This document shows, in pieces, positions 1-64,000 of a stretch of 64,000 nucleotides of DNA. The notes under the pieces were generated by a model that worked only from the letters and a program-made list of their open reading frames with translations, searched no databases and was not told the DNA's origin. Within the stretch, counting starts at the first letter, position 1. Every line of letters starts with the position of its first letter. The position numbers and the translations under genes are program-made. This stretch comes from Acidobacteriota bacterium (GTDB lineage: Bacteria > Acidobacteriota > UBA890 > WLXD01): assembly GCA_965205505.1 (NCBI GenBank), contig CBDBHB010000009.1, positions 1,728,001 to 1,792,000 on the forward strand, given 5' to 3'.

Positions 1-477
1 GATGGGGTGCCGGTGCTGATGGCATACGGCGCCGAGGTCGAGTTGGCCTGCAGGGAGAGCACGCGGCGGATTCCGTTGAGCGGCTTCTACCATGGCTACA
101 AGCAGCTCGAAATGCGACCCGATGAACTCATCACACGGGTGTGGGTGCCGCGCCGCGAGCATCGCTTCGAGGAGTTCATCAAAGTCGGGTCGCGCCGTGC
201 TCAGGCAATCAGCAAGGTGGGTGTCGCGTTGGCGTGTTCGGACGAGGGCTGGCGCGTGGTCGCCAACAGCATGGCAGCGACGGTCTGCCGGTGCCCGCGA
301 CTGGAGCGCCTGCTCGACGCCGAGGTCGAGGTGAGCTCGCCGGCCGACCTGCTGGAGGCGATCCGCGGCGATGTGTCGCCGATTGACGACATCCGCTCGA
401 CGGCGCGCTATCGCCAAAAGGTGATGAGTCGCGTCGTTTACCATTTCCTTCGCGCCAAGTGCGCGTGGGTCCATTGA
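1..477 (+). CDS. Xanthine dehydrogenase-family FAD-binding subunit, C-terminal part (5' end outside window)
   Basis: RRIPLSGFYHGYKQLEMRPDELI, KVGSRRAQAISKV and SPIDDIRSTARYR match the molybdenum-hydroxylase FAD subunit C-terminus; purine catabolism context. Confidence 0.85.
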   Translation, partial: DGVPVLMAYGAEVELACRESTRRIPLSGFYHGYKQLEMRPDELITRVWVPRREHRFEEFIKVGSRRAQAISKVGVALACSDEGWRVVANSMAATVCRCPRLERLLDAEVEVSSPADLLEAIRGDVSPIDDIRSTARYRQKVMSRVVYHFLRAKCAWVH

Positions 478-496
478 CCGACCCGGTGCTCGCCCC

Positions 497-1867
497 ATGA
501 AGCGTTCCTTCAATGATCACGTGCTCGATGACCTCGGGCAGCGTATTCGACCTCTGACCGATGACCTCGCCGAGCGTTATCCCGGTGAGTCGTCCGACCG
601 GCAGCCGGTACACACTGTTTACGGCGGCGCCCAGCTGTTCCGCGCCGGCACTGCGCGTCGCTTGGGAGACCTGGCGTTGCGTGAGCTCGATACGTATGCG
701 CCTGACGCGGCGACGTTCGGCGATGCGATTGGCCTGGCGGCGGACGACGGGTTGCGCCAGAGAATCTACGAGCGCGTGCGCACCAAGCTCGAGACCGAGC
801 CCGTCGAAGACTTTCGACTCGACTTCGAAGACGGCTACGGAAACCGCCCGGATGTTGAAGAAGACGCTTGCGCCGTCGCCGCAGCCGAGGCGGTTGCCGA
901 AGGTCTGGCCACCGCTGCGCTGCCGCCGTTCATCGGTATTCGCGTCAAGCCCCTGGACGAGGAGATGTACCGCCGCAGCGTGTCGACGCTCGATATCTTC
1001 ATTACGACGCTGCTCGACCGAACCGGGGGGCTACTTCCCGACGGTTTCGCGGTGACGCTGCCGAAGATAATGGATCCAGAGGAGGTAAAGCTCTTCGTCG
1101 ACGTGCTCGAGCAACTGGAGCTCGCCGTCGGCCTCGAACCCGGGGCGCTACGGCTGGAGCTCATGATCGAGACGCCCCAGTCGATCATCGCCAGCGATGG
1201 GTCATCGATGTTGCCGGCGCTGGTCAAGGCGACGCGTGGGCGCTGTGTGGGGGCACACTTCGGTGTCTATGATTACACCGCTGCGGCGGGAATCAGCGCC
1301 CAGTACCAGGTAATGGACCATCCCGCATGTGACTTTGCCCGCCACATGATGAAGGTTGCCTTGGCCGGAACCGGCGTGATGCTCTCTGACGGGGCTACCA
1401 ACGTGATCCCGGTTCCGGTTCACCGCGCTGGCCCGGATACCGAGCTAACACGAGTGCAGGTGGAAGAGAATCGACGTTCCTTCCACTCCGCTTGGCGCCT
1501 GCACTACGAGCACGTGCGCCACTCGCTGCGACACGGCTTTTACCAAGGCTGGGACCTGAATCCTTCGCAGCTGCCGACTCGATATGCGGCGGTATACGCA
1601 TTCTTTCTCGAGAATGTAGATGCCGCGAGTCGCCGTTTGCGGAATTTCGTATCGGTGGCGGCGCAAGCTACGCTCGTGGGCCAGGTCTTCGACGACGCCG
1701 CAACCGGACAAGGCCTGTTGAACTTCTTCCTGCGAGGCCTCGGCTGCGGCGCTTTGAGCGAGCGTGAGGTGCTCGAGACCGGACTCTCACTGGACGAGCT
1801 GCGAGGTCGCTCGTTCGCGAAGATCCTGGCGGGCCGCCGCGGCGAAACGCTCGAAGGCGAGCGCTAG
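497..1867 (+). CDS. HpcH/HpaI aldolase / citrate-lyase-family TIM barrel (DUF6986-like)
   Basis: RQPVHTVYGGA, DFRLDFEDGYG, ELMIETPQS, HFGVYDY, LSDGATN and GFYQGWDL motifs; 456 aa. Confidence 0.8.
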   Translation: MKRSFNDHVLDDLGQRIRPLTDDLAERYPGESSDRQPVHTVYGGAQLFRAGTARRLGDLALRELDTYAPDAATFGDAIGLAADDGLRQRIYERVRTKLETEPVEDFRLDFEDGYGNRPDVEEDACAVAAAEAVAEGLATAALPPFIGIRVKPLDEEMYRRSVSTLDIFITTLLDRTGGLLPDGFAVTLPKIMDPEEVKLFVDVLEQLELAVGLEPGALRLELMIETPQSIIASDGSSMLPALVKATRGRCVGAHFGVYDYTAAAGISAQYQVMDHPACDFARHMMKVALAGTGVMLSDGATNVIPVPVHRAGPDTELTRVQVEENRRSFHSAWRLHYEHVRHSLRHGFYQGWDLNPSQLPTRYAAVYAFFLENVDAASRRLRNFVSVAAQATLVGQVFDDAATGQGLLNFFLRGLGCGALSEREVLETGLSLDELRGRSFAKILAGRRGETLEGER

Positions 1868-2133
1868 TGTGCTGTATCCGATATGGCTTGACGCTTGTAG
1901 CGAGCGCGACGGGGCGAGTCCGCGGAGCGGCGACGAGGGCGATGTTGGTACATCGTCGAGGAGCCGCGACGAAGGAATCGCCCGGTCCCGCCGCTACCCT
2001 ACGGGCAGAGGGACTTGCGGGCGATCTCGGCGTCAGGACCCGTCGACGATACGAAAGCATCGCCTTCCGGGCCCATCCTTGAGCTCCCCCGCAATTCCCT
2101 CTGCAAGCGTCAAGCCATATCGGAGATAGCACA
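1868..2133. mobile_element. MITE (non-autonomous element), 266 bp, flanked by duplicated CTAG
   Basis: 33-bp terminal inverted repeats TGTGCTGTATCCGATATGGCTTGACGCTTGTAG (1868-1900) and CTGCAAGCGTCAAGCCATATCGGAGATAGCACA (2101-2133), 3 mismatches; CTAG at 1864-1867 and 2134-2137; no credible internal ORF. Confidence 0.85.
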
Positions 2134-2475
2134 CTAGCTACCCCGGTAGGTCGAGAAGCCGAACGGGCTCAACAGCAGCGGTACGTGATAGTGTTCGTTC
2201 AGTGCCTCGATCGCGAATACGATGTCGACGCGAGGATAGAAGCACGCGGTTCCGTGCGACTCGTAGTACGCGCCGGTGGCGAATCGCAGGCGATAGGTGC
2301 CCGGCGCCAATTCCTCACCTTGTTGCTGAAAGCTCCCGGCGCGCCCGTCGCCGTCGGTGATGCTCGTGGCAAGGCGCTCCCACCCGTCCGCTTGGCGTTG
2401 ATACAAGGCTACGCGCACGTCAGCGGCCGGGCCACCTAGCGCGGTATCGAGAACGTGCGTGCTGACGGTGCTCAT
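2134..2475 (-). CDS. uraH: 5-hydroxyisourate hydrolase (transthyretin-like)
   Basis: STHVLDT N-terminus and HYHVPLLLSPFGFSTYRGS C-terminal signature. Confidence 0.95.
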   Translation of the reverse strand: MSTVSTHVLDTALGGPAADVRVALYQRQADGWERLATSITDGDGRAGSFQQQGEELAPGTYRLRFATGAYYESHGTACFYPRVDIVFAIEALNEHYHVPLLLSPFGFSTYRGS

Positions 2476-2984
2476 AGGCTCAACAGCTTACCCAACCGCA
2501 GGCGGGTGATGCGACGCTGCTCCTCGCCGGCGACTCCAATCTCGGTGTCGGGCTCGTTGAGCAGCCGGCTCTCGGCTTGTGCCAGCATCTCGGCGGCGTT
2601 CTTGCCGGTGGCGCAGATCAAGAAGGTATAGCCGAAGCGTTCGTAGTAATGGTCGTTGGCGGTCCGCAAGCGTTGACGCACCGACGCGATGGCCGAGTCC
2701 ACGCCACACTGCTCGCTGCTCGACCAGTCGCGCGTGGATCGGAATTGATCCTGCTGCGAGTCGTTTCCGGCGATACGCGGATGATGGCCGAACGCCTCGA
2801 GCCAGTCGTCGGGCCCTAGCGCTGCCCAAACTTCGGCGGCGGCGTCGAGCAGCTCGACGCTGTCGGCGAACGGGCGCCGGGCGACCATGGCGTCGGTCCA
2901 GCGGCGTGAGCCGCAGCAGCGGAGAAGCTCGCTTGCAGCGACGTCGGGGGGTAGCCGGTTCAGCCACTCCAAGCGCGACCGCAT
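2472..2984 (-). CDS. uraD: OHCU decarboxylase
   Basis: CCGSRRW, EAFGHHPRI, SSSEQ, NDHYYERFGYTFLICATG and EQRRITRLRL motifs; coupled to uraH. Confidence 0.93.
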   Translation of the reverse strand: MRSRLEWLNRLPPDVAASELLRCCGSRRWTDAMVARRPFADSVELLDAAAEVWAALGPDDWLEAFGHHPRIAGNDSQQDQFRSTRDWSSSEQCGVDSAIASVRQRLRTANDHYYERFGYTFLICATGKNAAEMLAQAESRLLNEPDTEIGVAGEEQRRITRLRLGKLLSL

Positions 2985-3976
2985 TATTCGGCGGGGCGCC
3001 CGAGCACGCGAAGCCGGGCCACACCGCCATCGGGAAAGATGTTCAGCCGTACGTGGGTACCGGTCACGGCGTCGTCGAGCTCGAAGCGATGACTGCGGTC
3101 AGCCTCGAGCTTCGATTCGGGGACCAACGGTCGCCAGTCGCTCGCCATCACCGGGGCGAGCGGGTCACCAGCGGTTGTCAGGTCCGCAATGTCCACGCTG
3201 CAGCGGTCCGGGTAGTTGCCGTTGAAGTGGGAGGTCTCGATCACGACCGCCTGCACGGAGCCACGCTGCCCCAGCCTGACGATGCACCAATCGTGTCCCG
3301 GACCACGTCGTCGCCGCGTTTCCCAGCCGTCGTGCATGCCGCTCGAGGTGCCCGGGGCAATCAGATTCTGCGGGGCCGAAAAATACTTGTCGCTGCAATC
3401 GACGATGTTGCCACCGCCCATCGCCGCGCCGAGATCGACCGGCGCATCGAGGTGCGTGCCCTGGGCGGGAGTGGCAACGCCGTACAGGCGGAGGCGCGCC
3501 ACCCCGCCATCCGGATAGATGTTTAGGCGGACGTGGGTGAACGTGTCGGACGATGCCAGGGCGAACCGGTTCACCGAGTCGCCGTTCAGCGGCGAGCGCG
3601 CCAGGATCTCGTGCCATTCGGCTCCGTCTGGCGGGATCTCGTCCGCACAATGGCAGGCGTCGATCGAGCAGCTCGCCGGGTGGTTGCCGCTGAAGTGGGT
3701 CGTCTCCACGCCCACGCCGACGATCCGGCCAGACACTCCGAGCCGTACGATGCACCAGTCGTTGCCAGGCGTGCGCCGACGGCGTGACTCCCAGCCGTCC
3801 ATCCATTTGCCTCGGTCCGTATATTCGCCGGGCCGGAACACCGGAGCCTCGTCCTTCACCAGATTCTCCTTGCCGGCGAAGAACTCGTCGTTGGTGAGGA
3901 CGGCGCGGCCGCCGAGCCGGGCCGCCGCCAGATCGGTGAGGCGCGCGAAGTCGCTGCTATCGAAGGTGTCGCTCAT
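2984..3976 (-). CDS. alc: Allantoicase
   Basis: Duplicated DGWESRRRR / DGWETRRRR and RLNIYPDGGVARLR motifs; start taken at MSDTFD, overlapping the allB stop. Confidence 0.95.
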   Translation of the reverse strand: MSDTFDSSDFARLTDLAAARLGGRAVLTNDEFFAGKENLVKDEAPVFRPGEYTDRGKWMDGWESRRRRTPGNDWCIVRLGVSGRIVGVGVETTHFSGNHPASCSIDACHCADEIPPDGAEWHEILARSPLNGDSVNRFALASSDTFTHVRLNIYPDGGVARLRLYGVATPAQGTHLDAPVDLGAAMGGGNIVDCSDKYFSAPQNLIAPGTSSGMHDGWETRRRRGPGHDWCIVRLGQRGSVQAVVIETSHFNGNYPDRCSVDIADLTTAGDPLAPVMASDWRPLVPESKLEADRSHRFELDDAVTGTHVRLNIFPDGGVARLRVLGRPAE

Positions 3977-5328
3977 CGTGGTGCGTCGATCCACAGGCCG
4001 TGCGCGCCGTCGATTTCCCCTCTGTCGTAGATGCAGCGGCCGCGCAGAAATGTGGCGACTACCCTGCCACGCAGTGCCATCCCCGCATAGGGAGTGTCGG
4101 GGTGCCGGTGAAACAGCGCGGCGGGGTCGACGCGGAACGATGCGTCCGGGTCGAAGACCACGAAATCGGCATCGAGGCCCGGGGCGATCGAGCCTTTGCG
4201 ATGCTCGATCCCGGCCAGGCGGGCGGGCTCTGTGCACATCCAGGCACGAACCCGGTCGAGGTCATGACCGCGCTGGCGCGCCTCCGTCCAGATGAGCGCG
4301 AGTCCGAGCTGCAGGCTGGCTATGCCGCCCCAGGCGCGGCAGAAGTCACCGCTGTCGAGACACCTCAATTCAGTGGGGCAGGGCGAGTGGTCCGAGGCGA
4401 TGAAGTCGATAGCGCCGGCGCCCAGCGCCCGCCAGAGTGCCTCGCCGTTGGCTCTCTCACGGATCGGTGGTGCGCACTTGAACTGGGTGCCTCCATCGGG
4501 CACGTGCTCCGCTGCCAGCGTCAAGTAGTGGGGGCAGGTCTCGACCGTAATCGGCGTGCCCGAGCGTCGCGCAGCGGCCAGCAGGGGGACACAGCTGGCA
4601 GCCGACAGGTGCACCACGTGGGTGTGGCAACGAGAGCTCTCGCTGAGCGCGATCAGGCGCTCTATCGACGTGTGCTCTGCGGCCTCCGGCCTGGAGGCGA
4701 GATAGCTGCTGTATGAGCTCGGTGAGTTCTTCAGGCCGCACGAAGCGGCGGCGAGCTCCAGATCGCCGGGGTCTTCCGCGTGCACTAGAAGCGGCTTGCC
4801 CCGTGGCACCAGCAATTCGGCGGCGCGCTCCAAGTCTGCATCGGACAGAGCGGGGAAATCGTCGAGGCCGGAAGAGCACAGAAAGCACTTGAGCCCGCGC
4901 ACCCCGGCATCGAGCAGATCCTCGATGTGATCCCGGTTACCTGGCACGACCCCGCCCCAGAAGCCGTAGTCGACGCTACACTTGTCCGCCGCGGCCTCGA
5001 TCTTGGCCCGCAGCGCCTCCGCAGTGGTGGTTACGGGCGAGCTGTTGAGCGGCATGTCGATGATGGTGGTCACTCCGCCCGCCGCCGCCGCCATCGAGGC
5101 GGTCTCGAAGCCCTCCCAGTGGGTGCGGCCAGGCTCGTTGACGTGCACGTGCGGATCGACAAGGCCCGGGAGCAGCCACAGATTGTCGAGATCGTGCCGT
5201 TGGGCCGCCGTAAGGCTGCCGGCATCGGCGATGATCTCGACGCACCCGTTTCGTACCCCGACGTCGGCTGCCTGAACGCCGCCCGGCAATGCGACCCGGG
5301 AGCTGGTCAATACGCTGTCCAGCTGCAT
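3973..5328 (-). CDS. allB: Allantoinase
   Basis: PGLVDPHVHVNEPGRTHWEGF, DMPLNSSP, ETCPHYL, FKCAPPIR and SDHSPC motifs. Confidence 0.93.
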   Translation of the reverse strand: MQLDSVLTSSRVALPGGVQAADVGVRNGCVEIIADAGSLTAAQRHDLDNLWLLPGLVDPHVHVNEPGRTHWEGFETASMAAAAGGVTTIIDMPLNSSPVTTTAEALRAKIEAAADKCSVDYGFWGGVVPGNRDHIEDLLDAGVRGLKCFLCSSGLDDFPALSDADLERAAELLVPRGKPLLVHAEDPGDLELAAASCGLKNSPSSYSSYLASRPEAAEHTSIERLIALSESSRCHTHVVHLSAASCVPLLAAARRSGTPITVETCPHYLTLAAEHVPDGGTQFKCAPPIRERANGEALWRALGAGAIDFIASDHSPCPTELRCLDSGDFCRAWGGIASLQLGLALIWTEARQRGHDLDRVRAWMCTEPARLAGIEHRKGSIAPGLDADFVVFDPDASFRVDPAALFHRHPDTPYAGMALRGRVVATFLRGRCIYDRGEIDGAHGLWIDAPR

Positions 5329-5395
5329 GCAAGCAGGGTACAGTTCCCGTGATCCGGACGTCCCCGTCTACCATGGCCTGTCAGGAGTTCCACCG

Positions 5396-6157
5396 ATGAA
5401 GTTCCGCCTTGCCGTGCTGCCGTTGGCACTTACCACCGCCCTCCTTGGATGCTCGACGCAAGATCAAGACGTCGCCAACGTCGCGAGCGACGACGCGATG
5501 GCGGAACCGGAGCACGGTGACGGAGAGGTCGCCGCAGACGACGATCACCACGGCGAAGGCAGAACGAACCGTGATCATTTCTCCAAGCCTGACCAGGTGT
5601 ATGCCTTCCTGGGCATCGGTGTCGGCGATCGCGTTGTCGATGTCATGTCAGGGGGCGGCTACAACGCCGAGCGACTCGCTCACCTGGTGGGAGAAACGGG
5701 CGTCGTCGTGGCCGAAGGCGGCAGCGAGGAGTTCAGATTCCGCTTCGACGAGGGCGGTGATCTGGCGACCGCGGGCAACGTCCGTTTCGTCGAAGACCTC
5801 GCCGAGCTGGAGGACGGCAGCCTCGATGCCGTGGTGGCCGTTCGTGCGTACCATCTCTTCCCGGACGTGCCCGCGACCCTCGCCGAGCTGCACCGCGCCC
5901 TGGTGCCGGGGGGAGTCGTCGGTGTGGTCGAGGTGCGTCTGAATCAGGCCGAAGGTCACGATATGGCGTCGCATCGTGTCGGCGAGGGAACCGTCATCGC
6001 CGACCTCGAAGCGGCGGGGTTCGAGTACGTCGGCGAGTCGGATATCTTGAAGCGCGACGACGATGACTACGCGGTCTTCATTCAGCCGGGCAAAACTCGC
6101 TACATGACCGATCGAATGTTGCTGAAGTTCCGCAAGCCCGGAGGCGCCACCGACTAG
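5396..6157 (+). CDS. Lipoprotein, class I SAM-dependent methyltransferase
   Basis: Lipobox LLGC, acidic/His-rich linker, VVDVMSGGGY motif I, C-terminal TDRMLLKFRKP; AGGAG upstream of ATG 5396. Confidence 0.75.
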   Translation: MKFRLAVLPLALTTALLGCSTQDQDVANVASDDAMAEPEHGDGEVAADDDHHGEGRTNRDHFSKPDQVYAFLGIGVGDRVVDVMSGGGYNAERLAHLVGETGVVVAEGGSEEFRFRFDEGGDLATAGNVRFVEDLAELEDGSLDAVVAVRAYHLFPDVPATLAELHRALVPGGVVGVVEVRLNQAEGHDMASHRVGEGTVIADLEAAGFEYVGESDILKRDDDDYAVFIQPGKTRYMTDRMLLKFRKPGGATD

Positions 6158-7557
6158 ATGAGATGAGAAGGCCAACCTCCTGAACGCAGTAGCCTGACGG
6201 CTCTGCAAACGTTTCTTCAAACGTAACGGGCTCGAAGCCCAAGGAGGTTGGCCGATGAGGAGTGTAACGATTGGACTGGACGTAAGCGACCGGTACAGCC
6301 GTATGTGCGTGCTCGACAGTAAGGGCAGGGTGATGGAGGAAGGGCGGGTGAGGACGAGCCCGGAGGGGCTGGCGAGGCGGTTCGGGTGCGAGGAGCCCGC
6401 TCGAGTAGTGCTGGAGGTTGGAACGCACTCGCCGTGGATGAGTGAGCAGTTGAAGCAACTGGGTCATGAGGTGCTGGTGGCTAACCCGAGGCGGCTGAAG
6501 CTGATCTATGGCGAGCACGGACCGACCGGTTGGATGCCGAGCACCTGGCACGAGTGGGCAGAATGGACCCAAAGCTGCTTAAGACGGTGCAGCATCGAGG
6601 CAGACAAGCGCGAGCGGATCTAGCCGTGATTCGGAGCCGAGATGCTCTGGTAAAGAGCTGCACGCAGTTGGTGAGCCATGTGCGTGGTGCGGTCAAGTCG
6701 GCCGGTTGTCGTATTCCCAGGTGCTCGACGCCGGCGTTCGCGCGCACCGCGCCAGAGCACATACCGGAGCGGCTCAAGGGAGCGCTCGAGCCGGTGCTTG
6801 AAACGATCGCCATGCTGACGGGCAACATCCAGCAATACGAGCGTCAGATCGCGCAGCTGTGCCAGGGGCGATACCCGGAGACACAGCAGCTCCAGCAAGT
6901 GGCCGGGGTCGGAGCTCTGACCGCACTGGCGTATGTGCTGACGCTCGAGGAGCCGGAGCGGTTCAATACCTCCAGAGCCGTGGGCCCGTACCTGGGACTG
7001 AGACCGAAGAAACGGCAGTCGGGGGACAAGGACCCTGCGCTACGAATAACCAAGGCGGGCGACAAAATGCTCCGACGCCTGTTGGTGGGCTCGGCGCATT
7101 ACATCCTGGGCCCCTTCGGGCCCGATACTGAGCTCAGACGCTGGGGGCTCAAGCTGGCCGGACGCGGTGGTCCTCATGGCAACAAAAAGGCAGCAGTTGC
7201 TGTCGCCCGTAAGCTCGCCGTTGTGCTGCACCGACTGTGGCTGAGTGGAGACGAGTACGAACCGTTGCGCGCACCTGTAGAGGTTTCAGCAGCATGAACT
7301 AACCCGCAACCAGGAGGTCGGTAGGGCGACGCGACCCAACGGTTATCGATCTGACCGCCCGGTCCGGGCGACTGCGAAGGTCACTACGAGCTTCGAGCTC
7401 GGCAGCTAGATTGCAGCGCCTCGAATCGGGACGGACCCCAGAATGCACCGGACGACCTGAATCCTCGTCCACCAGAGTGCGAATAGGAGCATGGCGTGCA
7501 GATCGATTCTTCGCTGGGCACCACATTGCCCTTGACCGAACTAGGCCTTCTCTTAGA
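6158..7557 (+). mobile_element. IS110 family (IS1111-type) insertion sequence
   Basis: Sub-terminal inverted repeat GAGAAGGCC (6165-6173) / GGCCTTCTC (7544-7552); TAGA at both junctions; DEDD recombinase ORF; ~245-bp non-coding right end. Confidence 0.85.
6255..7297 (+). pseudogene. IS110 DEDD recombinase/transposase, frameshifted near 6520
   Basis: IGLDVS and VVLEVG in the first frame; TDRLDAEHLAR, YLGLRP..RQSG, ITKAGD and AVAVARKLA in the second. The frameshift could be a sequencing error. Confidence 0.85.
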
Positions 7558-7619
7558 AGTGGCCTGTAGCAGATGATCTGTTACAGGCCACTCGCAGGCC
7601 GTGGTGAAAGTGTGGCCTG

Positions 7620-7620
<1 letters not shown>
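7558..7620. repeat. Tandem REP-like hairpins between convergent genes
   Basis: AGTGGCCTGTA...TACAGGCCACT (7558-7592), then GCAGGCC...GGCCTGC (7594-7620). Confidence 0.6.
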
Positions 7621-12700
<5,080 letters not shown>

Positions 12701-12804
12701 CGTGGGCAAGCGGAAGCGGCGCCGAGCGGCTCTCGGAGGCGGGCGGTACCGAGCCGTGCGCCGACGATCATCGTAGCAGGCTCGCGCTGGGTGGTAAAAC
12801 GAGC

Positions 12805-13503
12805 TCAGTGGCCGTCCGAGCTCGCCGCCTCCGTCAGCGGTGGGTAGAACTGCACGAAGACGTTGTCGATCGCGCCGTGTTCCGCATGGCACGCGCCGCA
12901 GGCCGGGGTACCTACGCGACGGGCGACCCCAGACGTGTCGACGTTGAAGTAGGCCCAACCCCCGAAACGCTCGGTGTCCTTGATGGCGGCGTGGATGCCC
13001 TGAAGGTCTCCGGCGAACCAGCCGTCGCCGGCTATCGAGACGCCGGTCGTCGGCTCGCGCATCTCGAGGGCGAAGGTGGTGCCTTCCTTGAACTGCCCCG
13101 TCTGTCGGAAGTGGTGGTACGCACCAGGCTCAAGATAAACCTGGGTAAACACGCCAGGGTGATCCTGGCCGTTACGATCACCGCGCCGACGTGTTGCCGA
13201 GGTCTCACCATAGGCCAGGCCGGTGGCAGAGCCCACGAAGACCCACTCCCGGTACGCGTTTGGGAACTTCAAGTTCCCATCGACTCCGAAAGCGAGCGTG
13301 AAGGGCTCGGCGGCGAGCGCCGTCTGGCCGCTCGACGGCTCCGGGGTTGCTCGTAGCCAAGCGGCTCCGGCGCGCCCCCCCAGTTCCAGGAGGTCGACGC
13401 CGGCTCGCTTGAGCGGTCCGTACCCGGCGACGACAGCGACGGCCAGAAGACCGACGATGACGGCGCGCCCCCGATCCGGGGAGCGCTGCCGCGGGACATC
13501 CAT
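12805..13503 (-). CDS. Cytochrome P460 / c'-beta family protein
   Basis: [16 protein letters not shown]-terminal CGACH heme motif, DNVFVQFYP; N-terminal hydrophobic segment. Confidence 0.85.
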
Positions 13504-15840
13504 CAGTCTTGCCGCAGGGCGATGGCTGGGTCGACTGCTACAGCGCGGCGAGCCGGTATCACGATGGCGATCAGTGCGGCGGCGGCGAGCGCCAGTAGCG
13601 CGGTCGTGAAGGTGATGGGATCGCTCGGCTGAACCTCGAACAACAGTCCTCTGAGGACGCGACCGAAGGCGATCGCGCCGGCGAGTCCGATCGCCAGCCC
13701 GATGACCACCTGCACCATGCCCTGACGAACGACCATCCCCAGAATGCGCTGTCGCTGTGCACCTAGTGCCATCCGTAGGCCCATCTCGCGGGTTCGCTGC
13801 GTGATCGAGAACGCCATGACGCCGGCGATACCGGTTACCGTGACGATGAGCGCCAGGACGGCGAAGATGCCCAGTAGGGCGGCGGTCAGCCGCGGCGACG
13901 CTACTGCGTCGGCGCGCAGCGCGGCCATCGGATGCAGGTCGCTGATCGGGTTGGCGCCGAGAGCATAGGCGGCGTCCTTGACGCTCTGGCCAGCGCTTGC
14001 CGGATCACCCACCGTTCTTAGCATGAGCCACGTCGGCATGCCGGCCTGACCGAAGGGACGGTAGAACTCCGCCGTGACAGGTGTTTCCGGACCATAGATT
14101 CGTGTATCGCCCGCCACGCCGACGATCGTGATCCAGGTGTCGCCGTCATCGAAGCTGACGCGTGCACCGATCGGCTCCTCCTCGGACCAGTACAGCCGAG
14201 CGAGTGTCTCGTTGATTACCGCTACCGGGGCGGCGTTGGGCTCGTCGCGGCTATCTAGCAAGCGGCCGCTGAGCAGCGGAATCCCGAGGACCTCGAAATA
14301 CTCATGCGTGACGACGTTGAGGTCCAGCTGGGGTCGTGTCTGGGTCTCCTCAACGGCGCGTCCTTCGATGACGAAATCAGCCAGGTTCGGATTCGTCTGC
14401 CGGTACGGCGGCTTCTGCGTCAGCGCCGCGGTTCGCACCAAGGGACTGTCACCGACCGCAACGACCAGCTCTTGCAGGTAGTCGTGCATCTCGGTCATGT
14501 CGTTGAACGCCGTGAAGTCCAATGAAACCCGTGCGGTCAGCACGTGCTCGGTGTCGAAACCCGGGTCGATGGCTTGCAGCCGCAGGAGGCTGCGCAGCGT
14601 CAGGCCCGCACCGATCAGCAGAATGAACGCCAAGGCGACCTGCGCGACGATCAACGCACGGCGCAGCCGCAACCCACCGGTTGCGGTGGAGCGGGCTCCG
14701 TCCTTGATGGCGCCGCCGAGATCGCGCGTGCCGGGAAACGCCGGGAAGGTGCCGAAGGCGATGCCGGTGCCGAGCGAGATCAGCAACGTGAAGGCCAACG
14801 CCCAACCGTCGATGGTTACCGTCGCGGCGCGCGGCGTGTAGCGCCCGGCGAACTCGACGAGCATATCGAGTCCGACATAGGCGAACACCAAGCCGACTGC
14901 GCCACCGATTATCGCCAGGACCGCGCTCTCGGTGAACAGCTGGCGCATCAGGCGGACGCGGCTGGCGCCGAGTGCCGCGCGCACCGCCACTTCCTGTTCT
15001 CGACGCATCACGCGGGCCAAGCTCAGGTTGGCTACGTTGGCGCAGGCGATCAGCAGCACCAGCCCGGCGGTGGCCAGCAACATGAGCAGCACCGGTCGGG
15101 CGTTCCGGGTGAGCTCCTGCTTGAGGTCGACGACCCCCGCCGTGAGGTTCATCTCGGCTGGGTAGGCGTCGGGGAAGTCTGCTTCGAAGCGCGAAGCCAC
15201 GCTGGCGATCTCAGCGCTGGCGTTGCCAACCGTTGCGCCGCCCTGCAGCCGGCCGAAGACGAACAGGTTGCGGAAGGCGTTGCGGTTGCCCGCCATGTTG
15301 CGCTCTGCGTTGGCGCGGTACGGGCATGCAGAGGTTGGCATGTAGACGTCGACTGCGTTGGGGAACTGAGGAATCGGCGGTAGCACGCCTACTACGGTGT
15401 GCGGACGCGTGTTGACCTCGAACACCTGCCCGACGACGCCAGGATCTGCGCCGTGGGCGTTGCGCCAGTAGTCGTAGCTCAGAACTAGGACCGCCTCGGA
15501 GTCGAGGTCGTCCTCACCTTCCACGAACGTCCGTCCCAGCAACGGGGCCACCCCGAGCGTGTCGAAGAAATTGTCGGAAACGACACCGGCCTGGATTCGT
15601 TGCGGCTCATCCTTGCCGAGCAGCACGAAGAACATCGTGTGGTACTCGACTAACTCCTCGAAGCTGGTGGCTTGCTCACGGTAGTCGTAGAGCTCCGGGA
15701 TAGAGGCTTGGACGTTGGCGATCCGTGCGCCGGGCGCGGACTGCTCCAGCAGCACCAGCCGGTTGCCGTGCTCGTAGGGCAGAGGCCGAAGCAGTACCCC
15801 GTAGATGATGCTGAAGATAGCCGTATTGGCACCGATGCCG
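13503..15840 (-). pseudogene. ADOP-family (duplicated MacB-like) permease, 3' part after island insertion
   Basis: Begins at GIGANTAIFS; LLIACANVANL, RAALGASR and RTREMGLRMALGA motifs; the missing N-terminus lies at 27799-28125. Confidence 0.9.
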
Positions 15841-16079
15841 TCCGCCATAGTAATACAACTAAAGTATGTGTTTACAACAGTTTACAGGAACTTCTAGTGG
15901 ACTATCACCTCACTATTCCCACCATTAAATCTGGGAATAAAGCGAACTTCTCCGGACCTCTGGGGAGCCCTGAACACACCGAGCGCCGAGGCCGCAATCG
16001 CACCCGGGGCTGCAACTTCACCACGCATCGCTGCCTCTGATTGCCCTATCTTCGGGTCGCTAGCACAGGGAGCCGACCT

Positions 16080-16367
16080 TCACGGGCGCGCCCGAGCCGT
16101 ATCCTTCACCCGTCCTGCTCCTCCAGGTGCCCAGGGCACTGCCTGGTCCCATAGCGCCTCCAGGGCTTCGGTGTCGCCGGCAGCGCGGGCGCGTACGAGC
16201 GCTGCCAGGAGTGCCCCATCCATCCGGAACACGTCTGTGCGCCGGTACCAGGTCGGTGGCCCTCCAGCCGCGGTGAGCTCCACTGCCTGATCGGTCACGG
16301 ACAGCACACGCCGCAATGCGGCGCGCCCACCCGCCATGCGGCACACAACCAGCTGGCCTCTCTTCAT
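16080..16367 (-). CDS. Hypothetical protein (island cargo)
   Basis: 95-aa ORF with ATG start, divergent from the 16437 ORF; no recognised motif. Confidence 0.45.
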   Translation of the reverse strand: MKRGQLVVCRMAGGRAALRRVLSVTDQAVELTAAGGPPTWYRRTDVFRMDGALLAALVRARAAGDTEALEALWDQAVPWAPGGAGRVKDTARARP

Positions 16368-16436
16368 GCAGCACGATAAGAGCTTAAGCTAGGAAGTCTC
16401 GGGTGAACCCCTAACCTACTGACGAGAGACAAGGTA

Positions 16437-16877
16437 ATGGCTATCAGCAAGGCCGTTCGTGACGGACTCCAAGCAGAACAGGCGAGCGTTGCGGATGAGA
16501 TGGCTCAGCTTGAGGCACGGCTGCAGTGGCTGACAACACGACAGACCGCCCTCCGCTTAATCCTGGAACAAGAGGCAGCACCTCCGGAACAAAAGGCCCC
16601 GCCGGACACCGGATTACGTCGACTCGGTGTTCGTGATGGGGTTCGAGCGGTACTCAAGGAAGCTGGGGCGCTGAAACCTGCCCAGGTTACGCGGAGTCTG
16701 CGCGATTGTGGCTATCAGTTCAAAGGAAAGACGAAGCCGGGTGCGCGTGTCGGACAGGAGCTTTGGGCGATGGCCAAGTCGGGCACGCTGAGCAAGAACT
16801 CCGCTGGAGAGTACTTCTTGCCCGGTGAGGAACAAGACGAACCGGAGGGCTACGCCACCGCCGCCCAGCTCCGATGA
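16437..16877 (+). CDS. Hypothetical protein, coiled coil plus possible winged-helix domain
   Basis: Heptad-like N-terminus; C-terminal LKPAQVTRSL...LWAMAKSGTLSKNSAGEY resembles a wHTH; AAGG upstream. Confidence 0.55.
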   Translation: MAISKAVRDGLQAEQASVADEMAQLEARLQWLTTRQTALRLILEQEAAPPEQKAPPDTGLRRLGVRDGVRAVLKEAGALKPAQVTRSLRDCGYQFKGKTKPGARVGQELWAMAKSGTLSKNSAGEYFLPGEEQDEPEGYATAAQLR

Positions 16878-17218
16878 GGATGCCTCAGCCGTTGTCCGGA
16901 ACGAATCAGCCGGCGCAGGTGCGGACAGCGGTACCGAGGCAGAAGGGTCAGGAGCATCGAGTTGACGGTCTTGAGGTGGTGCTGGTGAGTTCCACTCCAT
17001 TCGATCCGTCACTGCCGGGTGATGGACCTTAGCCCCTTCGGTGGCGCTCAGGGTCCGGTGGCGTTTGTCTTTCACGACGGCGGCACGACGCCGCTCGATC
17101 TTTCCTTTCACTTCCTCGACGCCGATGGCGGTTCCGAAGTTACCCCGGAACTGTGCGCCGCCGAGACCGGTGGCCGCGTCCATGCATCTGCTCGAAGTCC
17201 GCGACGAGAAGTCGACCT

Positions 17219-17275
17219 TAGGTTCAGGACCTAGTGGGGGCAACCCCGTGGAGGTTCAAGTCCTCTCTTGGGCAC
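17219..17275 (+). pseudogene. tRNA-Leu(CAG) 3' fragment (anticodon arm to acceptor stem), att-site relic
   Basis: TAGGT-TCAGG-ACCTA anticodon arm, long variable arm GGGG-CAA-CCCC, GGTTCAAGTCC T-loop, CTTGGGCA acceptor strand; no D-arm or 5' strand upstream. Confidence 0.85.
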
Positions 17276-17425
17276 TTGATGTAACCTATTGACAGGTAAC
17301 GAGTTGCGGAAGGGAGCCGGCCGGCGCGGCCAGGTTCCTTTCGGCGTTTCAGGGCCAGAAAGTAACGAACAGGTAACGGGAGGCGCGTGTCCCGGCAGCG
17401 TAGCTCCGAACTGGAGCATCGCTCC

Positions 17426-17612
17426 TACTTCCTCCGGGCCGTTAGCTCAGTTGGCAGAGCACCGGCCTTTTAAACCTGCCCCGCCCGGTTTCCGGAACCC
17501 TGCAGCGACGGGCGATTCCGCGCTTTCTCCCGTCGACATGGCCACTTACGAGTTTACGTAGGGTTGCGCAGTTTACGCAGCTTTAGCTCCGCGTAAGGGC
17601 AAAACAAGGGCG
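17426..17612 (+). repeat. Copy 1 of ~190-bp repeat: tRNA-Lys(TTT) 5' half (17436-17473) fused to a non-tRNA tail
   Basis: GGGCCGTTAGCTCAGTTGGCAGAGCACCGGCCTTTTAA breaks off after the anticodon loop; tail has repeated GTTTACGYAG and AAGGGC motifs. Confidence 0.85.
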
Positions 17613-17859
17613 GCACGAGGGGCGCGACGCGGAAGGTGCCTGCTCTCGCCTACCCTGCTAACGCGCTCGCCGAGCCGACTCGGCCCGATCCAACGGACGC
17701 TCGCCCCGTAAGATTCCTGCCGTCTAATCAACGCTCGGGTCGGCGTAAGTTCCTGCATAGAAAGAAATTGACGACGGGCGCCCTGGTGCTACAGCCGTGG
17801 GGGCTGGTGTCGAACACGCGAACAACGGCGACCCAATGGGCAACAGACGCCAACGGTCA

Positions 17860-17977
17860 CAGCGGTAATGGATTACCGCGGACACTGTACGAGTACGCGT
17901 GCCACGAGGGGAACTACTCGCTCGCCAATACCCTGAGTGGCGCGCGCTATGAGGAGACCAGCGAGGAGAACAGATAG
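17860..17977 (+). pseudogene. 3' fragment of a conserved hypothetical gene (YEYACHEGNY family)
   Basis: LYEYACHEGNYSLANTLSGAR is a C-terminus I recognise from a widespread secreted hypothetical family; no intact 5' part. Confidence 0.55.
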
Positions 17978-18137
17978 CGCCGGTCGCCAGCGCGGGCGAC
18001 ATGGTACGGTGGCATGGCTCGATGCGTGGATGCTGCATTCGACCAAATGAGCTCACACAGACAGGAGAACGGCGATGGGCGACGATCGACACCGCGTGGA
18101 TCAGACAGGGCTACGAACCCCCGACAACACGCCGACG

Positions 18138-19337
18138 ATGCCGCGAGCAGGCCTGGCACTGGCGGGAGTGCTGGCGACTGTTCTGCTGGTGACGGTGTCT
18201 GTGCTGAGCACGACCGCGACCGTCGACGCAGCGTCGCATCCGCCGATCCAGGCGCAACAGTCGGGCGATGCCGCGATGCCCGACACCGATTCGATGAGCG
18301 ATGAGGAGTTCGTAACGCTGCTGGCGTCAGCAGAGCTGGGCCCCTACGCGCGTGAGGATGCTCTCGCCGATACGTTCTCGCTAGAGCGCGCCGTCAGCTT
18401 CCTCGATCGGGTTGCCCTGACATGGGGTGAGAAGTACGGCTGCGTCACCTGCCATACGAACGGTTTGTATCTCACGGCACCGCCCGAGATCTTCGGCGAG
18501 CGCCGTGCATTCGAGATCGTACACAGTCAGGCTGCCCGTTTCGTGCGCTCCTGGCGCGCCAACGACGTGCCTGGCAACGATGCGCCCGCCCCAGACGTGC
18601 CGGACGTCGTTGGCACGTCTGCGTTTCTGGCCATCAACGAGGCCCAGTCCGGTGAAAAAGAGCTCAGCGACATCACCGTGGAGGCGCTCGACCGCGCCTG
18701 GTCGCTACAGGACGAAGGGGGCCACTGGACTGGGTTTGTATCCAACTGGCCGCCGTTCTACGATCGCCAGTGGCCCGTCACGCTGATGGCGATCGCTACC
18801 GGCATGGCTCCGGGCGACTACGCCAGCACTGACGCCGCCGTGGAGGGGATGCGCAGGATTCGCGACCACATCGACGCGAACCCGCCCGAGTTCGCCCACA
18901 ACCGCGGCATGCTGCTGTGGGCCGGCAGCGTCAACGAGGGGCTGGTCAGCGACGCCGATCGCCAACGCTGGATCGACGAGCTTCTCGATCTGCAGCGTGA
19001 CGACGGTGGCTGGGCCTCGGGAAAGCTCGGCGTATGGCGTATGCGCAAGGGGCTCGACACCGATCCCCCGGTTACTGTCGAAAGTGATGGCTACGGCACC
19101 GGCTTCGTCATGTACGTCCTGCGACAGGCCGGCGTGCCGGCGTCGCACGCCGCGATCCAGCGCGGTGTCGGCTGGTTGAAGGCGAACCAGCGGGCCGGAG
19201 GGTACTGGTGGACCCAGTCCATACGCAATAGCTTCACAACCTCGAACTTCCTGACGCACGCCGGCACGACGTTCGCGGTCAAGGCGCTCGCGGCCTCTAC
19301 GATCGAAACGGGAGGCGTCGCCAACACCGAGCGTTGA
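18138..19337 (+). CDS. Exported prenyltransferase / squalene-cyclase-repeat protein with a CxxCH motif
   Basis: Hydrophobic N-terminus, GCVTCHTN, QW repeats (LQDEGGHW, LQRDDGGW, NQRAGGYW), SDGYGTG; an upstream start at 18075 is also possible. Confidence 0.75.
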   Translation: MPRAGLALAGVLATVLLVTVSVLSTTATVDAASHPPIQAQQSGDAAMPDTDSMSDEEFVTLLASAELGPYAREDALADTFSLERAVSFLDRVALTWGEKYGCVTCHTNGLYLTAPPEIFGERRAFEIVHSQAARFVRSWRANDVPGNDAPAPDVPDVVGTSAFLAINEAQSGEKELSDITVEALDRAWSLQDEGGHWTGFVSNWPPFYDRQWPVTLMAIATGMAPGDYASTDAAVEGMRRIRDHIDANPPEFAHNRGMLLWAGSVNEGLVSDADRQRWIDELLDLQRDDGGWASGKLGVWRMRKGLDTDPPVTVESDGYGTGFVMYVLRQAGVPASHAAIQRGVGWLKANQRAGGYWWTQSIRNSFTTSNFLTHAGTTFAVKALAASTIETGGVANTER

Positions 19338-19427
19338 GCGCCACCCCCGAACGTGCTGATCGTCGGCGTTGACACTCGGCCGTCCGCCGTAGCGAAGACT
19401 CGTAACGCCGTGCCGCGCGAGCGCTTA

Positions 19428-19616
19428 TACTTCCTCCGGGCCGTTAGCTCAGTTGGCAGAGCACCGGCCTTTTTAAACCTGCCCCGCCCGATTCCGGGAA
19501 CCCTGCAGCCATCGGCGTTTACGTGTTTTCCATAGCTGACATGGCCACTTACGAGTTTACGTAGGTTTGCGCAGTTTACGCAGCTTTAGCTCCGCGTAAG
19601 GGCAGAACAATGGGCG
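19428..19616 (+). repeat. Copy 2 of ~190-bp tRNA-Lys 5'-half repeat
   Basis: Same head (one extra T in the loop) and near-identical tail GACATGGCCACTTACGAGTTTACGTAGG...GCGTAAGGGCA; central part diverged. Confidence 0.85.
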
Positions 19617-19906
19617 TTTCGCGAAAGAGGCAGGGCTCGGTCGTAGGTCCCGGACCGTCCGTTGCGGTCGTACCGCCGCAACTCGCCGTCGTCACGACCG
19701 CCCGGCAATCGAATACCGCTCTGGCCGGGCGGTCAGTGGTGCCAGCCGTTACTTCGGAACCCCGAGGCGCCGTCTGAGCTACGGCCTCAACCGGGCCATT
19801 CCCCCGAGAACGTGGTCCATCAAAACGACGGATCAGTTGCGGTCGCCTCGGGGGTCGCCGATCCCGCCAGTCCGCCGTTCGAGCCCCTCGCGTTACCGTG
19901 CAGGGC

Positions 19907-21109
19907 TCACCAGATTTCAGCCTCTACGAGGATCCTGGGAGGGTCATAGTCATCCGCTCCCGGGTGAGTCTGGAGGATCTCGCGCAGGCGACGGACCGCC
20001 AACAAGGCTGCGTGAACCAGATGGTACTCGTTGTCCATGAGGGTAGGGTCATACTCATTCTCATCGAGAGCATGCGCTGGTCTGTTTCGCTCATTCCTGA
20101 CGTCCTTTAGCGCGCTGATGACGACGCACCGCTCTTCAGTCGCGTGTTCAAAAGCGACCTCCAGAAACTCCCCCAGCAGCCGGATCGTTCCTTTCTCCTT
20201 AATGATGACCCCGTCGTCAGTCTCGGTTCTTGTCTGCAGATCCACCTTGCCCCTGAAGAACCTCTTGTTCAGGTTGTCGGACAGCATCTTGTCGGCCGTG
20301 AGCGCGAGGTCCTGGTAACTTCGGAGGGTGGGCTTGGTTATCCAGGCGAACTGCGCCGGCGCCCCGCTGGCGAAGTTCTCGCGGAACAGAGGAGGCTCTC
20401 TGATCAGTTCACAGATGACATTGATCTGTTGAATCTCCTGGACGACGGCCTCGAAGGGAGATAGGCGGTTCGCAAACTCCCCTTCAACGCTCGTCTTGAA
20501 GTAATCCGAGTCCAGGAGCAGCCCCTCCCGGTCGACCTCGTATGATTTCCAGTGCAGCTGATGCTCAACGTTCGCCTCTGCGAGATCTGCGAGAATCGCC
20601 GTTACAAACCGCGCGCTCCCCCCGTCGCTGTACGCTGCCCCCCACCGAACGTAGATCTTCCCCGGGTCTGCTAGGCCGCGCTCACGAATATAGTCGCTCC
20701 GCCGGACAACGAAGCCGGAAACCCCGGACTCGTCGAACCGATATCGCGGATCATCGCGGTACCGTTCGAGCGCTTGGCGATCGAAGAAGAAATCCTCAAC
20801 TTGTGACCCACTGTGCCGCAGCGCCTTTGTGTAGGGGCCCAGCTCGTCACCTGCCATGGGATCTCTAGGCTCAAGAAGCAATGCGGTCGGGAACACCCAT
20901 AGCTCGTCTCGCCCTTCGGGGATGCGAACGAGACCTTCTTCCGCGAGAGCTCTGACTGCGTCAGAAACAGCTTCTGAGGCTCTCGACGAGTGTGAGCGCT
21001 CGTCGACCAGTGTTACGAGCTTCCAGAGTGGGATGCCACAATGAGGGTGGCCCTCGAGCCACGAGTAGGCGATCGCATCGGCTACCACTTCCTTGAGGTG
21101 GCGGGTCAC
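19907..21109 (-). CDS. Conserved hypothetical protein with C-terminal HEPN-like RxxxxH motif (possible defence nuclease)
   Basis: 400 aa, AGGAG RBS, lower GC than flanks, RNERNRPAH in a helical C-terminus. Confidence 0.6.
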   Translation of the reverse strand: MTRHLKEVVADAIAYSWLEGHPHCGIPLWKLVTLVDERSHSSRASEAVSDAVRALAEEGLVRIPEGRDELWVFPTALLLEPRDPMAGDELGPYTKALRHSGSQVEDFFFDRQALERYRDDPRYRFDESGVSGFVVRRSDYIRERGLADPGKIYVRWGAAYSDGGSARFVTAILADLAEANVEHQLHWKSYEVDREGLLLDSDYFKTSVEGEFANRLSPFEAVVQEIQQINVICELIREPPLFRENFASGAPAQFAWITKPTLRSYQDLALTADKMLSDNLNKRFFRGKVDLQTRTETDDGVIIKEKGTIRLLGEFLEVAFEHATEERCVVISALKDVRNERNRPAHALDENEYDPTLMDNEYHLVHAALLAVRRLREILQTHPGADDYDPPRILVEAEIW

Positions 21110-21570
21110 CTCTCTTCCTCCTTTAGATCAATGGGGATGGCGAGCGCTCGCGCTTGACTCGCCGTGTCTGAGATCCGCATTGGCGAACCCCCTTGGTTGA
21201 CGGTGGCGCGCCGCGGATCGGCTAAACGCTTCCACGTGCATGGCTGCTACTCTGCCGGGAAGCTCGGGAAGCTCGGGAAGCGACAACCCTACTCTTGGAG
21301 CCGGCTAGACAACACCCTTGTTCCCTCTCGCTTACGTGATCTCTGCCCTCGTGCTGCCCTCACGTTGGATCGCTGCGCTGGCCTGGATGTGAGTACCCGA
21401 GGCTTCGCAAGGCTCGCAGTCGATCCGCTCACCGCGCTACGGTTGCGCAATGAGCAAGCGTCTTGAAGGTAGTGAACCCCTTCACAGATCTGGTGTACCG
21501 GTTGGTGCTACGGCCAACGATTTCTGGCAGTGGTCGTGACCTGACCCCACGGTTAGTACCACGTCTTATC

Positions 21571-22455
21571 TCAGTAACTCGGTGCTGACAAGGGGTTGTT
21601 GAGGCCGGCGAAGCGGAGCGTAGCCGGCTTCAACAACAGCGCCTCCGGGGCCGGTGGTCGGTAGCCCAACGAGCTGTGCGGTCGCATGCGGTTGTACTGC
21701 TGCCTCCATCTCTCGATCAGAACCTTTGCCTCCTTGAGCGTGTAGAAGATCTCGCCGTTGAGCAGCTCGTCTCGGAGCTTGCCGTTGAAGCTCTCCACGT
21801 AGCCGTTCTCCCACGGCGAGCCCGGCTCGATGAACAGCGTGCCCACACCGAGCCTACCGAGCCAGTCGCGAACCGCCTCGGCGGTGAACTCCGGTCCGTT
21901 ATCGGACCGGATGTGCTCAGGTATGCCCCGGTGCACGAACAACCACCCGAGCCGCTCGAGCACGTCCTCACAGTTGAGCTTCCGTGCCACGTCGATCGCC
22001 AGGCTTTCTCGTGTGTACTCATCGACGATCGTCAGCAGCCTCATAGCCCGACCCTCGTGCGTCCGGTGATGAACGAAGTCATACGCCCAGACGTGATCTT
22101 TGCGCTGTGGTCGCAGCCGGATGCACGAGCCATCGCTGAGCCACAGCCGGGCTCGTTTGGGCTGCTTTGTCGGTACTTTCAGCCCCTCACGCCTCCAGAT
22201 ACGCTGCACTCGTTTGTGGTTCACCCACCAGCCCTCCATACGCAACAACGCCGTCACTCGCCGATACCCGTAGCGCCCGTATTGTCGGGCTAGATCCACG
22301 ATCCGCTCCGTCAACATCTGCTCATCGCCCGGTTCTCTTGGCATGTACCTGTGTGTCGTGCGTGGTTGTTTCAGTACCCGGCACGCCCGCCTCTCGGAGA
22401 CGCCCAGCCGCCCCCGTACATGCGCCACCGCCTCGCGCCGTCGAGCTGGGCTCAG
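21571..22455 (-). CDS. IS3 transposase OrfB (DDE), reached by -1 frameshift
   Basis: [35 protein letters not shown] and RPHSSLGY. Confidence 0.93.
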
Positions 22456-22730
22456 AAGTTTCCCTCCGCGACTTCCTTCAGGATCGACAGGTCGAGCTCT
22501 TTCTCCGCCACCAGTTTCTTGAGCCGGGCGTTTTCTTTCTCCAGCTGCTTGAGCCTTCTGGCCTGGTTGACCTTCAGCCCCCCGTACTCCCGCCGCCACC
22601 GATAGTAGGTGTGCTCGGTGATCGCTAGCTTGCGGCAGGCATCCTTGACCGTCCCGCCTTGCGCCAGCTCCACTTCAGCCTCCCGGAGCTTGCGTACGAT
22701 CTGCTCGGCGCTGTGCCTCTTCGTCGGCAT
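22452..22730 (-). CDS. IS3 transposase OrfA (HTH)
   Basis: [22 protein letters not shown] and [13 protein letters not shown]; GGAGG RBS. Confidence 0.93.
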
Positions 22731-23187
22731 TCTGACCTCCCCTTTTCGACCCAGATCGTGAGATTACCTCTGGATCCGTTTTGGGGGGTCAGGTCACGTA
22801 CGCGACGGCCATGCCCTGCAGGGCGGTCGCAACACCGCCGAACGCCACCGTCGTCTTCTGACCGCAGCGGCGATAGCGAGCGTTGCCAAGATATGGGGAC
22901 CCGCTAATTCGCTTCAGCTCGCTATCCTCTAAGTGCCTCATCGGCAACCCTCATCGCGCGCCATCGCTCGCACTTCGTCTGCGTCAGCAGCGCTCACGAT
23001 CCACTCCGCGGCGGTCAGCGTCTCGAGGTCCCGGCCCCACCATTGCCGGAGATTCTCGAGTGCCTCGTCCTCTGGCCAGCGCTCACCGTCGAAGTCCGCC
23101 ACCAGGGCCACCGCACCGAGGAACTGCTGCCGCGAGCCGATCATCCCGTACAACTCCGCGAACTCGTAATCCACCCGAAGAGGCCAC

Positions 23188-23424
23188 TGTCGCACGGTTG
23201 TCGCAGTGATTCGAGCGGCTGCTGCACCCTCCTGTCGCACGGTTGTCGCAGGATTTGTCGCAGGCTCGGGGACAGCGGAATTCCGCTGCAACACCCGTAG
23301 TGCCGCCTCTTTCGCCCTCACGCCCTGCCTCCTTGTGTCGCACGGTTGTCGCACCGCTTTGTCGCACCGGCACGCATTCGTTGTCGCACAGTCGCACCCC
23401 CCTATGGGGGTGCAGACTGCGACA
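23188..23424. repeat. Iteron array, putative replication origin of the island
   Basis: Nine direct TGTCGCA copies (23188, 23199, 23233, 23244, 23256, 23336, 23347, 23360, 23382), one inverted copy (23418) and a GCACCCCC-CTAT-GGGGGTGC palindrome, directly downstream of the helicase gene. Confidence 0.8.
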
Positions 23425-23448
23425 CGTGCAACGGCGGGACGGAACGCC

Positions 23449-24852
23449 CTATTTGTCATCGAGGCTTCCCTCGGCGATCGCTGCTCGCCTGTGCCTGTAG
23501 ATGGTTGCTCGATGGAGACGGAGCTCGGAGGCCACAGCGCCCGGAGACAAACCATCGTTTAGCAACTCAATGACACGCTGCCGTGTCTGACCTTCGACGT
23601 CGGCGACGAGCCAGCTCATGAAGCCGTTCTCGTCGGTCGCGAGTTGCGCTTCGAATGAAGCTGCGTCGCCGCCGCTGAGCCCCCTGGCTTTCTCGAACCG
23701 AACCTCGAACCGGGCGCCATCCTCAGCCCGGTAGTCGCCCGGGCGCTGAAGCTTGACCACCACATCGAGAACATCCTCCCGGCGAGAGGTACCGCGCTGA
23801 GCACCGTTCTTGCCAGCGTGGTGCACGAGGAGGACGGCCACTCCTCGCCGCCTCAACCCCAGTAGAAGATCCTGAGCGGGTCCCCATGCTTCGGCCTCGT
23901 TCTCCGGACCGGCTCCGAACAACGTGGAAATATTGTCGAAGACTACGAGCTTGGCGTCCCCAAGGATCGCGTCGATGAGGCGCTCCCCCTCCGGGCTATC
24001 GAGCGCAGGCACCGGGATCTCCTGGGCGTCCGCGGCGAGGATTCGGAACGGGATTCTCGCGGTGTCGACGTCCGGAGCCAGCCCGGCGAGGAGATGACTC
24101 GTGCGCGTCTGTAAAGTTTCGATAGGCATCTCGCCATCGACGTAAAGCACAGGCGCCGGCTCAGCTGCCTTCCAGCCCATCACCGTTTGCCCGGTCGCAA
24201 CGCCGAGCGCAATGGAGAGCGCTACCCACGTCTTGCCGGTCCCGCGATTCGCGTACAGCAGGGCCAAGTCCTTCTCATAGAACCAAGGCGACAAGAGGGG
24301 CTGGCGAGGGGGTAGACGAAGTTCGAGATAGTCCGCGAGTTCATACACCCGGAACCGTTCCGCGGCACGGCCCGCACCGTTTGCGATCGCCGCGATGGCC
24401 TGCTGGGCTCCCAAGAGGACTACCTCAGGATCCGCGCCCGGGTCCATCGCCATGTTGCGGATAGTCTCTGCCTCGGCGATGGCGTCGCGCAGGATCGCTT
24501 TGTCCTTGATGCTGCGCGCGTACTGCTCGACGTTGGCCGCCGCCGGGATACCGTCGATGAGGCCGGAGATGTACGCCGCGCCGCCGGCGCGCTCGAGCAC
24601 GTCGCGTCGGGTCAGCTCCTCGCGCAGCGTCACCGTGTTGATAGTCTCCGAGCGCCTCGAGATCGCGCCCATTGCCTCATAGATCAGCCGATTGGCGTCG
24701 CCGAAGAAGTCGTCCGGAGTCAGGATCTGCGTGGCGGTGTTGAACGCCTGGTTGTCGAGCAACACCGCGCCGAGGATCGCCCGCTCGGCCTCGTCGAAGT
24801 GCGGCAGCGCGCGCTCCTCGTGCCGTGTCCGGACTTGACGCAGCCGCCCCAC
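23449..24852 (-). CDS. DnaB N-terminal domain fused to AAA_25/RepA-like helicase with C-terminal HTH
   Basis: LPHFDEAERAILGAVLLDN, Walker A ANRGTGKT, VLYVDGEM, VVFDNIS and LLVHHAGK; GTG start coupled to the upstream stop. Confidence 0.85.
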   Translation of the reverse strand: MGRLRQVRTRHEERALPHFDEAERAILGAVLLDNQAFNTATQILTPDDFFGDANRLIYEAMGAISRRSETINTVTLREELTRRDVLERAGGAAYISGLIDGIPAAANVEQYARSIKDKAILRDAIAEAETIRNMAMDPGADPEVVLLGAQQAIAAIANGAGRAAERFRVYELADYLELRLPPRQPLLSPWFYEKDLALLYANRGTGKTWVALSIALGVATGQTVMGWKAAEPAPVLYVDGEMPIETLQTRTSHLLAGLAPDVDTARIPFRILAADAQEIPVPALDSPEGERLIDAILGDAKLVVFDNISTLFGAGPENEAEAWGPAQDLLLGLRRRGVAVLLVHHAGKNGAQRGTSRREDVLDVVVKLQRPGDYRAEDGARFEVRFEKARGLSGGDAASFEAQLATDENGFMSWLVADVEGQTRQRVIELLNDGLSPGAVASELRLHRATIYRHRRAAIAEGSLDDK

Positions 24853-25103
24853 TACGCGACCTCGCCTCGGTCGCCGACACAGGCGGTACCGTTGAGCCCG
24901 TTGGGCTGTCGAATGTCCAGACCCCGGCCCGCTAGGGCCTCCAGGACCGCCTCCTGCATGCATCCGGCGTGACAGTGCAACAAGCACCTGCCCGTCGCGC
25001 TCAGGCTCGGGTTGCGGTCCTTGTGCGCCGGGCGGCGGCACATGCCGCCATGTCCGTTGGATCGGCGCTCGAGCGTGCGGACGATCTGCTCCAGGCTGGC
25101 CAC
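24852..25103 (-). CDS. Primase-type zinc-binding domain (possibly degenerate)
   Basis: CRRPAHKDRNPSLS...HCHAGC pattern typical of satellite primase N-termini. Confidence 0.65.
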   Translation of the reverse strand: MASLEQIVRTLERRSNGHGGMCRRPAHKDRNPSLSATGRCLLHCHAGCMQEAVLEALAGRGLDIRQPNGLNGTACVGDRGEVA

Positions 25104-25104
25104 G

Positions 25105-25329
25105 TCACGTTGACGGCTGGCGAGAGGCAGGCTGATCGCCCCCCGGCAGCGCGGTCGGACGGCTCGCTAACCACGCCTTGATGTCCGCCAGCCGCCAGGC
25201 TACGGCACGGCGGCCGATACGCACCGGACGGGGAAACTCCCCCGCATCCATCGCAGCATAGATCGCTGACCTGGAAAGTAGCGTGATCCGCTCGACTTCA
25301 GGACGCTTGATGAGGACTTGCTGCTCCAT
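25105..25329 (-). CDS. alpA: AlpA-family excisionase/regulator
   Basis: EVERITLLSRSAIY..MDAGEFPRPVRIGRRAVAW; GGAGG RBS. Confidence 0.92.
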   Translation of the reverse strand: MEQQVLIKRPEVERITLLSRSAIYAAMDAGEFPRPVRIGRRAVAWRLADIKAWLASRPTALPGGDQPASRQPST

Positions 25330-25440
25330 GAGGAACCTCCTTGGTTTTGCTGGTTCCTCCCACTGTGCAGGGGTACCTCTGGCCTGTCATGGGTGCGAGT
25401 TTCCGAAAACTCGCCCCCTCGGCCAGCGTGGCGCAACCGA

Positions 25441-26091
25441 CTACCGATTACCCCGCCATATGTCGCGCATGGTGCCGTACGTTTTCACAGCGTGGTCTCT
25501 TTCGGCGAGCACCTGGGCCACAATGTCGCAGGCGGAGGCACGCTCGGTAATTTCATTGCGCGTCTCAGGCATACCGCACTTCGTAAGCAGGTGGACCGCC
25601 CATCGGATTACGTCATTTCGCGCGGCCATCTTGGGGGCCGGCCCTCTGCTGCCCTTGCCGCCTTTCGGTCGCGGACACCGGCCGTGGATTACGTCGCCCA
25701 CCCAACGGTGCAGGGCTTTCCCGAGTGGACGTTCGCCTTCGGTGCGCACGAACGTCCACGCCAGCGCGTCCCAATCTACGGGGTTAGTACGTGATCCTTC
25801 GATAGTGGATTCGATATCCTCGCGCAGGGTCTTGTCTTTGCCCCGAAGAAACAACGCAGCGTACATCCATACGTTGTAGTTGTGGGCGATCGCTGGGTTT
25901 CTCCACGACGGGTCCAGGTCGAGCCACAAGCCCACAAGCGCACGCGCATCGTCGTTGGAAATGCGCTCTTTCTTATCAATGAATCGTGCCACGTGCTCGC
26001 GGTGTTGACGGTGAAACTCATCGTTCCGGGCTTTGTCTAGGACGGCACGCACAGGCAACACTGGTTGCCTCGCGCGCTCTTCTTCACCCAT
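25441..26091 (-). CDS. Hypothetical protein between int and alpA
   Basis: ~216-aa ORF at a position typical of satellite regulators; start uncertain. Confidence 0.55.
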   Translation of the reverse strand: MGEEERARQPVLPVRAVLDKARNDEFHRQHREHVARFIDKKERISNDDARALVGLWLDLDPSWRNPAIAHNYNVWMYAALFLRGKDKTLREDIESTIEGSRTNPVDWDALAWTFVRTEGERPLGKALHRWVGDVIHGRCPRPKGGKGSRGPAPKMAARNDVIRWAVHLLTKCGMPETRNEITERASACDIVAQVLAERDHAVKTYGTMRDIWRGNR

Positions 26092-26395
26092 GAGCAAGCA
26101 CCGGCACGATGGTCTGGATCGGGGCGGGCAACCTGGAGTGCGGCCCGAGCCCACTGATCAATGCGTACAGCAGCATCAGGCCCAGGATGACGGCCGGGAT
26201 CAGCCTCAGCACGCGGCCCGAAAGGTTGATCATGGGCGGGCGGAGATCGCCCATCCGCACGTTGCCGAGCTCACCTCTGTCCATATCATCTCTCCGTAGG
26301 CACGGGGGCGGTGGGGTAGACACGTCTTCAGGGTAGCGTGCGTGGCCGTGTGCCAACCCACTTCAGCAGGCAGGGAACCGACCCGGTACTGCTCC

Positions 26396-27649
26396 CTAGA
26401 CAGGGCGCAGCATCGGCACCACCTTGCCGCCCTCAGCACTCAGGTAAGCGGCCCAGTCTTCCATCAGCTGCCGGCGCCGCTCCAGCAGGTCGGAGCGCGC
26501 ATAGGCCGCCTCGGTCGGGTCGCGCACCGCATGTGCCAGCGCCGCCTCCATGACCGCCCGCGGTGCGTTGGTGCACTCCGCCGCCCAGTCCCGGAACGAT
26601 GAGCGAAACCCGTGCGGCACCGCTTCAATGCCCAGCTGCCGCAGCACCCGGGAAAGGGTCGCGTCCGCCAGCGGCCTGCCGGCCCGTGCACCGGGAAACA
26701 CCAGCCCCTCGCCATCCCTGAGCCCCCGCGCCTGGCGCAGGATCTCCATTGCCCGGCCCGATAGCGGCACCCGGTGGGCCCGGTTCGATTTCATGCGCTC
26801 GGGTGCAAGAGTCCACTCCCTCGCCTCCAGGTCCATCTCCTGCCAGGTAGCCAACCGCACCTCGCCGGAGCGGGCCGCCGTCAACACCAGAAACTCCAGG
26901 GCCAGCTTCACCACCCCGGAGGCATCCGAAGCCCGTACCGCCTCGATCGCACCGTCCACCTCGGCATGCGGCAACGCCCGCATATGCTGTCGCCGCTTGC
27001 GGTGCCGTGGCAGCGCCTGGGTGATCGCCTCACCAGCCGGGTTGTCGCCACGGTACCCCTGCGCCATGGCCCACTTCATCACCGCACCGATGCGCGCCCG
27101 CACCCGCCGTGCGGTCTCGGCCTTGTCATGCCAGATCGGACCCAGTACCTCCAACACCTCGGCCGTCGTCACCTCCGACACCGGCATCTCACCGATGCGC
27201 CCGTACGCATAGGTGCGCAACTCCGTTTTCCATTGCGCCGCATACTTGGCGTTGCGCCACCCGGGGCGGTGCATCTCATACACCTTGGCCGCTGCTTGCG
27301 CGAACGTCGGCATGCCCTCGGCCCGGCGCTTGTCTGTCAGCGGGTCACCGCCGGCACGGGCCAGCTTGCGGTTGGCAAATGCCACCTCGCGCGCCTCCGA
27401 CAGCGACACCAAGGGGTAGCCTCCGAGACCCAGTTCCCGGCGACGGCCCTGGATCACGATCCGCTGTACCCAGCTGCGCGCTCCGCTCGGGATCACGTTC
27501 AGGTACAGGCCGTGTCCATCGCAGTACCGGCCCGGCTTCATTACCGTGCGTACGAACGCCGCCGACAGGGCCCGCTCCGGGTGCTTGCCGCTCTTGCGCC
27601 GAGGGCTGGGTTTCGGTGCAGTTGCTTGCGCATCGGCGATATTCTGCAT
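26396..27649 (-). CDS. Tyrosine integrase, P4/IntA type
   Basis: Arm-binding DGHGLYL...GLGGYPLVSLSEARE; catalytic ARSGE, MKSNRAH, HGFRSSFRDW, LAH and AY. Confidence 0.95.
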   Translation of the reverse strand: MQNIADAQATAPKPSPRRKSGKHPERALSAAFVRTVMKPGRYCDGHGLYLNVIPSGARSWVQRIVIQGRRRELGLGGYPLVSLSEAREVAFANRKLARAGGDPLTDKRRAEGMPTFAQAAAKVYEMHRPGWRNAKYAAQWKTELRTYAYGRIGEMPVSEVTTAEVLEVLGPIWHDKAETARRVRARIGAVMKWAMAQGYRGDNPAGEAITQALPRHRKRRQHMRALPHAEVDGAIEAVRASDASGVVKLALEFLVLTAARSGEVRLATWQEMDLEAREWTLAPERMKSNRAHRVPLSGRAMEILRQARGLRDGEGLVFPGARAGRPLADATLSRVLRQLGIEAVPHGFRSSFRDWAAECTNAPRAVMEAALAHAVRDPTEAAYARSDLLERRRQLMEDWAAYLSAEGGKVVPMLRPV

Positions 27650-27798
27650 CCCCCTCTTATTCCGCCATTAAAGGCGGGAATGTAGCGGATTGTCCGGGAA
27701 CACGCAAGATGGACGAATACTCGTAACTGTCTGACTCTACTGATGCTTAGGGACTAATAGGTCAACTTAGGAATGCACCGGATCTGAACGATGGCAGA

Positions 27799-28125
27799 GA
27801 TGCCGAGCGCCAATGTGAGCACCGCCGTGGCGGTGAATCCCCAGCTCTTGCCGAGCGTCCTAAGTGCGTAGCGGATGTCTTGTATCAGCATGTCGAAGTG
27901 GTTCCCCTTGCGCTCGTCGCGGCACTCTTCCTTGAAGCGCTGCGTGGCGCCGAAGCTCATGCGAGCCTTCCGCTGGGCTTCCTCGTGGCCCAGGCCCTGG
28001 TGTCGGTACTTGTCGGTTTCCATCTCGAGGTGGAACGACAGCTCGTCGTCGAGCTCTCGATCGTCCGCCCGTCGCCCGTCGCCGCGCAATCGCTCCAGCA
28101 AGTCTCCCCAAGCTCTCTTGCCCAT
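27799..28125 (-). pseudogene. ADOP-family permease, 5' part (interrupted by the island)
   Basis: [12 protein letters not shown] permease prefix; [26 protein letters not shown] then breaks at the att core. Confidence 0.92.
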
Positions 28126-28134
28126 CCGTAGCCT

Positions 28135-28467
28135 CTAGACCGTTTGCAGGATCGCGCTCACCGCTCGCGAGAGCCGATCCCAGTTGCGTGCTTCATCCGC
28201 CAGCTGCTCTTTTCCCATGGTGGTCAGTCGGTAGTACTTGGCGCGTCGGTTGTTCTCCGAGGTGCCCCACTCCGCGCCGATGTAGCCGTGCCGTTGCAGT
28301 CGATGGAGGGCCGGATAGAGCGAGCCTTGGTTGACTTGCAGAACGTCCCTGGACATCTGCTGGATACGCTGCGAGACGCCCCAACCATGCTGCGGGGCAA
28401 GTTGCAGGGTTTTGAGGATGAGCATGTCCAGGGTGCCCTGGAGCAGGTCGACGTTGGCCTTGGTCAT
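28135..28467 (-). CDS. PadR-family regulator (acidobacterial type)
   Basis: LLQGTLDMLILK, QGSLYPALHRL and SENNRRAKYYRLT. Confidence 0.93.
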   Translation of the reverse strand: MTKANVDLLQGTLDMLILKTLQLAPQHGWGVSQRIQQMSRDVLQVNQGSLYPALHRLQRHGYIGAEWGTSENNRRAKYYRLTTMGKEQLADEARNWDRLSRAVSAILQTV

Positions 28468-28545
28468 TGGCTCTTCTCGCGTAGTTCGTCTACGGGAAAT
28501 CGATGGTCATCGTGTCCAGCACCTTGACGCTCATGCGCGCCCGTT

Positions 28546-28596
28546 CCTCTAGACACTCGACAAGAGTGACCCGGGCTCTTGTCGCGTGTCAAGGGG
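28546..28596. promoter_or_regulatory. Inverted pair of 21-bp sites, probable PadR operators with a -35 box
   Basis: CCTCTAGACACTCGACAAGAG and the reverse complement of CTCTTGTCGCGTGTCAAGGGG are near-identical; the latter contains TTGACA on the minus strand. Confidence 0.55.
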
Positions 28597-28742
28597 AGTC
28601 GAGGATTTTGCTGCCGGAAGCGGTTATCGGCGCCCTCATCGCCGCCAGCATCGACTCCCACGAGGCAACTGCAATGCGTTCGTGCGCCCATCCTGGACAG
28701 TACGGTGGCAGCTACGCTCGATCCCCAGCGCTGCTGCATAGC

Positions 28743-28811
28743 TTGACAAAGTGGGGCTGTCGCTCATATGGTCTGCTGAGCCGACTAAATAGACTGAGCC
28801 GACCAAATAGA
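28743..28811 (+). promoter_or_regulatory. Sigma70-like promoter followed by an 18-bp tandem repeat (probable operators)
   Basis: TTGACA-N18-TATGGT; CTGAGCCGACYAAATAGA x2 at 28776-28811 before the padR start. Confidence 0.55.
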
Positions 28812-28830
28812 CGATGAGATAACACAAACC

Positions 28831-29157
28831 ATGCCTACTGCGTTGGGTGAGCTTGAGACCCTCGTGCTGCTGGCCACGCTGCGGCTGGGGGAGGGCGCGT
28901 ATGGGGTCTCGATCCGCGACGAGATTCGGGATCGGACCGGGCGGGCGCTGAGCCGGGGAGCCATCTATAGCACCATCACGAGGCTCCAACGCCGCGACTG
29001 TCTGACCTCCGCGATGGGAGAGCCGACGCCGGTCCGCGGCGGCCGCGCCAAGCGATATTTCTCCGTCACGGATTCCGGGTTAGGCGCGATTCGAGCTTCC
29101 ACCCGCGCCGTCGATCAGATGCGGGACGGTCTCGATACCGTGCTGACAGGAGGCTGA
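28831..29157 (+). CDS. PadR-family regulator
   Basis: LGELETLVLLA, AYGVSIRDEI and PTPVRGGRAKRYF. Confidence 0.9.
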   Translation: MPTALGELETLVLLATLRLGEGAYGVSIRDEIRDRTGRALSRGAIYSTITRLQRRDCLTSAMGEPTPVRGGRAKRYFSVTDSGLGAIRASTRAVDQMRDGLDTVLTGG

Positions 29158-31910
29158 GTGATGTCGGTCCGCTGGTTGATGCGTGCGCTTGTCCTGGTCG
29201 CCTCGCCGGCCATCGACCGCGACATGGTGGTCGGCGACCTCGACGAGGAATGGGAGGAGCGCATCCGGCCCAGCTTGGGCAGAGTCGCTGCCGAGCTCTG
29301 GTATGCCCGCGAGAGCCTGTCGCTAGTGTTCGGCTTGTTGCGTGATCGATTGCGGGCGCGCTGGGAGCGCGAGCCGCAGCCGCGCGGTAGCGCCCGGCCC
29401 GAAGGCTTACGCCCAGCCTCGATGCGCGCCCGGCACCGATTGAACGGAGCACCCGTACACGAGCGAGGTTGGAGGAACGGATGGGCGACGGATTTCCGCC
29501 ATACCGTGCAAGGACTCGCCCGGCAGCCAGGGTTCACTATCACCGCGCTGCTGACCCTGGGGCTCGGCGTTGGCGCCACAGTGGTGATGTTTACCCTGGT
29601 GCACGCCGCCTATCTGCTGACGCTGCCGTATCCGGACGCCGATCGCTTGGTCAAGGTATTCACCGGCTACGAGAATAGCCTCGAGGGGAGGAACCCGATC
29701 TCACCGCTCACCTGGCAGGACGCCGAGAATCGGCGCGATCTCGTCGACGCCACCGAGGTTTGGGAGCGGCGCAGCTATCACCTGCGTGACGACAGCGGCA
29801 CGGTGCGCCGGGTGGAAGGAGCCCGGGTCTCGGCTGGACTGTTTGGGCTTATGGGAGCGACGCCTGCCGTGGGGCGGCTCTTTCTACAGGCCGAAGCCAC
29901 ACCGGGCGCCGACGGCGCGGTGATTCTCTCTCATGTCATGTGGACCCAGTCGTTCGGGGGCGATTCCGCGGTGCTCGGTACAACCCTGGTGCTCGACGGT
30001 GGCGGCTACGAGGTGGTCGGCGTCCTCGAACCGGGATTCGAGTTCATCCGCGGTGCTGAGCTGTGGATACCGTTGGCTCTGGGCTCGGAGTGGTATGAGC
30101 CGGGGCGACGCGGTTGGGAGTTCCTGGAGACGGTCGCCCGGCTCGACGAAGGGGTCACACCCGCTATCGCCGCTGCCGGCCTCACCGATCAACTGGTGCA
30201 AGAGGCGCCGGATCGAGTTGCCAACGTCGGGCAACGGGTGAACGTCATCCCGTTGCGAGAGCATCTGGTCGGCGATACTGGCGCGGTGCTCCTGGTCTTG
30301 TTGGCGGCGGTCACCCTGGTGCTGCTGATCGGCTGCGCGAACGTCATGAACCTGCTGCTGGCGCGCGCCGAGTCCCGCCGTCACGAGTTCGCGCTGCGGC
30401 GGGCGCTGGGCTCCGGGGCCCGGCGACTGGGCCGCCTCGTGGTGCTCGAGACATTCTTGCTGACCGCTGCCGCTGGCGCCCTCGGGGTTGTTGGCGCGGT
30501 GGCGGTGACCCGGGCCATCGCCGCGTCACCGCCGGCCAACGTCGCCGCCCTCAGGGAGCTTGCCGTAGGCTGGCCGGTGGTGCTGTTTGCCGTGGCCGTG
30601 AGTGCGGGCACCGCTCTGTTGTTTGGCATGGCCCCAGTCGCCAGCGCGCTGACCTCAGCGCCGAGCGAGGTGCTGCGGGAAAGTACCGGCCGGGCAGGGG
30701 GGAGCGCGTACGGCGCTCGCATCCGTTCCGGGCTGGTGGTGATGGAGGTGGCGCTGGCGGTGGTGCTGGTGTTCGGAGTCGGCGTTACCGCAGAGAGCTT
30801 CCGTCGCCTGACCACGATGGTGACCGGCTTCGAGGCCGACGGCAAGCTGGCGGTGAAACTGGAAACCCCGGTCGAGGGTTACGGGGGGGGGGTGGAGCGG
30901 GGGGGTGGAGCGCGGCGAGGTGTATCGCCGCATCTTCGATCGCGTGCGTGCTTTGCCCAGCGTTTCACAGGCGGCGTTGACCTACGCATTGCCGCTAACG
31001 GGTGTCGTCTGGTCGGCGTCGTTTGATCTCGTCGAGCCCGACCCGTCGGTTGCCGACGCCGCCCTGGGCGGCAACATGCGCCCAGTTTCCCCCGGCTACT
31101 TCCGCACCATGGGGATTCGGCTGCTCAGTGGTCGGGTGCTCAATGCCACCGACGAGCCCGGAGCCCCGCCGGTGGTGGTCGTCGACGAGGCCGTCGCCCG
31201 CCGAGCCTGGCCCGGTCGGTCGCCGTTGGGTGAACGCATCGAGCTCGAGGTGTTTCTCGGCGACATGCAGGAGGCCACGGTGGTCGGGGTGGTGGGCAAC
31301 GTGCGCGACCGCGATCTCGCCACGCCGGGTGCAGGCCACGTCTATTTCTCAGCCTGGCAGAGTCCCCAGCGGGAGATGATCTTGGTCGCGGCCAGCACCG
31401 GTGACCTGTTGTCGCTGGCGCCGCAGATCGGTGCGGTCGTCGCCGAGGTGGACGCGCGCATCCCCGTTTACGATGTGCGGCCGCTCTCGTCGTTGGTCGA
31501 TGCGACGCTCGCATCGCCGCGCTTGGGGTTGTTGCTCATGAGCACTTTCGGTTCCGTGGCGCTGCTGCTCGCCGCGGTCGGGGTCTACGGCGTTGTCTCC
31601 TACACAGTGGCGCTCAGGACGCGAGAGATCAGCACGCGCATCGCCCTCGGGGCCACCCCCGGGAAGGTGTTGGCGATGGTGCTGCGCCGGGTCACTCTGC
31701 TCTGGCTAGCCGGCGGCGTCGCCGGATCGATCGTTGCCCTCGCCGCTGCATCGATCGCCGAAGGGTTTGCTCTTCGAGATGGATCGCGGCAATCCGATGA
31801 TTCTTGTCGCCGCCGTCCTTGGCCTGGGGCTCGTAGCCGTGGCGTCGACGATCGCCCCGGCGCGCCGCGCCGCTCGGCTGGACGGCATCGAGGTTCTGCG
31901 CCGCGGATAG
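29158..31910 (+). pseudogene. ADOP-family permease with frameshifts near 30890 and 31775
   Basis: LTLGLGVGAT, LLIGCANVMNLLLAR and RTREISTRIALGA across frames; the first break is in a poly-G duplication. Confidence 0.8.
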
Positions 31911-32016
31911 CTGCACGCTGAGCCTCGCAGAGGTCACGCCAAGTCGTCGGGCCAACCCTGCGGGCCACGGGTGCTCGTCATTCGCCAAACGGCGGGCGAG
32001 CCTGGTACCCGGTTTC

Positions 32017-33444
32017 TTACCGGTCGACCTGACGGAGCCAGCGGGCGGCCAGAGAGCCCTGGCGGATGCCGGTAGCCGCGGTCTTGGTGAACGAAACTCC
32101 CTCCAGCGCGTCGCCGGCGAGGAAGAGCGCCGGGAGCGAGCCCAAGGCTCGCTCGACACCCTCTTTGATCGCCAGGTGACCGATCTCGTATTGCGGGATC
32201 GCATGGGGCCACTGGAAGACGCGGCTGAAGACGGGTGCAGCATCGATGCCGAGGGTCGAGCGGAGCTCCGATCGCGCCAGTGTCACTAACTCCTCCTCGT
32301 GCAACTCGCCGATCGCCGGATCGAGGCGTCCGCCGAACATTGCCCTCACCAAGAAGCCTGTCTCGGGGCTACGACCAGGATAGATATGCGATTCCCAGAG
32401 GCAGCCCAGCATGCGAATACCCTCGCCCCTCGCCACCAGCACACCGAAACCGGGCGGCAAACGACTCACCGCGGCCAGGTCGAAGCCAAGGCCGACGACG
32501 GCGACTGGAGGCACCGGAACGCCTGCGAGCAGGCGTGAAGCCTCCGGCGCCAGATCGGTGAGCAGCCGGGCGGTGACCTGGATCGGGGTGGCCACGATCA
32601 CCGCGTCGGCGTCCAGTGCCTCGCCGTGGCGTGTCTGCACTACGTAGCCGCCGCGGCCATCGCGCGACTCGCTCACGCCGGCCGGCTTCCGTTGCAGGCC
32701 GCTTACCTGGGTCCCAGTGCGGATTTCGATGCGGGGATCCGCGGCGAGCGCCCGAGGCAGCTGCTGTAGGCCGCGGCGGAAGGAGCTCAGCTTGCGACTG
32801 GGCACATCCGTCCTTTCGGACGTCTTGCTCTCCCCATGGCGGCGGAGGCGACGGGCGATGCCACCCCGGATGACCGAGCCGTGCTCGTTCTCGAGGCGGC
32901 GCAGCTCCGGAAAGCAGGCGTCGAGCGAGAGTCGGCGGGCGTCACCGGCGAAGATCCCGAGCATGGCCGTGTGCACGACACGCTCGGCGATCTGGCGCCC
33001 GAAGCGGCGGCTGCAGAAATCGAACACGCTTTCCTGGCTGGCGCCATCCGCTCTGCGGATGAACGGTTCGCAGAGCGCGCGCAGTACCCCGCTGGGGCTT
33101 AGCAAGCCGCTACGCAACGGCTTGAAAAGGTTGGGACCGATCTCGTGCAGACGTCCGCCGCGGTAGATGAAGCGTCGCGCGGCAGCCTCGCGCGCCCTGA
33201 CCTGTTGCTGACCGATGCCGGCCGCGCGCACCAGCGCGACGACCGCGGGGTCGGTGTCCAGGTAGCCGCCCGGCCCCGCCTCGACGAGCCAATCGTCTTG
33301 CTCGAGCGATAGCGTGCGGCCGCCCACGACATCCTGTTTCTCGAGCACGGTGACCGCGAGGCCAGGGGCTTCCCTGGCTGCAGCAAAGGCGGCGGCAAGA
33401 CCTGAGATGCCTCCGCCGATCACCACCAAGCGCGGTGGCATCAC
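32017..33444 (-). CDS. hemG: Protoporphyrinogen/coproporphyrinogen oxidase (HemY type)
   Basis: IGGGISGL, VEAGP, GIFAGD, GFGVLV and AIPQYEIGH. Confidence 0.9.
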   Translation of the reverse strand: MMPPRLVVIGGGISGLAAAFAAAREAPGLAVTVLEKQDVVGGRTLSLEQDDWLVEAGPGGYLDTDPAVVALVRAAGIGQQQVRAREAAARRFIYRGGRLHEIGPNLFKPLRSGLLSPSGVLRALCEPFIRRADGASQESVFDFCSRRFGRQIAERVVHTAMLGIFAGDARRLSLDACFPELRRLENEHGSVIRGGIARRLRRHGESKTSERTDVPSRKLSSFRRGLQQLPRALAADPRIEIRTGTQVSGLQRKPAGVSESRDGRGGYVVQTRHGEALDADAVIVATPIQVTARLLTDLAPEASRLLAGVPVPPVAVVGLGFDLAAVSRLPPGFGVLVARGEGIRMLGCLWESHIYPGRSPETGFLVRAMFGGRLDPAIGELHEEELVTLARSELRSTLGIDAAPVFSRVFQWPHAIPQYEIGHLAIKEGVERALGSLPALFLAGDALEGVSFTKTAATGIRQGSLAARWLRQVDR

Positions 33445-33624
33445 ACCGTCCGGCTGGAAACCGGCGCCTCCTGCTGTGCAAACTTCTGGCGCCAGTAGCG
33501 GGCAGGCTCAATGAGGGTCTTCGTAGGCGTTGTGAGCATGTCGTTCGACAGTACCTTCTTGCGTTCACCGAGCGGGTACAATATAACCATTGTGGTTACA
33601 ACCGATTCGGTTAGATAGATAGAG

Positions 33625-33978
33625 ATGAGCAAGAAAAGACGGACCGCGACCAGCGCCAGGCGGCGATCATTGAAGCGTCGTGAGTTCATGATGCTTCTCG
33701 TGTTGGCTCAGGGCATGCGCCACGGGTACGCGCTCAAGCAGGAGCTGCAGCGTCGAACTGATGGTGATCTCGATCTGGGGCCCGGCACGCTGTATCGCAC
33801 GATCCGTACGCTCGAAGAGGCCGAGCTCATCCGCGAATCGTCGGAGCGGCCCGAGGACGACGACCCGCGGCGTCGCTACTACGCGATCACCGCGCTCGGG
33901 CGCGATGTTGCTGCCGCCGAGGCGCGCCGCCTCGAGCAGCTGGTTGGCGAGGCGCGCGCCGAGCACCTCATTCCGTGA
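33625..33978 (+). CDS. PadR-family regulator
   Basis: RHGYAL, LGPGTLYRTI and DDPRRRYYAITALG. Confidence 0.9.
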   Translation: MSKKRRTATSARRRSLKRREFMMLLVLAQGMRHGYALKQELQRRTDGDLDLGPGTLYRTIRTLEEAELIRESSERPEDDDPRRRYYAITALGRDVAAAEARRLEQLVGEARAEHLIP

Positions 33979-34000
33979 TGGGCTAGCAGGCCGGCTAAAG

Positions 34001-34175
34001 ATGGAGCCGCCAGCAACTCCGACACGCCCACTGCGCGTCTATCGCGCCGTGCTCGTCGTTTATCCCGGCGCATTCCGCCGCCGGTACGCGGCGCAGATGG
34101 AGGCTGCCTTCATGGCTGATCTGCACGCCGCTCGCGCCGCCGGACGTTCGGTGCTCGGCTTTTGGCCGGCAATCC
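34001..34175 (+). pseudogene. N-terminal fragment of a PadR-associated permease
   Basis: YRAVLVVYPGAFRRRYAAQM is the usual permease N-terminus after this PadR type; similarity is lost after ~55 codons. Confidence 0.55.
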
Positions 34176-34261
34176 ACAGAAGGTCCAGCGGTTCGCTCCC
34201 GACTGGGCGGCAGCGCTTCGCCGGATGCTCGATTTCAGCGCGGAGACTCTGATCCCAGGAC

Positions 34262-34501
34262 ATGGTCCGGTCGTCTCCGGCGCGGCTCTTGTCGCGGGCC
34301 GATACGCTCATTGCGGAAGATGACTTGCCTCTCGCCACACACTTGATCGAACTGGCCGTTGCCGCCGACCCCGAGGACAACGACCTGCATGGTTTGCGCG
34401 CCGCCATATATGAGAAGCGTGCTGTGGCGGAGTCGTCCCTGATGGCCAAAGGCATCTTCATGACCGCCCAGCGTGAATCCGAAGGCTGCGTCAAGGCTTG
34501 A
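34262..34501 (+). pseudogene. C-terminal fragment of an alkyl-sulfatase-like MBL hydrolase (dimerisation domain)
   Basis: DLPLATHLIELAVAADP...RAAIYEKRAVAESSLMAKGIF; catalytic domain absent. Confidence 0.55.
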
Positions 34502-34672
34502 CGAGGCTCCCCGCTCCGCCCCCTTTCCACATCACGTATGCGATCATCTCGATCGCAATCAGCGCCGATCCGATCGGTACGATAGGCCCCTCGCGGGCAG
34601 GTCCGCCGTCGGCGCCAGCCTGCAGGAACCAAGCAGCGCCAAGCGTGCGGGCTGTTAAGGGGAGGCAACCTA

Positions 34673-35143
34673 TTGGATACGCTATTAGTTTTTGTTCTGC
34701 AGTTCGCCCTGAGCGTTCTTGTCTACGCTCTCATAGCGAAGTGGTATGTGACGCCATGGCTCGCGGAGACACCAACCCATCAGGCGCTGATGGTGCTGAT
34801 CCTTCCCCACGCGTTTCGGCATGTGGGGCTGGCGTTCTTGGTCCCAGGGTTGGTCGCCCAGCCCCTGCCGAGCTCTTTCGCCACCCCAGCTGCCTACGGG
34901 GACTTCGTCACCGGCCTGCTCGCACTGCTGTCACTGGTGGCTCTGCGAGGACGTTGGGGCCTGGCGCTCCCGTTGGTTTGGCTCTTCAACACTATCGGCA
35001 CGGTCGACCTTCTAAACGCACTCCGCCAAGCGGAGGCGGTACCGTACTTGCTGACCACTTGGTACATCCCGACATTTCTGGTCCCACTGCTGCTGGTGAC
35101 TCACTTCATGATCTTTACCCGCCTGATCAGACGCGGGACGTGA
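34673..35143 (+). CDS. Hypothetical integral membrane protein
   Basis: GGAGG RBS with TTG start; 4-5 hydrophobic segments; HAFRHVGL and AAYGD motifs. Confidence 0.75.
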   Translation: MDTLLVFVLQFALSVLVYALIAKWYVTPWLAETPTHQALMVLILPHAFRHVGLAFLVPGLVAQPLPSSFATPAAYGDFVTGLLALLSLVALRGRWGLALPLVWLFNTIGTVDLLNALRQAEAVPYLLTTWYIPTFLVPLLLVTHFMIFTRLIRRGT

Positions 35144-35150
35144 GGGGTCG

Positions 35151-35555
35151 ATGAGAGCGATGTTCAATTTCCTACTGGCCATGCTGAGAATGCGCAAGCC
35201 TGCGGTGGCCTGGATCATGCTGCTGATGCTCGTCAACATGGTCATTCCTCTCTTCTACCTGGGGACTCCGGAAGGTAGGACAGTCTTGGGAGCCTTCGTG
35301 TTTGGGGCACTCCTTCAAGGGTGGATTTTCTCTGCGAAGGGTTTCGTTCGCCTGCTGGGGATTGGACACATCGTCTGGGTCCCGATGGTGGTCTGGCTGT
35401 GGGCACGGCTGGAGGTCGCCCCTGCCAGCGGTTTCTTCAGGTACTGGCTGCTCGCGACCATCGCGTTGGTGAGCCTGTCTCTCCTTATCGACGCCGTCGA
35501 CATCACGCGCTATCTGAGAGGTGAGCGGGACCCTTATGTCGAGATTCCGGCCTGA
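35151..35555 (+). CDS. Hypothetical integral membrane protein
   Basis: Hydrophobic throughout; GFVRLLGIGH and SLLIDAVD..RYLRGER. Confidence 0.75.
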   Translation: MRAMFNFLLAMLRMRKPAVAWIMLLMLVNMVIPLFYLGTPEGRTVLGAFVFGALLQGWIFSAKGFVRLLGIGHIVWVPMVVWLWARLEVAPASGFFRYWLLATIALVSLSLLIDAVDITRYLRGERDPYVEIPA

Positions 35556-35807
35556 CACCAAGATATCCCGCTCGGAATGATGCCCTGGACGAGGCGCAAT
35601 CAAGGTCCCGGGCTCATGGGCCACCGATCTACGGCGCGATCTTGGACGGCGCATACGCCAGGCACAGCCGCACTTCCGCGGCCTGAAGTAGGGTGCCCAC
35701 GGCGGCCCCGAGGACATGCTGTGACTAACGGGCAATGACTAAGCCACGCCGAGCACCCCTCGCTGGCAACACGCGAATCGTGGCTCAACGACCAAGGAAG
35801 CTGCACT

Positions 35808-36269
35808 ATGGCCAACATCACCGCTCTACTCGGCGAAGGCACCCAGGTAGAACTACAGGCTCGTGAATTTACCTGGCGGGGGGATGAGCCCGCCGCCGCT
35901 GGTGGCACGGACACCGGACCAACGCCCTACGAGATTCTGCTTGGCAGCCTGGCGGCATGTATTGCCATCACACTCAGGCTCTACGCGAACCACAAAGGGA
36001 TCGACCTCGTTGGGGTCGACGTCAGGCTCGAGTTCGATCGGGTGCATGCCGACGATTGCGCGGACTGCGACTCGCGGAAGGACGGCTGGATCGACCGCAT
36101 CCGAAGCCAGGTGACGATTCAAGGCACCTTCGACGATGCGCAGCGAACCCGGCTTGCGCAGGTGGCCGCGCGCTGCCCGGTGCACAAGACCCTGGCTAAC
36201 GGGGTAGAGATCGTCGATTCGGTAGCGTTCGAGGGCGCGCTGGAGCGAGGGGCAAGTTCTCTTGGTTGA
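35808..36269 (+). CDS. OsmC-family protein
   Basis: DEP..GGTDTGPTPYE, LAACIAITL and RCPVHKTL. Confidence 0.9.
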   Translation: MANITALLGEGTQVELQAREFTWRGDEPAAAGGTDTGPTPYEILLGSLAACIAITLRLYANHKGIDLVGVDVRLEFDRVHADDCADCDSRKDGWIDRIRSQVTIQGTFDDAQRTRLAQVAARCPVHKTLANGVEIVDSVAFEGALERGASSLG

Positions 36270-36331
36270 GTTGACAGTGCGTGTCAGAGGGATCAACACA
36301 AATAGTCGGACCCAAGGAACAGGAGCGTATC

Positions 36332-37147
36332 GTGTCCAAAGAGAGTCTGAATGCCGTAGTGACCCAGAGGATCGAGATGTCACCCGAACTGGTTCTGTTC
36401 CGGGTGGCTCCGGATGGCTGGGAGTTGCCGTTGTTCGAGGCCGGACAGTTCGCTGTCCTTGGGCTGCCGGGGAAGTCGGCACGCATCATCTGGTCGGATC
36501 CGGAAGAGAAGCCGCCTGAACCAGAGCGGCTGATTCGTCGAGCCTATTCGCTTGCTTCTTCATCGGCGTCGAGCGAATACCTGGAGTTCTACATTATGAT
36601 CGTCCGTTCCGGACGGCTGACTCCCAGGTTGTTTTCGCTGGAGCAAAGAGATCGCGTTTGGCTGGGGCAGAAAATTGCCGGGATGTTCACCCTGGAGGAT
36701 GTGCCAGAGGACAAAAACATCGTGCTGATCTCCACTGGGACGGGATTGGCACCTTATGTCAGCATGCTGCGTAGCCATCTGGTTTGTGGAAGCCAGCAGC
36801 GCTTCGCGGTGCTTCACGGAGCTCGACACTCCTGGGACCTGGGATACCGGGCAGAGCTCAGCACCATGCACCGGCTCTGCGACAACTTTGACTACTTCCC
36901 TTTGGTCAGTCGTCCGGATGAAGAGCCGGTGCCGTGGCAGGGCGCGACGGGATACGTCCAGGACCTCTGGACCGGAGGGGTCCTTGAAGAGGCCTGGAAC
37001 AGCCGGCCGACACGAGCCGACGCTCACGTGTTCCTCTGCGGAAACCCACGAATGTGCGAGCAAATGGTCACACAGTTGAAGACAGAGGGATTTAGGGAGC
37101 ACACCCGTAAAGAGGCGGGCGAGATTCACGTCGAGCGCTATTGGTAG
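36332..37147 (+). CDS. fpr: Ferredoxin/flavodoxin-NADP+ reductase
   Basis: RRAYSLAS, GRLTPRL, STGTGLAPY, FLCGNPRM and ERYW; AGGAG before GTG 36332. Confidence 0.9.
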   Translation: MSKESLNAVVTQRIEMSPELVLFRVAPDGWELPLFEAGQFAVLGLPGKSARIIWSDPEEKPPEPERLIRRAYSLASSSASSEYLEFYIMIVRSGRLTPRLFSLEQRDRVWLGQKIAGMFTLEDVPEDKNIVLISTGTGLAPYVSMLRSHLVCGSQQRFAVLHGARHSWDLGYRAELSTMHRLCDNFDYFPLVSRPDEEPVPWQGATGYVQDLWTGGVLEEAWNSRPTRADAHVFLCGNPRMCEQMVTQLKTEGFREHTRKEAGEIHVERYW

Positions 37148-37278
37148 AAAAACGTTGTTTTGCGCTGCGCAGGAGCCGCGATGTCTCAACCTAACGCCAA
37201 ATCGGCGAGAAACGCTCGATTCACGAACGTTGAGTCCTTTGTCCTGCGGGCATTTCCCGTCCAGCCAAGAGGCCTTAC

Positions 37279-38718
37279 ATGAGTGAGCACTTCCCGTTGA
37301 TGGTTCCGGGAGCGAGCCCTGATGAGCGTCCGCTCGACGTAGTGGCCCCCTACGACGGCAGCCACCTCGCGACAGCGGACACGGCGGGGAGCGAGGCCGT
37401 CACCAGCGCGCTGGCCACAGCGCACGGTCTGTTCCGGAACCGCGCCGCCTGGCTCACCCCGGCACGCCGGATCGAGGTCCTGCGCAAGGCGGCGACGCTC
37501 ATGCAGCAGCAGGCGGAGCATCTCGCGGTGGAGGCGGCGCGCGAGGGAGGTAAGCCGCTCGTCGATTCCCGCGTCGAGGTGCACCGCGCCGTCGACGGAG
37601 TGAACAACTGCGTCGAGGAGCTGCGGAGCAACGCTGGCCGCGAGATGCCGATGCGACTCAACGCCGCGTCGCTGGGCCGCCTGGCGTTCACTCGTCATGA
37701 GCCCATCGGAGTTGTGGTCGCCGTGAGCGCGTTCAACCACCCGCTCAACCTCATCGTGCATCAGGTGGGCCCCGCCGTGGCCGCCGGCTGCCCGGTTATC
37801 GTCAAGCCGGCCGAGGACACGCCTCTGTCCTGCTTCCGCTTCGTTGCGATCCTGCGCGAGGCGGGTCTGCCCGAGGAGTGGTGCCAGGCGTTGGTGGTGA
37901 ACGACCTGGATGTTGCGACCCAGCTCGTTACCGATGAACGGGTGGGGTTCTTCAGCTTCATCGGCAGCGCCCGCGTCGGCTGGATGCTGCGCTCCAAGCT
38001 CGCCCCGGGCACGAGGTGTGCGCTCGAGCACGGCGGTGCAGCGCCGGTCATCGTCGCCGCCGATGCGGATCTCGACGACGCGCTGCCGCTGCTTGCCAAG
38101 GGTGGGCTCTACCACGCCGGGCAGGTTTGCGTGTCGGTGCAACGGGTGTTCGTTCACCGGTCGATCGCACGTGACGTTGTCGATGGGCTGGTCGCGCTGG
38201 CGGAGCAACAGCGCGTCGGTGACCCCACGGTTGAGGAAACGGAGGTCGGCCCGTTGATCCGCCACCGCGAGGTCGATCGCATAGAGCGCTGGGTGCAGGC
38301 GGCGGTAGACGGCGGTGCCGAGCTGTGCACGGGCGGCCGCCGTCTGACCCGCTCCTGCTATGCGCCGACGATCTTGCTCGAGCCGCCGGCCGATTCCGAC
38401 GTCAGCACCCAGGAGATCTTCGGTCCCATCATCTGCGTGTACGCGTACGATGAGCTGGGCGAGGCCATCGAGCGCGCCAACTCGCTGCGCTTCGCATTTC
38501 AGGCGGCGGTATTCACGCACGACCTGGACACGGCGCTAAACGCATCCGCCCGCCTCGACGCGTCGGCGGTGATGGTGAACGATCACACGGCGTTTCGCGT
38601 CGACTGGATGCCCTTCGCCGGCCTGCGCGAGTCGGGCTTGGGTGTGGGAGGCATCCCCCATACCTTTCGCGACATGCAGATCGAGAAGCTGACCGTCATT
38701 CGCTCGCCGGAGCTCTAG
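37279..38718 (+). CDS. Aldehyde dehydrogenase family protein
   Basis: SAFNHPLN, FIGS, LEHGG, GQVCVS and EIFGP. Confidence 0.92.
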   Translation: MSEHFPLMVPGASPDERPLDVVAPYDGSHLATADTAGSEAVTSALATAHGLFRNRAAWLTPARRIEVLRKAATLMQQQAEHLAVEAAREGGKPLVDSRVEVHRAVDGVNNCVEELRSNAGREMPMRLNAASLGRLAFTRHEPIGVVVAVSAFNHPLNLIVHQVGPAVAAGCPVIVKPAEDTPLSCFRFVAILREAGLPEEWCQALVVNDLDVATQLVTDERVGFFSFIGSARVGWMLRSKLAPGTRCALEHGGAAPVIVAADADLDDALPLLAKGGLYHAGQVCVSVQRVFVHRSIARDVVDGLVALAEQQRVGDPTVEETEVGPLIRHREVDRIERWVQAAVDGGAELCTGGRRLTRSCYAPTILLEPPADSDVSTQEIFGPIICVYAYDELGEAIERANSLRFAFQAAVFTHDLDTALNASARLDASAVMVNDHTAFRVDWMPFAGLRESGLGVGGIPHTFRDMQIEKLTVIRSPEL

Positions 38719-38962
38719 ATGGCCCTGATGGCTTGGCAGGAAGCCACCGCTCCCTGAGAACGCGCTCTCCGGCTGCCGGACTCGTCAAGCGGAAAGCTCG
38801 GGCGGTTAGGTTGACAGTGCCCCCCGGGGGGCGCGCCGGGTAACCAAACCGCGATACGTGAACAAGTTACTGGTAGAAGCCGAGAGCCGGAGCCTAGCGA
38901 CCTCGCTCGGCCACCGTCTACCAGTGATCCCTTCGCCCTACGGCGACCGCAGGAGTTACGAC

Positions 38963-39604
38963 ATGAGAGTTCTATCCGCAACCGCGCTGACGCTTGCATT
39001 GATCCTTACGCTGCCGACGAGGGCGCCGGCAGCCGACCGCGACGAGTACCCGACCACGGGCGCTGCAGCGATGGCGTACTACGAAAGCGACGCCGATGGC
39101 TGGCTGGACGGACCGGTCGAGTACCTGATCCTGGACGAGGAGCGTGACGCGTGGAACGAATTGGTGGCAACGGACCAACGCGCCTCCTTCATTGCCCGCT
39201 TCTGGGAGCTTCGTGACAACGATCAGAACCTGTTCAGGGATGCGTTTTACGAGCGTGTTGCTTACGCCAACACCCACTACCGGGACACGCCGTGGCGCGG
39301 CTGGAGATCCGACCGCGGGCGCATCGCAGTGACGCTCGGGCTGCCCGATCGCGTGCGGCCCATTGGTTCTGGCACTGGGGTCGTCTGGACCTACTTCACG
39401 TTCGGTGCGCACGCTGAGGGCAAGGGTTTCAGCAGCGTCACCGGGAGGGTGGAGATCGCGTTCGTGTCGCGGCTTAGCAGACGCAACAACTACAGGATCT
39501 CCGGGCCACAGGGCACCGGGATCTACCCAGCCTACGTGCTGTATGCGCTCGACTGGAGTCGACAGGCTGCGGTCGGGGGGTCAAGCAGGCGGCCCGTCTC
39601 TTGA
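38963..39604 (+). CDS. GWxTD-domain protein (secreted)
   Basis: Signal peptide; RVAYAN and GWRSDRGRI...LGLPD; AGGAG RBS. Confidence 0.85.
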   Translation: MRVLSATALTLALILTLPTRAPAADRDEYPTTGAAAMAYYESDADGWLDGPVEYLILDEERDAWNELVATDQRASFIARFWELRDNDQNLFRDAFYERVAYANTHYRDTPWRGWRSDRGRIAVTLGLPDRVRPIGSGTGVVWTYFTFGAHAEGKGFSSVTGRVEIAFVSRLSRRNNYRISGPQGTGIYPAYVLYALDWSRQAAVGGSSRRPVS

Positions 39605-39798
39605 GCTGATCAGAACCTGAAAGTTGAAGAGATGCTCGCGTGGTGGTCGTGCGAAAGGTGTAAAAAGCCGTGTGGCCCAATCGCGGACTGCTCGATCTTG
39701 CTGGGCCGAGATAGGGGCAAGCTCAAGGCGCGATGAGAATGGCGATCCTCGCCGATCGTCGACGAATCGCAACGCTGAGATTGCCCCTATCGTCCCAG

Positions 39799-40783
39799 TC
39801 AGGTAAGCACAACGATCTTTCCGCCAGCTGCGTTGTCTTCCATGCAGCGGTGCGCCCCCACGATGTCGTCGAGCTGAAAGACTCGTCCGATCCTAGGCGT
39901 CATCCGACCCCCCTCTACGTCGTTCACAACCGTCTGTAGGGGTGTGTCGATGAAGTCCTGGGCGCCGCCCGCATAAGTGGTCAGGCTCACCGTGGACGGA
40001 ATCGCGCCCATCGGACTGAATTGCTCGAGCTCCCAGGCGTTGCCGACCATGCCGGTCATGCACACGGAGCCGCAACGCGCAGCGCACCGCAGCGAGTCGA
40101 GTAGCGTGGTGGTTCCGACGAGCTCCAGCACCTTGTCCACACCGTCGGGGAAGACCCCGTGTACATCGTCGACGATCTCACCGCTGTCGATAAACACGTG
40201 ATCCGCGCCGTTGGCCTCCAGCATGGCTCGACGATCAGCTTTTCTGGTCGTCGCGGCGACGGTCGCGCCTTGCTGTCTGGCCAGCACCGCGGCGGCCAAG
40301 CCCACCGACGTGGTGCCACCGCGAATCAGCAAGCTCTGACCAGCTTGCAGCCGCAAGGCACTGTTAAGCGAGCCCCAGGCGGTCTGGATCATCTCCGGCA
40401 ATGCACCCAGCGTTTGCCAATCCAAGGTCGTGTCGATTGTTTGTACCTGCACGGCAGGCACGCAGGTGTACTCGGCGTAGCCGCCATCGAACTGCCGACC
40501 CATGCCTCCCATCGCGGTGGCCACGGTTTGCCCGGGTTCGAACTCGCCGCCCGGCGCTGTCCTCCACAATTCCCACCGCCTCAATGCCAAGCACACGGGG
40601 CAACGTCACCCCCGGTGAGTGACCCTGCCGGGTGAAAAGCTCGGAGCGGTTGAGCCCGAACGCTTTTACTCGGATGAGGACCCACCCGGGCGCTGGCTGA
40701 GGAACCGTCAGTTCCTCGACCACCAGCACCTCGGGCGCGCCTGGCTCGCGTAAGACCACTGCTTTCATTGTCTTCGTGGTCAT
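39799..40783 (-). pseudogene. Zinc-independent MDR / quinone oxidoreductase, frameshifted near 40560
   Basis: AFGLNRSE..TRQG..PRVLGIEAVG in one frame; GGMGRQFDGGYAEY and RGGTTSVG in the next. Confidence 0.85.
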
Positions 40784-40813
40784 GGTCCCGCCCTCATGCC
40801 GGGGCTGTACCGC

Positions 40814-41280
40814 TCAGTGCGGCGGGGTGGTGGTGGAGAAGCTGTAGCGCACGATCCGCCACTCGCCATCGGCGGCTTTGTGGAACACGAACAGCTCCTG
40901 ATTGGCTTCGGAGACTTTCTCACCCGTGGCGTTGATCGTGGTCGTGCCGGCGGAGTTGGTTCGTGCAAACGCCCAGTCATCGGCGACCACTTCGATGTCG
41001 ACGATCTTGAGCTCGACGTCGAGGTCGATAGCCTCGAAGACGGCTTCGTAGGTGGCTTCGATCGCGTCGATGCCAACCGCCGAGGGTTGTGCTGAGGCAT
41101 GAAGACACCGTCTTCGGCGTAGAGGTTCGCGATGCCGGCAACGTCGCCGGCATTGAGCAGATGCTCGTAGGCTTCCAGCACGGCATGGATGGTCTCTCGC
41201 TCCGAAACGGCGTATGCGCTCGACAGCGAGCCGAGAGCCAGGATGGTCGCTGCCATCGTTTGGATCAGTCGGTTTTTCAT
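40814..41280 (-). pseudogene. Secreted SnoaL/YybH-like (NTF2-fold) protein, frameshifted near 41085
   Basis: Signal peptide and LYAEDGVFMPQH in one frame; DWAFART..EANQELF..WRIVRYSFS in the next. Confidence 0.8.
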
Positions 41281-41418
41281 GATCTCTGTTAACAGGAGCG
41301 TTGCAGAAGGGTACTGTCAAGTTGACTCGAATTCGGCGAGAAACGCTTGATCGATGCCCCCAAGTCCCTCGTCAGGCCCGCAGCCACGATAGTTTGCAGA
41401 GCAACAAGGGAGGGAGCG

Positions 41419-42054
41419 ATGGAACATCTGGATGTCGACAAGCTGCGGGAGGAGTTCAACGACACCAGCGCGTCAGTCAGGATCGTCGCCGTCTTTTCAC
41501 CCACATGACCAGTGTGCCAATACGGACAAGGTGTTGTCCGAAGAATCTTCGAGGAATTCAGTGTCGACAATCTGAAGGGTTTTGCTGTATGGCTCCCGAT
41601 GATGCGGAACGACAGCGTTGAGCGGGCCCGCGTCGAGGCGGCACCCTTCGAAGGCCTGCAGGTGGTCCATGCGTGGGACCCGGAGCGCCAGCTCGGTCGT
41701 TTGTTCACAAAGACCCTGAAACTTCGCTCCACGGTGTGGGATTTCTATTTTCTATACGCATCAGGAGCACGGTGGGAGGGAAGCGAGCCTCCCCAACCGG
41801 ATTTCTGGATGCATCAGCTTCCCTCGGCGTCCGGAGCGGATCGGGACCTTGTCCTGTACCCCACGAGATTCTCGCGGGAGTTGCTCGCGCTACTTGGCAG
41901 CGGAGTCGAGCCAAGCCATACGAGCCGTGACGACCTCGGCCTTGACCTCCACTGGGACGGTCTTCTGAATCTGACCAGGGAAAGGGGTGAATACACTCTC
42001 CGAGATGTCAGCGATGCCTTCGAGGACTCGAAGACCGAGAGGCGGCAGATATGA
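41419..42054 (+). CDS. Thioredoxin-like selenoprotein candidate (SPT-U-P-V-C)
   Basis: GGAG RBS with ATG 41419; in-frame TGA 41506-41508 in the first position of a CxxC motif; frame continues into ORF 41512-42054. Confidence 0.85.
41523..41540 (+). promoter_or_regulatory. Bacterial SECIS-like hairpin
   Basis: CGGACAA-GGTG-TTGTCCG, a perfect 7-bp stem with a G-first loop, starting 14 nt after the TGA. Confidence 0.75.
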
Positions 42055-42124
42055 CCCGGACCTAGCAGAGTTCTTCAGCACTAGTAGCTAGGAGTTAGTG
42101 CAGCGGGAGCGTGGAGGGAGGCTC

Positions 42125-43489
42125 ATGTCGAAGGAAGAGTCGTTCGACTTGGTGGTAATCGGTGCAGGCACCGCGGGAAACGGAGTAGCCCGTGCATGCA
42201 GCAACGCGGGCTGGAAGGTGGCCAGCGTGGACTCGCTTCCCTACGGCGGCACGTGCGCCCTTCGCGGGTGTGATCCCAAGAAGATGATGGTGGGCGTCAC
42301 CGAGGCGCTGGATTGGGCGCGTCGAATGACGGGCCGGGGCCTTCGCTCGAGCGAGCTCGATATCGACTGGGCGGAAATGATTGCGTTCAAACGGACGTTT
42401 ACCGATGTCATGCCCGGACGCGTCGAGGGCGGACTCGAGAAGGCCGGCGTGGTGACCATGCACGGGGCCGCAGAATTCGCGTCGAGCAATGTGGTGCGCG
42501 TCGGTGACACGCAGGTTCGAGCGAGGCATTTTCACATTGCGACCGGCGCACGGCCGGCGCCGCTCGATATTTCCGGCGATGACCTCATCACGACGAGTAC
42601 CCAGTTTCTTGAACTAAAGGAGCTTCCGGCGCGTATCGCTTTCGTGGGCGGCGGCTTCATCTCCTTCGAGTTCGCCCACATTGCGAAGCGGGCGGGCGCC
42701 TCCCAGGTCACGATTCTGCACCGCGGGGAACGGGCGCTGAAGGGTTTCGACGCCGACCTTGTAGCCCACCTGGTGGCGCGCACGCGCGAGCTCGGAATGG
42801 AGGTTCGCCTGCAGACATGTGTCGACGCGGTTGCGCGCGCGGGTGATGCGCTCCGGGTCGAGGTGACCTCGCGGACTGGCAGTGACATCGTGGATTGCGA
42901 CGCCGTCGTTCACGTTGCCGGGCGAGTGCCGAACCTCGGCACGCTCAGGCTCGACCTGGCGGAAGTTGAGCACGGACCACGCGGCGTGCGGGTCAGCGAA
43001 TCCATGCGGAGCGTCTCGAATCCGGCTGTCTTTGCGGCGGGAGATTGTGCCGATACACCGGCACCCAACCTGACCCCGGTTTCGGTGTACGAGGCCCGCA
43101 TCGCGGCCAAGAACCTTCTTGCCGGAGCAGACGAACACCGGGTGGAGTATCCGCCGATCCCGAGCGTCGTTTTCACCGTGCCTCCGGTCGGGCGGGTCGG
43201 ATTGCTGGAGGAGGAGGCGCGCGGGCAGGGAATGGAGCTCGATGTGCACTTTCACAAGACCGACCACTGGTATTCGTCGGTGCGCGTGGCCGAGCCTTAC
43301 AGCGCCTACAAGACATTGGTCGACAAGACTACGGGGCGGATTGTAGGCGCCCACGTCATGGGCCCCGGGGCAGAGGAGCAACTGAATCTGTTCGCGTTGG
43401 CGATGAAGGCGGGTCTCACGGCCAACCATATCAAGGCGACCATGTTCGCCTATCCGAGTTACGCGTCCGACCTCGGTTCCATGGCGTAG
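42125..43489 (+). CDS. Pyridine nucleotide-disulfide oxidoreductase (glutathione-reductase-like)
   Basis: VIGAGTAG, redox-active GGTCALRGCDP, GGGFISFE, AAGDC and FAYPS. Confidence 0.9.
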   Translation: MSKEESFDLVVIGAGTAGNGVARACSNAGWKVASVDSLPYGGTCALRGCDPKKMMVGVTEALDWARRMTGRGLRSSELDIDWAEMIAFKRTFTDVMPGRVEGGLEKAGVVTMHGAAEFASSNVVRVGDTQVRARHFHIATGARPAPLDISGDDLITTSTQFLELKELPARIAFVGGGFISFEFAHIAKRAGASQVTILHRGERALKGFDADLVAHLVARTRELGMEVRLQTCVDAVARAGDALRVEVTSRTGSDIVDCDAVVHVAGRVPNLGTLRLDLAEVEHGPRGVRVSESMRSVSNPAVFAAGDCADTPAPNLTPVSVYEARIAAKNLLAGADEHRVEYPPIPSVVFTVPPVGRVGLLEEEARGQGMELDVHFHKTDHWYSSVRVAEPYSAYKTLVDKTTGRIVGAHVMGPGAEEQLNLFALAMKAGLTANHIKATMFAYPSYASDLGSMA

Positions 43490-43513
43490 TACGCGACCGC
43501 ACGGGCCGAGCAG

Positions 43514-46500
43514 CTAGCCTTGGGGCCCGCGTTCGCGCAGCCCACGCTTCTGCCATAGGTAATAGACCGTCGGCACGACGACGAGCGTCAGAAGTACAGA
43601 CGTCAACAAGCCGCCGATCATCGGTGCGGCGATGCGTTTGGTCACGCTCGCACCCGTTCCCATGGTCGGCGCCCACATGATCGGTAGAAGGCCGAGCATG
43701 GTGGTGGCCACCGTCATCACCTTCGGGCGCACGCGCTGCACAGCACCTTCGACGACGACTGACAGTAGCTCGTCGGGACCGCACGGCTGGCCGGTGTTAC
43801 GGAGCAGCGCTTGCCGTCGATTCCACGCTTCGTCCATGTAGACGATCATCAGGACCCCGGTCTCCGCGGCGACCCCGGCGAGAGCGATCATGCCGACCCA
43901 GGCGGCGACGCTCAGGTTGTAACCCAGGGCCGAAAGCAGCCAGAAGCCCCCTACGAGCGAGAAGGGCACCGAGGAGAGGACGATCAACGTTCGCGCCAGC
44001 GACCGGAAGTGGAAGTAGAGCAGAAAGAAAACCAGCGCCAGGGTCAGCGGGATCATCACCGACAAGCGCTCGCGCACGCGCTCCAAGTACTCGTACTGCC
44101 CAGCCCATGTAATGAACGTGCCAGCGGGGATCTCCACGCGTTCCAGAAGATAGGGCCGCGCGCTCTCCACGAACTCGTCGATCGGAACGCCGCGCACGTC
44201 TACCGTGACCACGGCCACGAGGGCTCCGTTCTCGCTCTTTATCATCGGCGGCCCGGTGCGCATCTGGATGCGAGCCAGCTGGCCGATAGGCACCTGCGCA
44301 CCGGTCGGGGTCGGAACCAGGACACGACGCAACGCTGCGATGTCGTTGCGTAGATCGCGGGCGTAGCGGACATTTACTGAGTAGCGTTCGCGGCCTTCGA
44401 CCGTCGTGGTCACCGTCTTGCCGCCGATGGCGCTCTCGACGATCGACTCCACGTCGGCGATGGTCAGGCCGTAGCGGGCGATCACCTCTCGATCGATGTC
44501 GAAGTCGAGGAAGTATCCGCCGGTGACACGGTCGGCGAACGCAGAGGCCACTCCCGGGTAGCTGCCGAGCGTCTCCTCGATGGCGATGGCGGTGCGCTCG
44601 ATCTCCTGCAGGTCATCGCCGAAAACCTTCACTGCGAGATTGGAACGAATCCCGGTAGTCAGCATCTCGATGCGCGTCTGAATGGGCATCCACCAGATGT
44701 TGGGCATTCCCGGGAAGCGCAGGAGTGGATCAAGCTCGTCTTGGATCAATCGATCCCAGGTCATACTCGGTCGCCATTGTTCACGTGGCTTGAGCGTGAC
44801 GACGGTCTCGTTCATCGACAGTGGCGCCGGATCGGTGGCCGTTTCGGCGCGCCCCATCTTGCCAAACGCGTGCTCCACCTCGGGAACCTGCACCAGGATC
44901 CGGTCCATGGTCTGGACGACCTGGCGAGCCTCGGCGATCGACATGCCCGGGACCGCCGTCGGCATGTACAAGATGGTCCCCTCGTTCAAGGGCGGCATGA
45001 ACTCGGTGCCAAGCGACCGGTATACCGGAACGGTGGCGAGCACCATGAGCAGTGCCAACACCACGATGCTCTTGCGCCAGCGCAACGCTGCGACGACCAC
45101 GGGCTCGTAGATGGCGATGAGAAACCGGCTGATCGGATGATGGCTTTCCGAGCGCACACGTCCACGTAGCAACGAGACCATCAGGACAGGAGCGAGAGTC
45201 ACCGATAGCACAGCTGCGAAGAACATCGAGAACGTCTTGGTGTAGGCGAGGGGGCGAAACAGTCGGCCTTCCTGCGCCTCCAGTGCAAACACCGGGAGGA
45301 ACGAGACGGTGATTACGAGCAACGAGAAGAACAATGAGGGCCCGACCTCCTTGCACGCCGCGACGATCGTCTCGGTGCGCGATGGCCGGCTCTCAGCGGG
45401 CAGCTTCTCGGCACGCTCCACGTGCTTGTGACCGTTCTCGATCATGACGATCGCCGCATCCACCATGGCGCCCAGCGCCACGGCGATGCCACCCAGCGAC
45501 ATGATGTTGGCTGTCAGGCCCAGGTAGTACATGGGCACGAAGGCAATGAGCGAGGCGACCGGCAGTATGAGGATGGGAACGAGGGCGCTACGCACGTGCC
45601 ACAGGAACAACAGCACAACGGCGGCGACGATCAGCCCCTCTTCGAGGAGTGTGCTGCGCAGCAGCTCGACCGCCCGGTTGATCAGGTCGGAGCGATCGTA
45701 GGTCACCACCAGCTCGACGCCTTCTGGGAAGCCGGGCCTGACCTCATCGATGCGCTGCTTGACGGCCTCGATGACCTCGCTGGCGTTAGCGCCGTAGCGA
45801 GCAATGACGATCCCACCGACGACCTCCCCGCGACCGTCGAGCTCGGCGAGGCCGCGCCTGAGGTCACCTCCGAGGTGCACAGTCGCGATGTCTGACAGCC
45901 GTACGGGGGTTCCGTCGGCGTCGATGGCGACGGCGATCGCTTCGAGATCCTCAACCCGCCTTATGTAGCCACGCGCACGAACGAAGTACTCGAAGCCGGA
46001 GAACTCGATCACATTCCCGCCGACATCGTTGTTGCTCTCGCGGATCTTCCGGATGACGTCCCCGAGCGGGATTCCGTAGCCCAGCAGCTTGTTGGGATCG
46101 ATGTCCACCTGATACTGACGGACGAACCCGCCGACGGCCGCTACCTCCGCCACCCCGGGAACGCTCTCCAGCCAGTAACGCAGGTACCAGTCCTGGAACG
46201 ACCGCAGATCGGCAAGGTCGTTTCTTCCCGTCTCGTCCACCAGCGCGTACTCGAACACCCAACCGATGGCGGTCGCATCGGGTCCGAGTTGGGGAGTCAC
46301 CCCGTCAGGGAGCCGCCCGGTGACCGCGTTCATGTACTCAAGAACCCGTGAGCGAGCCCAGTACATGTCGGTACCGTCCTCGAAGATCGCGTAGACGAAG
46401 GAGTCACCGAACATCGATTGACCGCGCACGGTTCGGACCCGCGGTGCTGACAGCAGCGAGTTGACAACCGGATAGGTGATTTGGTCCTCGACGAGGTCCG

Positions 46501-46672
46501 GGCTGCGCCCCGGCCAGGACGTGTGAACGATCACCTGGACATCCGAGACGTCGGGGATGGCGTCGAGGGGTGTCTCACGGAGGGCCCACACTCCCCAGCC
46601 GCAAGCGAAGCCGACCAGGAGCATCGTCAGCAGGCGGTTGCGGACGCTAGCCTCGATGACGCGCTCGATCAT
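43514..46672 (-). CDS. cusA: CusA/CzcA heavy-metal efflux RND permease
   Basis: LDAIPDVSDVQVI, ANIMSLGG, GAMVDAAIVMIEN and RVRPKVMT; start MIERVI coupled to the cusB stop. Confidence 0.93.
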   Translation of the reverse strand: MIERVIEASVRNRLLTMLLVGFACGWGVWALRETPLDAIPDVSDVQVIVHTSWPGRSPDLVEDQITYPVVNSLLSAPRVRTVRGQSMFGDSFVYAIFEDGTDMYWARSRVLEYMNAVTGRLPDGVTPQLGPDATAIGWVFEYALVDETGRNDLADLRSFQDWYLRYWLESVPGVAEVAAVGGFVRQYQVDIDPNKLLGYGIPLGDVIRKIRESNNDVGGNVIEFSGFEYFVRARGYIRRVEDLEAIAVAIDADGTPVRLSDIATVHLGGDLRRGLAELDGRGEVVGGIVIARYGANASEVIEAVKQRIDEVRPGFPEGVELVVTYDRSDLINRAVELLRSTLLEEGLIVAAVVLLFLWHVRSALVPILILPVASLIAFVPMYYLGLTANIMSLGGIAVALGAMVDAAIVMIENGHKHVERAEKLPAESRPSRTETIVAACKEVGPSLFFSLLVITVSFLPVFALEAQEGRLFRPLAYTKTFSMFFAAVLSVTLAPVLMVSLLRGRVRSESHHPISRFLIAIYEPVVVAALRWRKSIVVLALLMVLATVPVYRSLGTEFMPPLNEGTILYMPTAVPGMSIAEARQVVQTMDRILVQVPEVEHAFGKMGRAETATDPAPLSMNETVVTLKPREQWRPSMTWDRLIQDELDPLLRFPGMPNIWWMPIQTRIEMLTTGIRSNLAVKVFGDDLQEIERTAIAIEETLGSYPGVASAFADRVTGGYFLDFDIDREVIARYGLTIADVESIVESAIGGKTVTTTVEGRERYSVNVRYARDLRNDIAALRRVLVPTPTGAQVPIGQLARIQMRTGPPMIKSENGALVAVVTVDVRGVPIDEFVESARPYLLERVEIPAGTFITWAGQYEYLERVRERLSVMIPLTLALVFFLLYFHFRSLARTLIVLSSVPFSLVGGFWLLSALGYNLSVAAWVGMIALAGVAAETGVLMIVYMDEAWNRRQALLRNTGQPCGPDELLSVVVEGAVQRVRPKVMTVATTMLGLLPIMWAPTMGTGASVTKRIAAPMIGGLLTSVLLTLVVVPTVYYLWQKRGLRERGPQG

Positions 46673-48105
46673 TGCGCACCCTCGGCCTGTGCGATTGGAA
46701 GCGGCACGACGCCGCGGATCTTGCTCTCCGCGTCGACGAGGAAGTTGCCGGAAGTCACGACAGACTCGTTCTCGATGATACCGTCGCGAACGGGGACCAT
46801 CCCGCCGAGCGCCGGACCTGTCGCGATCTCGCGCGCTTGCAGCCGGCCGGCACCGAGGTCTACGAAGACCACTTGCCGCGTGCCGAGATCGATGACCGCC
46901 TCGCGCGGGATCGCGAGAACGGGCGCCGTACTCGCGTCCAGGACGACGTCCCCGTACATGCCGGGTCGCAGGGCCATATCCGGGTTGTCGAACGCCAGCC
47001 GCACCTGCACCGTGCGGGTCGCCCGGTCCAACGTCGGGTACACGTACTCGACGCGACCGCGCCAGACTCGATCGGCTCCATACGCGAGGTTCAGGGAGGC
47101 CCGCATGCCCTCGCGAACGAACGACACCTCGCTCTCGTAGACATCCGCCATTACCCAAACTCGGCTCAGGTCGGCGATTCGATATAGGCGCATGGAGGCG
47201 TCCACCCGCATGCCCTCGACCGCGTGCTTCTCGATCACGTAACCGCCGGCCGGGGACAGGATCGCCATCGAGTCGACAACCTTGCCGCCAGTGTCGAGTT
47301 GGTGGACCTGCTCGGGTGTGAGGCCGGCCAAGAGCAGCCTTCGGCTTGTCGTCTGCACAAGCGACTCAGCGCGCTGGACGAGCTCGTCCACCGGACTCGC
47401 TTTCACCCTCCGGGCGTTTTCCCGAGCCAGCAGGTACTCGCGCTGGGTGCTCACCAGGTCGGGGCTGTAAAGCTCCAGCAGCGGGTCACCCTGGCGGACT
47501 AGTTGTCCCGTCTCAGCTACATGGAGCTTCTCGATCCAGCCCGGCACCCGCAGGTTGACGTCGACGATACGATTCTCGTCGTATGTCACGTGACCGACCG
47601 TACGAAGCGAATGCCGCAGCGAGTGACGTTGCACCGGCGTCGTGGTCACGCCGATCGCCTGCTGCCAGGAGGTGTCGATCCTGAAGGTCGCCCGGCTAGC
47701 GGGCGTGTCACCCGCAGTGGCCGCCGGCGGGCGCATCCCCGGCATCGCGTCCATTCGCATGCCGGGTCGGTCGCCACTCCCGGCGGCCTCCGGCTCCATG
47801 CCCGGTTTATAGACCGGAACGAGATCCATGCTGCAGATCGGGCAGGTTCCGGGCTCCAGGTGACGGACGGACGGATGCATCGAGCATGTCCAGTAGTCGA
47901 TCAAGTCGTCGTGCTCGTGCTCAACGAGACGCCCGGCGCCGAGCCTGTCCGCTAGCCAGGCCTCGATGCCGGGTCCCAACACCGGCACATGAGCAACCAG
48001 GCGAATCGCTGCTGCGGGGTAGCGAGCTGCGGCTCCCGCAGCGAGTCCAACGACGATGGTGACGGCGGCGATCGCGATCCACCGCCGCCTTCCATGGCGA
48101 CTCAT
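46669..48105 (-). CDS. cusB: CusB-like efflux RND periplasmic adaptor with heavy-metal-binding domain
   Basis: YWTCSMHP...GTCPICSMDL, YSPDLVSTQREY and LRPGMY. Confidence 0.9.
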   Translation of the reverse strand: MSRHGRRRWIAIAAVTIVVGLAAGAAARYPAAAIRLVAHVPVLGPGIEAWLADRLGAGRLVEHEHDDLIDYWTCSMHPSVRHLEPGTCPICSMDLVPVYKPGMEPEAAGSGDRPGMRMDAMPGMRPPAATAGDTPASRATFRIDTSWQQAIGVTTTPVQRHSLRHSLRTVGHVTYDENRIVDVNLRVPGWIEKLHVAETGQLVRQGDPLLELYSPDLVSTQREYLLARENARRVKASPVDELVQRAESLVQTTSRRLLLAGLTPEQVHQLDTGGKVVDSMAILSPAGGYVIEKHAVEGMRVDASMRLYRIADLSRVWVMADVYESEVSFVREGMRASLNLAYGADRVWRGRVEYVYPTLDRATRTVQVRLAFDNPDMALRPGMYGDVVLDASTAPVLAIPREAVIDLGTRQVVFVDLGAGRLQAREIATGPALGGMVPVRDGIIENESVVTSGNFLVDAESKIRGVVPLPIAQAEGAQ

Positions 48106-49414
48106 CGAAGCACCTCCTCATCCGGCAGCCGGACAACTCCGAGTGCCTCGGCCAGGTCGGCGATGCCGATGCCAAGATCGGCCTCTGCACGAGCCAAGCC
48201 GAGTCGGTTCAACAGAAGATCGCGCTCGGCATCGATGACGCTCACGAAAGGAGCTTGGTCGGTTTCATAGGCACTCTGCGCGGCCGTCAAGGTGGGGGCA
48301 ATAGCGTCGTGCGGTAGAGCTCGCCTATGCGCTCACTGGCGGTCACTCTGTGCCACGCCGCTGCGATGTCCCGGCGCACTTCGTCGAAGCGCGCTTGACG
48401 TTCGGCGATCGCTGCCAGCTTCTGCGCGCGCGCTTGCGATACGGCCGCCGAGTAGCTGCGTTTGTTCACCCAAGGGAGCGTGACCGTCGCCAGGAGCGCG
48501 TAACGCTCGAAGCGGCCACCCATGCCGTCGTCGGCCGTCCACCACTCCGCCATGACCGTGAAGTCGGGCTTCGCCTCGTGTCGCTCGGACTCGACACGCG
48601 CCTGCTCGCGGCCAATCGCGGCGTCGGCGGCCGCCAGCGTGGGGTTACCTGCCGCCGACGCGAGCAAGTCGTCCAGCACGAGTCCGGCGCTGACCTCCTC
48701 TAGGTCGTGATCCGGGCGCCCAATCGGCGCGTTGGGCGGCCGATGCAACAGCGCATTGAGAACGGCGCGCGAGCTCTGCAGCTGCGCGTCGACGTTGGCG
48801 AGCTGGGCAAATAGTCCCGTCAGCTCCTGCAACACACGAAGAACGTTCGCCTGCGGTACTAATCCGGTGGCGTAGCGCTCCTCGGCGACCGACGACAATT
48901 CCCGCACCAGCGTCAGATGCTCGTGGTGAATCTCGCGTCCACGCTCGGCGAAATACAACGCGTGGTACGCACGACGTGCGGCTGCTGCGATACGGACGCC
49001 GGCCTCCTCGACCAGATGCTCTCGGCGTTCCGTTTCTCTCTCCGCAACCGCCACGCGGCGGTCAAGCGTGCCGGGGTAGGGTAGGTCCTGGGCGAGCTGA
49101 ATACGCAGCTGCCCCCCCAGTGCATCCAGCGAGGGAAACGGAACAGCGTAGAAACCCGTTCGCAGCCTCGGGTCCGGAAGTGCATCCACGTGGGTGGCTG
49201 CTTGCGCCGCCGCGATCAGACGTTGCCGTGTAGCTTCCAGGGTTGGATTGGCATCGATCGCCGCGGCGATGACCGTATCGAGATCAATCGGTGAGCGGGA
49301 CAGCGGATCGATGATCGCTTCGTTGGTTTCTCGAAGAAGATTGGATTGGGCGTTGGCGCTTGCTGGCAGCAGCGTAAGTAGCGCCAGACACGTGGCCAGA
49401 GTTGCGGTTCTCAT
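48102..49414 (-). pseudogene. TolC-family outer-membrane factor, frameshifted near 48290
   Basis: Signal peptide, ALPDP, QDLPYPG; C-terminus AYETDQAPFVSVIDAER in the other frame. Confidence 0.8.
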
Positions 49415-49554
49415 GTGGATCCGGGGTTTTGAAGCGGCGGGAGTGTAGAGGCCGACACGCTGAATCGCCTGTCGGCGGGCCCGATGAGGGAGCCCTACCT
49501 GAGGCGATCTCTAGTAGCTGCGTCGGCGTTGAGTCGCCGGGTCAGATGTTCGGA

Positions 49555-49929
49555 TCAGAGCCTGAGAACCGTGAGGCGATCCGGAAGTAGCACCAGAGAG
49601 AGCCCGGGAGGTTCCCACTCCCACAGCTCTGGCGCTGCTTGTGTGCCGACTAGCGCCCGGGTGGGCAGCGACAACGTGTGGGGTGGCATCGGGGTGCCTA
49701 CCGGCCCCGGGAACACGCCGCTTTTTCCCGCCGACACGTCGCCAACTCTGGTGGTTGGTGGCCCGAAATCGCAGCATGACGCCCATAGCCCGGGGCATCG
49801 CGCGGGCGCCCCGCGATCGGAGGACTCGATCGTCTCGCAGTTATCCAACAGCGATGAAATCAGCGGCGTGGCGCTGATCGCCAGGAGCGCGACAACGAAA
49901 CAGGCGCGCAGAGTTCGGGTAGGTCGCAT
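49555..49929 (-). CDS. Small Cys/Pro-rich protein upstream of the metal-efflux operon
   Basis: Hydrophobic N-terminus, CC motif, Pro-rich middle and VLRL C-terminus, as in leader-type proteins before cus/czc operons. Confidence 0.55.
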   Translation of the reverse strand: MRPTRTLRACFVVALLAISATPLISSLLDNCETIESSDRGAPARCPGLWASCCDFGPPTTRVGDVSAGKSGVFPGPVGTPMPPHTLSLPTRALVGTQAAPELWEWEPPGLSLVLLPDRLTVLRL

Positions 49930-50245
49930 CGGTTGGTGGCCGTCCCCTTGAGACAGGCGTCTGAGGCTTCTTCTTGAGCATACACGCGGGGCTCGGAACG
50001 GGCACCGCCTCGGCAACCTTCGCCCGGAGCCGAGCGTTGCGTCTTCAACTCGAGAGTGCCGTTCGACTAGCGGCCTGCTAGGGGATCGAGCTAGGGAGCG
50101 GGGTCTTGCTCGATGATCGGCTACGCTTACGCCCGCGATGAAGACGCCGTAGACTGGAAGCGACATCCAGGACCAGCACACGACTGGCAAAACGAGCCGC
50201 GCCCGGAACCTCGCCCGGATATCTTCTGACATGGACAACGCCTGA

Positions 50246-51517
50246 TTGCTCCCAACTGCGGCGGTCGTGCGCCAGGCCTCGGTCGTTCTGTCCGTCCTCG
50301 GATGTCTAGGCGCGGCGGCCTGCCAACAGCCGGCCCTGCTTCGGGTCGCCCTCTATCCATACGTGCCCGATGGCCGAGGGTTGTTTCAGGAGCTCGAAGC
50401 TGCCTTTGAGGCCTCTCACCCGGGCGTGAATCTGGAGTTGGTGGAGACCTTCCGTGAGCCGATTTCGGGAGAGCTCACGCCCCTGTCACGGTCGTACTAC
50501 AGCGGTGGACTACTGTCCGCTGAGGCCGACGTCTACGAGATCGATACCGTGCTCCTCGACGACATGGTTCATGCGGGGAAACTGACGGCGCTCGGCTCCG
50601 TCACAGATCGCTTCGTCGAGGGTGCCCTCGCGGCGAGTAGCGTGGATGGCTCGATCTGGGCGATCCCACACTGGGTGTGTGGCAACTTCCTCTACTACGC
50701 AGCTGACGATCACGAGATCAGAGAGGCGGCAACCTGGGACGCGCTCCTTGAGGTCCTGGACCACGGAGCAGGGGGGCTGCTCATAGATCTCAGCGCGTCT
50801 ACTTTGGGCGAGTGGTACATCACGGCGCTCGCTGCCGGTGGAGCCGGGCGGCAGGAGATCCTTCGCGATCTCGCCGCCCCGGCGCTCGACGAGGAGGTAG
50901 TGTCGCTTCTTGCTGAAACCCTGGATTCGTGCCCGGCTGGCTCTTGTCGAAGCGACACGTATCACGACCGCGTCGGGTACTACGCGCGGCGGTTCGCCCG
51001 AGGACAAGCTCGAGCCTATGTGGGCTATTCCGAGATGGTTCATTTCGCGCTGAGCGAGATCGCCAACGATTGCGGACTCGACGACGCCTGCTTGAGCGCG
51101 GAGTCGATCGCGGTTCGCGCACTCCCCCGTGCTCAGGGCGGAACCGCGGCAGTGGGGTGGGTGGACGGGCTCGCCGTGGCCGCCGATCTGCCGCGTGAGC
51201 GTGAGCGGCTGGCGCGGGAGTTCATCTCCTTTCTGACCTCGTGGGACGGCTACCACCTCGTCCTGGATGCGGAGTGGCCAGACGCTCCCCGCTACTTGAT
51301 GCCGGCGGTGCGTTTCTCGAGTGATGAGCTTGCTGCACTAGGCCCGTTGTATCCTGCCTTCTTCGGCGCCTATCAGGACCGATTGTTCCTAACCGGCGAC
51401 GGGATAGACGAAGTGCTTCGAGCGAAGGCTCAGCTGCTCGATTGTGCTCTTCCATCAGGCCGACTCTGCGACGACCTTGCGCAGGACGTCGACCTGCCGG
51501 GCGATCTCCGACGATGA
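50246..51517 (+). CDS. Thiaminase I (thiamine pyridinylase), solute-binding-protein fold
   Basis: LYPYVPD, DVYEIDT, PHWVCGNFLYY (nucleophile Cys) and YVGYSE (general-base Glu); lipoprotein-like N-terminus. Confidence 0.75.
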   Translation: MLPTAAVVRQASVVLSVLGCLGAAACQQPALLRVALYPYVPDGRGLFQELEAAFEASHPGVNLELVETFREPISGELTPLSRSYYSGGLLSAEADVYEIDTVLLDDMVHAGKLTALGSVTDRFVEGALAASSVDGSIWAIPHWVCGNFLYYAADDHEIREAATWDALLEVLDHGAGGLLIDLSASTLGEWYITALAAGGAGRQEILRDLAAPALDEEVVSLLAETLDSCPAGSCRSDTYHDRVGYYARRFARGQARAYVGYSEMVHFALSEIANDCGLDDACLSAESIAVRALPRAQGGTAAVGWVDGLAVAADLPRERERLAREFISFLTSWDGYHLVLDAEWPDAPRYLMPAVRFSSDELAALGPLYPAFFGAYQDRLFLTGDGIDEVLRAKAQLLDCALPSGRLCDDLAQDVDLPGDLRR

Positions 51518-52837
51518 AGAGCCGCCGTGTGATCGGCGGCGTTCCGCCGCATCGCGCGGCGAGCCGACGCCAGACACCACCTCCCCGAGCCCGGGATGGA
51601 GAGCCTCGAGTTCGTCGCCGGACAAGCCGTCCAGCGTGCAGCCTCGGTCCTCGCAACGGCGGACCAACCGAGCGGTGATTCCGTGCGCGGTGCGGAACGG
51701 CAGGCCGCGGCGGGCGAGCTCGTCGGCCACCTCGGTTGCCAGACTGAAGTCGCCAACCAGATCGGCCTCGAAGCGCTCGCAGTCGATCGACAGAGTTCGC
51801 CACACCTCCGTCATCACGAGTACACAGTCGAGCGTTGTCTTGACGGCCGCGAACAGCGCCTCTCGATCTTGCTGCAAGTCGCGGTTGTAGGCGAAGGGCT
51901 GAGAACGAGGCAGGGCCAGCAGGGTAGTGCAGTTGCCGAGCACGGATGCTGACTTGCCGCGAACGAGCTCCGCGGCGTCGGGGTTGCGCTTTTGCGGCAT
52001 GATGCTCGATCCGGTGGAATAGGCATCGCTGAGACGAACGAACGCGAACTCGGCCGAGCTCCAGAGGACGAGTTCCGCGGCCATGCGCGAGAGGTTGCAG
52101 CACAGGATCGAACACGCTCCGGCGACCTCCTGAACGTGGTCCCGTGCGGCTACCGAATCCATGGCGTTTTCGGTTGGGGCACGAAAATCGAGGAGCTCGG
52201 CGGTGCGATGCCGATCGATAGGGAACGAAGTGCCCGCCATCGCACACGCCCCCAGAGGACACTCGTCGAATCGATGCGATGCATCGCGTACTCTGCCGAG
52301 GTCGCGTGACAACGGCCATGCATACGCCAGCAGATGGTGGCCGAAGAGGATCGGTTGCCCTCGTTGTAGGTGGGTGTATCCGGGCAAAACCGTGGAGCCG
52401 TCGCTTTCGACCCGGTCCAGGAGCACACGCAGCAGTTCGATCAGCGCACCATCGAGCAGTCGCAGACGCGTCTTGAGCCACAGGCGCAGGTCGGTGGCCA
52501 CCTGGTCGTTGCGCGATCGAGCCGTATGCAGTTTGCCTGCGACGTCACCAAGGAGCTCGGACAGGCGCGCCTCGACTGCCATGTGCACGTCCTCGAACTG
52601 CTCGCCTGGCACCCAGGCCCCCGACGCAAGGTCTTCGCGCAATCGTGCCAGCCCGTCGCACAGCGCCGTAGATTCCTGTTCCGAGATGATGCCGGTTTCG
52701 CCGAGCATTTGCGCGTGAGCGAGCGATCCCTGTATGTCCTCGTCGAGCATCTGCAGATCGATCTGCAGCGACGACGCAAAGCGCTGCATGAGCTCGTCGA
52801 CCCCCGCGTCGAAGCGGCCACGGAGTAGTGACATCAT
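51455..52837 (-). CDS. argH: Argininosuccinate lyase
   Basis: [26 protein letters not shown] and [14 protein letters not shown]. Confidence 0.97.
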
Positions 52838-54039
52838 TCGCCCTCTGAGATGCGCCGCGCGCCCAGAGTGCGCAGCCGCAGTGCGCGCAGCCGGATGAAG
52901 CCGGTGGCATCGCTCTGGTCGTAAACGTCGTCGGCCTCGAAGGTTACCGTAGCCTTGTCGTAGAGCGTACGGGTAGCCGAGCGCCGCCCAACGATCGTGG
53001 CGGCGCCCTTGTACAGCTTCAGACGCCCGTCACCAGTCACGCGTTCCTGCACCGAGTCCATGAACTGTTGCAGGGCCTCGCGCTCGGGGCTGAACCAGAG
53101 GCCGTTGTATACCATCTCGGCGTAGCGCGGCACGAGCTCGTCGCGCAGGTGCTGCACCTCACGGTCGAGCGTAATCGACTCGACGGCGCGATGAGCGTGC
53201 ATGAGCAACGTCATGCCGGGAGTTTCGTAGACGCCACGGCTCTTCATACCCAGAAAGCGGTTTTCAACCATGTCCACGCGGCCGACGCCGTGGCGTCCAC
53301 CGATCTCGTTGGCGCGCTCCACCAGAGCTACCGGCGGAAGCTCCTCGGCGTTGATGGCGACGGGCACTCCCTCGTGGAACGAGATTTCGACGTATTCAGG
53401 CTCGTCCGGTGCGTTCTCGGGGTCGGTAGTCATGCGGAACATGCCGGGTGGCGACGCGGCCCACGGGTCCTCGAGCACGCCACCTTCGTAGGAAATGTGC
53501 ATGAGGTTGGCGTCCATCGAGTACTCAGGCCGGGGCGCCGCCGATAGATCGATCCCGTGTTCCCGAGCGTAGCTGATTAGGTCGGAGCGTCCTTTGAAGC
53601 TCCATTCGCGCCACGGGGCAATGACTTTGATGTCCGGCTTGAGCGCGTATGCCGCCATCTCGAAGCGGATCTGGTCGTTGCCCTTGCCGGTGGCGCCGTG
53701 CGCGATGGCCTCGGCGCCGTGCTTCTCGGCTGCGCGCACAAGGCCGCGGGCAATTACCGGCCGCGCCAACGCGGTACCCATGAGGTAGTACCACTCGTAG
53801 ACCGCGTTGGCGCGCAGCGCGGGGAAGATGCAATCGGTGACGAATTCCTCGCGCAGGTCGTCGATCTCGATCGCGCTCGCGCCTGTGCGCTTGGCGGCCA
53901 GGCGCGCATTGCTTACCTCTTCGCTACCCTGGCCGACATCCCCCGTATAGGCGATCACCTCGGCATCATACTTCTCCTGAATCCACCGCAGGATGACCGA
54001 CGTGTCGAGCCCTCCCGAGTACGCCAGCACGACTTTCAT
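52834..54039 (-). CDS. argG: Argininosuccinate synthase
   Basis: [23 protein letters not shown] and [12 protein letters not shown]. Confidence 0.98.
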
Positions 54040-54040
54040 G

Positions 54041-54514
54041 TCAGGCCTCCAGTATCGATTCGAGTTTACGCGCGAGCCGGCTGCCGCCTCTGGCGGACCG
54101 GGTCACGATGAGCAGGGTGTCGTCGCCAGCTACGGTTCCGAGGACCTCGGGCAGGCGGCCGCGATCGCGGGTATCGTCGAGCGCCACACCAACGGCGTGG
54201 GCGCCGCCAGGAGGTGTGCGGATGACCACGATGTTGGCGGAGCTAGAGATCTCGTGGACGAATTGTCGGAATCGATCGTGAAGCTCGTCGGCTTGGACCG
54301 CGGTTGCGACCAGCCGGTAGATCGTGCTGGCGCCGTCGAGCGATTCCCGTACGGCTCCGATGGCAGAGAGATCGCGCGACACCGTTGCCTGGCTGACGGT
54401 GTGGCCGCGGATCCCCAGAAGGCGAAGGAACTCCTCTTGCGAGGAGATCTCCTGGCGCGCGATCAGGCGACGTAAGAGGAGACGGCGGTGGGCAGCGTTG
54501 GTGCGAGTCGGCAT
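54041..54514 (-). CDS. argR: Arginine repressor
   Basis: SQATVSRDL and GTVAGDDT. Confidence 0.95.
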
Positions 54515-54527
54515 GGAGAATCATGGT

Positions 54528-54562
54528 TCTAAGAAAATTCACATATGCGCATATTACTGCAA
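54528..54562 (-). promoter_or_regulatory. Tandem ARG-box-like operators
   Basis: Minus strand TTGCAGTAATATGCGC and TGTGAATTTTCTTAGA, AT-rich, just upstream of argR. Confidence 0.6.
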
Positions 54563-54875
54563 GATCACGGCAACTGTCTCCGGGAGATCTCGCTCTTGCC
54601 AGTTGAAGTACTTGTGGGCGCCTCTTTATCTGCGGTGTCAGTTTCCGCCGTCCGCATAACGTACCTGCTAACACGGTACTGTCGAGTTAACCGGCAGCGT
54701 AGCAGGGGCGCTCGAGTCAATGCGGCGAGAGCGCTGGTGCATCACACGACCGTGCGAGAGGGGAGAGAGGCCAGTGAGCGAGTGCCCGATCCTGGACGCC
54801 ATCGGACGAGGTGGGTCGTTCGGAGGCTGCGCCGCGGCGGAAAGGCAGCGGAACAGCTTGAACGGCAACGCGATC

Positions 54876-55800
54876 ATGTCACGACCGGCAATGTACGCAT
54901 TGATGGCGCTGACCCTTGTTTGGCCGGGGGAGGCGAGCGCCCAGATCTTCTGGCCTGGGGCGCGAGCGGAGTTCATCTCCGGATTCGGCATCCGCACCGT
55001 GGCGAGCTTCCTGCAGGCCAACGACATGCTGAGCGGCAGGACGCAGGTCCCCGACCCTCTAGGGCGTAGGTTCAAAGCACAGACGGTCTCGATGGCCGTG
55101 GTCTACGGGTTGCACCGAAAGGTCAGCTTGATCGGCGTATTCCCGTTACTCGACTAAGGAGATGCGAATCGACAGCCCGACCGGCGCAGAGCGTCTTGGC
55201 GCCGGCCTGCGCTTCGGCGACGCGACCTTCCTGGTCAAGTGGCGCCTCCTGAAGAGGGATCGCGGCAGAGGAGGAGTCCAGCTGTCGTTTCAGGGTGGTG
55301 TCAAGACTCCGACGGGTCGCGACGACGCACCCGATTCATCGAACGGGCAGTTGTTGTCGCCGCCGCTTCAACGTGGGACTGGATCGTGGGACCCGACCGC
55401 CGATTTCATCACCAGCTACGTGACCCCTTCCGCCCGCTGGTTTTTCACTGCCAGTGTCGGTGCCTCGCTCAGCACGGAGGGCAACGATTTCAAGCCTGGC
55501 GACCGGTTCCGCTACGATGCGATGGTCAAGACACGGATCTCGTCATTGCGCTCCCGCGACCTCTTCTTGCTGCTGGAGCTCAACGGTCGTTGGCAGGGGC
55601 GCTGGCGCGCTGGCGACGAGGAAATCGACAGTTCCGGCGGAACCCTCCTGTACCTTTCCCCTGGAGTCCAGTACCTGCCGCGTCCCAACCTCGTCGTCGA
55701 GGCCGGCGTGCAGCTCCCCGCTGTTCGCTACCTCAACGGCACGCAGTTGGCGCCGAGTATCAACCTGCTATTCGGGCTGCGCTACATCATCCTTCCGTGA
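54876..55800 (+). CDS. Outer-membrane beta-barrel 'transporter' (Phenol_MetA_deg/SphA-like), split by a 1-nt frameshift at ~55155
   Basis: Signal peptide; FGDATFLVKWR, GVKTPTG, LQRGTGSWD, LELNG and SGGTLLYLSPG; removing one base joins ORFs ending 55157 and starting 55162. Confidence 0.75.
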
Positions 55801-55832
55801 AGGACAGACGTCTCGATTCAAGGAGTGTCGAT

Positions 55833-56390
55833 ATGAGCTATCAAACCGAAAGTCGGAGTTTCCTTGCCGTCGGCGTCGTGCTGCTCTGCGCGATGCTCGT
55901 CGCCACGCCTGCCGCCGCCCAGGTCATCAAGGCGGAGGTCGGTGTCGACGGCATGACGTGAGGGCTGTGAGCCTACGGGATCAATCGATCCCTACAACGC
56001 CTGGAAGGCGTTGCCGACACGAAGGAAGACCTGGAGCGAAGGCTGATCACCGTGACCTTCGTGCCCGACGCGAAGTTCGATCCCTCGGAGCTCGAAGCGA
56101 GCGTGACCGCGATCGATTTCACGCCGACTGGCGTGACGGTTTGGCTGCGGGGTACTGCGGACACGAATGATCTGCCGGCGATCGCCACGAACCAGACGGC
56201 AGCGTGGCTAGTGAACGAGAGCAGTGGGCAGCGGTTCTTGCTCGTCGCCGCCGATGAGCCAGGCAGGGAGGCACTTGCAGCGTTCAAGGTCGCACCGCCC
56301 GGGTCGGTGACGCTCTACGGTCGAGCCACCCGAGCCGACGACAAGGCCCCGGTCAGCGTACAGGTAGAAGGGAGCAGCAGCGACGAATGA
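55833..56390 (+). CDS. Secreted heavy-metal-associated (HMA) domain selenoprotein candidate, GMT-U-G-L-U
   Basis: AGGAG RBS; signal peptide ending AAA-Q; VDGMT-TGA-GL-TGA-AYGINRSLQRLEGV; frame continues into ORF 56052-56390. Confidence 0.85.
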
Positions 56391-57400
56391 GGCCTTCGCG
56401 CTCGGCGCGTTTGGTGATTGCTGCCGGGGTCCTGACGGGTTCCGTCGGCACGCTCGGCCAGGCGCTCGTCGGCACGCTCGAGCTCGAGGCCGAGTGGACA
56501 GAAGCCGGCCCCGAGGGTAGCTCCCTCGATCACCCCATGGGCATTGCTGTCGGCGCGTCGGGGCGGGTGATGGTCGCCGACGGTGCCTCGCGGATCGTCG
56601 TTTACGACGCCGACGGCACGCCGATCGACCAATGGCCGTTGCCCGCGGGAACGCGGCCGGTCGGCGTGGCGGAACGTCCCGACGGGACGATCTTGGTGAC
56701 CGACTACACCGGCGATCGCCTGCTACTGCTCGACCGCGACGGCGAGCTGCTCGAGGTATGGGGAGGACGAGGAACCGGTGCCGGTCAGTTCCAGGCTCCC
56801 AGCGGCGTGGCGGTCACGCCGACGGGTAACGTCGTCGTCGTGGAGTTCATGGGCCAGCGCGTCCAGGAGCTCGACGCCAAGGGCAATTTCATCCGCTTCA
56901 TCGACGGCGGCGACTCCGCTCGACTCTACGCTCAGAACCGCCCGTCGGTCCCCGGGATGGAGGAGACGAAGATGTCGATGACAGCCACACTGGGCGATCC
57001 CCACGACCTGTTCGTCTTCCCCAGCGACGCTGCCGTCGGCCCGGACGACACGCTCTATGTCAGCAACACCCACGCCTACGAGATCCTCGTGTTCGAGCCC
57101 GACCGCACCCTTCGCGAGGCCTGGGGACGCAAGGGAGCGGAGGCCGGCGAGTGGGAAGTTCCCGTAGGCCTCGCAACCGACGCGGAGGGCAATCTGTTCG
57201 TCGCCGACAGCGCCAACTTTCGAGTCCAGGGCCTCGACCCGGCCGGCCAAGTCTTTCTCGTGTCCCGGGCCGACGAGCGCTGGTACCGCAGCACGCGGCG
57301 CATCTACTCGCCCGCCGACATCGATGTCGATTCCGAAGGCCGCCTCTACGTCGCCGATTTCGCCGCCTCCCGGGTGCAGCGTTTCGCCAGAGGTTCCTGA
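56387..57400 (+). CDS. NHL-repeat (six-bladed beta-propeller) protein
   Basis: Repeated PxGIAV / GQFQAPSGVAV / LFVADSANFRVQ units; ATGA overlap with the HMA gene stop. Confidence 0.9.
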   Translation: MRPSRSARLVIAAGVLTGSVGTLGQALVGTLELEAEWTEAGPEGSSLDHPMGIAVGASGRVMVADGASRIVVYDADGTPIDQWPLPAGTRPVGVAERPDGTILVTDYTGDRLLLLDRDGELLEVWGGRGTGAGQFQAPSGVAVTPTGNVVVVEFMGQRVQELDAKGNFIRFIDGGDSARLYAQNRPSVPGMEETKMSMTATLGDPHDLFVFPSDAAVGPDDTLYVSNTHAYEILVFEPDRTLREAWGRKGAEAGEWEVPVGLATDAEGNLFVADSANFRVQGLDPAGQVFLVSRADERWYRSTRRIYSPADIDVDSEGRLYVADFAASRVQRFARGS

Positions 57401-57493
57401 CCCAGGTCATCGCCGTCGGCGACGGAATCCTCGGTGCCAGGCGAAGAAAACGAGGCTCTCAGACATCCAATCTGCACCGACAAGGAGGCCATC

Positions 57494-57994
57494 ATGAAAC
57501 CCTGGACCAAGGTCGTGCTACTGGCTTTCGTGGCGCTGGGTGTCGCCCGCTCCGTGGCCGCCGAAGTTCATGCGGTTGAAGTCACGCTGTTCCTGCCTTG
57601 CAACCGGGAGACCGCCCAGGAGGCGATCTCCGCCCTGCGAGATGTCGCCGGGGTCGAGGAGGTTCTCGCAGCCGAGGGTGATCTCCGCGTCCGGGTGATT
57701 ACCGGGGTCCACTTCGTCGATCACCCGCTCACCCTCGTGCAGGTGCTCTGGGACATGAAGCTCTACCCGAATCGCATCTACATCGAAGCCACTAGCGTGC
57801 GACTAGCGGCGTCGACCTCGGATTGGATCCGTTTAGTCGGCTCTGACCAGGTCTTCGCAGTGAAGGATATGGACCGGTTCGATTCTGTCGACGAGCCGGT
57901 GCGCTTCCGCGCCGAAGTGCTCGACTGGATCGAAGATCGCCCGGCACGGCCATCTGCGCCCTACACTCTCCGGGTTCTGGAGACAAAGTCGTAG
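57494..57994 (+). CDS. Secreted protein with a degenerate HMA-like N-terminal domain
   Basis: AGGAGG RBS, signal peptide, VEVTLFLPCNRETAQEAISALRDVAGVEEV (one Cys). Confidence 0.6.
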   Translation: MKPWTKVVLLAFVALGVARSVAAEVHAVEVTLFLPCNRETAQEAISALRDVAGVEEVLAAEGDLRVRVITGVHFVDHPLTLVQVLWDMKLYPNRIYIEATSVRLAASTSDWIRLVGSDQVFAVKDMDRFDSVDEPVRFRAEVLDWIEDRPARPSAPYTLRVLETKS

Positions 57995-58086
57995 CGGATA
58001 CCGCTTGACCTGTATGGCGCCCCTGGTCGGTGAGCAGGGCGGCGAGGGCAGCGCCGAAGAAGGCTGATGGCGCCGCAGAGCATAGA

Positions 58087-58455
58087 ATGTGGAACCATGG
58101 CGTTGTCGATTGCCCCACAGATCAACTCCCGGACCCACTCCCGATGACCGTCCAAGATCTCGTCGCCCGCTTCCCCGAGATTCCGGCGGACCTACATCGG
58201 GAACCGCTGCTGGCGCAATTCGCCGACACCTTCGGCGATCTGCTCGCAGTCGCCATAGATCCGAGCGCCTGCGCCGCCGAGTACGGCGACCCCAACCACT
58301 ACTACCTGGGCTTGATCGGCCCGCTCAAGATCTACATGTACGGGCTATCGACCAAGGAGACGGCGTTGGAGCATCTGCGCGACATGCTGCAGCGTCGCTC
58401 TGCCGACTACGACGGCTTCGCCGCCAGCCTGATCGCCGAGCGCACGGCGAGGTAG
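58087..58455 (+). CDS. Hypothetical protein
   Basis: Protein-like ORF (FPEIPADLHREP, PSAC, NHYYLGLIGP); start uncertain. Confidence 0.6.
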   Translation: MWNHGVVDCPTDQLPDPLPMTVQDLVARFPEIPADLHREPLLAQFADTFGDLLAVAIDPSACAAEYGDPNHYYLGLIGPLKIYMYGLSTKETALEHLRDMLQRRSADYDGFAASLIAERTAR

Positions 58456-58471
58456 GGGAGGCCACTAGGTC

Positions 58472-59284
58472 TCAGCGGAGTCGGCGACGAATCGCGACGC
58501 TGCCCTGTTCTACCAGTACGACGATCACCAGGATCACCAGCGTCAGGGTGGCTACCCGCGTGTATCGGAAGGAGCGGATGTAGAGCTGAATGTAGAAGCC
58601 GATGCCGCCCGCACCGACGAGGCCCAGGACCAGCGATTCGCGTAGGTTCAACTCGAAGCGGAACAGTGTGTCGCGAGCCAGATCGGGCGCTACCTGCGTG
58701 AGAACACCGTAGCGTACGCGCTGCAGCCAGTTGGCGCCGGCGGAGTCGAGCGCTTCGATGGGGCCCGGCCGGGCGCTCTCGAAGGCGTCGGCGTAGAACT
58801 TGGCCAGCATGCCGACGGAGTGCACGGCTACGGCGAGCACGCCGGGTACGGGTCCCAAGCCAAGCGCAGCAACGAACATCAGCGCCAGCAGCAGCAGTGG
58901 AATACCGCGCAGCATCGCCAGAACCCAGCGCACCGGCTGGTGGATCCACGCCGGCGTCAGGTTCGCCGCCGCTAACAACGCCGGCGGTATCGACAGAACG
59001 ATGGCCAAGAACGTCCCGAGCACGGCGATCTGGAGTGTCTCGGCCGTCGATCTCATCGCCACTTCGAGTGCCGATAGATCGGGTGGAGTCATGCGGTCCA
59101 AGAACTCGATCAGTGGCGCGAGGCTGCCGCCGAGGCGGCCGAGCTCGAAGCCAGTACCGTGCCACGCCCAAGCGACCACCACCGCCAGAGCAATTATCCC
59201 GGTGGAGCGACGGAGCGTCGTGCCCAGACCCTGTTCGGGTGGCGCAGGGGAAGCAGGACTGGCCGGGTGGGCCGCAGACCTCAT
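58472..59284 (-). CDS. phnE: PhnE/PtxC-family ABC permease
   Basis: ETLQIAVLGT, RGIP, GLGPVPGVLA and LGLVGAGGIG. Confidence 0.9.
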   Translation of the reverse strand: MRSAAHPASPASPAPPEQGLGTTLRRSTGIIALAVVVAWAWHGTGFELGRLGGSLAPLIEFLDRMTPPDLSALEVAMRSTAETLQIAVLGTFLAIVLSIPPALLAAANLTPAWIHQPVRWVLAMLRGIPLLLLALMFVAALGLGPVPGVLAVAVHSVGMLAKFYADAFESARPGPIEALDSAGANWLQRVRYGVLTQVAPDLARDTLFRFELNLRESLVLGLVGAGGIGFYIQLYIRSFRYTRVATLTLVILVIVVLVEQGSVAIRRRLR

Positions 59285-60072
59285 TGTGTAATCTCCGGCG
59301 CCGGCGGTGGCTGTTCAGATCCGTAGATCGAGGCGATGGCCGTGTCGTCCAGAGCCAACGCGGCGCCGTCCCAAACCACGCCGCCCGCTCGCAGCCCAAT
59401 TACCCGATCCGCGAAGCGCTTTGCCAGCGCTGGCAGGTGCAGGCTCATGACCAACGTCTTGCCGTGTCGCCGGGCGACCCCGACTAGCAACTCGACGATC
59501 TCCTCGGCGAGCACCGGATCGAGGCTCGACACCGGTTCGTCCGCGAGCACCAGCTCCGGCCGCTGCACAATGACGCGCGCAACACCGACCCGCTGCTGCT
59601 GACCGCCGCTCAAGGTATCGACGCGCTGTGTCGTCTGCGCGAGCAGATCGACCTCGGCAATGGCGTCCATGGCCAGACGTCGGTCGCTTTCGGGAAAGCG
59701 GCCAAGCAGCGCACCGAGGCCATGTTGGCGCCCGAGCGAACCCCAGAGGACGTTGTCGAACACGCTGGCGCGTTCGACAACGTTGAAACTCTGGAATACG
59801 AAGCCTACGCGCTGCCGTAGTACCCGGTCGCGCCGATCGGCGCCGCCGTCGGGCCCGAAGCGAGCTGGCGCGCCGAGCACCTCGAGCTCACCGCTCTGGG
59901 CGCGCACGTAGCCGTTGGCCAGTCGCAGAAGCGTCGTCTTGCCGGCGCCGCTGGGCCCGATGACGCAAACGATCTCCCCGGCGGCGACCTCCAGCGCGCG
60001 AACGTCGAGGACCGGCGGCCTGGAACCGTAGCGAACACGCAGATCGCGCAGGCGGAGTACCAAGTCAGACAC
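59281..60072 (-). CDS. phnC: PhnC-family ABC ATPase
   Basis: GPSGAGKT, LSGGQQQRV and LADEPVSSLDP. Confidence 0.9.
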   Translation of the reverse strand: MSDLVLRLRDLRVRYGSRPPVLDVRALEVAAGEIVCVIGPSGAGKTTLLRLANGYVRAQSGELEVLGAPARFGPDGGADRRDRVLRQRVGFVFQSFNVVERASVFDNVLWGSLGRQHGLGALLGRFPESDRRLAMDAIAEVDLLAQTTQRVDTLSGGQQQRVGVARVIVQRPELVLADEPVSSLDPVLAEEIVELLVGVARRHGKTLVMSLHLPALAKRFADRVIGLRAGGVVWDGAALALDDTAIASIYGSEQPPPAPEITQ

Positions 60073-60959
60073 TAGTTCTGCAGATAGCCGTACTCGCGCG
60101 CCAGGGCCTCCACGCCCGCAAACGCGGCATGGTCGACCTCGACGTAGCCGTCGGGGCCGTACACGTACTGCAGCAGGTGCCGGTAATCGTCGTCGTTGAG
60201 CTTCAGCATGGCTCGCTTGAACGCCGCCACGACGCTCGGGTCGAGATCGCCCCGCGCGATGACGGCGTGCGAAGGGATGAGCTCCGATTCGGCGATCGAG
60301 GTCACCTCCAGTAACTGCTTGGGCGTTAACAGCAGCTCGGCGAACTGGCTGGCGCCGGCAGCGTCAACGTAGCCGTTCGCTACCGCCTGGATGGCCTGCT
60401 GGTAGCCGCCGGCGAAGTAGACCGAGCTGAAGAACGTCTGCGGGTCATCGCCGGGCGTCAGGAAGCCAGCTTCTGCGAACAGATCGAGCGGGTACAAATA
60501 GCCGGACTCCGAGATCGGATCGGCGAAGGCGATGCTCTGGCCACGCAAGTCGGCGAGATTGGTGATGCCGCTGTCGCGCCGCACGAACAGGCGCGCGCGA
60601 TACATCGGGCTGCCGCGATAGACCTCGGCGAGCACTACCTGGGCGCCGACGTGATGGTGCGCCAGGACGTAGGGCAGGGCACCCATGAACGAGATGTCGG
60701 CGGTGCCGTTGCGCAGCGCCTCAACCGCGGCAGCGTGGTCGAGCGTTACGTAACCGTCCACCTCCATTCCCATTTCCTCGGACAAGTAGCCGCCAATCAC
60801 CGAGATATCGTCGAGCAGTTTCTCGGGGTTTTCCTGTGGAATGAACGCCAGCGTCAACTTGTCCTGAGATATCGCCGACGCCTGGTCGGCCGGTTGCACC
60901 GCGCACAACGCCAGCGCGGTGGCTAGGATCGCCGTGGCATTCCGGAATCGTCGGTACAC
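60072..60959 (-). CDS. phnD: PhnD-family substrate-binding protein
   Basis: Signal peptide, FIPQEN, AFADPISESGYLYP and IPSHAV; GAGGAG before GTG 60959. Confidence 0.85.
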   Translation of the reverse strand: MYRRFRNATAILATALALCAVQPADQASAISQDKLTLAFIPQENPEKLLDDISVIGGYLSEEMGMEVDGYVTLDHAAAVEALRNGTADISFMGALPYVLAHHHVGAQVVLAEVYRGSPMYRARLFVRRDSGITNLADLRGQSIAFADPISESGYLYPLDLFAEAGFLTPGDDPQTFFSSVYFAGGYQQAIQAVANGYVDAAGASQFAELLLTPKQLLEVTSIAESELIPSHAVIARGDLDPSVVAAFKRAMLKLNDDDYRHLLQYVYGPDGYVEVDHAAFAGVEALAREYGYLQN

Positions 60960-60987
60960 AGTGTCCTCCTCGCCGCGTCGGTCGAGG

Positions 60988-62919
60988 TCAACGGAAATCG
61001 GGCTCGTAGGCGACTTCGAGTGCCTGGTATTCGGTCCACAGCTGCGCCGCCCGGCGCCAATCGTTGGCGTTGATTGACGCACGAATATCGTCGAGGCGGT
61101 CGGCGAGCTCGAAGACCTTGGGTGCATGTGCCAGATTCTCGAGCGCCGAGGCGTCGAGCCTCAAGTCGGCGGCTACGGTGCGCAGCATGAGGTCGGCGTG
61201 CTCGGCATCGTGCGCTGGAATGAGGGTAGACAGCGTCGAGGTAAACGTCGACAGCGCACCCCAGAACAACTGGAACAGCGTGTTGTCCTCGTCGAACACC
61301 TCGTACGGGTCCGCCCCTTCGCCCATCGTCTCGAGGTAGGTCGTCAAGTCGGACTGTTGGCTGTCGTCGAGGCCGAGGTCGAACTGATCGTCGAACCAAT
61401 CGACAACCTCGACGAGAGTCGCCACGGCGCCGTCGTGGAAGTACGGCGCGGTGTGCATCACGCCGATCAACGTCGGCGTGTCGAAGAACGTGTCCCGAGC
61501 GCCCGGACTCGACCGGTCGCCACTACCGATGTCGTGCCGCCGGCCGTCGAGGAAATTGTTGCTCGGCACGTGACAGGTGCTGCAGGCACGTCCGCCCATG
61601 CCGTCGAACGAGCGATTGAACAGTGCCTCACCGCGCCGGGCGGAGTCGGAAGCGGCGTCGTTGAGTCGGCCGTCGGGCTGTAGGTAAGGTGCCGGCAGCC
61701 AATCGAACTCGAGCATGTAGGCGACCAGAGCATCGAGCATCATCGGCGAGGGTTCCTCGCCGGCAAACTCGTTGACCACAACGTTTCGGGTGAAGTCACG
61801 GAGGCTCGCGAAACGGCCGTCGCGGCCATAGGGCGCCGTGAACCGGAGGCCGCGCAAGCTCGGGATGTCGAGCGCGTCGGCCCGGCGATCGTTGAAGCGC
61901 GGATTGAAGTAGTGCCCGTCGACGTCGACGTTTCCGGGGCGCGTGCTGATCCCTGGGATGAAGAACCGTTGGTTGATGTCGCTACGGTTGTGGCAGCGCG
62001 AGCACGAGAGGTCGAGGCTGAGCGCCGGCTCACCGAAGATCTGCGGCGAGTCGAAGAGCATGTCTCCGTAGGTCACCAGGAACAGATCCTTCTCGTCGGC
62101 GCCGCGCTCCTCGAAGTTCAGCACCAGGCGGGGCAGAGGATCTTGGTCGTTGAGGTCGGTGGCCGGTGGCAACCACGGCGCCACTCCGGCCCTCGACATG
62201 CGACCGACCGCCGGAACCGGGTCGAAGTGTGTCATGCTCGGCCCGCCGTCGCCCTCGTAGTTGGCGGTGAGGTAGGCCTCGACGGCCTCGACGGCGCTGG
62301 CGAAACGCTCCCTGTCGGCCGCCTGGACGCCGCGGCTCTCGACCCCTGCCGAGCCCACCGTTGTCGTCAGCTCGAGCCACGCGCGGCCCAGGTCTCGAGC
62401 ACCCTGCGAGTCGGTGGCACGCACGAATCGGTCGAATGCACGATACATCCGGCTGGCCTGATGCACCTCCTCGAGGGCTGCCCCTGGCGTGCCGAGATTT
62501 GCCAGCGCGCGCCGCAGATGCAACCGTACGAGTTGCGACACCGCGCGCGTGGCCGAAGCCGACAACGACTCGGCATCGGAGGCCGCAATGGCGTTGCGGA
62601 TCATTGCCGTGTGGTCGGTCCCGTCGAGCTCTGTGGCCAGCGCGATGGCGTCGTAGACCGAGTCGAGGTGCCAACCGTCTTCACGCACGCCCTCATATTC
62701 GGACCGGACGAGTGTCCAATCCACCGGCTGGAGCTTGAGGTAGAACAGGCTGCGCAGATACGCCGCCGGAACCGGGTGCCAGGGTTCCTCGCGGATGATG
62801 TGGGATCGGCCCGTCAACGGGAGCAGAAAGAGTGTTCCCAGAACGAGTGTCGCCAGCCGGGCGAGGCGACGGTGTCGACGGGTCGGGGCCAAGGTTGCCA
62901 CAGGGGTCCCGAAGTTCAT
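60988..62919 (-). CDS. Secreted di-heme cytochrome c (peroxidase/MauG-like) with a long helical N-terminal domain
   Basis: CSRCH and CSTCH, IPSLRG..TAPYGRDG, FDTPTL..TAPYFHDG; GAGGA before ATG 62919. Confidence 0.85.
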   Translation of the reverse strand: MNFGTPVATLAPTRRHRRLARLATLVLGTLFLLPLTGRSHIIREEPWHPVPAAYLRSLFYLKLQPVDWTLVRSEYEGVREDGWHLDSVYDAIALATELDGTDHTAMIRNAIAASDAESLSASATRAVSQLVRLHLRRALANLGTPGAALEEVHQASRMYRAFDRFVRATDSQGARDLGRAWLELTTTVGSAGVESRGVQAADRERFASAVEAVEAYLTANYEGDGGPSMTHFDPVPAVGRMSRAGVAPWLPPATDLNDQDPLPRLVLNFEERGADEKDLFLVTYGDMLFDSPQIFGEPALSLDLSCSRCHNRSDINQRFFIPGISTRPGNVDVDGHYFNPRFNDRRADALDIPSLRGLRFTAPYGRDGRFASLRDFTRNVVVNEFAGEEPSPMMLDALVAYMLEFDWLPAPYLQPDGRLNDAASDSARRGEALFNRSFDGMGGRACSTCHVPSNNFLDGRRHDIGSGDRSSPGARDTFFDTPTLIGVMHTAPYFHDGAVATLVEVVDWFDDQFDLGLDDSQQSDLTTYLETMGEGADPYEVFDEDNTLFQLFWGALSTFTSTLSTLIPAHDAEHADLMLRTVAADLRLDASALENLAHAPKVFELADRLDDIRASINANDWRRAAQLWTEYQALEVAYEPDFR

Positions 62920-63011
62920 CACTTCCTCGCTACCAGCGGATGGCGGTTCCAACGCCGACGAAGAAATCGTCGGCGCGATCATCGAGCCCTGGAGCGTCGT
63001 CGCTGCGAAAG

Positions 63012-63049
63012 TTAGGCAAGGCTAAAGATTGTAGTTTAGCCACACCTAA
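63012..63049 (-). promoter_or_regulatory. Two DtxR/MntR-like operator boxes flanking a -10 element
   Basis: TTAGGCAAGGCTAA (63012-63025) and TTAGCCACACCTAA (63036-63049), with TACAAT (minus strand) between them. Confidence 0.65.
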
Positions 63050-64000
63050 TTCACTTGGCTAGCCCGCTGCTGGCCTTTTCCCACAGTCGCTCGGCTGCCG
63101 CTAGGTCCGTTGCGGTGCAGCTTCCACCAGCCCTCGGCCTGTCGGTTGTCCCAGCTCTCCTCTGTCGGGATATCGCGCAGCGCGTCTCCAAACTGGCGCA
63201 TGCTTTGAAACGGTTCTTTCGGATCCTTGGCGAACGTCTGCAGGATGACCTCGTCGAACTGCTGCGGGATCGGTAACTCGGTGCGGGTTGAGGGGGGCTT
63301 CGGCTCGGTCTTGACGTGGTCGACCACCATCTCCATGGGCAACCGAGAGTCGAAGACGAGCTGTCCGGTGGCGAGCCAGTAGCCCACCGCGCCCAGGGCA
63401 TAGATGTCGGCACGGCGGTCGACATCCTTCTTGCCCAGCGCGACCTCGGGGGGCATATAGGCCGGGGTGCCCGAGGCCATCCCCTCTCCGGTGAGTTGGG
63501 TGCGCGCGTTTTCGGAGGTATCGACGTCCTTTACCAGCCCGAAATCGAGCACTTTCACGAAGTCGTAGTTAATCCCTTTGCGGGTGGCAAAGATGTTGGC
63601 TGGCTTCACGTCGCGGTGGATCAGCCCATGCTCGTGGGCATCGGCGAGGGAGTCGCAGGCCTGGGTGAGTAGATAGACGGTTCGTGCGATCGAAACCGGC
63701 CCGTGTTTCTCTACCAACGTGTCGAAATCGAGCCCATCGAGGTACTCCATGCGTAATAGAACGAACCATCGTCGGTGGTGCCGAAGTCGTAGAGCTCGAT
63801 CGTGTTCGGCGAGGTCAATGTGGCGGTGGCCTGCGCCTCTCGCTCGAAGCGCTTCATCGCCTGGTTGATCGCGGTCGTGCCCGACGAGCCTCCGCCGTTG
63901 CGCAGCATCTCGGGCCGGATCACCTTGATGGCCGCCGGGCGCGTCAACAGGTTGTGACGCGCCAGCCATACCTCACCCATGCCCCCTGGCCGAGCTTCTT
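63046..64000 (-). CDS. Hanks-type Ser/Thr protein kinase (5' end outside window; frameshift near 63750)
   Basis: GGMGEVW and AAIKVI in one frame; HRDVKPANI, DFGLVK and GTPAYMPPE in the next. Confidence 0.9.

Follow-up and report, generated by a model that had tools for sequence, protein, structure and literature searches.

An 11.96-kb element splits an ADOP permease gene

In the window, the whole 64,000-nucleotide stretch of Acidobacteriota DNA that we analysed, an ADOP permease gene is cut within its LALGIGANT codons by an element of 11.96 kb (15841-27798), which has a copy of a 7-bp overlap on either side. The target gene and the junctions are listed below, with att sequences given in the orientation of the gene, the minus strand.

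28135..28467, minus strand: PadR-family regulator
27754..28125, minus strand: ADOP permease N-part (perm_prefix_1; ADOP profile positions 1-34)
attL, minus strand: ATTGGCGCT (27814-27806), CGGCATC (27805-27799), TCTGCCAT (27798-27791)
27806..27814, minus strand: host core arm B of attL; Leu-Ala-Leu codons
27799..27805, minus strand: 7-bp overlap, copy 1; identical to copy 2
27791..27798, minus strand: element core arm P'; integrase-proximal end
attR, minus strand: ATGGCGGA (15848-15841), CGGCATC (15840-15834), GGTGCCAAT (15833-15825)
15841..15848, minus strand: element core arm P; integrase-distal end
15834..15840, minus strand: 7-bp overlap, copy 2
15825..15833, minus strand: host core arm B' of attR; Gly-Ala-Asn codons
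13503..15848, minus strand: ADOP permease C-part (781-aa ORF starting MADGIGANT; MacB_PCD and FtsX)

The ends of the element are inverted repeats at 7 of 8 positions. The original prediction, which was made from the letters of the window, had reconstructed attB and attP strings for this element; these are correct, the minus-strand junction sequences being their reverse complements, and its other statements about the sequence also check out. This includes the claim that excision would leave a 2658-nt in-frame gene, since joining 28125..27799 to 15833..13503 in silico yielded a gene of this length (885 codons plus a stop) and brought back the motif LTLALGIGANTAIFS. In the interrupted state, the N-part ORF extends 15 codons into the element before reaching a stop, and core arm P provides an in-frame ATG for the C-part. 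The C-part alone scores 830.8 bits against TIGR03434 (cut-off 622.3; profile positions 27-803) and contains two stretches each of MacB_PCD and FtsX, which identifies it as an ADOP duplicated permease.

The orthologue of the window gene is unbroken at this site in four sister species (G003, G005, G004 and G002), with 96% amino acid identity and an 888-aa frame in G003. Since the orthologues are intact in these four species and the same type of junction is present at other ADOP paralogues, the window insertion is more than chance. ARAGORN and Rfam detected no tRNA or tmRNA at either window junction, and both junctions lie within the ADOP gene. The gene upstream of the split permease encodes the PadR-family regulator (TIGR03433 padR_acidobact, 154.1 bits against a cut-off of 101.8; PF03551); it is host context and lies outside the element.

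The element encodes a P4-type integrase and an AlpA-type protein

27659..27680, minus strand: candidate arm-type binding module (TTCCC..TTTAATGG..GGAAT) of the P' arm; lies shortly before the int start
26396..27649, minus strand: tyrosine integrase, 417 aa, P4/CP4-57 architecture (Arm-DNA-bind_3, Phage_int_M, Phage_integrase)
25441..26154, minus strand: 237-aa protein adjoining int; DNA conserved in other copies
25105..25329, minus strand: AlpA-type excisionase/regulator, 74 aa (PF05930, 7.4e-17; phrog_2790 and phrog_66, excisionase)
23449..25041, minus strand: helicase-like replication protein (DnaB N-terminal domain, AAA_25, C-terminal HTH)
21537..22796, minus strand: nested IS3-family insertion sequence (orfA 22452..22730, orfB 21571..22599; transpos_IS3, 237.5 bits; HTH_Tnp_1)
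19907..21109, minus strand: 400-aa cargo protein; no family match
17420..19616, plus strand: cargo cassette; 195-bp direct repeats flank a 420-aa gene (18075..19337)
16437..16877, plus strand: 146-aa protein within the conserved distal module; no family assigned
15915..15937, minus strand: candidate arm-type module, copy 2, in the P arm; same pattern

The integrase had been predicted to be P4-type, and its domains and intact catalytic residues bear this out: an N-terminal arm-type DNA-binding domain (PF13356, 1.3e-18), a central core-binding domain (PF22022, 2.3e-27), and a catalytic domain (PF00589, 5e-16) in which R260, H346-x-x-R349, and Y383 are present. Since the protein scores 144.6 bits against NCBIfam PRK09692, for which the cut-off is 434, it is a distant member of this architecture and not of the PRK09692 subfamily. 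An alignment of the copies described below shows R260, H346, R349, and Y383 in four full-length integrases, and in three copies an in-frame deletion removes R260.

The AlpA-type assignment is based on a PF05930 score of 61.4 bits (cut-off 21), and the 237-aa protein has no match in Pfam, NCBIfam, or PHROG. The candidate arm-type pattern was matched 10 times in the genome, each time in an element arm, and these modules may be arm-type binding sites. Approximately 19 copies of the nested IS3 are present in the genome at a threshold of at least 99%. The 18075..19337 product is a secreted squalene-cyclase-like repeat protein of 420 aa. Each 195-bp repeat of its cassette opens with the 5' half of a tRNA-Lys(UUU), and no complete tRNA was found in these repeats by ARAGORN or Rfam.

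Other copies interrupt the same codons in further ADOP paralogues

The genome that contains the window (G000) has eight integrase-proximal (P') and eight P-type ends of the element, and the P' core arm is common to eight copies in this genome and one in G003. Four of the eight P' ends adjoin an ADOP N-part in the forward orientation (C9:1755.8k, which is the window copy, C8:465.7k, C9:918.7k, and C9:2186.5k), and one adjoins an ADOP C-part in reverse. Three further ADOP half-genes bear the integrase-distal end, and ADOP C-parts are joined to a P end in the window, at C2:18.3k, and at C9:3151.9k. The reverse insertion has its N-part at C8:534.9k and its C-part at C8:640.4k, and the two halves map to one intact gene in G003, where they overlap by exactly 7 bp.

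For six interrupted ADOP genes, sister species have intact orthologues at six separate loci, among them the orthologues of the 465k, 918k, 2186k, and 3151.9k genes; the seventh, on contig C2, has no orthologue in the sister genomes, and its independence is judged by dissimilarity only. At least six and probably seven different ADOP paralogues, of approximately 52, are cut at exactly the LALGIGANT codons. ADOP genes are inactivated one paralogue per insertion, in either orientation, and since the same spot is struck in about seven members of one genome, the family amounts to a set of spare landing sites.

There are also two to four non-ADOP insertions. One of them, for which both junctions are present (C9:331.6-348.2k), lies between arginase-family and ThuA-like genes and keeps the GGC/GCC palindromic arms, and in another, which hit an MscS-like gene (C8:550.7k), the far arm is degenerate, with ACCA instead of GCCA in G003. 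The two flanks do not match in several copies, for example at C8:550.7k (P' in the MscS-like gene, P end in an ADOP gene), C9:2186k, and C9:3140k, so some junctions reflect later rearrangement, decay, or misassembly, and event counts are approximate.

Insertions are enriched at a palindrome in the ADOP codons

ADOP genes account for 7 of the 11 distinct flank loci. The original prediction had suggested counting genomic sites that match TGGCR-N2-N7-N2-YGCCA, and this motif has 268 strand hits, only 34 of which are in ADOP N-regions, so that insertions are enriched there (binomial P 1.1e-4 for 7/11). Requiring an NGGNATC overlap as well leaves 14 hits, 12 of them in ADOP, and the ADOP sites that have both arms and this overlap are divided into 7 occupied and 7 intact.

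We considered whether the integrase sees only the loose palindrome YGGC-N13-GCCR and strikes ADOP genes because they are numerous and dispensable, with no real motif preference. The non-ADOP insertions, one with its arms kept and one with a degenerate far arm, are in line with this, and several ADOP genes are also disrupted by other events (e.g., IS copies), which suggests dispensability. However, only 60 of 5522 strand hits of the loose motif are in ADOP N-regions (binomial P 5.7e-12 for 7/11), and occupancy of half of the full-arm NGGNATC sites also speaks against it. Selection against insertions elsewhere could add bias but cannot produce the exact codon position, and we regard an integrase indifferent to the ADOP motif as unlikely.

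The proposal that a multi-copy protein motif serves as an abundant landing site is thus supported by much stronger evidence than was available when it was made, namely, recurrence at six to seven paralogues and in a sister species. As for the gene as target, the preference for ADOP codons holds, but non-ADOP insertions exist, and what is recognised is a DNA palindrome with a matching 7-bp overlap rather than the gene as such.

Overlaps match within insertions and differ between them

In the four complete insertions, the overlaps at the two ends are identical at 7/7, 7/7, 6/7, and 6/7 positions, and the overlaps of different insertions are CGGCATC, CGGTTTG, TGATTG-type, and GATCMCC. Our findings confirm the predicted 7-bp overlap within an inverted TGGCR pair, but the predicted GATGCCG is not fixed, as four insertions have four overlaps. 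The reverse insertion retains the native 7-mer of G003 next to its N-part, and its second junction departs from it at one base. This second 7-mer (GATCACC) recurs at an unrelated P' junction (C9:3139.9k), so it travels with the element.

These patterns bear on whether the 7-bp repeats could instead be target-site duplications of a transposition-like mechanism, with the 8-bp ends as terminal inverted repeats. The 7/8 inverted repetition of the ends would fit, as would 7-mers that are the same at both ends and unrelated between insertions. On the other hand, the sole transposase sits in the nested IS3, which has its own ends, while Int and AlpA are encoded beside the element end with a conserved arm of approximately 150 bp. 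The occurrence of GATCACC at two unrelated P' junctions also argues against duplication, and a mismatched overlap that segregated would explain why the reverse insertion has the native 7-mer at one junction only. We therefore rejected a DDE transposon with target-site duplication as a class for this element, and we consider a duplication origin of the repeats very unlikely.

Together, these findings make us confident that this is an integrative element of approximately 12 kb that moves by lambda/P4-type site-specific recombination, with ADOP LALGIGAN DNA as its preferred partner. Its parts would be a heterobivalent tyrosine integrase, an AlpA-type directionality factor, and the att sites, with recombination presumably carried out by Int and AlpA. 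The core site would consist of inverted (A/Y)TGGCR arms flanking the 7-bp overlap, and the preferred partner would be the DNA that codes for L-A-L-G-I-G-A-N at the start of the first ADOP membrane helix, where Leu-Ala and Ala-Asn codons would form the arms (TGGCG...YGCCA) and Gly-Ile codons the overlap (NGGNATC). Since the genome has approximately 52 ADOP paralogues, the element would find many alternative attB sites, and it would have spread inside the genome in the manner of a transposon, in both orientations.

Strand exchange appears to need near-identical attP and attB overlaps (6-7/7), and drift of the element-borne overlap over time would allow stepping between paralogues; a strict homology rule leaves the overlap switch unexplained, given four unrelated overlaps in four complete insertions. 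The element may be active today. Neither a circular attP nor a restored attB was seen: the assembly contains no attP, and the contigs of public runs list no joint that skips the element.

ADOP targeting is confined to one integrase clade

A complete copy of 14.07 kb is present in G003 (C5:110242-124308), where it has a 7/7 repeat and interrupts yet another ADOP paralogue, bringing the independent ADOP junction sets of the two species to eight or nine. Among 401 sampled genomes of the phylum, integrases of this clade (at least 97% identity) were found in G000 and G003, and ADOP targeting is limited to this clade. An ADOP N-part was next to none of the 62 examined loci of more distant relatives (30-81% identity), which indicates that ADOP specificity belongs to one young clade. 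A few of these relatives lie beside tRNA genes, and some are at the 3' end of a different conserved gene.

The original prediction had itself raised the idea of a one-off secondary site, to be checked against the flanks of close homologues. Some relatives at 45-53% identity adjoin tRNA-Ser or tRNA-Arg genes, and the nearest phage integrases are approximately 43% identical, as might be expected if an integrase that normally targets a tRNA gene had landed in ADOP by accident. However, when the flanks of close homologues were mapped, ADOP junctions recurred and no clade copy at 97% identity or above had a tRNA gene beside it. The eight P' ends, the several ADOP paralogues, and the G003 copy contradict a single event, and with independent junction sets in two species, we give such an accident practically no credence.

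On balance, we lean slightly toward a broader account in which a young integrase lineage uses the motif codons of an approximately 50-copy family as distributed att sites in both orientations. Its overlap would evolve stepwise along the synonymous variation among paralogues, and the element would therefore proliferate like a transposon, be mobilised in trans once its integrase has been deleted, and bracket and move 100-kb blocks of the chromosome.

Comparison with known integrative elements

The element resembles P4/CP4-57 islands in its three-domain integrase, AlpA-type excisionase, int gene at approximately 150 bp from an end, 7-bp overlap flanked by inverted arms, and small replication/helicase module. 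In such islands, integration usually takes place in the 3' part of a tRNA or tmRNA gene, and the element makes that gene whole again. Our element instead cuts a protein-coding gene close to the 5' end and leaves it broken; a classic P4/CP4-57 attB was rejected for the window element, whose junctions are both in the ADOP gene with no tRNA or tmRNA there.

Other integrases related to the P4-like kind are those of dusA elements, SXT (in prfC), SGI1 (in trmE), and GIsul2 (in guaA), and elements in dusA, prfC, trmE, and guaA usually supply a replacement gene end. Like these, our element has conserved coding sequence as its attB. Unlike these single-copy targets, its motif occurs in approximately 52 paralogues, many copies coexist in both orientations, and the gene is cut in the first membrane helix. 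In an excerpt from PMC8409611, trmE and dusA are described as targets of integrative islands, and an excerpt from PMC9376610 describes site-specific recombination mediated by the GIsul2 integrase without giving a target gene. We found no paper describing ADOP codons as a target.

Site-specific integrases are usually described with one address per genome. The address here is a short coding palindrome repeated over a large, apparently redundant gene family, which offers integrative elements a route to multiply within a genome and drive rearrangements and suggests that expanded Acidobacteriota paralogue families may serve as safe harbours for mobile DNA. Excision of the element could turn individual permeases back on. 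The natural series of attB variants, with the same arms and different overlaps, makes overlap-homology and orientation rules directly testable, and for a phylum in which engineering is difficult, the integrase comes with many landing sites already in place.

Several equivalent attB sites in one genome are also described for the asparagine tDNAs of Klebsiella in an excerpt from PMC4891358. Our element is similar in this respect to the islands at these tDNAs, whose tRNA copies are identical and stay functional, whereas the ADOP sites differ in overlap and the protein genes are inactivated. Elements of the Tn916 and CTnDOT kind also use a tyrosine recombinase, insert at many target sites, and spread within a genome. 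They tolerate heterology, and their coupling sequences differ at the two ends; we rejected this class for our element, as all four complete insertions share 6-7/7 overlap positions.

Integrase element within an ADOP permease gene

We found that the two permease pieces on either side of the 11.96-kb element (window 15841-27798) both belong to ADOP family TIGR03434 (NCBIfam), with the part downstream of the insertion (C-part) scoring 830.8 bits (cut-off 622.3) and the upstream part (N-part) matching profile positions 1-34. Upstream of the split permease is a gene for an acidobacterial-type PadR regulator. The attB and attP halves proposed in the original prediction are both window junctions read in gene orientation, with the same 7-bp overlap; they are given here on the minus strand, the orientation of permease and integrase.

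Upstream junction, 27814-27791, minus strand: ATTGGCGCT-CGGCATC-TCTGCCAT
Downstream junction, 15848-15825, minus strand: ATGGCGGA-CGGCATC-GGTGCCAAT

Excision had been predicted to restore an in-frame gene of 2658 nt, and in-silico removal of 15841-27805 by script indeed yielded a 2658-nt frame of 885 codons, which reads ...LTLALGIGANTAIFS... over the joint. The orthologue of the window permease is unbroken in four sister species of the genus (G003, G005, G004, and G002), with 96% identity and an open frame of 888 aa in G003, and the DNA of the sister species is continuous through the insertion site (in G003, for example, ...GCGCT-TGGCATC-GGCGCCAAC...). The element could not be distinguished from its surroundings by G+C content.

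Judged from its sequence, the element has the parts of a P4/CP4-57-type island and appears to work like one; it encodes the following.

Integrase, 417 aa, with Arm-DNA-bind_3, Phage_int_M, and Phage_integrase domains
Protein without a known family, 237 aa
AlpA-type excisionase, 74 aa
Protein with a DnaB N-terminal domain, AAA_25, and HTH, 530 aa
Several further proteins without a family match
Nested IS3-family insertion sequence
Cassette with a squalene-cyclase-like repeat protein, 420 aa

The integrase possesses residues R260, H346-x-x-R349, and Y383, and its closest phage counterparts are about 43% identical, with an AlpA-type gene annotated under the match in two of the three top phage matches (Ralstonia phage RSY1 and Acidovorax phage Acica). 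Each element arm carries one 22-23-bp module, TTCCC..TTTAATGG..GGAAT, located 120-145 bp from the core in the integrase-proximal (P') arm and 70-97 bp from it in the integrase-distal (P) arm. All 10 genome-wide matches to the module pattern fall in arms of window-type elements, and we infer that these modules are candidate arm-type sites. Islands of the P4/CP4-57 type usually target the 3' end of a tRNA or tmRNA gene; the window element differs in this feature, and its integrase falls below the curated score of NCBIfam PRK09692.

Repeated insertion at the same codons

The genome holding the window (G000; 9 contigs, 5.98 Mb) contains four full-length integrase genes of 98-100% identity, one decayed copy, and paralogues at 80% (n=2), 69%, and 63% identity, the 80% pair having only about 2.1 kb in common. 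Three more integrase genes share an identical in-frame deletion of residues 221-292, with loss of R260, and are found at three different ADOP sites.

Deleted-integrase copy, C8:464476-465510
Deleted-integrase copy, C8:639175-640209
Deleted-integrase copy, C9:2186679-2187713

The presence of deleted integrases at distinct ADOP sites points to either gene conversion or mobilisation by full-length copies acting in trans.

Searching G000 for element ends returned eight P' ends and eight P ends, the latter in two sequence types. Four forward P' ends are joined to an ADOP N-part (the window, C8:465.7k, C9:918.7k, and C9:2186.5k), and in all four the cut follows ...LALG(I/L). Besides the window, P ends are joined to an ADOP C-part at C2:18.3k and C9:3151.9k, where the C-parts begin GANT/GANS. 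In the reverse orientation, a P' end at C8:640.4k is joined to an ADOP C-part and a P end at C8:534.9k to an ADOP N-part; these are the halves of one gene, mapping in G003 to C15:568783-569412 and C15:569406-571784, adjacent and with a 7-bp overlap, within an intact gene. Intact orthologues were also found for the 465k gene (G004 and G005), the 918k gene (G003:C15:1.58M), the 2186k gene (G003:C11), and the 3151.9k gene (G003:C8). These four lie at separate loci, and therefore at least six different ADOP genes have been cut at these codons, or seven if the C2 piece, a C-part without an orthologue in the sister genomes, is counted. About 45 ADOP paralogues in G000 are still whole across the site, and the break in the N-part at C8:943.4k has a cause other than the element. 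G003 carries a complete copy of its own (C5:110242-124308, 14.07 kb, forward, with a 7/7 repeat) in a further ADOP paralogue.

The proposal that a multi-copy protein motif serves as the landing site is thus supported by at least six cut ADOP genes plus one in G003, and the alternative of a one-off secondary site is contradicted by the eight P' ends and by the number of genes cut at the same codons. As far as sequence comparison can tell, the finding is real and its original interpretation is supported.

We also observed that the element ends (ATGGCGGA; complement of TCTGCCAT) supply the permease C-part with an in-frame ATG or GTG in either orientation (window 15846-15848, C2:18287, C9:3151922, and C8:640351), so that a truncated permease, if made, would begin MADGIGANT, MAEGIGANS, VADGIGANT, or MAEVIGANT; no ribosome-binding site was evident at these element-supplied starts. 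At C8:352690-352740, a type-2 P end is followed by 2 bp and a 12-bp P' remnant, an attP-like structure but with a collapsed spacer, which may be the scar of a tandem pair.

Preference for ADOP genes

An arginase-family gene and a ThuA-like gene flank a complete 16.6-kb copy (C9:331560-348209). The site of this copy, GACGGCAGT-(T/G)TGATTG-ACAGCCGTC, is an inverted pair around 7 bp as elsewhere. At C8:550.7k, a P' end cuts an MscS-family gene that is whole in G003. Two more flanks outside ADOP are the P' flank at C9:3139.9k, where conservation in G003 does not reach the junction, and the P flank at C9:2199.7k. Distinct flank loci fall in ADOP in 7 of 11 cases, a count that depends on how flanks are grouped into loci. 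Counting genomic sites that match the predicted motif, the check proposed at the outset, bore out the preference for ADOP, as did the loosest motif covering all clear sites.

Motif hits in G000 and binomial probability of at least 7 of 11 flanks in ADOP
Original motif, TGGCR-N11-YGCCA: 268 strand hits; 34 in ADOP N-regions; P = 1.1e-4
Loosest motif covering all clear sites, YGGC-N13-GCCR: 5522 strand hits; 60 in ADOP N-regions; P = 5.7e-12
Original motif with NGGNATC overlap (hits include the junctions themselves): 14 strand hits; 12 in ADOP N-regions

Both arms are present in 14 of the 45 intact paralogues, and since 7 of those 14 also keep the NGGNATC overlap, about half of the best sites are already occupied. 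Insertions elsewhere may also be selected against, which would strengthen the ADOP bias.

Conserved codons of single-copy genes, such as prfC and guaA, serve integrases as targets. In the available text of the sources cited here, dusA and trmE are further targets of this kind (PMC8409611), several identical tRNA copies are known as alternative sites (PMC4891358), and an acidobacterium with many near-identical integrase genes is reported with no target given (PMC3469429). We found no description, in the literature searched, of an expanded protein family whose conserved motif acts as a set of attachment sites, in keeping with the suggestion that this target is undescribed; mapped-island databases such as TIGER/Islander (PMC12424338) and supplements may hold cases.

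The ADOP gene with the reverse insertion, intact in G003, contains 105.4 kb at C8:534928-640358, outside the window. The ends of this insert are P of one copy, with a full-length integrase, and P' of another, with a deleted integrase. The 87 kb between the two copies is mostly unique, which led us to reject tandem duplication as the source of the insert. At the start of this 87-kb stretch is an MscS-like gene, found in G003 at a distance of 48 kb upstream of the same ADOP gene, and part of the stretch matches G003:C15:476-481k at 99%. Such an insert could have arisen as a composite unit, by rearrangement between copies, or through misassembly.

Behaviour of the 7-bp overlap

We compared the 7-mers of the four insertions that have both junctions on matched flanks.

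Junction 7-mers of the four insertions
Window: CGGCATC / CGGCATC, 7/7
G003 insertion: CGGTTTG / CGGTTTG, 7/7
C9:331k insertion: TTGATTG / GTGATTG, 6/7
Reverse ADOP insertion, integrase orientation: GATCACC / GATCCCC, 6/7

The N-part-side junction of the reverse insertion has the 7-mer of the intact G003 gene, and the opposite junction has a variant that recurs at the unrelated P' junction C9:3139.9k; this split and recurrence therefore point to a 7-mer that travels with the element rather than being made from the target. A mismatched overlap segregating after strand exchange would leave one native and one variant 7-mer, as in the reverse insertion. The near-identical 7-mers within each insertion speak against a Tn916-like reaction that tolerates heterology, and we favour a reaction of the lambda/P4 type that would require overlap matches of 6-7 of 7. 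The overlaps of ADOP paralogues differ by single bases (CGGCATC, CGGTATC, CGGAATC, CGGGATC, TGGCATC, and GGGGATC), so that stepwise drift is possible there; it leaves the reverse orientation and the non-ADOP sites unaccounted for. Between insertions the overlaps are unrelated sequences, a change that the favoured reaction does not explain.

Integrase relatives and public sequencing runs

The integrase clade at ≥97% identity was found in G000 and G003 only, and was otherwise absent from 11 genomes of the family, 26 of the order, 26 of the class, and a 401-genome phylum sample. A genome contig collection yielded 18 relative loci (30-56% identity), and a metagenome contig collection yielded 19, with full-length matches at 40-56% and a single end fragment of 28 residues (L053) at 71%; the P' end had no match in a viral contig collection. 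With an ADOP N-region HMM built from 38 G000 paralogues, we tested 63 loci (L013-L016 omitted as duplicates of G000 copies) and found an ADOP N-part beside one, the G003 copy (L011), within flanks of 1.5-3 kb, some contigs ending short of the junction. Use of ADOP by integrase homologues was seen within the ≥97% clade and not at the examined flanks of the other relatives. Five relatives adjoin tRNA-Ser, tRNA-Arg, or tRNA-Glu genes, and three at 59-61% identity (L062, L074, and L075, in G261, G324, and G066) adjoin a single conserved gene, ending ...FVFALPE, on its 3' side, so that a sister branch may use another protein-coding target. The wider acidobacterial clade (53-71% identity) often has several copies per genome, and one young branch of this clade has ADOP as its target.

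Four public runs were compared with window 13000-29000, all as short contigs, which neither support nor oppose excision; among the 15 joints listed of 38, none skips 15.84k-27.8k or closes a circle. A contig of run X11 spans the distal junction without any difference. Contigs of runs X14 and X15, which come from two further studies, share the permease C-part and the P core arm with the window and are then unlike its element from 15849, which may reflect another element variant at the same site in related strains. A 32-bp stretch at 17885-17917 reaches depths in the thousands in all four runs, with contigs diverging on both sides; it is either a short repeat or a conserved motif, and very common.

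Sequences nested in the element

The IS3-family insertion sequence (21537-22796, 1.26 kb) has about 19 genome copies at ≥99% identity, and several ADOP genes elsewhere are truncated beside IS3-family copies, such as C8:622993-624996 next to C8:625009. The 420-aa cyclase-like gene is bracketed by two 195-bp direct repeats, 88% alike, each opening with the 5' half of tRNA-Lys(UUU), to the anticodon loop (17434-17473 and ~19436-19476), and in many metagenome contigs a tRNA 3' half follows 17473. The repeats have the look of a scar left within the window element by another one that targets tRNA genes.

Follow-up and report, generated by a model that had tools for sequence, protein, structure and literature searches.

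The analysed window (a 64,000-nt stretch of a 5.98-Mb Acidobacteriota genome) was found to contain two direct repeats of ~190 bp, copy A (17426-17612) and copy B (19428-19614), which were 87-89% identical according to a repeat search and a pairwise alignment. The start-to-start distance was 2002-2003 nt. In both copies alike, a 10-nt sequence, TACTTCCTCC, directly preceded nucleotides 1-38 of tRNA-Lys(UUU), and these were followed by a tail of ~140 nt carrying GTTTACGYAG and AAGGGC repeats. In tail A, the TTACG-type repeats occupied positions 17543-17581 and the AAGGGC repeats positions 17594-17612. The tRNA part of copy A (17436-17473) was identical to the corresponding nucleotides of the tRNA-Lys(UUU) of the genome, and that of copy B (19438-19476) was identical over nucleotides 1-36 and had one T added in the anticodon loop. 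The tRNA homology stopped exactly behind the anticodon loop in both copies, and the contigs of public runs with intact tRNA-Lys genes parted from copy A exactly after position 17473. A sequence-only reading of this DNA had described two such repeats 2 kb apart, each with a 5' half ending right after the anticodon loop and a tail of this kind, and all of this was recovered.

A whole-genome BLAST search with copy A gave 23 matches at E<=10, two of which covered the tail (one at 100% identity, the other at 89% identity with an E value of 1e-65). The runner-up to these was an intact tRNA-Lys(ttt) gene, aligned over the tRNA part only, and the total for the genome was two copies of the unit made of the 5' half and the tail. 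The sole intact tRNA-Lys(UUU) gene of the genome was located 360 kb off on the opposite strand, adjoining purA. Over the whole window, no tRNA gene was found by ARAGORN, and neither an Rfam family at gathering score nor a group I intron was detected. An orphan 3' half of tRNA-Lys, such as a split or intron-containing tRNA gene would call for, was present nowhere in the genome.

Table 1. Features of the 4.3-kb block that carries the two repeats (positions within the window; E1 and E2, proposed older and younger elements).
Feature	Position	Strand	Basis or remark
tRNA-Leu(CAG) 3' fragment, 58 nt	17219..17276	+	matches the 3'-terminal 58 nt of tRNA-Leu(cag) at 100%, C9 c[2327407-2327491]
Spacer 5' of copy A	17277..17425	+	homology to DNA flanking a full tRNA-Lys/Glu/Thr cluster, G004:C10
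Copy A core, TACTTCCTCC + tRNA-Lys(UUU) nt 1-38	17426..17473	+	displaced 5' half (attL core)
Tail A, putative P' arm of attP	17474..17612	+	aligned to copy B, to G014 and to L070 (metagenome contig)
Putative remnant of older element E1	17613..17884	.	no homolog found
Passenger fragment of a multi-copy gene family (LYEYACHEGNYS...), last 30 codons	17885..17977	+	tblastn
Intact 420-aa gene, passenger cargo	18075..19337	+	CxxCH motif, weak terpene-cyclase-like repeats
Integrase remnant, last six codons (RRSEDS) and stop, putative right end of E1	19385..19405	+	homology to G004:C7
32-nt spacer and copy B core (putative element-borne 5' block of E1)	19406..19476	+	tRNA-Lys nt 1-38, one T extra
Tail B, putative P' arm of younger element E2	19477..19614	+	86-87% identical to tail A
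400-aa ORF, putative first gene of E2	19907..21109	-	no Pfam or NCBIfam match
IS3-family insertion sequence	21537..22797	-	rve, rve_3 and HTH_21 domains; end of the block common with G004

The content between the copies had been read as one intact gene and a 3' gene fragment. The former was confirmed; the latter amounted to just the terminal codons of a multi-copy family, matching a full-length gene of the related genome G003 at its C-terminus only (27 of 31 residues identical by tblastn). Many copies of this gene family were seen across the genus. The product of the intact gene matched the Pfam family SQHop_cyclase_C with an E value of 1.2e-4, which was below the cut-off, and its NCBIfam matches were weak. 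The DNA homologs of this gene, at 86-88%, were located within a metabolic cluster of G003. A scan of positions 17200-19800 for the sigma-70 consensus gave no promoter-like sites, a result that speaks neither for nor against transcription from the orphan halves.

The integrase remnant was recognized through a 90-nt alignment at 91% between its region and G004:C7, where the frame runs on upstream as an integrase C-terminus (TEDDMRDALGAVAARTRAKQGRSVGTAGEARRGEDS, followed by the stop) with a tblastn E value of 1.3e-5 to the integrase of G014; the remnant itself is only 21 nt long, and its identity depends on this longer homolog. On the other side, window positions 17213-17476 were 72% identical to G004:C10 (L071 8339-8593), which continues into a tRNA-Lys with 4 nt deleted, a tRNA-Glu and a tRNA-Thr. 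By this comparison, the spacer upstream of copy A would be the flank of the targeted tRNA-Lys gene, and it may be native or element-derived. No integrase similarity was detected in this spacer.

The 4.3-kb block was 99.6% identical in a second assembly, G004, with the same cassette content. Its left edge, common with G004:C6, is the tRNA-Leu fragment, and the tRNA-Leu is intact there; the identity to G004:C6 breaks off at 21536. Dozens of copies of the IS3-family element were found in G003 and G004. The block lies within a 12-kb mosaic island with ends at 15840 and 27800, which was missing from G004:C11 and G002:C29. The homology of the island to G004:C5 ends at 17286 and that to G004:C6 begins at 17219, and the block was probably transferred into the island via recombination in the tRNA-Leu 3' fragment. 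No original empty tRNA-Lys site was identified for the block of the window.

The search of public reads listed 24 runs, 15 of which had at least half of the sampled words. When the range 15000-23000 was compared, block pieces were present in the contigs of all four runs (four studies), and these contigs broke at the repeats (17473, 17572, 19457 and 19575). A circle or deletion joint joining copies A and B was not found among the 15 joints listed of 21, in contigs that are blind to rare forms and so carry no information on excision.

The occurrence of the tail elsewhere was also determined. Outside this genome, pattern scans for the tail only gave a single match among 185,579 species genomes and one in a metagenome collection, both behind a tRNA-Lys 5' half, so that the genome-wide and wider search that had been proposed found the tail matches outside this genome following such a half. 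Among 26 genomes of the order, a tail-only search detected this genome and G004 only, plus two short chance-level matches, and the tail of G014 was detected only with a tRNA-anchored query. In G014, purA is followed by the tRNA-Lys 5' half and the tail at a contig end. Another contig of that assembly (G014:C223), not physically linked to the first, has an integrase C-terminus, 27 nt and then intact tRNA-Lys and tRNA-Glu genes. The native order purA, tRNA-Lys, tRNA-Glu is kept in the genome under study and, with an insertion, in G003, which additionally carries a decayed relic of a tRNA-Lys(UUU) junction. In the metagenome contig (L070), a LonB-like gene precedes the 5' half and the tail.

The unit of 5' half and tail was conserved over ~190 nt across three lineages. 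The DNA behind tail A, tail B and the metagenome tail was mutually unrelated, and therefore this tail cannot be linked to a conserved element body. A search for a conserved tail-adjacent gene found none: the DNA behind the metagenome tail, the 400-aa ORF behind tail B and a 407-aa ORF behind a tRNA-Lys(CUU) tail were unrelated. The sequence ACAAGGGC(A/G)AAACAAGGGC was present in tails A and B and the metagenome tail, as well as at the 3' ends of the tRNA-Lys(UUU)-type integrase genes in G014:C223 and G004:C7. Within the 12-kb island, the + strand had three AAGGGC sites, each of them in a tail, and the arm next to the fragment shares AAGGGC-type repeats with the integrase-proximal arm of relatives. 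Because they recur in integrase 3' ends, the conserved short direct repeats fit protein-binding sites.

Complete elements of the same architecture were found in this genome and in a relative. At G000:C7:14150-20730 of the same genome, an orphan 5' half of tRNA-Lys(CUU) (43 nt, 95%) stands before a tail, a 406-aa integrase (C7:19435-20655) and the intact tRNA, in this order; the tail contains TTACG and GGGACA repeats, and the 3' end of the integrase contains GGGACA repeats. A second element on that contig, of about 7.6 kb, occupies tRNA-Arg(UCU) with an orphan of 39 nt. In the relative G135, an element of about 7.2 kb at tRNA-Lys(UUU) has a 38-nt orphan at 100% and GGGAAAG repeats on both arms. 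Matching repeat pairs on both arms were thus seen in two of three complete elements, the tRNA-Arg element having no clear match. An orphan 5' half was present in three of four loci examined and absent in G007. All three complete elements have a full cognate tRNA downstream in the same orientation and a full-length tyrosine integrase within the island; the window has no such tRNA, and its block retains six integrase codons and the stop only. Empty sites at tRNA-Lys(CUU) were found in G002, G003 and G006, where the His, Arg, Lys(ctt) and Leu(tag) tRNA genes are contiguous.

Among the best 30 integrase loci, eight end shortly before a tRNA in the same orientation (Lys ttt, Lys ctt, Arg tct or Ser gct), with the stop 27-80 nt upstream of the tRNA in the family that carries the 5' block. 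Seven of the others are convergent in the classical manner, two have a tRNA about 0.9 kb off and 13 have no tRNA in the locus. The two full-length family integrases of this genome are those of the tRNA-Lys(CUU) and tRNA-Arg(UCU) elements, whose arm repeats are not those of the tails here. Neither a cognate integrase nor a regenerated tRNA-Lys(UUU) with an upstream integrase was found in this genome, hence the array cannot be shown to be complete in it. The proteins of the complete elements had no match in the window. The integrase encoded at 26396-27649 of the window was ruled out as the cognate enzyme, as it is P4-like (Arm-DNA-bind_3), has an unrelated C-terminus and belongs to the 12-kb island.

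Based on all comparisons, it was concluded that the repeats are very probably fossil junctions, formed at the attachment sites of small integrative elements that were arrayed in tandem and targeted the anticodon loop of tRNA-Lys(UUU). What was shown is the anatomy of the junctions, the family architecture as seen in the complete elements, the existence of empty sites and the remnant of an integrase. Copy A is an attL-type junction (the outer attL) and copy B is a hybrid junction, in which the right end of an older element (six integrase codons, spacer and 5' block) is joined to a younger P' arm. Since six terminal codons of a tRNA-Lys(UUU)-type integrase lie in front of copy B, the stretch from copy A to copy B is read as the older, decayed member of a tandem array. 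The suggestion of tandem att junctions made from the sequence is therefore the one that held.

We propose the following course of events. The integrase gene would lie at the right end of the element, co-oriented with the tRNA and with its stop 27-80 nt upstream of it, and attP would run from the 3' end of the integrase gene, which carries arm-type repeats, through a short spacer and a tRNA 5' block (from about -10 to +38/43) to the P' arm, the repeats being putative protein-binding sites. On integration, a crossover point placed within the anticodon loop would join the 5' block of the element to the chromosomal 3' half and regenerate the tRNA. Because the element brings its own 5' half, the native 5' half would be displaced to the far arm of the element and end up joined to the P' arm, seen here as the tail. 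If the regenerated tRNA were then entered by a second element, the resulting junction would combine the older right end and 5' block with the newer tail. In the order of events deduced here, E1 would correspond to the 2 kb between the copies, having lost its P-arm repeats and all of its integrase except the six codons and holding passenger DNA inside; E2 would be younger, begin at tail B and be cut by the IS3-family element at 21537; and the 4.3-kb block would have been relocated secondarily into the 12-kb mosaic island. The junctions appear to be no longer active, and there was no evidence of present activity at the locus.

The same anatomy could also be expected of an integrase-less cassette of 2 kb that is excised and captured in trans by the integrases of the family, with the tRNA-Lys junctions accreting host genes as in an integron and the displaced tRNA promoter driving the cargo. 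Two co-oriented cores with P' arms do enclose a host-type, non-mobile gene of their own strand, and the genome encodes two full-length integrases of the family. However, these integrases belong to the tRNA-Lys(CUU) and tRNA-Arg(UCU) elements with other arm repeats, the content is unchanged in G004, and copy B has no P-arm AAGGGC repeats and six integrase codons left, so that the pair is like attL x attL rather than attL x attR. Integron attC cassettes likewise have serial, co-oriented short recombination sites around single genes. Unlike an integron, the locus had no IntI-like gene among 21 ORFs scanned; attC is an imperfect palindrome, whereas the tail is made up with direct repeats and folds no better than shuffled sequences; no sign of cassette exchange was seen. 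This explanation was judged highly improbable, and harder yet to credit is its fullest form, in which the unit is a living mini-element without an integrase, integrases acting in trans build an integron-like array and the promoter-bearing 5' half transcribes the captured gene. The earlier proposal of an excisable cassette that accretes host DNA was not supported, given the missing integrase, the lost P-arm repeats, the constant content and the lack of a circle or deletion joint among the joints listed.

The conservation across three lineages, together with the position of the unit behind a sequence found upstream of full tRNA-Lys genes, could be taken to indicate a tRNA-headed small RNA gene or a short SINE- or MITE-like mobile repeat derived from a tRNA, which the sequence-only reading had offered as its other possibility. 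Against a small RNA, the predicted fold had a z score of -0.31 with 71 of 200 shuffles folding at least as well, the covariation term was -0.12 kcal/mol for four sequences, no Rfam match was obtained, and the conserved parts were short direct repeats found again in integrase 3' ends. Against a mobile repeat, terminal inverted repeats and target duplications were absent, and two copies in 5.98 Mb were found instead of the many dispersed copies with defined ends of such a class. This possibility is extremely unlikely and was set aside. The direct orientation and the 2-kb spacing would also agree with an assembly artefact, or with a local segmental duplication whose copies diverged later. This alternative deserves equally little credence, as the upstream flanks are unrelated (the tRNA-Leu spacer at copy A, an integrase 3' end at copy B), the tails differ by 11-13% in a block that is 99.6% identical between two assemblies, and contig pieces of all four runs match the block; the doubt already expressed about an assembly duplication was thus upheld by G004 and the public runs. 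The fossil junctions of a tandem array were retained as the explanation.

Classical tRNA-targeting integrases, e.g. the P4-like ones, carry the tRNA 3' part, and their attP spans a few hundred bp with arm-type repeats on both arms. The junctions described here share the same recombination logic, and the more distant homologs of the 5'-block family are convergent with the tRNA 3' end (the seven of 30 loci above). In contrast to the classical case, the 5' half is duplicated here, which places the element upstream of the regenerated tRNA, so that it must supply whatever drives the transcription of the tRNA.

The view that retained 5' halves are atypical was correct as a majority rule; however, a minority type is documented, since 159 of 3919 islands in the Islander catalogue have a 5' tDNA fragment (PMC4383910, Table 1; Hudson, Lau and Williams 2015), and the same source counts 125 tandems with at least two members. 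Its 5'-fragment islands (site A, anticodon-centred crossover) agree with the present family in the tyrosine integrase, the insertion in a tRNA gene, the regeneration of the gene by island-borne sequence, the co-oriented upstream position of the displaced fragment and the tandem arrays (PMC4383910). The tRNA end fragment broken in the anticodon loop, a feature of this class, was present in both copies. Unlike those islands, the window holds junction relics only, in a relocated block with neither an integrase nor a regenerated tRNA. The passages of PMC4383910 consulted contain no description of this Acidobacteriota integrase family, its 27-80 nt gap between stop and tRNA or its coding-end arm repeats. 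The scar is another instance of a type that is already documented but uncommon.

The proposed explanation reduces a puzzling pair of tRNA-half repeats to ordinary site-specific recombination, viewed from the side that is seen less often. It also brings to light a coherent family of integrases in Acidobacteriota, whose genes are placed immediately upstream of tRNA genes (Lys, Arg and Ser), replace the 5' halves of these and have arm repeats within their own coding ends. In annotation, an orphan 5' half with arms of this kind can be taken as a marker of the far (older) end of an island, and tandem copies record the order of arrival, with the greatest distance from the tRNA for the oldest element. 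Such junctions would escape island finders that look for 3' fragments or for an integrase beside the fragment.

Two direct repeats (copies A and B), each consisting of 10 nt, a tRNA-Lys(UUU) 5' half and a tail of ~140 nt, were confirmed about 2 kb apart by repeat search, pairwise alignment and BLAST against the source genome (G000, 5.98 Mb in 9 contigs), as claimed in the sequence-only reading. The copies were 87-89% identical and spaced by 2002-2003 nt. With copy A as the query, 23 matches were obtained in the whole genome at E<=10, and the tail was covered only by copies A and B; the third-best match was the intact tRNA-Lys(ttt) gene. The tRNA part of copy A corresponded to nt 1-38 of this gene, while that of copy B was exact over nt 1-36, its anticodon loop being one T longer. 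The divergence of both copies from the intact gene began directly after the anticodon loop. No orphan 3' half of tRNA-Lys was found anywhere in the genome, and the window gave 0 tRNA genes by ARAGORN and 0 Rfam matches. Elsewhere in the genome, ARAGORN reported a tRNA with a four-base anticodon and two unusually long tRNA-Ala genes.

Locations of the features discussed (bare coordinates are window positions; the window spans G000:C9:1728001-1792000; G, genome; C, contig; L, fetched locus)
Feature	Location	Details
12-kb insertion	15841-27799	
Block shared with G004:C6	17219-21536	99.6% identity
tRNA-Leu 3' fragment	17219-17276	58 nt; left edge of shared block
Copy A	17426-17612	
Coding end, last 30 codons of multi-copy gene	17885-17977	93 nt; LYEYACHEGNYS...EENR*
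Copy B	19428-19614	
IS3-family element	21537-22797	right limit of shared block
DnaB-N/AAA_25 helicase-like protein with HTH domain	23449-25041	right part of 12-kb island
P4-like integrase	26396-27649	right part of 12-kb island
Intact tRNA-Lys(ttt)	G000:C9 c[2106941-2107014]	
tRNA with four-base anticodon	G000:C9:617574-617648	agca
tRNA-Ala, two genes	G000:C9:2680513-2680600; C9:2962668-2962755	88 nt
tRNA-Lys(CUU) element	G000:C7	6.6 kb; behind tRNA-His and tRNA-Arg; orphan tRNA-Lys(CUU) 5' half (43 nt, 95%) at left end
tRNA-Arg(UCU) element	G000:C7:591586-599248 (L105)	~7.6 kb; 39-nt orphan
tRNA-Lys(UUU) element	G135	~7.2 kb; 38-nt orphan at 100%; GGGAAAG repeats on both arms
Insertion between purA and tRNA-Lys	G003:C2 (L053 9880-16516)	6.6 kb
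Second tRNA-Lys(ttt)/Glu/Thr cluster	G004:C10 (L071 8557-8626)	tRNA-Lys without 4 nt in D-arm region
Defence-like genes downstream of shared block	G004:C6 (L054 14260 to L055 9164)	

A tail-only pattern run against 185,579 species genomes matched a sole contig, from G014 (same order, other family), in which a tRNA-Lys 5' half stood behind purA and led into a homologous tail (74% identity) at the contig end. A looser pattern, again of the tail alone, retrieved one metagenome contig (L070) with the order LonB-like gene, 5' half, tail, and a decayed relic of the junction was found in G003. Hence, every tail seen followed a tRNA-Lys 5' half, and the genes upstream were ordinary chromosomal genes. 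The order purA/tRNA-Lys/tRNA-Glu was native in G000 and recurred in G003 with an insertion, which carried genes for a Mutator-family transposase, a GGDEF-EAL protein, a response regulator, an aldo-keto reductase and a peptidase; neither an integrase nor an orphan tRNA half was seen in it.

The contig G014:C223 opened inside a tyrosine recombinase gene and encoded its last 89 residues; the stop codon lay 27 nt before an intact tRNA-Lys, followed by tRNA-Glu. In G014 the native upstream side kept the 5' half only, and the native downstream side consisted of the whole tRNA with the integrase before it, as expected if the 5' half is brought in by the element. The integrase fragment was searched against 401 genomes of the phylum (E<=1e-8), giving matches in 54, and the tRNA arrangement was scored at the 30 best loci. 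The integrase ended just upstream of a co-oriented tRNA at eight of them (Lys ttt, Lys ctt, Arg tct and Ser gct, two each), and these were its closest homologs among the 30 (55-62% identity). The classical arrangement, convergent with the tRNA 3' end, was recorded at seven loci, one of which (L089) was from an unpublished genome (G166); the tRNA was ~0.9 kb away at two, and no tRNA lay within the locus at 13.

Complete elements were recovered at three loci, and at a fourth, in G007, the orphan was not found. Their integrases carried Phage_integrase and Phage_int_SAM_1 domains and were 69-79% identical to each other. In the tRNA-Lys(CUU) element, a tail with TTACG and GGGACA repeats stood behind the orphan, followed by genes for a Toprim protein, an HTH regulator and a 406-aa integrase with GGGACA repeats in the 3' end of its gene, and then by intact tRNA-Lys(ctt) and tRNA-Leu(tag). 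The four tRNA genes (His, Arg, Lys and Leu) were contiguous in G002, G003 and G006, which were thus empty sites. The tRNA-Arg(UCU) element encoded a Pycsar-effector-like PycTM protein, an IrrE/M78-like peptidase and a DDE_3 transposase, which looks like defence cargo.

Repeats of the ACAAGGGC type formed the ends of three tails (A, B and that of L070) and were also present at the 3' ends of the integrase genes on G014:C223 and G004:C7, which indicates that the tail is the P' arm of an attP of the tRNA-Lys(UUU) type. The 90 nt upstream of copy B aligned at 91% with the flank of a tRNA-Lys gene on G004:C7, where the frame continued upstream as an IS-interrupted integrase C-terminus (tblastn E 1.3e-5); all that the window retained of this flank was RRSEDS*, with the stop, and a 32-nt spacer. 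From this remnant, copy B is most probably the right end of an older element joined to the arm of a younger one. The spacer upstream of copy A matched, at 72%, homologous DNA flanking a full tRNA-Lys/Glu/Thr cluster on G004:C10, so copy A is probably the outer attL. In front of that cluster stood a tRNA-Leu 3' fragment, together with a piece of another tRNA in reverse orientation. The G000 genome contained neither a tRNA-Lys(UUU) integrase of this family nor a regenerated tRNA.

It was concluded that the repeats are relics of tandem att junctions, one of the readings proposed from the sequence. The excisable cassettes that were part of this proposal were not borne out: a living cassette between the copies is unlikely, as the P-arm repeats and the integrase were gone and the content was identical in G004. 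An RNA role, part of the other proposal (a tRNA-headed mobile repeat or non-coding RNA), lacked support, with a fold z-score of -0.31 and a covariation term of -0.12 kcal/mol.

The one intact gene described between the copies was found (forward strand, 420 aa), and its homologs in G003 were located in a metabolic cluster. The accompanying "3' gene fragment" proved to be no more than the final 30 codons of a gene present in multiple copies; the rest of the 2 kb included 270 nt without assigned origin. This coding end recurred at many loci of G002-G004 at 80-96% identity, and the contig depth summed over it was very high in 4 runs. It belongs to a large gene family without a Pfam name, as its conserved C-terminal module.

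The repeats lay within a 12-kb insertion that G004:C11 and G002:C29 lack; it separates a MacB/FtsX-type permease gene from a small ORF. The insertion is a mosaic; its left and right parts resembled an island on G004:C5. The block containing the repeats was shared with G004:C6, where it stood behind an intact tRNA-Leu(cag) and ran on into defence-like genes, and in the window it extended from a tRNA-Leu fragment to an IS3-family element, which indicates that the repeats arrived secondarily. The window's own integrase was rejected as their enzyme, being P4-like and belonging to the surrounding island. The defence-like run comprised a large AAA_11 helicase with an MTES_1575 nuclease, an SNF2 helicase, a metallophosphoesterase and an SMC-like ATPase. 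The IS3-family element was repeated dozens of times in G003 (91% identity) and several times in G004 (100%), and its expansion in the genus looks recent. The last 58 nt of tRNA-Leu(CAG), at its 3' end, were found at ~20 places in G000, often bordered on the left by conserved DNA. Several of these places, at 2.20-2.33 Mb, lie in the interval from tRNA-Leu(cag) to tRNA-Lys(ttt), suggesting either that classical tRNA-Leu islands form a long tandem array or that they were scattered repeatedly.

The Islander account gives a 5' fragment for 159 of 3919 tDNA islands, a fragment that by rule precedes the regenerated gene on its upstream side, and counts 125 arrays with two or more islands in tandem (PMC4383910). 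The window repeats fit that 5'-fragment class as described there, to which an integrase family and its anatomy in Acidobacteriota are now added.

Follow-up and report, generated by a model that had tools for sequence, protein, structure and literature searches.

The DNA analyzed here (the window) is a 64,000-nt stretch of contig CBDBHB010000009.1 from the genome of an Acidobacteriota bacterium (GCA_965205505.1, referred to below as G000), and all coordinates are those of the window. On its forward strand lies a cassette of three genes, in which an outer-membrane beta-barrel gene and an NHL-repeat beta-propeller gene flank a gene for an HMA-domain protein that has in-frame TGA codons at both positions of the metal loop. 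The features of the locus are as follows.

54876 to 55800, forward strand: outer-membrane beta-barrel gene (Phenol_MetA_deg; Pfam PF13557, E = 7.2e-10), first gene of the cassette
55820 to 55825, forward strand: Shine-Dalgarno-like AAGGAG, read from the sequence, 7 nt 5' of the ATG at 55833
55833 to 56390, forward strand: gene encoding the UxxU HMA selenoprotein precursor of 185 residues (interval includes the stop codon), assigned from sequence, Pfam, and homologues
55833 to 55919, forward strand: probable Sec-type signal peptide, MSYQTESRSFLAVGVVLLCAMLVATPAAA / QV, read from its charged n-region, hydrophobic core, and A-x-A
55923 to 56120, forward strand: HMA domain, ferredoxin-like beta-alpha-beta-beta-alpha-beta with metal loop G-M-T-U-G-L-U, from Pfam PF00403 and the structural model
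55959 to 55961, forward strand: TGA1 (residue 43), in the column of the first Cys of CxxC homologues
55968 to 55970, forward strand: TGA2 (residue 46), in the column of the second Cys of CxxC homologues
55977 to 55992, forward strand: hairpin H1, GGGATC-AATC-GATCCC, 6 bp, loop AAUC, from the minimum-free-energy fold and conservation
55995 to 56013, forward strand: hairpin H2, CAACGCCT-GGA-AGGCGTTG, 8 bp, loop GGA, from the minimum-free-energy fold, conservation, and covariation
56118 to 56387, forward strand: OB-fold-like C-terminal domain (about 90 residues), predicted to form a beta1-3 / alpha / beta4-5 barrel (model pLDDT 81.9)
56387 to 57400, forward strand: NHL-repeat beta-propeller gene (Pfam NHL, E = 1.9e-27), whose start overlaps the selenoprotein stop (ATGA)

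The motif reads GGC ATG ACG TGA GGG CTG TGA at 55950-55970 on the forward strand, translated as G-M-T-U-G-L-U, and no further stop interrupts the selenoprotein frame before its final TGA (56388-56390), which shares bases with the ATG of the next ORF at 56387. A sequence-only reading of this DNA had described the double TGA in an HMA loop, the continuing frame, and the stop overlapping the next start, together with hairpins at 55977-55992 and 55995-56013, and all of these features are present. The Rfam scan of the window at gathering thresholds gave no match, and no tRNA genes were found in the 64 kb.

Both TGA codons recur in other genomes

Sequencing error at the TGAs, which the sequence-only reading had named as a threat to its own claim, does not account for them. 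Both codons were unchanged in the assembled contigs of four public runs from four studies covering 55600-56600, and these contigs differed from the window only at 56040, 56068, and 56126. In G000, TGA terminates 1,267 of 2,436 open frames of at least 400 codons and is thus otherwise a stop codon. Among 61 relatives searched, three other genomes carry the same motif with both TGAs and an open frame, at 83% (G004), 66% (G008), and 45% (G003) identity. A DNA-pattern search returned 31 matches, 26 of which were family members with both TGAs (4 of 6 matches in genome contigs and 22 of 25 in metagenome contigs), with one member coming from a Calditrichaceae genome; the remaining five were chance matches lacking HMA context. 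A lack of TGA here in any other genome had been set out in advance as refuting the claim, but many other genomes have TGA at both positions, and the recurrence of the double TGA with an open frame rules out two chance nonsense changes, which had been judged unlikely from this one sequence. The view that UxxU is rare did not hold for HMA proteins in Acidobacteriota, where we counted 22 double-TGA matches across 401 genomes. Under the filter used, no G-x-x-[U/C]-x-x-[U/C] motif was found in loci L098 and L099 (listed with two TGAs) or in L100 and L113 to L118 (listed with one).

The frame carries on for about 140 codons past the TGAs in family members and is open and conserved in the 26 pattern-match contigs. 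Synonymous variation beyond codon 22 indicates protein-level selection on the frame 3' of the TGAs in family members. A search for CxxC homologues, as the sequence-only reading had proposed, recovered four, and Cys is invariant at both TGA positions in all of them. These data bear on the possibility that translation simply ends at TGA1, with the remainder untranslated, or that the TGAs are sequencing errors. Gene callers do treat the gene in this way, leaving nothing but C-terminal fragments of 112 residues in the public protein collection, and the adjoining barrel gene is frameshifted in G000; however, the same TGAs occur in the 26 independent pattern-match contigs as well as in the four runs, the downstream frame is open and under protein-level selection, and the homologues have Cys at both sites. 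The comparative data already contradict a pseudogene or artifact, to which we give next to no credence, and the ORF at 55833-56390 is a real selenoprotein gene. On sequence grounds, selenium would be inserted at residues 43 and 46.

Selenocysteine decoding machinery of G000

The sequence-only reading had made its case depend on a Sec (or UGA-Cys) decoding system, and selA, selB, selD, and tRNA-Sec were all found in G000. Two copies of selA (516.6 bits), a single SelB (354.6 bits), and selD (322.8 bits) scored above the curated cut-offs, and ARAGORN reported a single tRNA-Sec(tca) with an 8/5 structure. G000 also has at least eight further TGA-containing selenoprotein-type genes; one in-frame TGA each was present in FdhA, in a second molybdopterin enzyme, and in seven AhpC/TSA matches. 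In the seven other G000 selenoprotein genes whose elements we compared, spacers measure 10-17 nt, loops begin 16-23 nt past the UGA, and a G always lies within the first two loop positions when read from the sequences (the predicted fold shows this in five of the seven). Both UGAs of the HMA gene would be recoded by this ordinary SelA/SelB/SelD/tRNA-Sec system.

We considered that one or both UGAs could instead be read as Cys by a tRNA-ReC (SelC*)-type tRNA using SelB and the same hairpins, which would yield a mature CxxC, UxxC, or CxxU protein. Excerpts of a study of UXXU hydrogenases report that such tRNAs are enriched in the genomes encoding these enzymes (about 56% versus 2.3%; PMC13582414), and ARAGORN flagged one odd G000 tRNA with an 8-nt anticodon loop containing AGCA. 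This tRNA is an ordinary 7/5 cloverleaf with a short variable region, however, and is therefore not Sec-like. Among the 55 tRNAs of G000, the canonical tRNA-Sec is the only one with a tca anticodon and there is one ordinary tRNA-Cys(gca), and only one SelB exceeds the cut-off. ARAGORN, which may miss unusual tRNAs, found no second Sec-like tRNA with Cys identity in this 96% complete genome, and we regard decoding as Cys as highly improbable.

Two adjacent hairpins follow the second TGA

H1 starts 15 nt past TGA1 and its loop begins 21 nt past TGA1, while H2 starts 24 nt past TGA2 with its loop 32 nt past TGA2 and 41 nt past UGA1. Both hairpins are part of the minimum-free-energy fold. A 78-nt stretch containing the pair has a folding energy of -30.1 kcal/mol, whereas 300 dinucleotide-shuffled versions give -19.9 +/- 2.9 kcal/mol (z = -3.5). 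Synonymous sites are frozen throughout the 45 nt that follow TGA2. Codons 7-21 past the G of G-M-x showed almost no synonymous variation (GCC, GGG, CTG, GGC, and GTT each in 20 of 20 sequences and CGA in 18 of 18), with entropies of 0.8-1.8 bits at later conserved residues, and the rare codons CGA and CTA are fixed within H1. Matches to short contigs from other organisms accumulate over 55968-56020.

The sequence-only reading had suggested hairpin covariation as a check, and the pairing held across UxxU HMA genes. In 36 such genes, the H2 columns were 91.7% paired, compared to 32-54% when the columns were slid; three of the eight pairs changed on both sides, and the covariation score was reached by none of 500 shuffles. 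Seven or eight of the eight H2 pairs formed in 35 of the 36 genes, columns 40-43 and 49-52 were invariant or nearly so in all UxxU subfamilies, and a best-stem search placed a G in the first two loop positions in 36 of 36. The H1 equivalent in 16 genes of other subfamilies, where the pairing register is shifted by one base, had changes on both sides in five of its six pairs. The two-sided changes thus come from other subfamilies, whose sequences are related and from which the structure was itself derived, and within this gene's own family the hairpins showed only wobble-compatible changes.

The number of hairpins followed the number of UGAs. UxxU genes have two; each of the 12 UxxC relatives has one, starting at nt 15-17, with the H2 columns pairing in only 0-4 of 8 positions, and the H2 columns of the four CxxC relatives pair in 2-4 of 8. 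H2 was thus present in all 36 UxxU HMA genes compared and in none of the 12 UxxC and four CxxC genes. The loops of the two hairpins also differ. In the window's family, the H1 loop is AAUC, ACCC, ACGC, AACC, or (once) AGCC and thus mostly lacks the consensus G, in agreement with the earlier description of a first hairpin without loop G; that description fails in the other UxxU subfamilies, where most H1 loops start with G. The UGA-to-loop window used by bSECISearch is reportedly 16-37 nt. Excerpts of PMC13582414 name, as a feature of bacterial SECIS elements, a G at loop position 1 or 2. Measured against the seven other G000 elements, H1 has the matching spacing but a loop without G, whereas H2 has a G-containing loop that lies farther away (32 nt versus 16-23 nt).

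We propose that the recoding signal would be the 45-nt stretch right behind UGA2, folding into two adjacent hairpins. H1, at the distance usual for G000, would serve UGA1; the advance of the ribosome by three codons would unwind it; and H2, which is more conserved and has a G-containing loop, would then serve UGA2 with a SelB complex of its own. This relay of two SECIS elements in 37 nt of coding sequence, decoding UGAs nine bases apart, is the reading we prefer, although we hold it tentatively and with less than even confidence. It is also quite possible, if somewhat less so, that H2 is the sole SelB-binding SECIS for both UGAs and that H1 is a spacer or pause element that sets the distance of H2 at UGA1 and melts near UGA2. 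The far greater sequence conservation of H2 across UxxU subfamilies, its loop G in 36 of 36 genes, and the lack of that G from the H1 loop in this gene's family all fit a single element, as does the suggestion, in excerpts from the authors of PMC13582414, that the two UGAs of UXXU hydrogenases may share a single downstream SECIS. On the other hand, UxxC relatives decode a first-position UGA with a hairpin at the place of H1 and without H2, H1 sits at the spacing seen in other G000 selenoprotein genes while the H2 loop is 41 nt from UGA1, and most H1 loops in other subfamilies are G-first. The assignment of SelB binding to either hairpin, and with it the roles of H1 and H2, is accordingly put forward as a candidate scheme. 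If the two-hairpin relay is true, H2 is the element that had to evolve for the transition from UxxC to UxxU.

Protein architecture and gene neighborhood

The predicted precursor combines an export signal with two domains. Residues 1-26 have pLDDT below 50 in the model, and the signal-peptide layout is common to all family members, suggesting that the mature protein is exported to the periplasm. The Pfam HMA match (PF00403; 38.4 bits versus a gathering threshold of 24.8, E = 1.7e-9) covers residues 38-93 and spans both TGAs, and the modeled elements (E32-39, H44-55, E60-66, E71-76, and H84-92) place the metal loop ahead of helix 1. In Foldseek, the HMA domain matched MerP (1osd; TMt 0.83, rmsd 1.9 A) and CopZ (6ff2; TMt 0.88), and the N-terminal domain superposed on MerP, CopZ, Atx1, and the gold-binding GolB, with TMt of 0.74-0.88 for the first three. 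The copper chaperone for SOD1, the top-ranked fold match for the whole protein, reached a TMq of only 0.32-0.36 at an rmsd of 7-14 A, and we read it as a match to the HMA part alone.

The C-terminal domain contains no Cys, Met, or His and is covered by no Pfam family. Its modeled topology, five barrel strands with the helix placed after strand 3, fits an OB fold. Foldseek returned no match for it at E <= 0.001, the top rows from VIA-align were nearly all OB folds (best Z 7.7, within the range that the tool calls common), and the C-terminal fragment had no match at >=0.9 in the protein atlas, where rows for DUF4352 at 0.77-0.81 serve as leads only. CusF was considered as a model for this barrel and set aside; it was not among the listed matches, and the barrel lacks Met, His, and Cys.

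The order barrel - HMA - NHL is conserved, including at a Calditrichaceae locus, and the NHL gene lies directly downstream of the HMA gene in 11 of 27 related loci compared. The start of the barrel gene at 54876 is a predicted one, based on the signal-peptide-like MSRPAMYALMALTLVWPGEASA. In G000, this gene is split by a 1-nt frameshift near 55155, with frame 0 running to the TAA at 55155-55157 and the +1 frame continuing from about 55162; at the site of the frameshift, G004 has GACAAGGAG and the window has GACTAAGGAG. Ten related loci have the barrel gene as one ORF of about 300 aa; its frameshift in G000 may therefore mean either that this strain has an impaired module or that the assembly is faulty at this point. 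In G000 no metal regulator adjoins the cassette, whose upstream neighbors are ArgR and ArgG, and inspection by eye of 54515-54875, 5' of the barrel gene, revealed no convincing MerR-type operator or long-spacer promoter. No mer family was matched among the 16 window ORFs between 48 and 64 kb scanned against Pfam, and the cassette has no thioredoxin-fold gene. Related loci carry genes with metal connections. A MerR-family regulator lies directly upstream in L059, where its MerR (127 bits) and CueR (124 bits) scores are nearly equal and both under the cut-offs; proteins of the CopZ N-terminal type occur close by in L056 and L057; and the CxxC homologues adjoin a MerR-type gene and, in ORF translations, a fragment resembling a P-type ATPase.

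Discussion

Our analysis describes a selenoprotein gene of an acidobacterium in which both cysteine ligands of an HMA domain are replaced by UGA. The best explanation of the locus as a whole, which we consider very probable, is a functional exported two-domain UxxU HMA protein that is Sec-decoded via two hairpins and binds a soft metal. The mature protein would sit in the periplasm, co-expressed with the outer-membrane barrel and the NHL propeller, its diselenolate site would bind a soft thiophilic metal such as Cu(I), Hg(II), Ag(I), or Au(I), and its role would lie within a module for metal handling in the envelope. Both the metal and the partner proteins named here are predictions from the sequence. 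The proposal of an exported soft-metal binder, already put forward in the sequence-only reading, fits the HMA fold, the signal-peptide-like N terminus, and the MerR, CopZ, and P-type ATPase neighbors of relatives.

The UxxU pair might also be a redox center that cycles between selenol and diselenide and acts on a partner (the NHL propeller, for example) or on a substrate passing through the barrel, in which case the selenols would not be metal ligands. A diselenide forms readily and the periplasm is oxidizing, which could count against the metal-site reading. Most known selenoproteins are redox proteins (reviews PMC9312934 and PMC13188914). Nevertheless, the fold and motif are of the metal-binding HMA type, relatives have metal regulators and proteins of the metal-chaperone type as neighbors, and the cassette offers no thioredoxin-fold gene; we therefore judge a redox role to be unlikely.

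HMA domains with a UxxU motif are an already known kind. UxxU HMA selenoproteins are catalogued in the tables of the reviews PMC9312934 and PMC13188914, and the best NCBIfam match of this protein, NF041115 ('UxxU_metal_bind'), describes an HMA-type domain in which both ligand Cys are replaced by Sec. The phrase 'mercuric reductase' is absent from the main text of the 2007 Olavius symbiont paper that these reviews cite. Our protein scored 33.9 bits against NF041115 (21.5 bits in a six-frame genome search), below the cut-off of 95, and is therefore not a member of that family; the model spans 74 positions, compared to the 185 residues, signal peptide, OB-like domain, and barrel - HMA - NHL cassette found here. 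MerP (TIGR02052; PDB 1osd and 1afi), the periplasmic Hg(II) binder of mer operons, resembles our protein in being exported and in having one HMA domain with its loop, GMTCxxC in MerP, but the score was 34.0 bits versus a cut-off of 92.55, MerP uses Cys where this protein has Sec and an extra C-terminal domain, and none of the 16 Pfam-scanned ORFs matched mer. CopZ, Atx1, and GolB (PDB 6ff2, 1fvq, and 4y2i) share the fold and the position of the metal loop, yet they are cytosolic and use Cys; our protein is set apart from them by its export signal, its Sec ligands, and its second domain. CusF is a periplasmic Cu(I)/Ag(I) chaperone, a small beta-barrel that holds its metal through Met, His, and Trp. 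This soft-metal carrier works with an envelope export system and its barrel is reminiscent of the C-terminal domain described here, but the metal is bound in the barrel itself, and our C-terminal barrel is devoid of Cys, Met, and His.

The same HMA domain occurs with a single Sec in NF045683 ('MerT/CopZ fusion-like selenoprotein') and in the G-M-D-U-x-x-C genes of the same phylum, which have a first-position UGA and a hairpin at approximately the spacing of H1; these single-Sec genes have one UGA and one conserved hairpin. A parallel in arrangement comes from the UXXU Group 4 [NiFeSe] hydrogenases of bacteria, some from Acidobacteriota, in which a metal-binding CxxC motif has a pair of UGAs at the same three-codon distance (excerpts of PMC13582414). 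These differ from our case in protein and metal site, and one SECIS-like element is described for them in those excerpts, compared to the two conserved hairpins found here. How the bacterial ribosome decodes two UGAs three codons apart was stated there, in 2026, to be open. In the literature searched, with subscription journals and supplements outside its scope, no account of a bacterial UxxU with two hairpins turned up, and among the papers listed for tandem or double SECIS elements in bacteria there were one archaeal/eukaryotic paper and otherwise only studies of eukaryotic selenoproteins.

Gene callers cut this family at TGA1, the public collection holds only its unnamed 112-residue tails, and no NCBIfam model covers it, with the result that a widespread envelope selenoprotein of Acidobacteriota is invisible in databases. 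With two hairpins in UxxU genes, one in UxxC genes, and none in CxxC genes, the series forms a natural set of constructs and makes the decoding model directly testable. In an HMA fold, a diselenolate should have a higher affinity than a dithiolate for soft metals and bind them at lower pH, with a bearing on the handling of mercury, copper, silver, and gold in soils and sediments as well as on protein engineering.

RESULTS

The ORF at 55833-56390 (+) is a real, conserved gene that, judged from its sequence, would encode an HMA protein with two selenocysteines. Its features are as follows.

55833, +: start ATG of the HMA ORF, preceded by AAGGAG at 55820-55825
55950-55970, +: double-TGA motif GGC ATG ACG TGA GGG CTG TGA, after a signal-peptide-like N-terminus
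55977-55992, +: hairpin H1 of the minimum-free-energy fold, nt 19-34 from the T of the first TGA (RNAalifold)
55995-56013, +: hairpin H2 of the minimum-free-energy fold, nt 37-55 from the same T (RNAalifold)

If the in-frame TGAs at 55959-55961 (TGA1) and 55968-55970 (TGA2) are read through, 185 codons are open to a final TGA (56388-56390) that shares bases with the start ATG of the following ORF, and Pfam HMA matches residues 38-93, spanning both TGAs, with 38.4 bits (cut-off, 24.8). The sequence-only reading had described a TGA-GGG-CTG-TGA form of the HMA motif, a fold continuing in frame, a stop overlapping the next gene and two hairpins at these positions. All of this was confirmed, and its interpretation as a selenoprotein with a metal role is supported as a prediction. 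Both TGAs also held up in sequencing data, given that Logan contigs covering 55600-56600 from four runs in four studies (one or two of which may be the source of the window itself) differ from the window at 56040, 56068 and 56126 only. Of 2436 open frames that are 400 codons or longer in the window's own genome (G000), 1267 end in TGA, as do the genes adjoining the HMA ORF, and TGA thus is not a general sense codon in this organism.

The G000 genome (5.98 Mb, 64% GC, 96% complete) contains the selenocysteine machinery that this interpretation calls for: selA (two copies), selB and selD, each over its curated cut-off, and one canonical tRNA-Sec. Selenoprotein-type genes are also plentiful; one in-frame TGA each occurs in FdhA, in another molybdopterin enzyme and in 7 of 15 AhpC/TSA matches (two of the seven, one on contig C3 and one on C4, being identical), and this last group points to an unusually large peroxiredoxin-like selenoproteome. 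The AhpC/TSA-type TGA motifs include W-U-P-x-C. The selA copies (C6:10376-11734, +, and C6:191379-192737, -) lie inverted on one contig with the same score of 516.6 bits, and identical AhpC/TSA matches occur at C9:101706 and C9:284995 as well as on C3 and C4; these duplicated stretches are either long repeats or were duplicated in assembly.

When 61 related genomes were searched in six frames with stops tolerated, two-TGA orthologues turned up in three, G004 (83% identity), G008 (66%) and G003 (45%), along with more distant homologues without stops. Both U positions align with the invariant Cys of four CxxC homologues (G-L-x-C-x-F-C-A-Y-G). Scanning for G-M-x-TGA-G-x-TGA-A-Y-G gave six loci in genome_contigs, two by chance and four real (three MAGs of Acidobacteria, including ones identical to G004 and G008, and one low-GC Calditrichaceae MAG from another phylum), and 25 in metagenome_contigs, 22 real and three by chance. 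All real loci combine a signal peptide with G-M-[TFVY]-U-G-L-U-A-Y-G and, where the contig is long enough, have about 140 more in-frame codons, except that the frames of L055 and L060 are broken downstream. These two metagenome contigs keep both TGAs and both hairpins and are either decaying copies or assembly errors; in L060, a T to A change disrupts one H2 pair.

Of 401 genomes of the phylum searched with a profile, 117 had matches (those in G166 and G071 lack a TGA and enter the tallies only). Among the matches listed (150 of 151), 22 carry a pair of TGAs and 24 a single one. We examined all 18 double-TGA places outside the family of orthologues, 16 of which are UxxU HMA genes of other subfamilies (G-M-T-U-P-L-U-A-Y-G-A-E-K, G-I-T-U-A-L-U-A-F and G-A-T-U-A-T-U-G-Y-S), and 20 of the 24 single-TGA places, which include 12 UxxC genes (G-M-D-U-x-x-C-A-H-A-V) and one CxxU gene. 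MerP-like single-TGA genes (G-M-T-U-G-x-C) occur at L029 (G008:C113), where the next ORF is rich in hydrophobic segments and has a CC pair reminiscent of MerT, and at L019 near 3290, a locus that also has a CxxC homologue and a MerR-type gene.

The HMA gene is flanked upstream by an outer-membrane barrel gene (Pfam Phenol_MetA_deg) and downstream, with an ATGA overlap, by an NHL beta-propeller gene; in G000, argR and argG precede this cassette and an ABC transporter follows it. The barrel gene is directly upstream in 23 of 27 related loci compared by tblastn, and the four with no tblastn match (L040, L045, L055 and L058) include contigs that begin immediately upstream of the HMA gene. Directly downstream, the NHL gene is present in 11 of the 27, Calditrichaceae loci among them, and the G-M-V subgroup has a different gene there. 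CxxC homologues likewise adjoin barrel and NHL genes, in different orders, and ORF translations place a MerR-type gene beside them and a fragment resembling a P-type ATPase at one such locus (L021). A MerR-family regulator lies upstream of the cassette in L059 (MerR, 127 bits, and CueR, 124 bits, both under cut-offs), and a CopZ-N-terminal-type protein (NF047645, 120 bits) is encoded nearby in L056 and L057. The barrel gene, a single ORF of about 300 aa in ten related loci, is split in G000 by one extra T (GACTAAGGAG versus GACAAGGAG in G004; window 55140-55165), which is either a real strain frameshift or an assembly error. In a public protein, P0011 (177 aa), the first ~48 residues of a MerR-type HTH run directly into the portion of a family member that lies beyond the hairpin region (RLEGVAD...), reflecting either a deletion that fused an adjacent regulator gene with that of the selenoprotein or an assembly error.

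The 78-nt segment around both hairpins folds with z = -3.5 against 300 shuffles. Across 20 distinct sequences (the three chance loci, L055, L060 and contigs not spanning the segment were left out), synonymous variation is nearly nil in the 45 nt that follow TGA2, which are codons 7-21 counting on from the G of G-M-x as zero. The near-invariant codons (GCC, GGG, CTG, GGC and GTT, each 20/20; ATC, 14/14; CGA, 18/18; CTA, 18/20) include ones rare at the GC content of G000, and equally conserved residues beyond this stretch use two to four codons each (entropies of 0.8-1.8 bits). Of these, only the first two bases in codons 7 and 9 and the TAY of codon 8 were preset by the search pattern. Within the family, hairpin changes are wobble-compatible only (RNAalifold alignment). 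In two public metagenome runs, short contigs that belong to other organisms pile up on 55968-56020 alone and diverge directly 3' (summed depth up to 125 versus 4-7 elsewhere). The hairpin sequence is thus widely shared in those communities, and the pile-up provides independent support for a conserved RNA element.

The two-hairpin layout is the same in 16 of 16 UxxU genes of other subfamilies. The H2 register is constant, with 91.7% pairing over 36 UxxU genes versus 32-54% when the partner is slid by 1-3 columns; three of eight pairs changed on both sides (closing pair U-A to A-U; A-U to G-C; C-G to G-C), and the covariation score was reached by 0 of 500 shuffles. H1 of the 16 other-subfamily genes is one base longer in register than in the family and differs in stem sequence (GGGGCC/GGCCCU, GGUGUU/AACACC, AGCCUC/GGGGCU), with five of six pairs changed on both sides and 90.6% of cells paired. 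These counts support the hairpin covariation that the sequence-only reading had looked to, short of proof because the genes compared share ancestry and also supplied the structure. In the 12 UxxC genes, a single conserved hairpin starts 15-17 nt after the UGA. H2 columns are 7-8/8 paired in 35 of 36 UxxU genes, 0-4/8 in UxxC (n = 12) and 2-4/8 in CxxC genes (n = 4).

The AlphaFold model of the 185-residue protein (mean pLDDT, 75.6; 15 sequences) has a disordered N-terminus (residues 1-26) followed by two domains, the first of which, the HMA domain, superposes on MerP (1osd; TMt, 0.83; rmsd, 1.9), CopZ, Atx1 and GolB. Modelled alone, the C-terminal 90 residues (pLDDT, 81.9) form a beta1-3/alpha/beta4-5 barrel, for which nearly all top VIA-align rows are OB folds. 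Given a best Z of 7.7 and no Foldseek match at E <= 0.001, we only tentatively call this domain an OB fold. It has no Cys, Met or His, which suggests a role in docking or as a scaffold and not another site for metal.

DISCUSSION

Two UGAs so close together raise the question of which hairpin serves which codon. In seven other G000 selenoprotein genes with a clear hairpin (the predicted fold agrees for five; Prx1 and Prx6 were assigned by eye, and Prx4 is ambiguous), the UGA is followed by a spacer of 10-17 nt, the loop starts 16-23 nt downstream of the UGA, and a G always occupies one of its first two positions (GUC, GGUCU, GGUCG, CGUGC, GGU, AGUUC, CGGGU). H1 fits this spacing relative to TGA1 (spacer of 15, loop at 21) and starts just 6 nt 3' of TGA2, which requires that it be unwound with TGA2 in the A site; the H2 loop has a G but begins 32 nt after TGA2, outside the range of the seven genes. 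On balance, we prefer a relay in which H1 would serve TGA1 and would be unwound once TGA2 occupies the A site, whereupon H2 would serve TGA2. A strong rival is that SelB binds only to H2, with H1 acting as a spacer, given that the H1 loop in the family lacks the G present in H2; however, it is H1 that has the usual G000 spacing, and the H2 loop begins 41 nt after TGA1. In the UXXU hydrogenase paper (PMC13582414, 2026), decoding of the UGAs is left open with a single SECIS proposed, and tRNA-ReC is described as reading SECIS-dependent UGA as Cys. An ARAGORN tRNA search of the 96% complete G000 genome found no second Sec-like tRNA of the tRNA-ReC type. An odd tRNA outside the window (C9:617574-617648; ARAGORN label tRNA-?(Ala|Cys)) has an ordinary 7/5 cloverleaf and an 8-nt anticodon loop, c-t-AGCA-a-a, and might decode four bases, be a pseudogene or be an artefact of the prediction.

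UxxU HMA selenoproteins are already known as a kind from a curated NCBIfam model, NF041115 ('UxxU_metal_bind, metal-binding (seleno)protein'), and from two reviews (PMC9312934, PMC13188914), whose tables list the type as UxxU, with two Sec, and as a 'putative mercuric reductase', and credit its first sighting to the Olavius symbiont study; the main text of that study does not name this protein. Compared with NF041115, however, the HMA protein of the window scores 33.9 bits against a cut-off of 95 and is about 110 residues longer than the model's positions. The public protein collection holds the family as unnamed 112-residue tails only, and no description of the barrel - HMA - NHL cassette was found in the literature searched. 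Collectively, sequence comparison places the predicted HMA selenoprotein as a variant of the catalogued UxxU type, set apart by its model score, length and cassette, and it is the two-hairpin recoding signal that is the main interest left in the gene.
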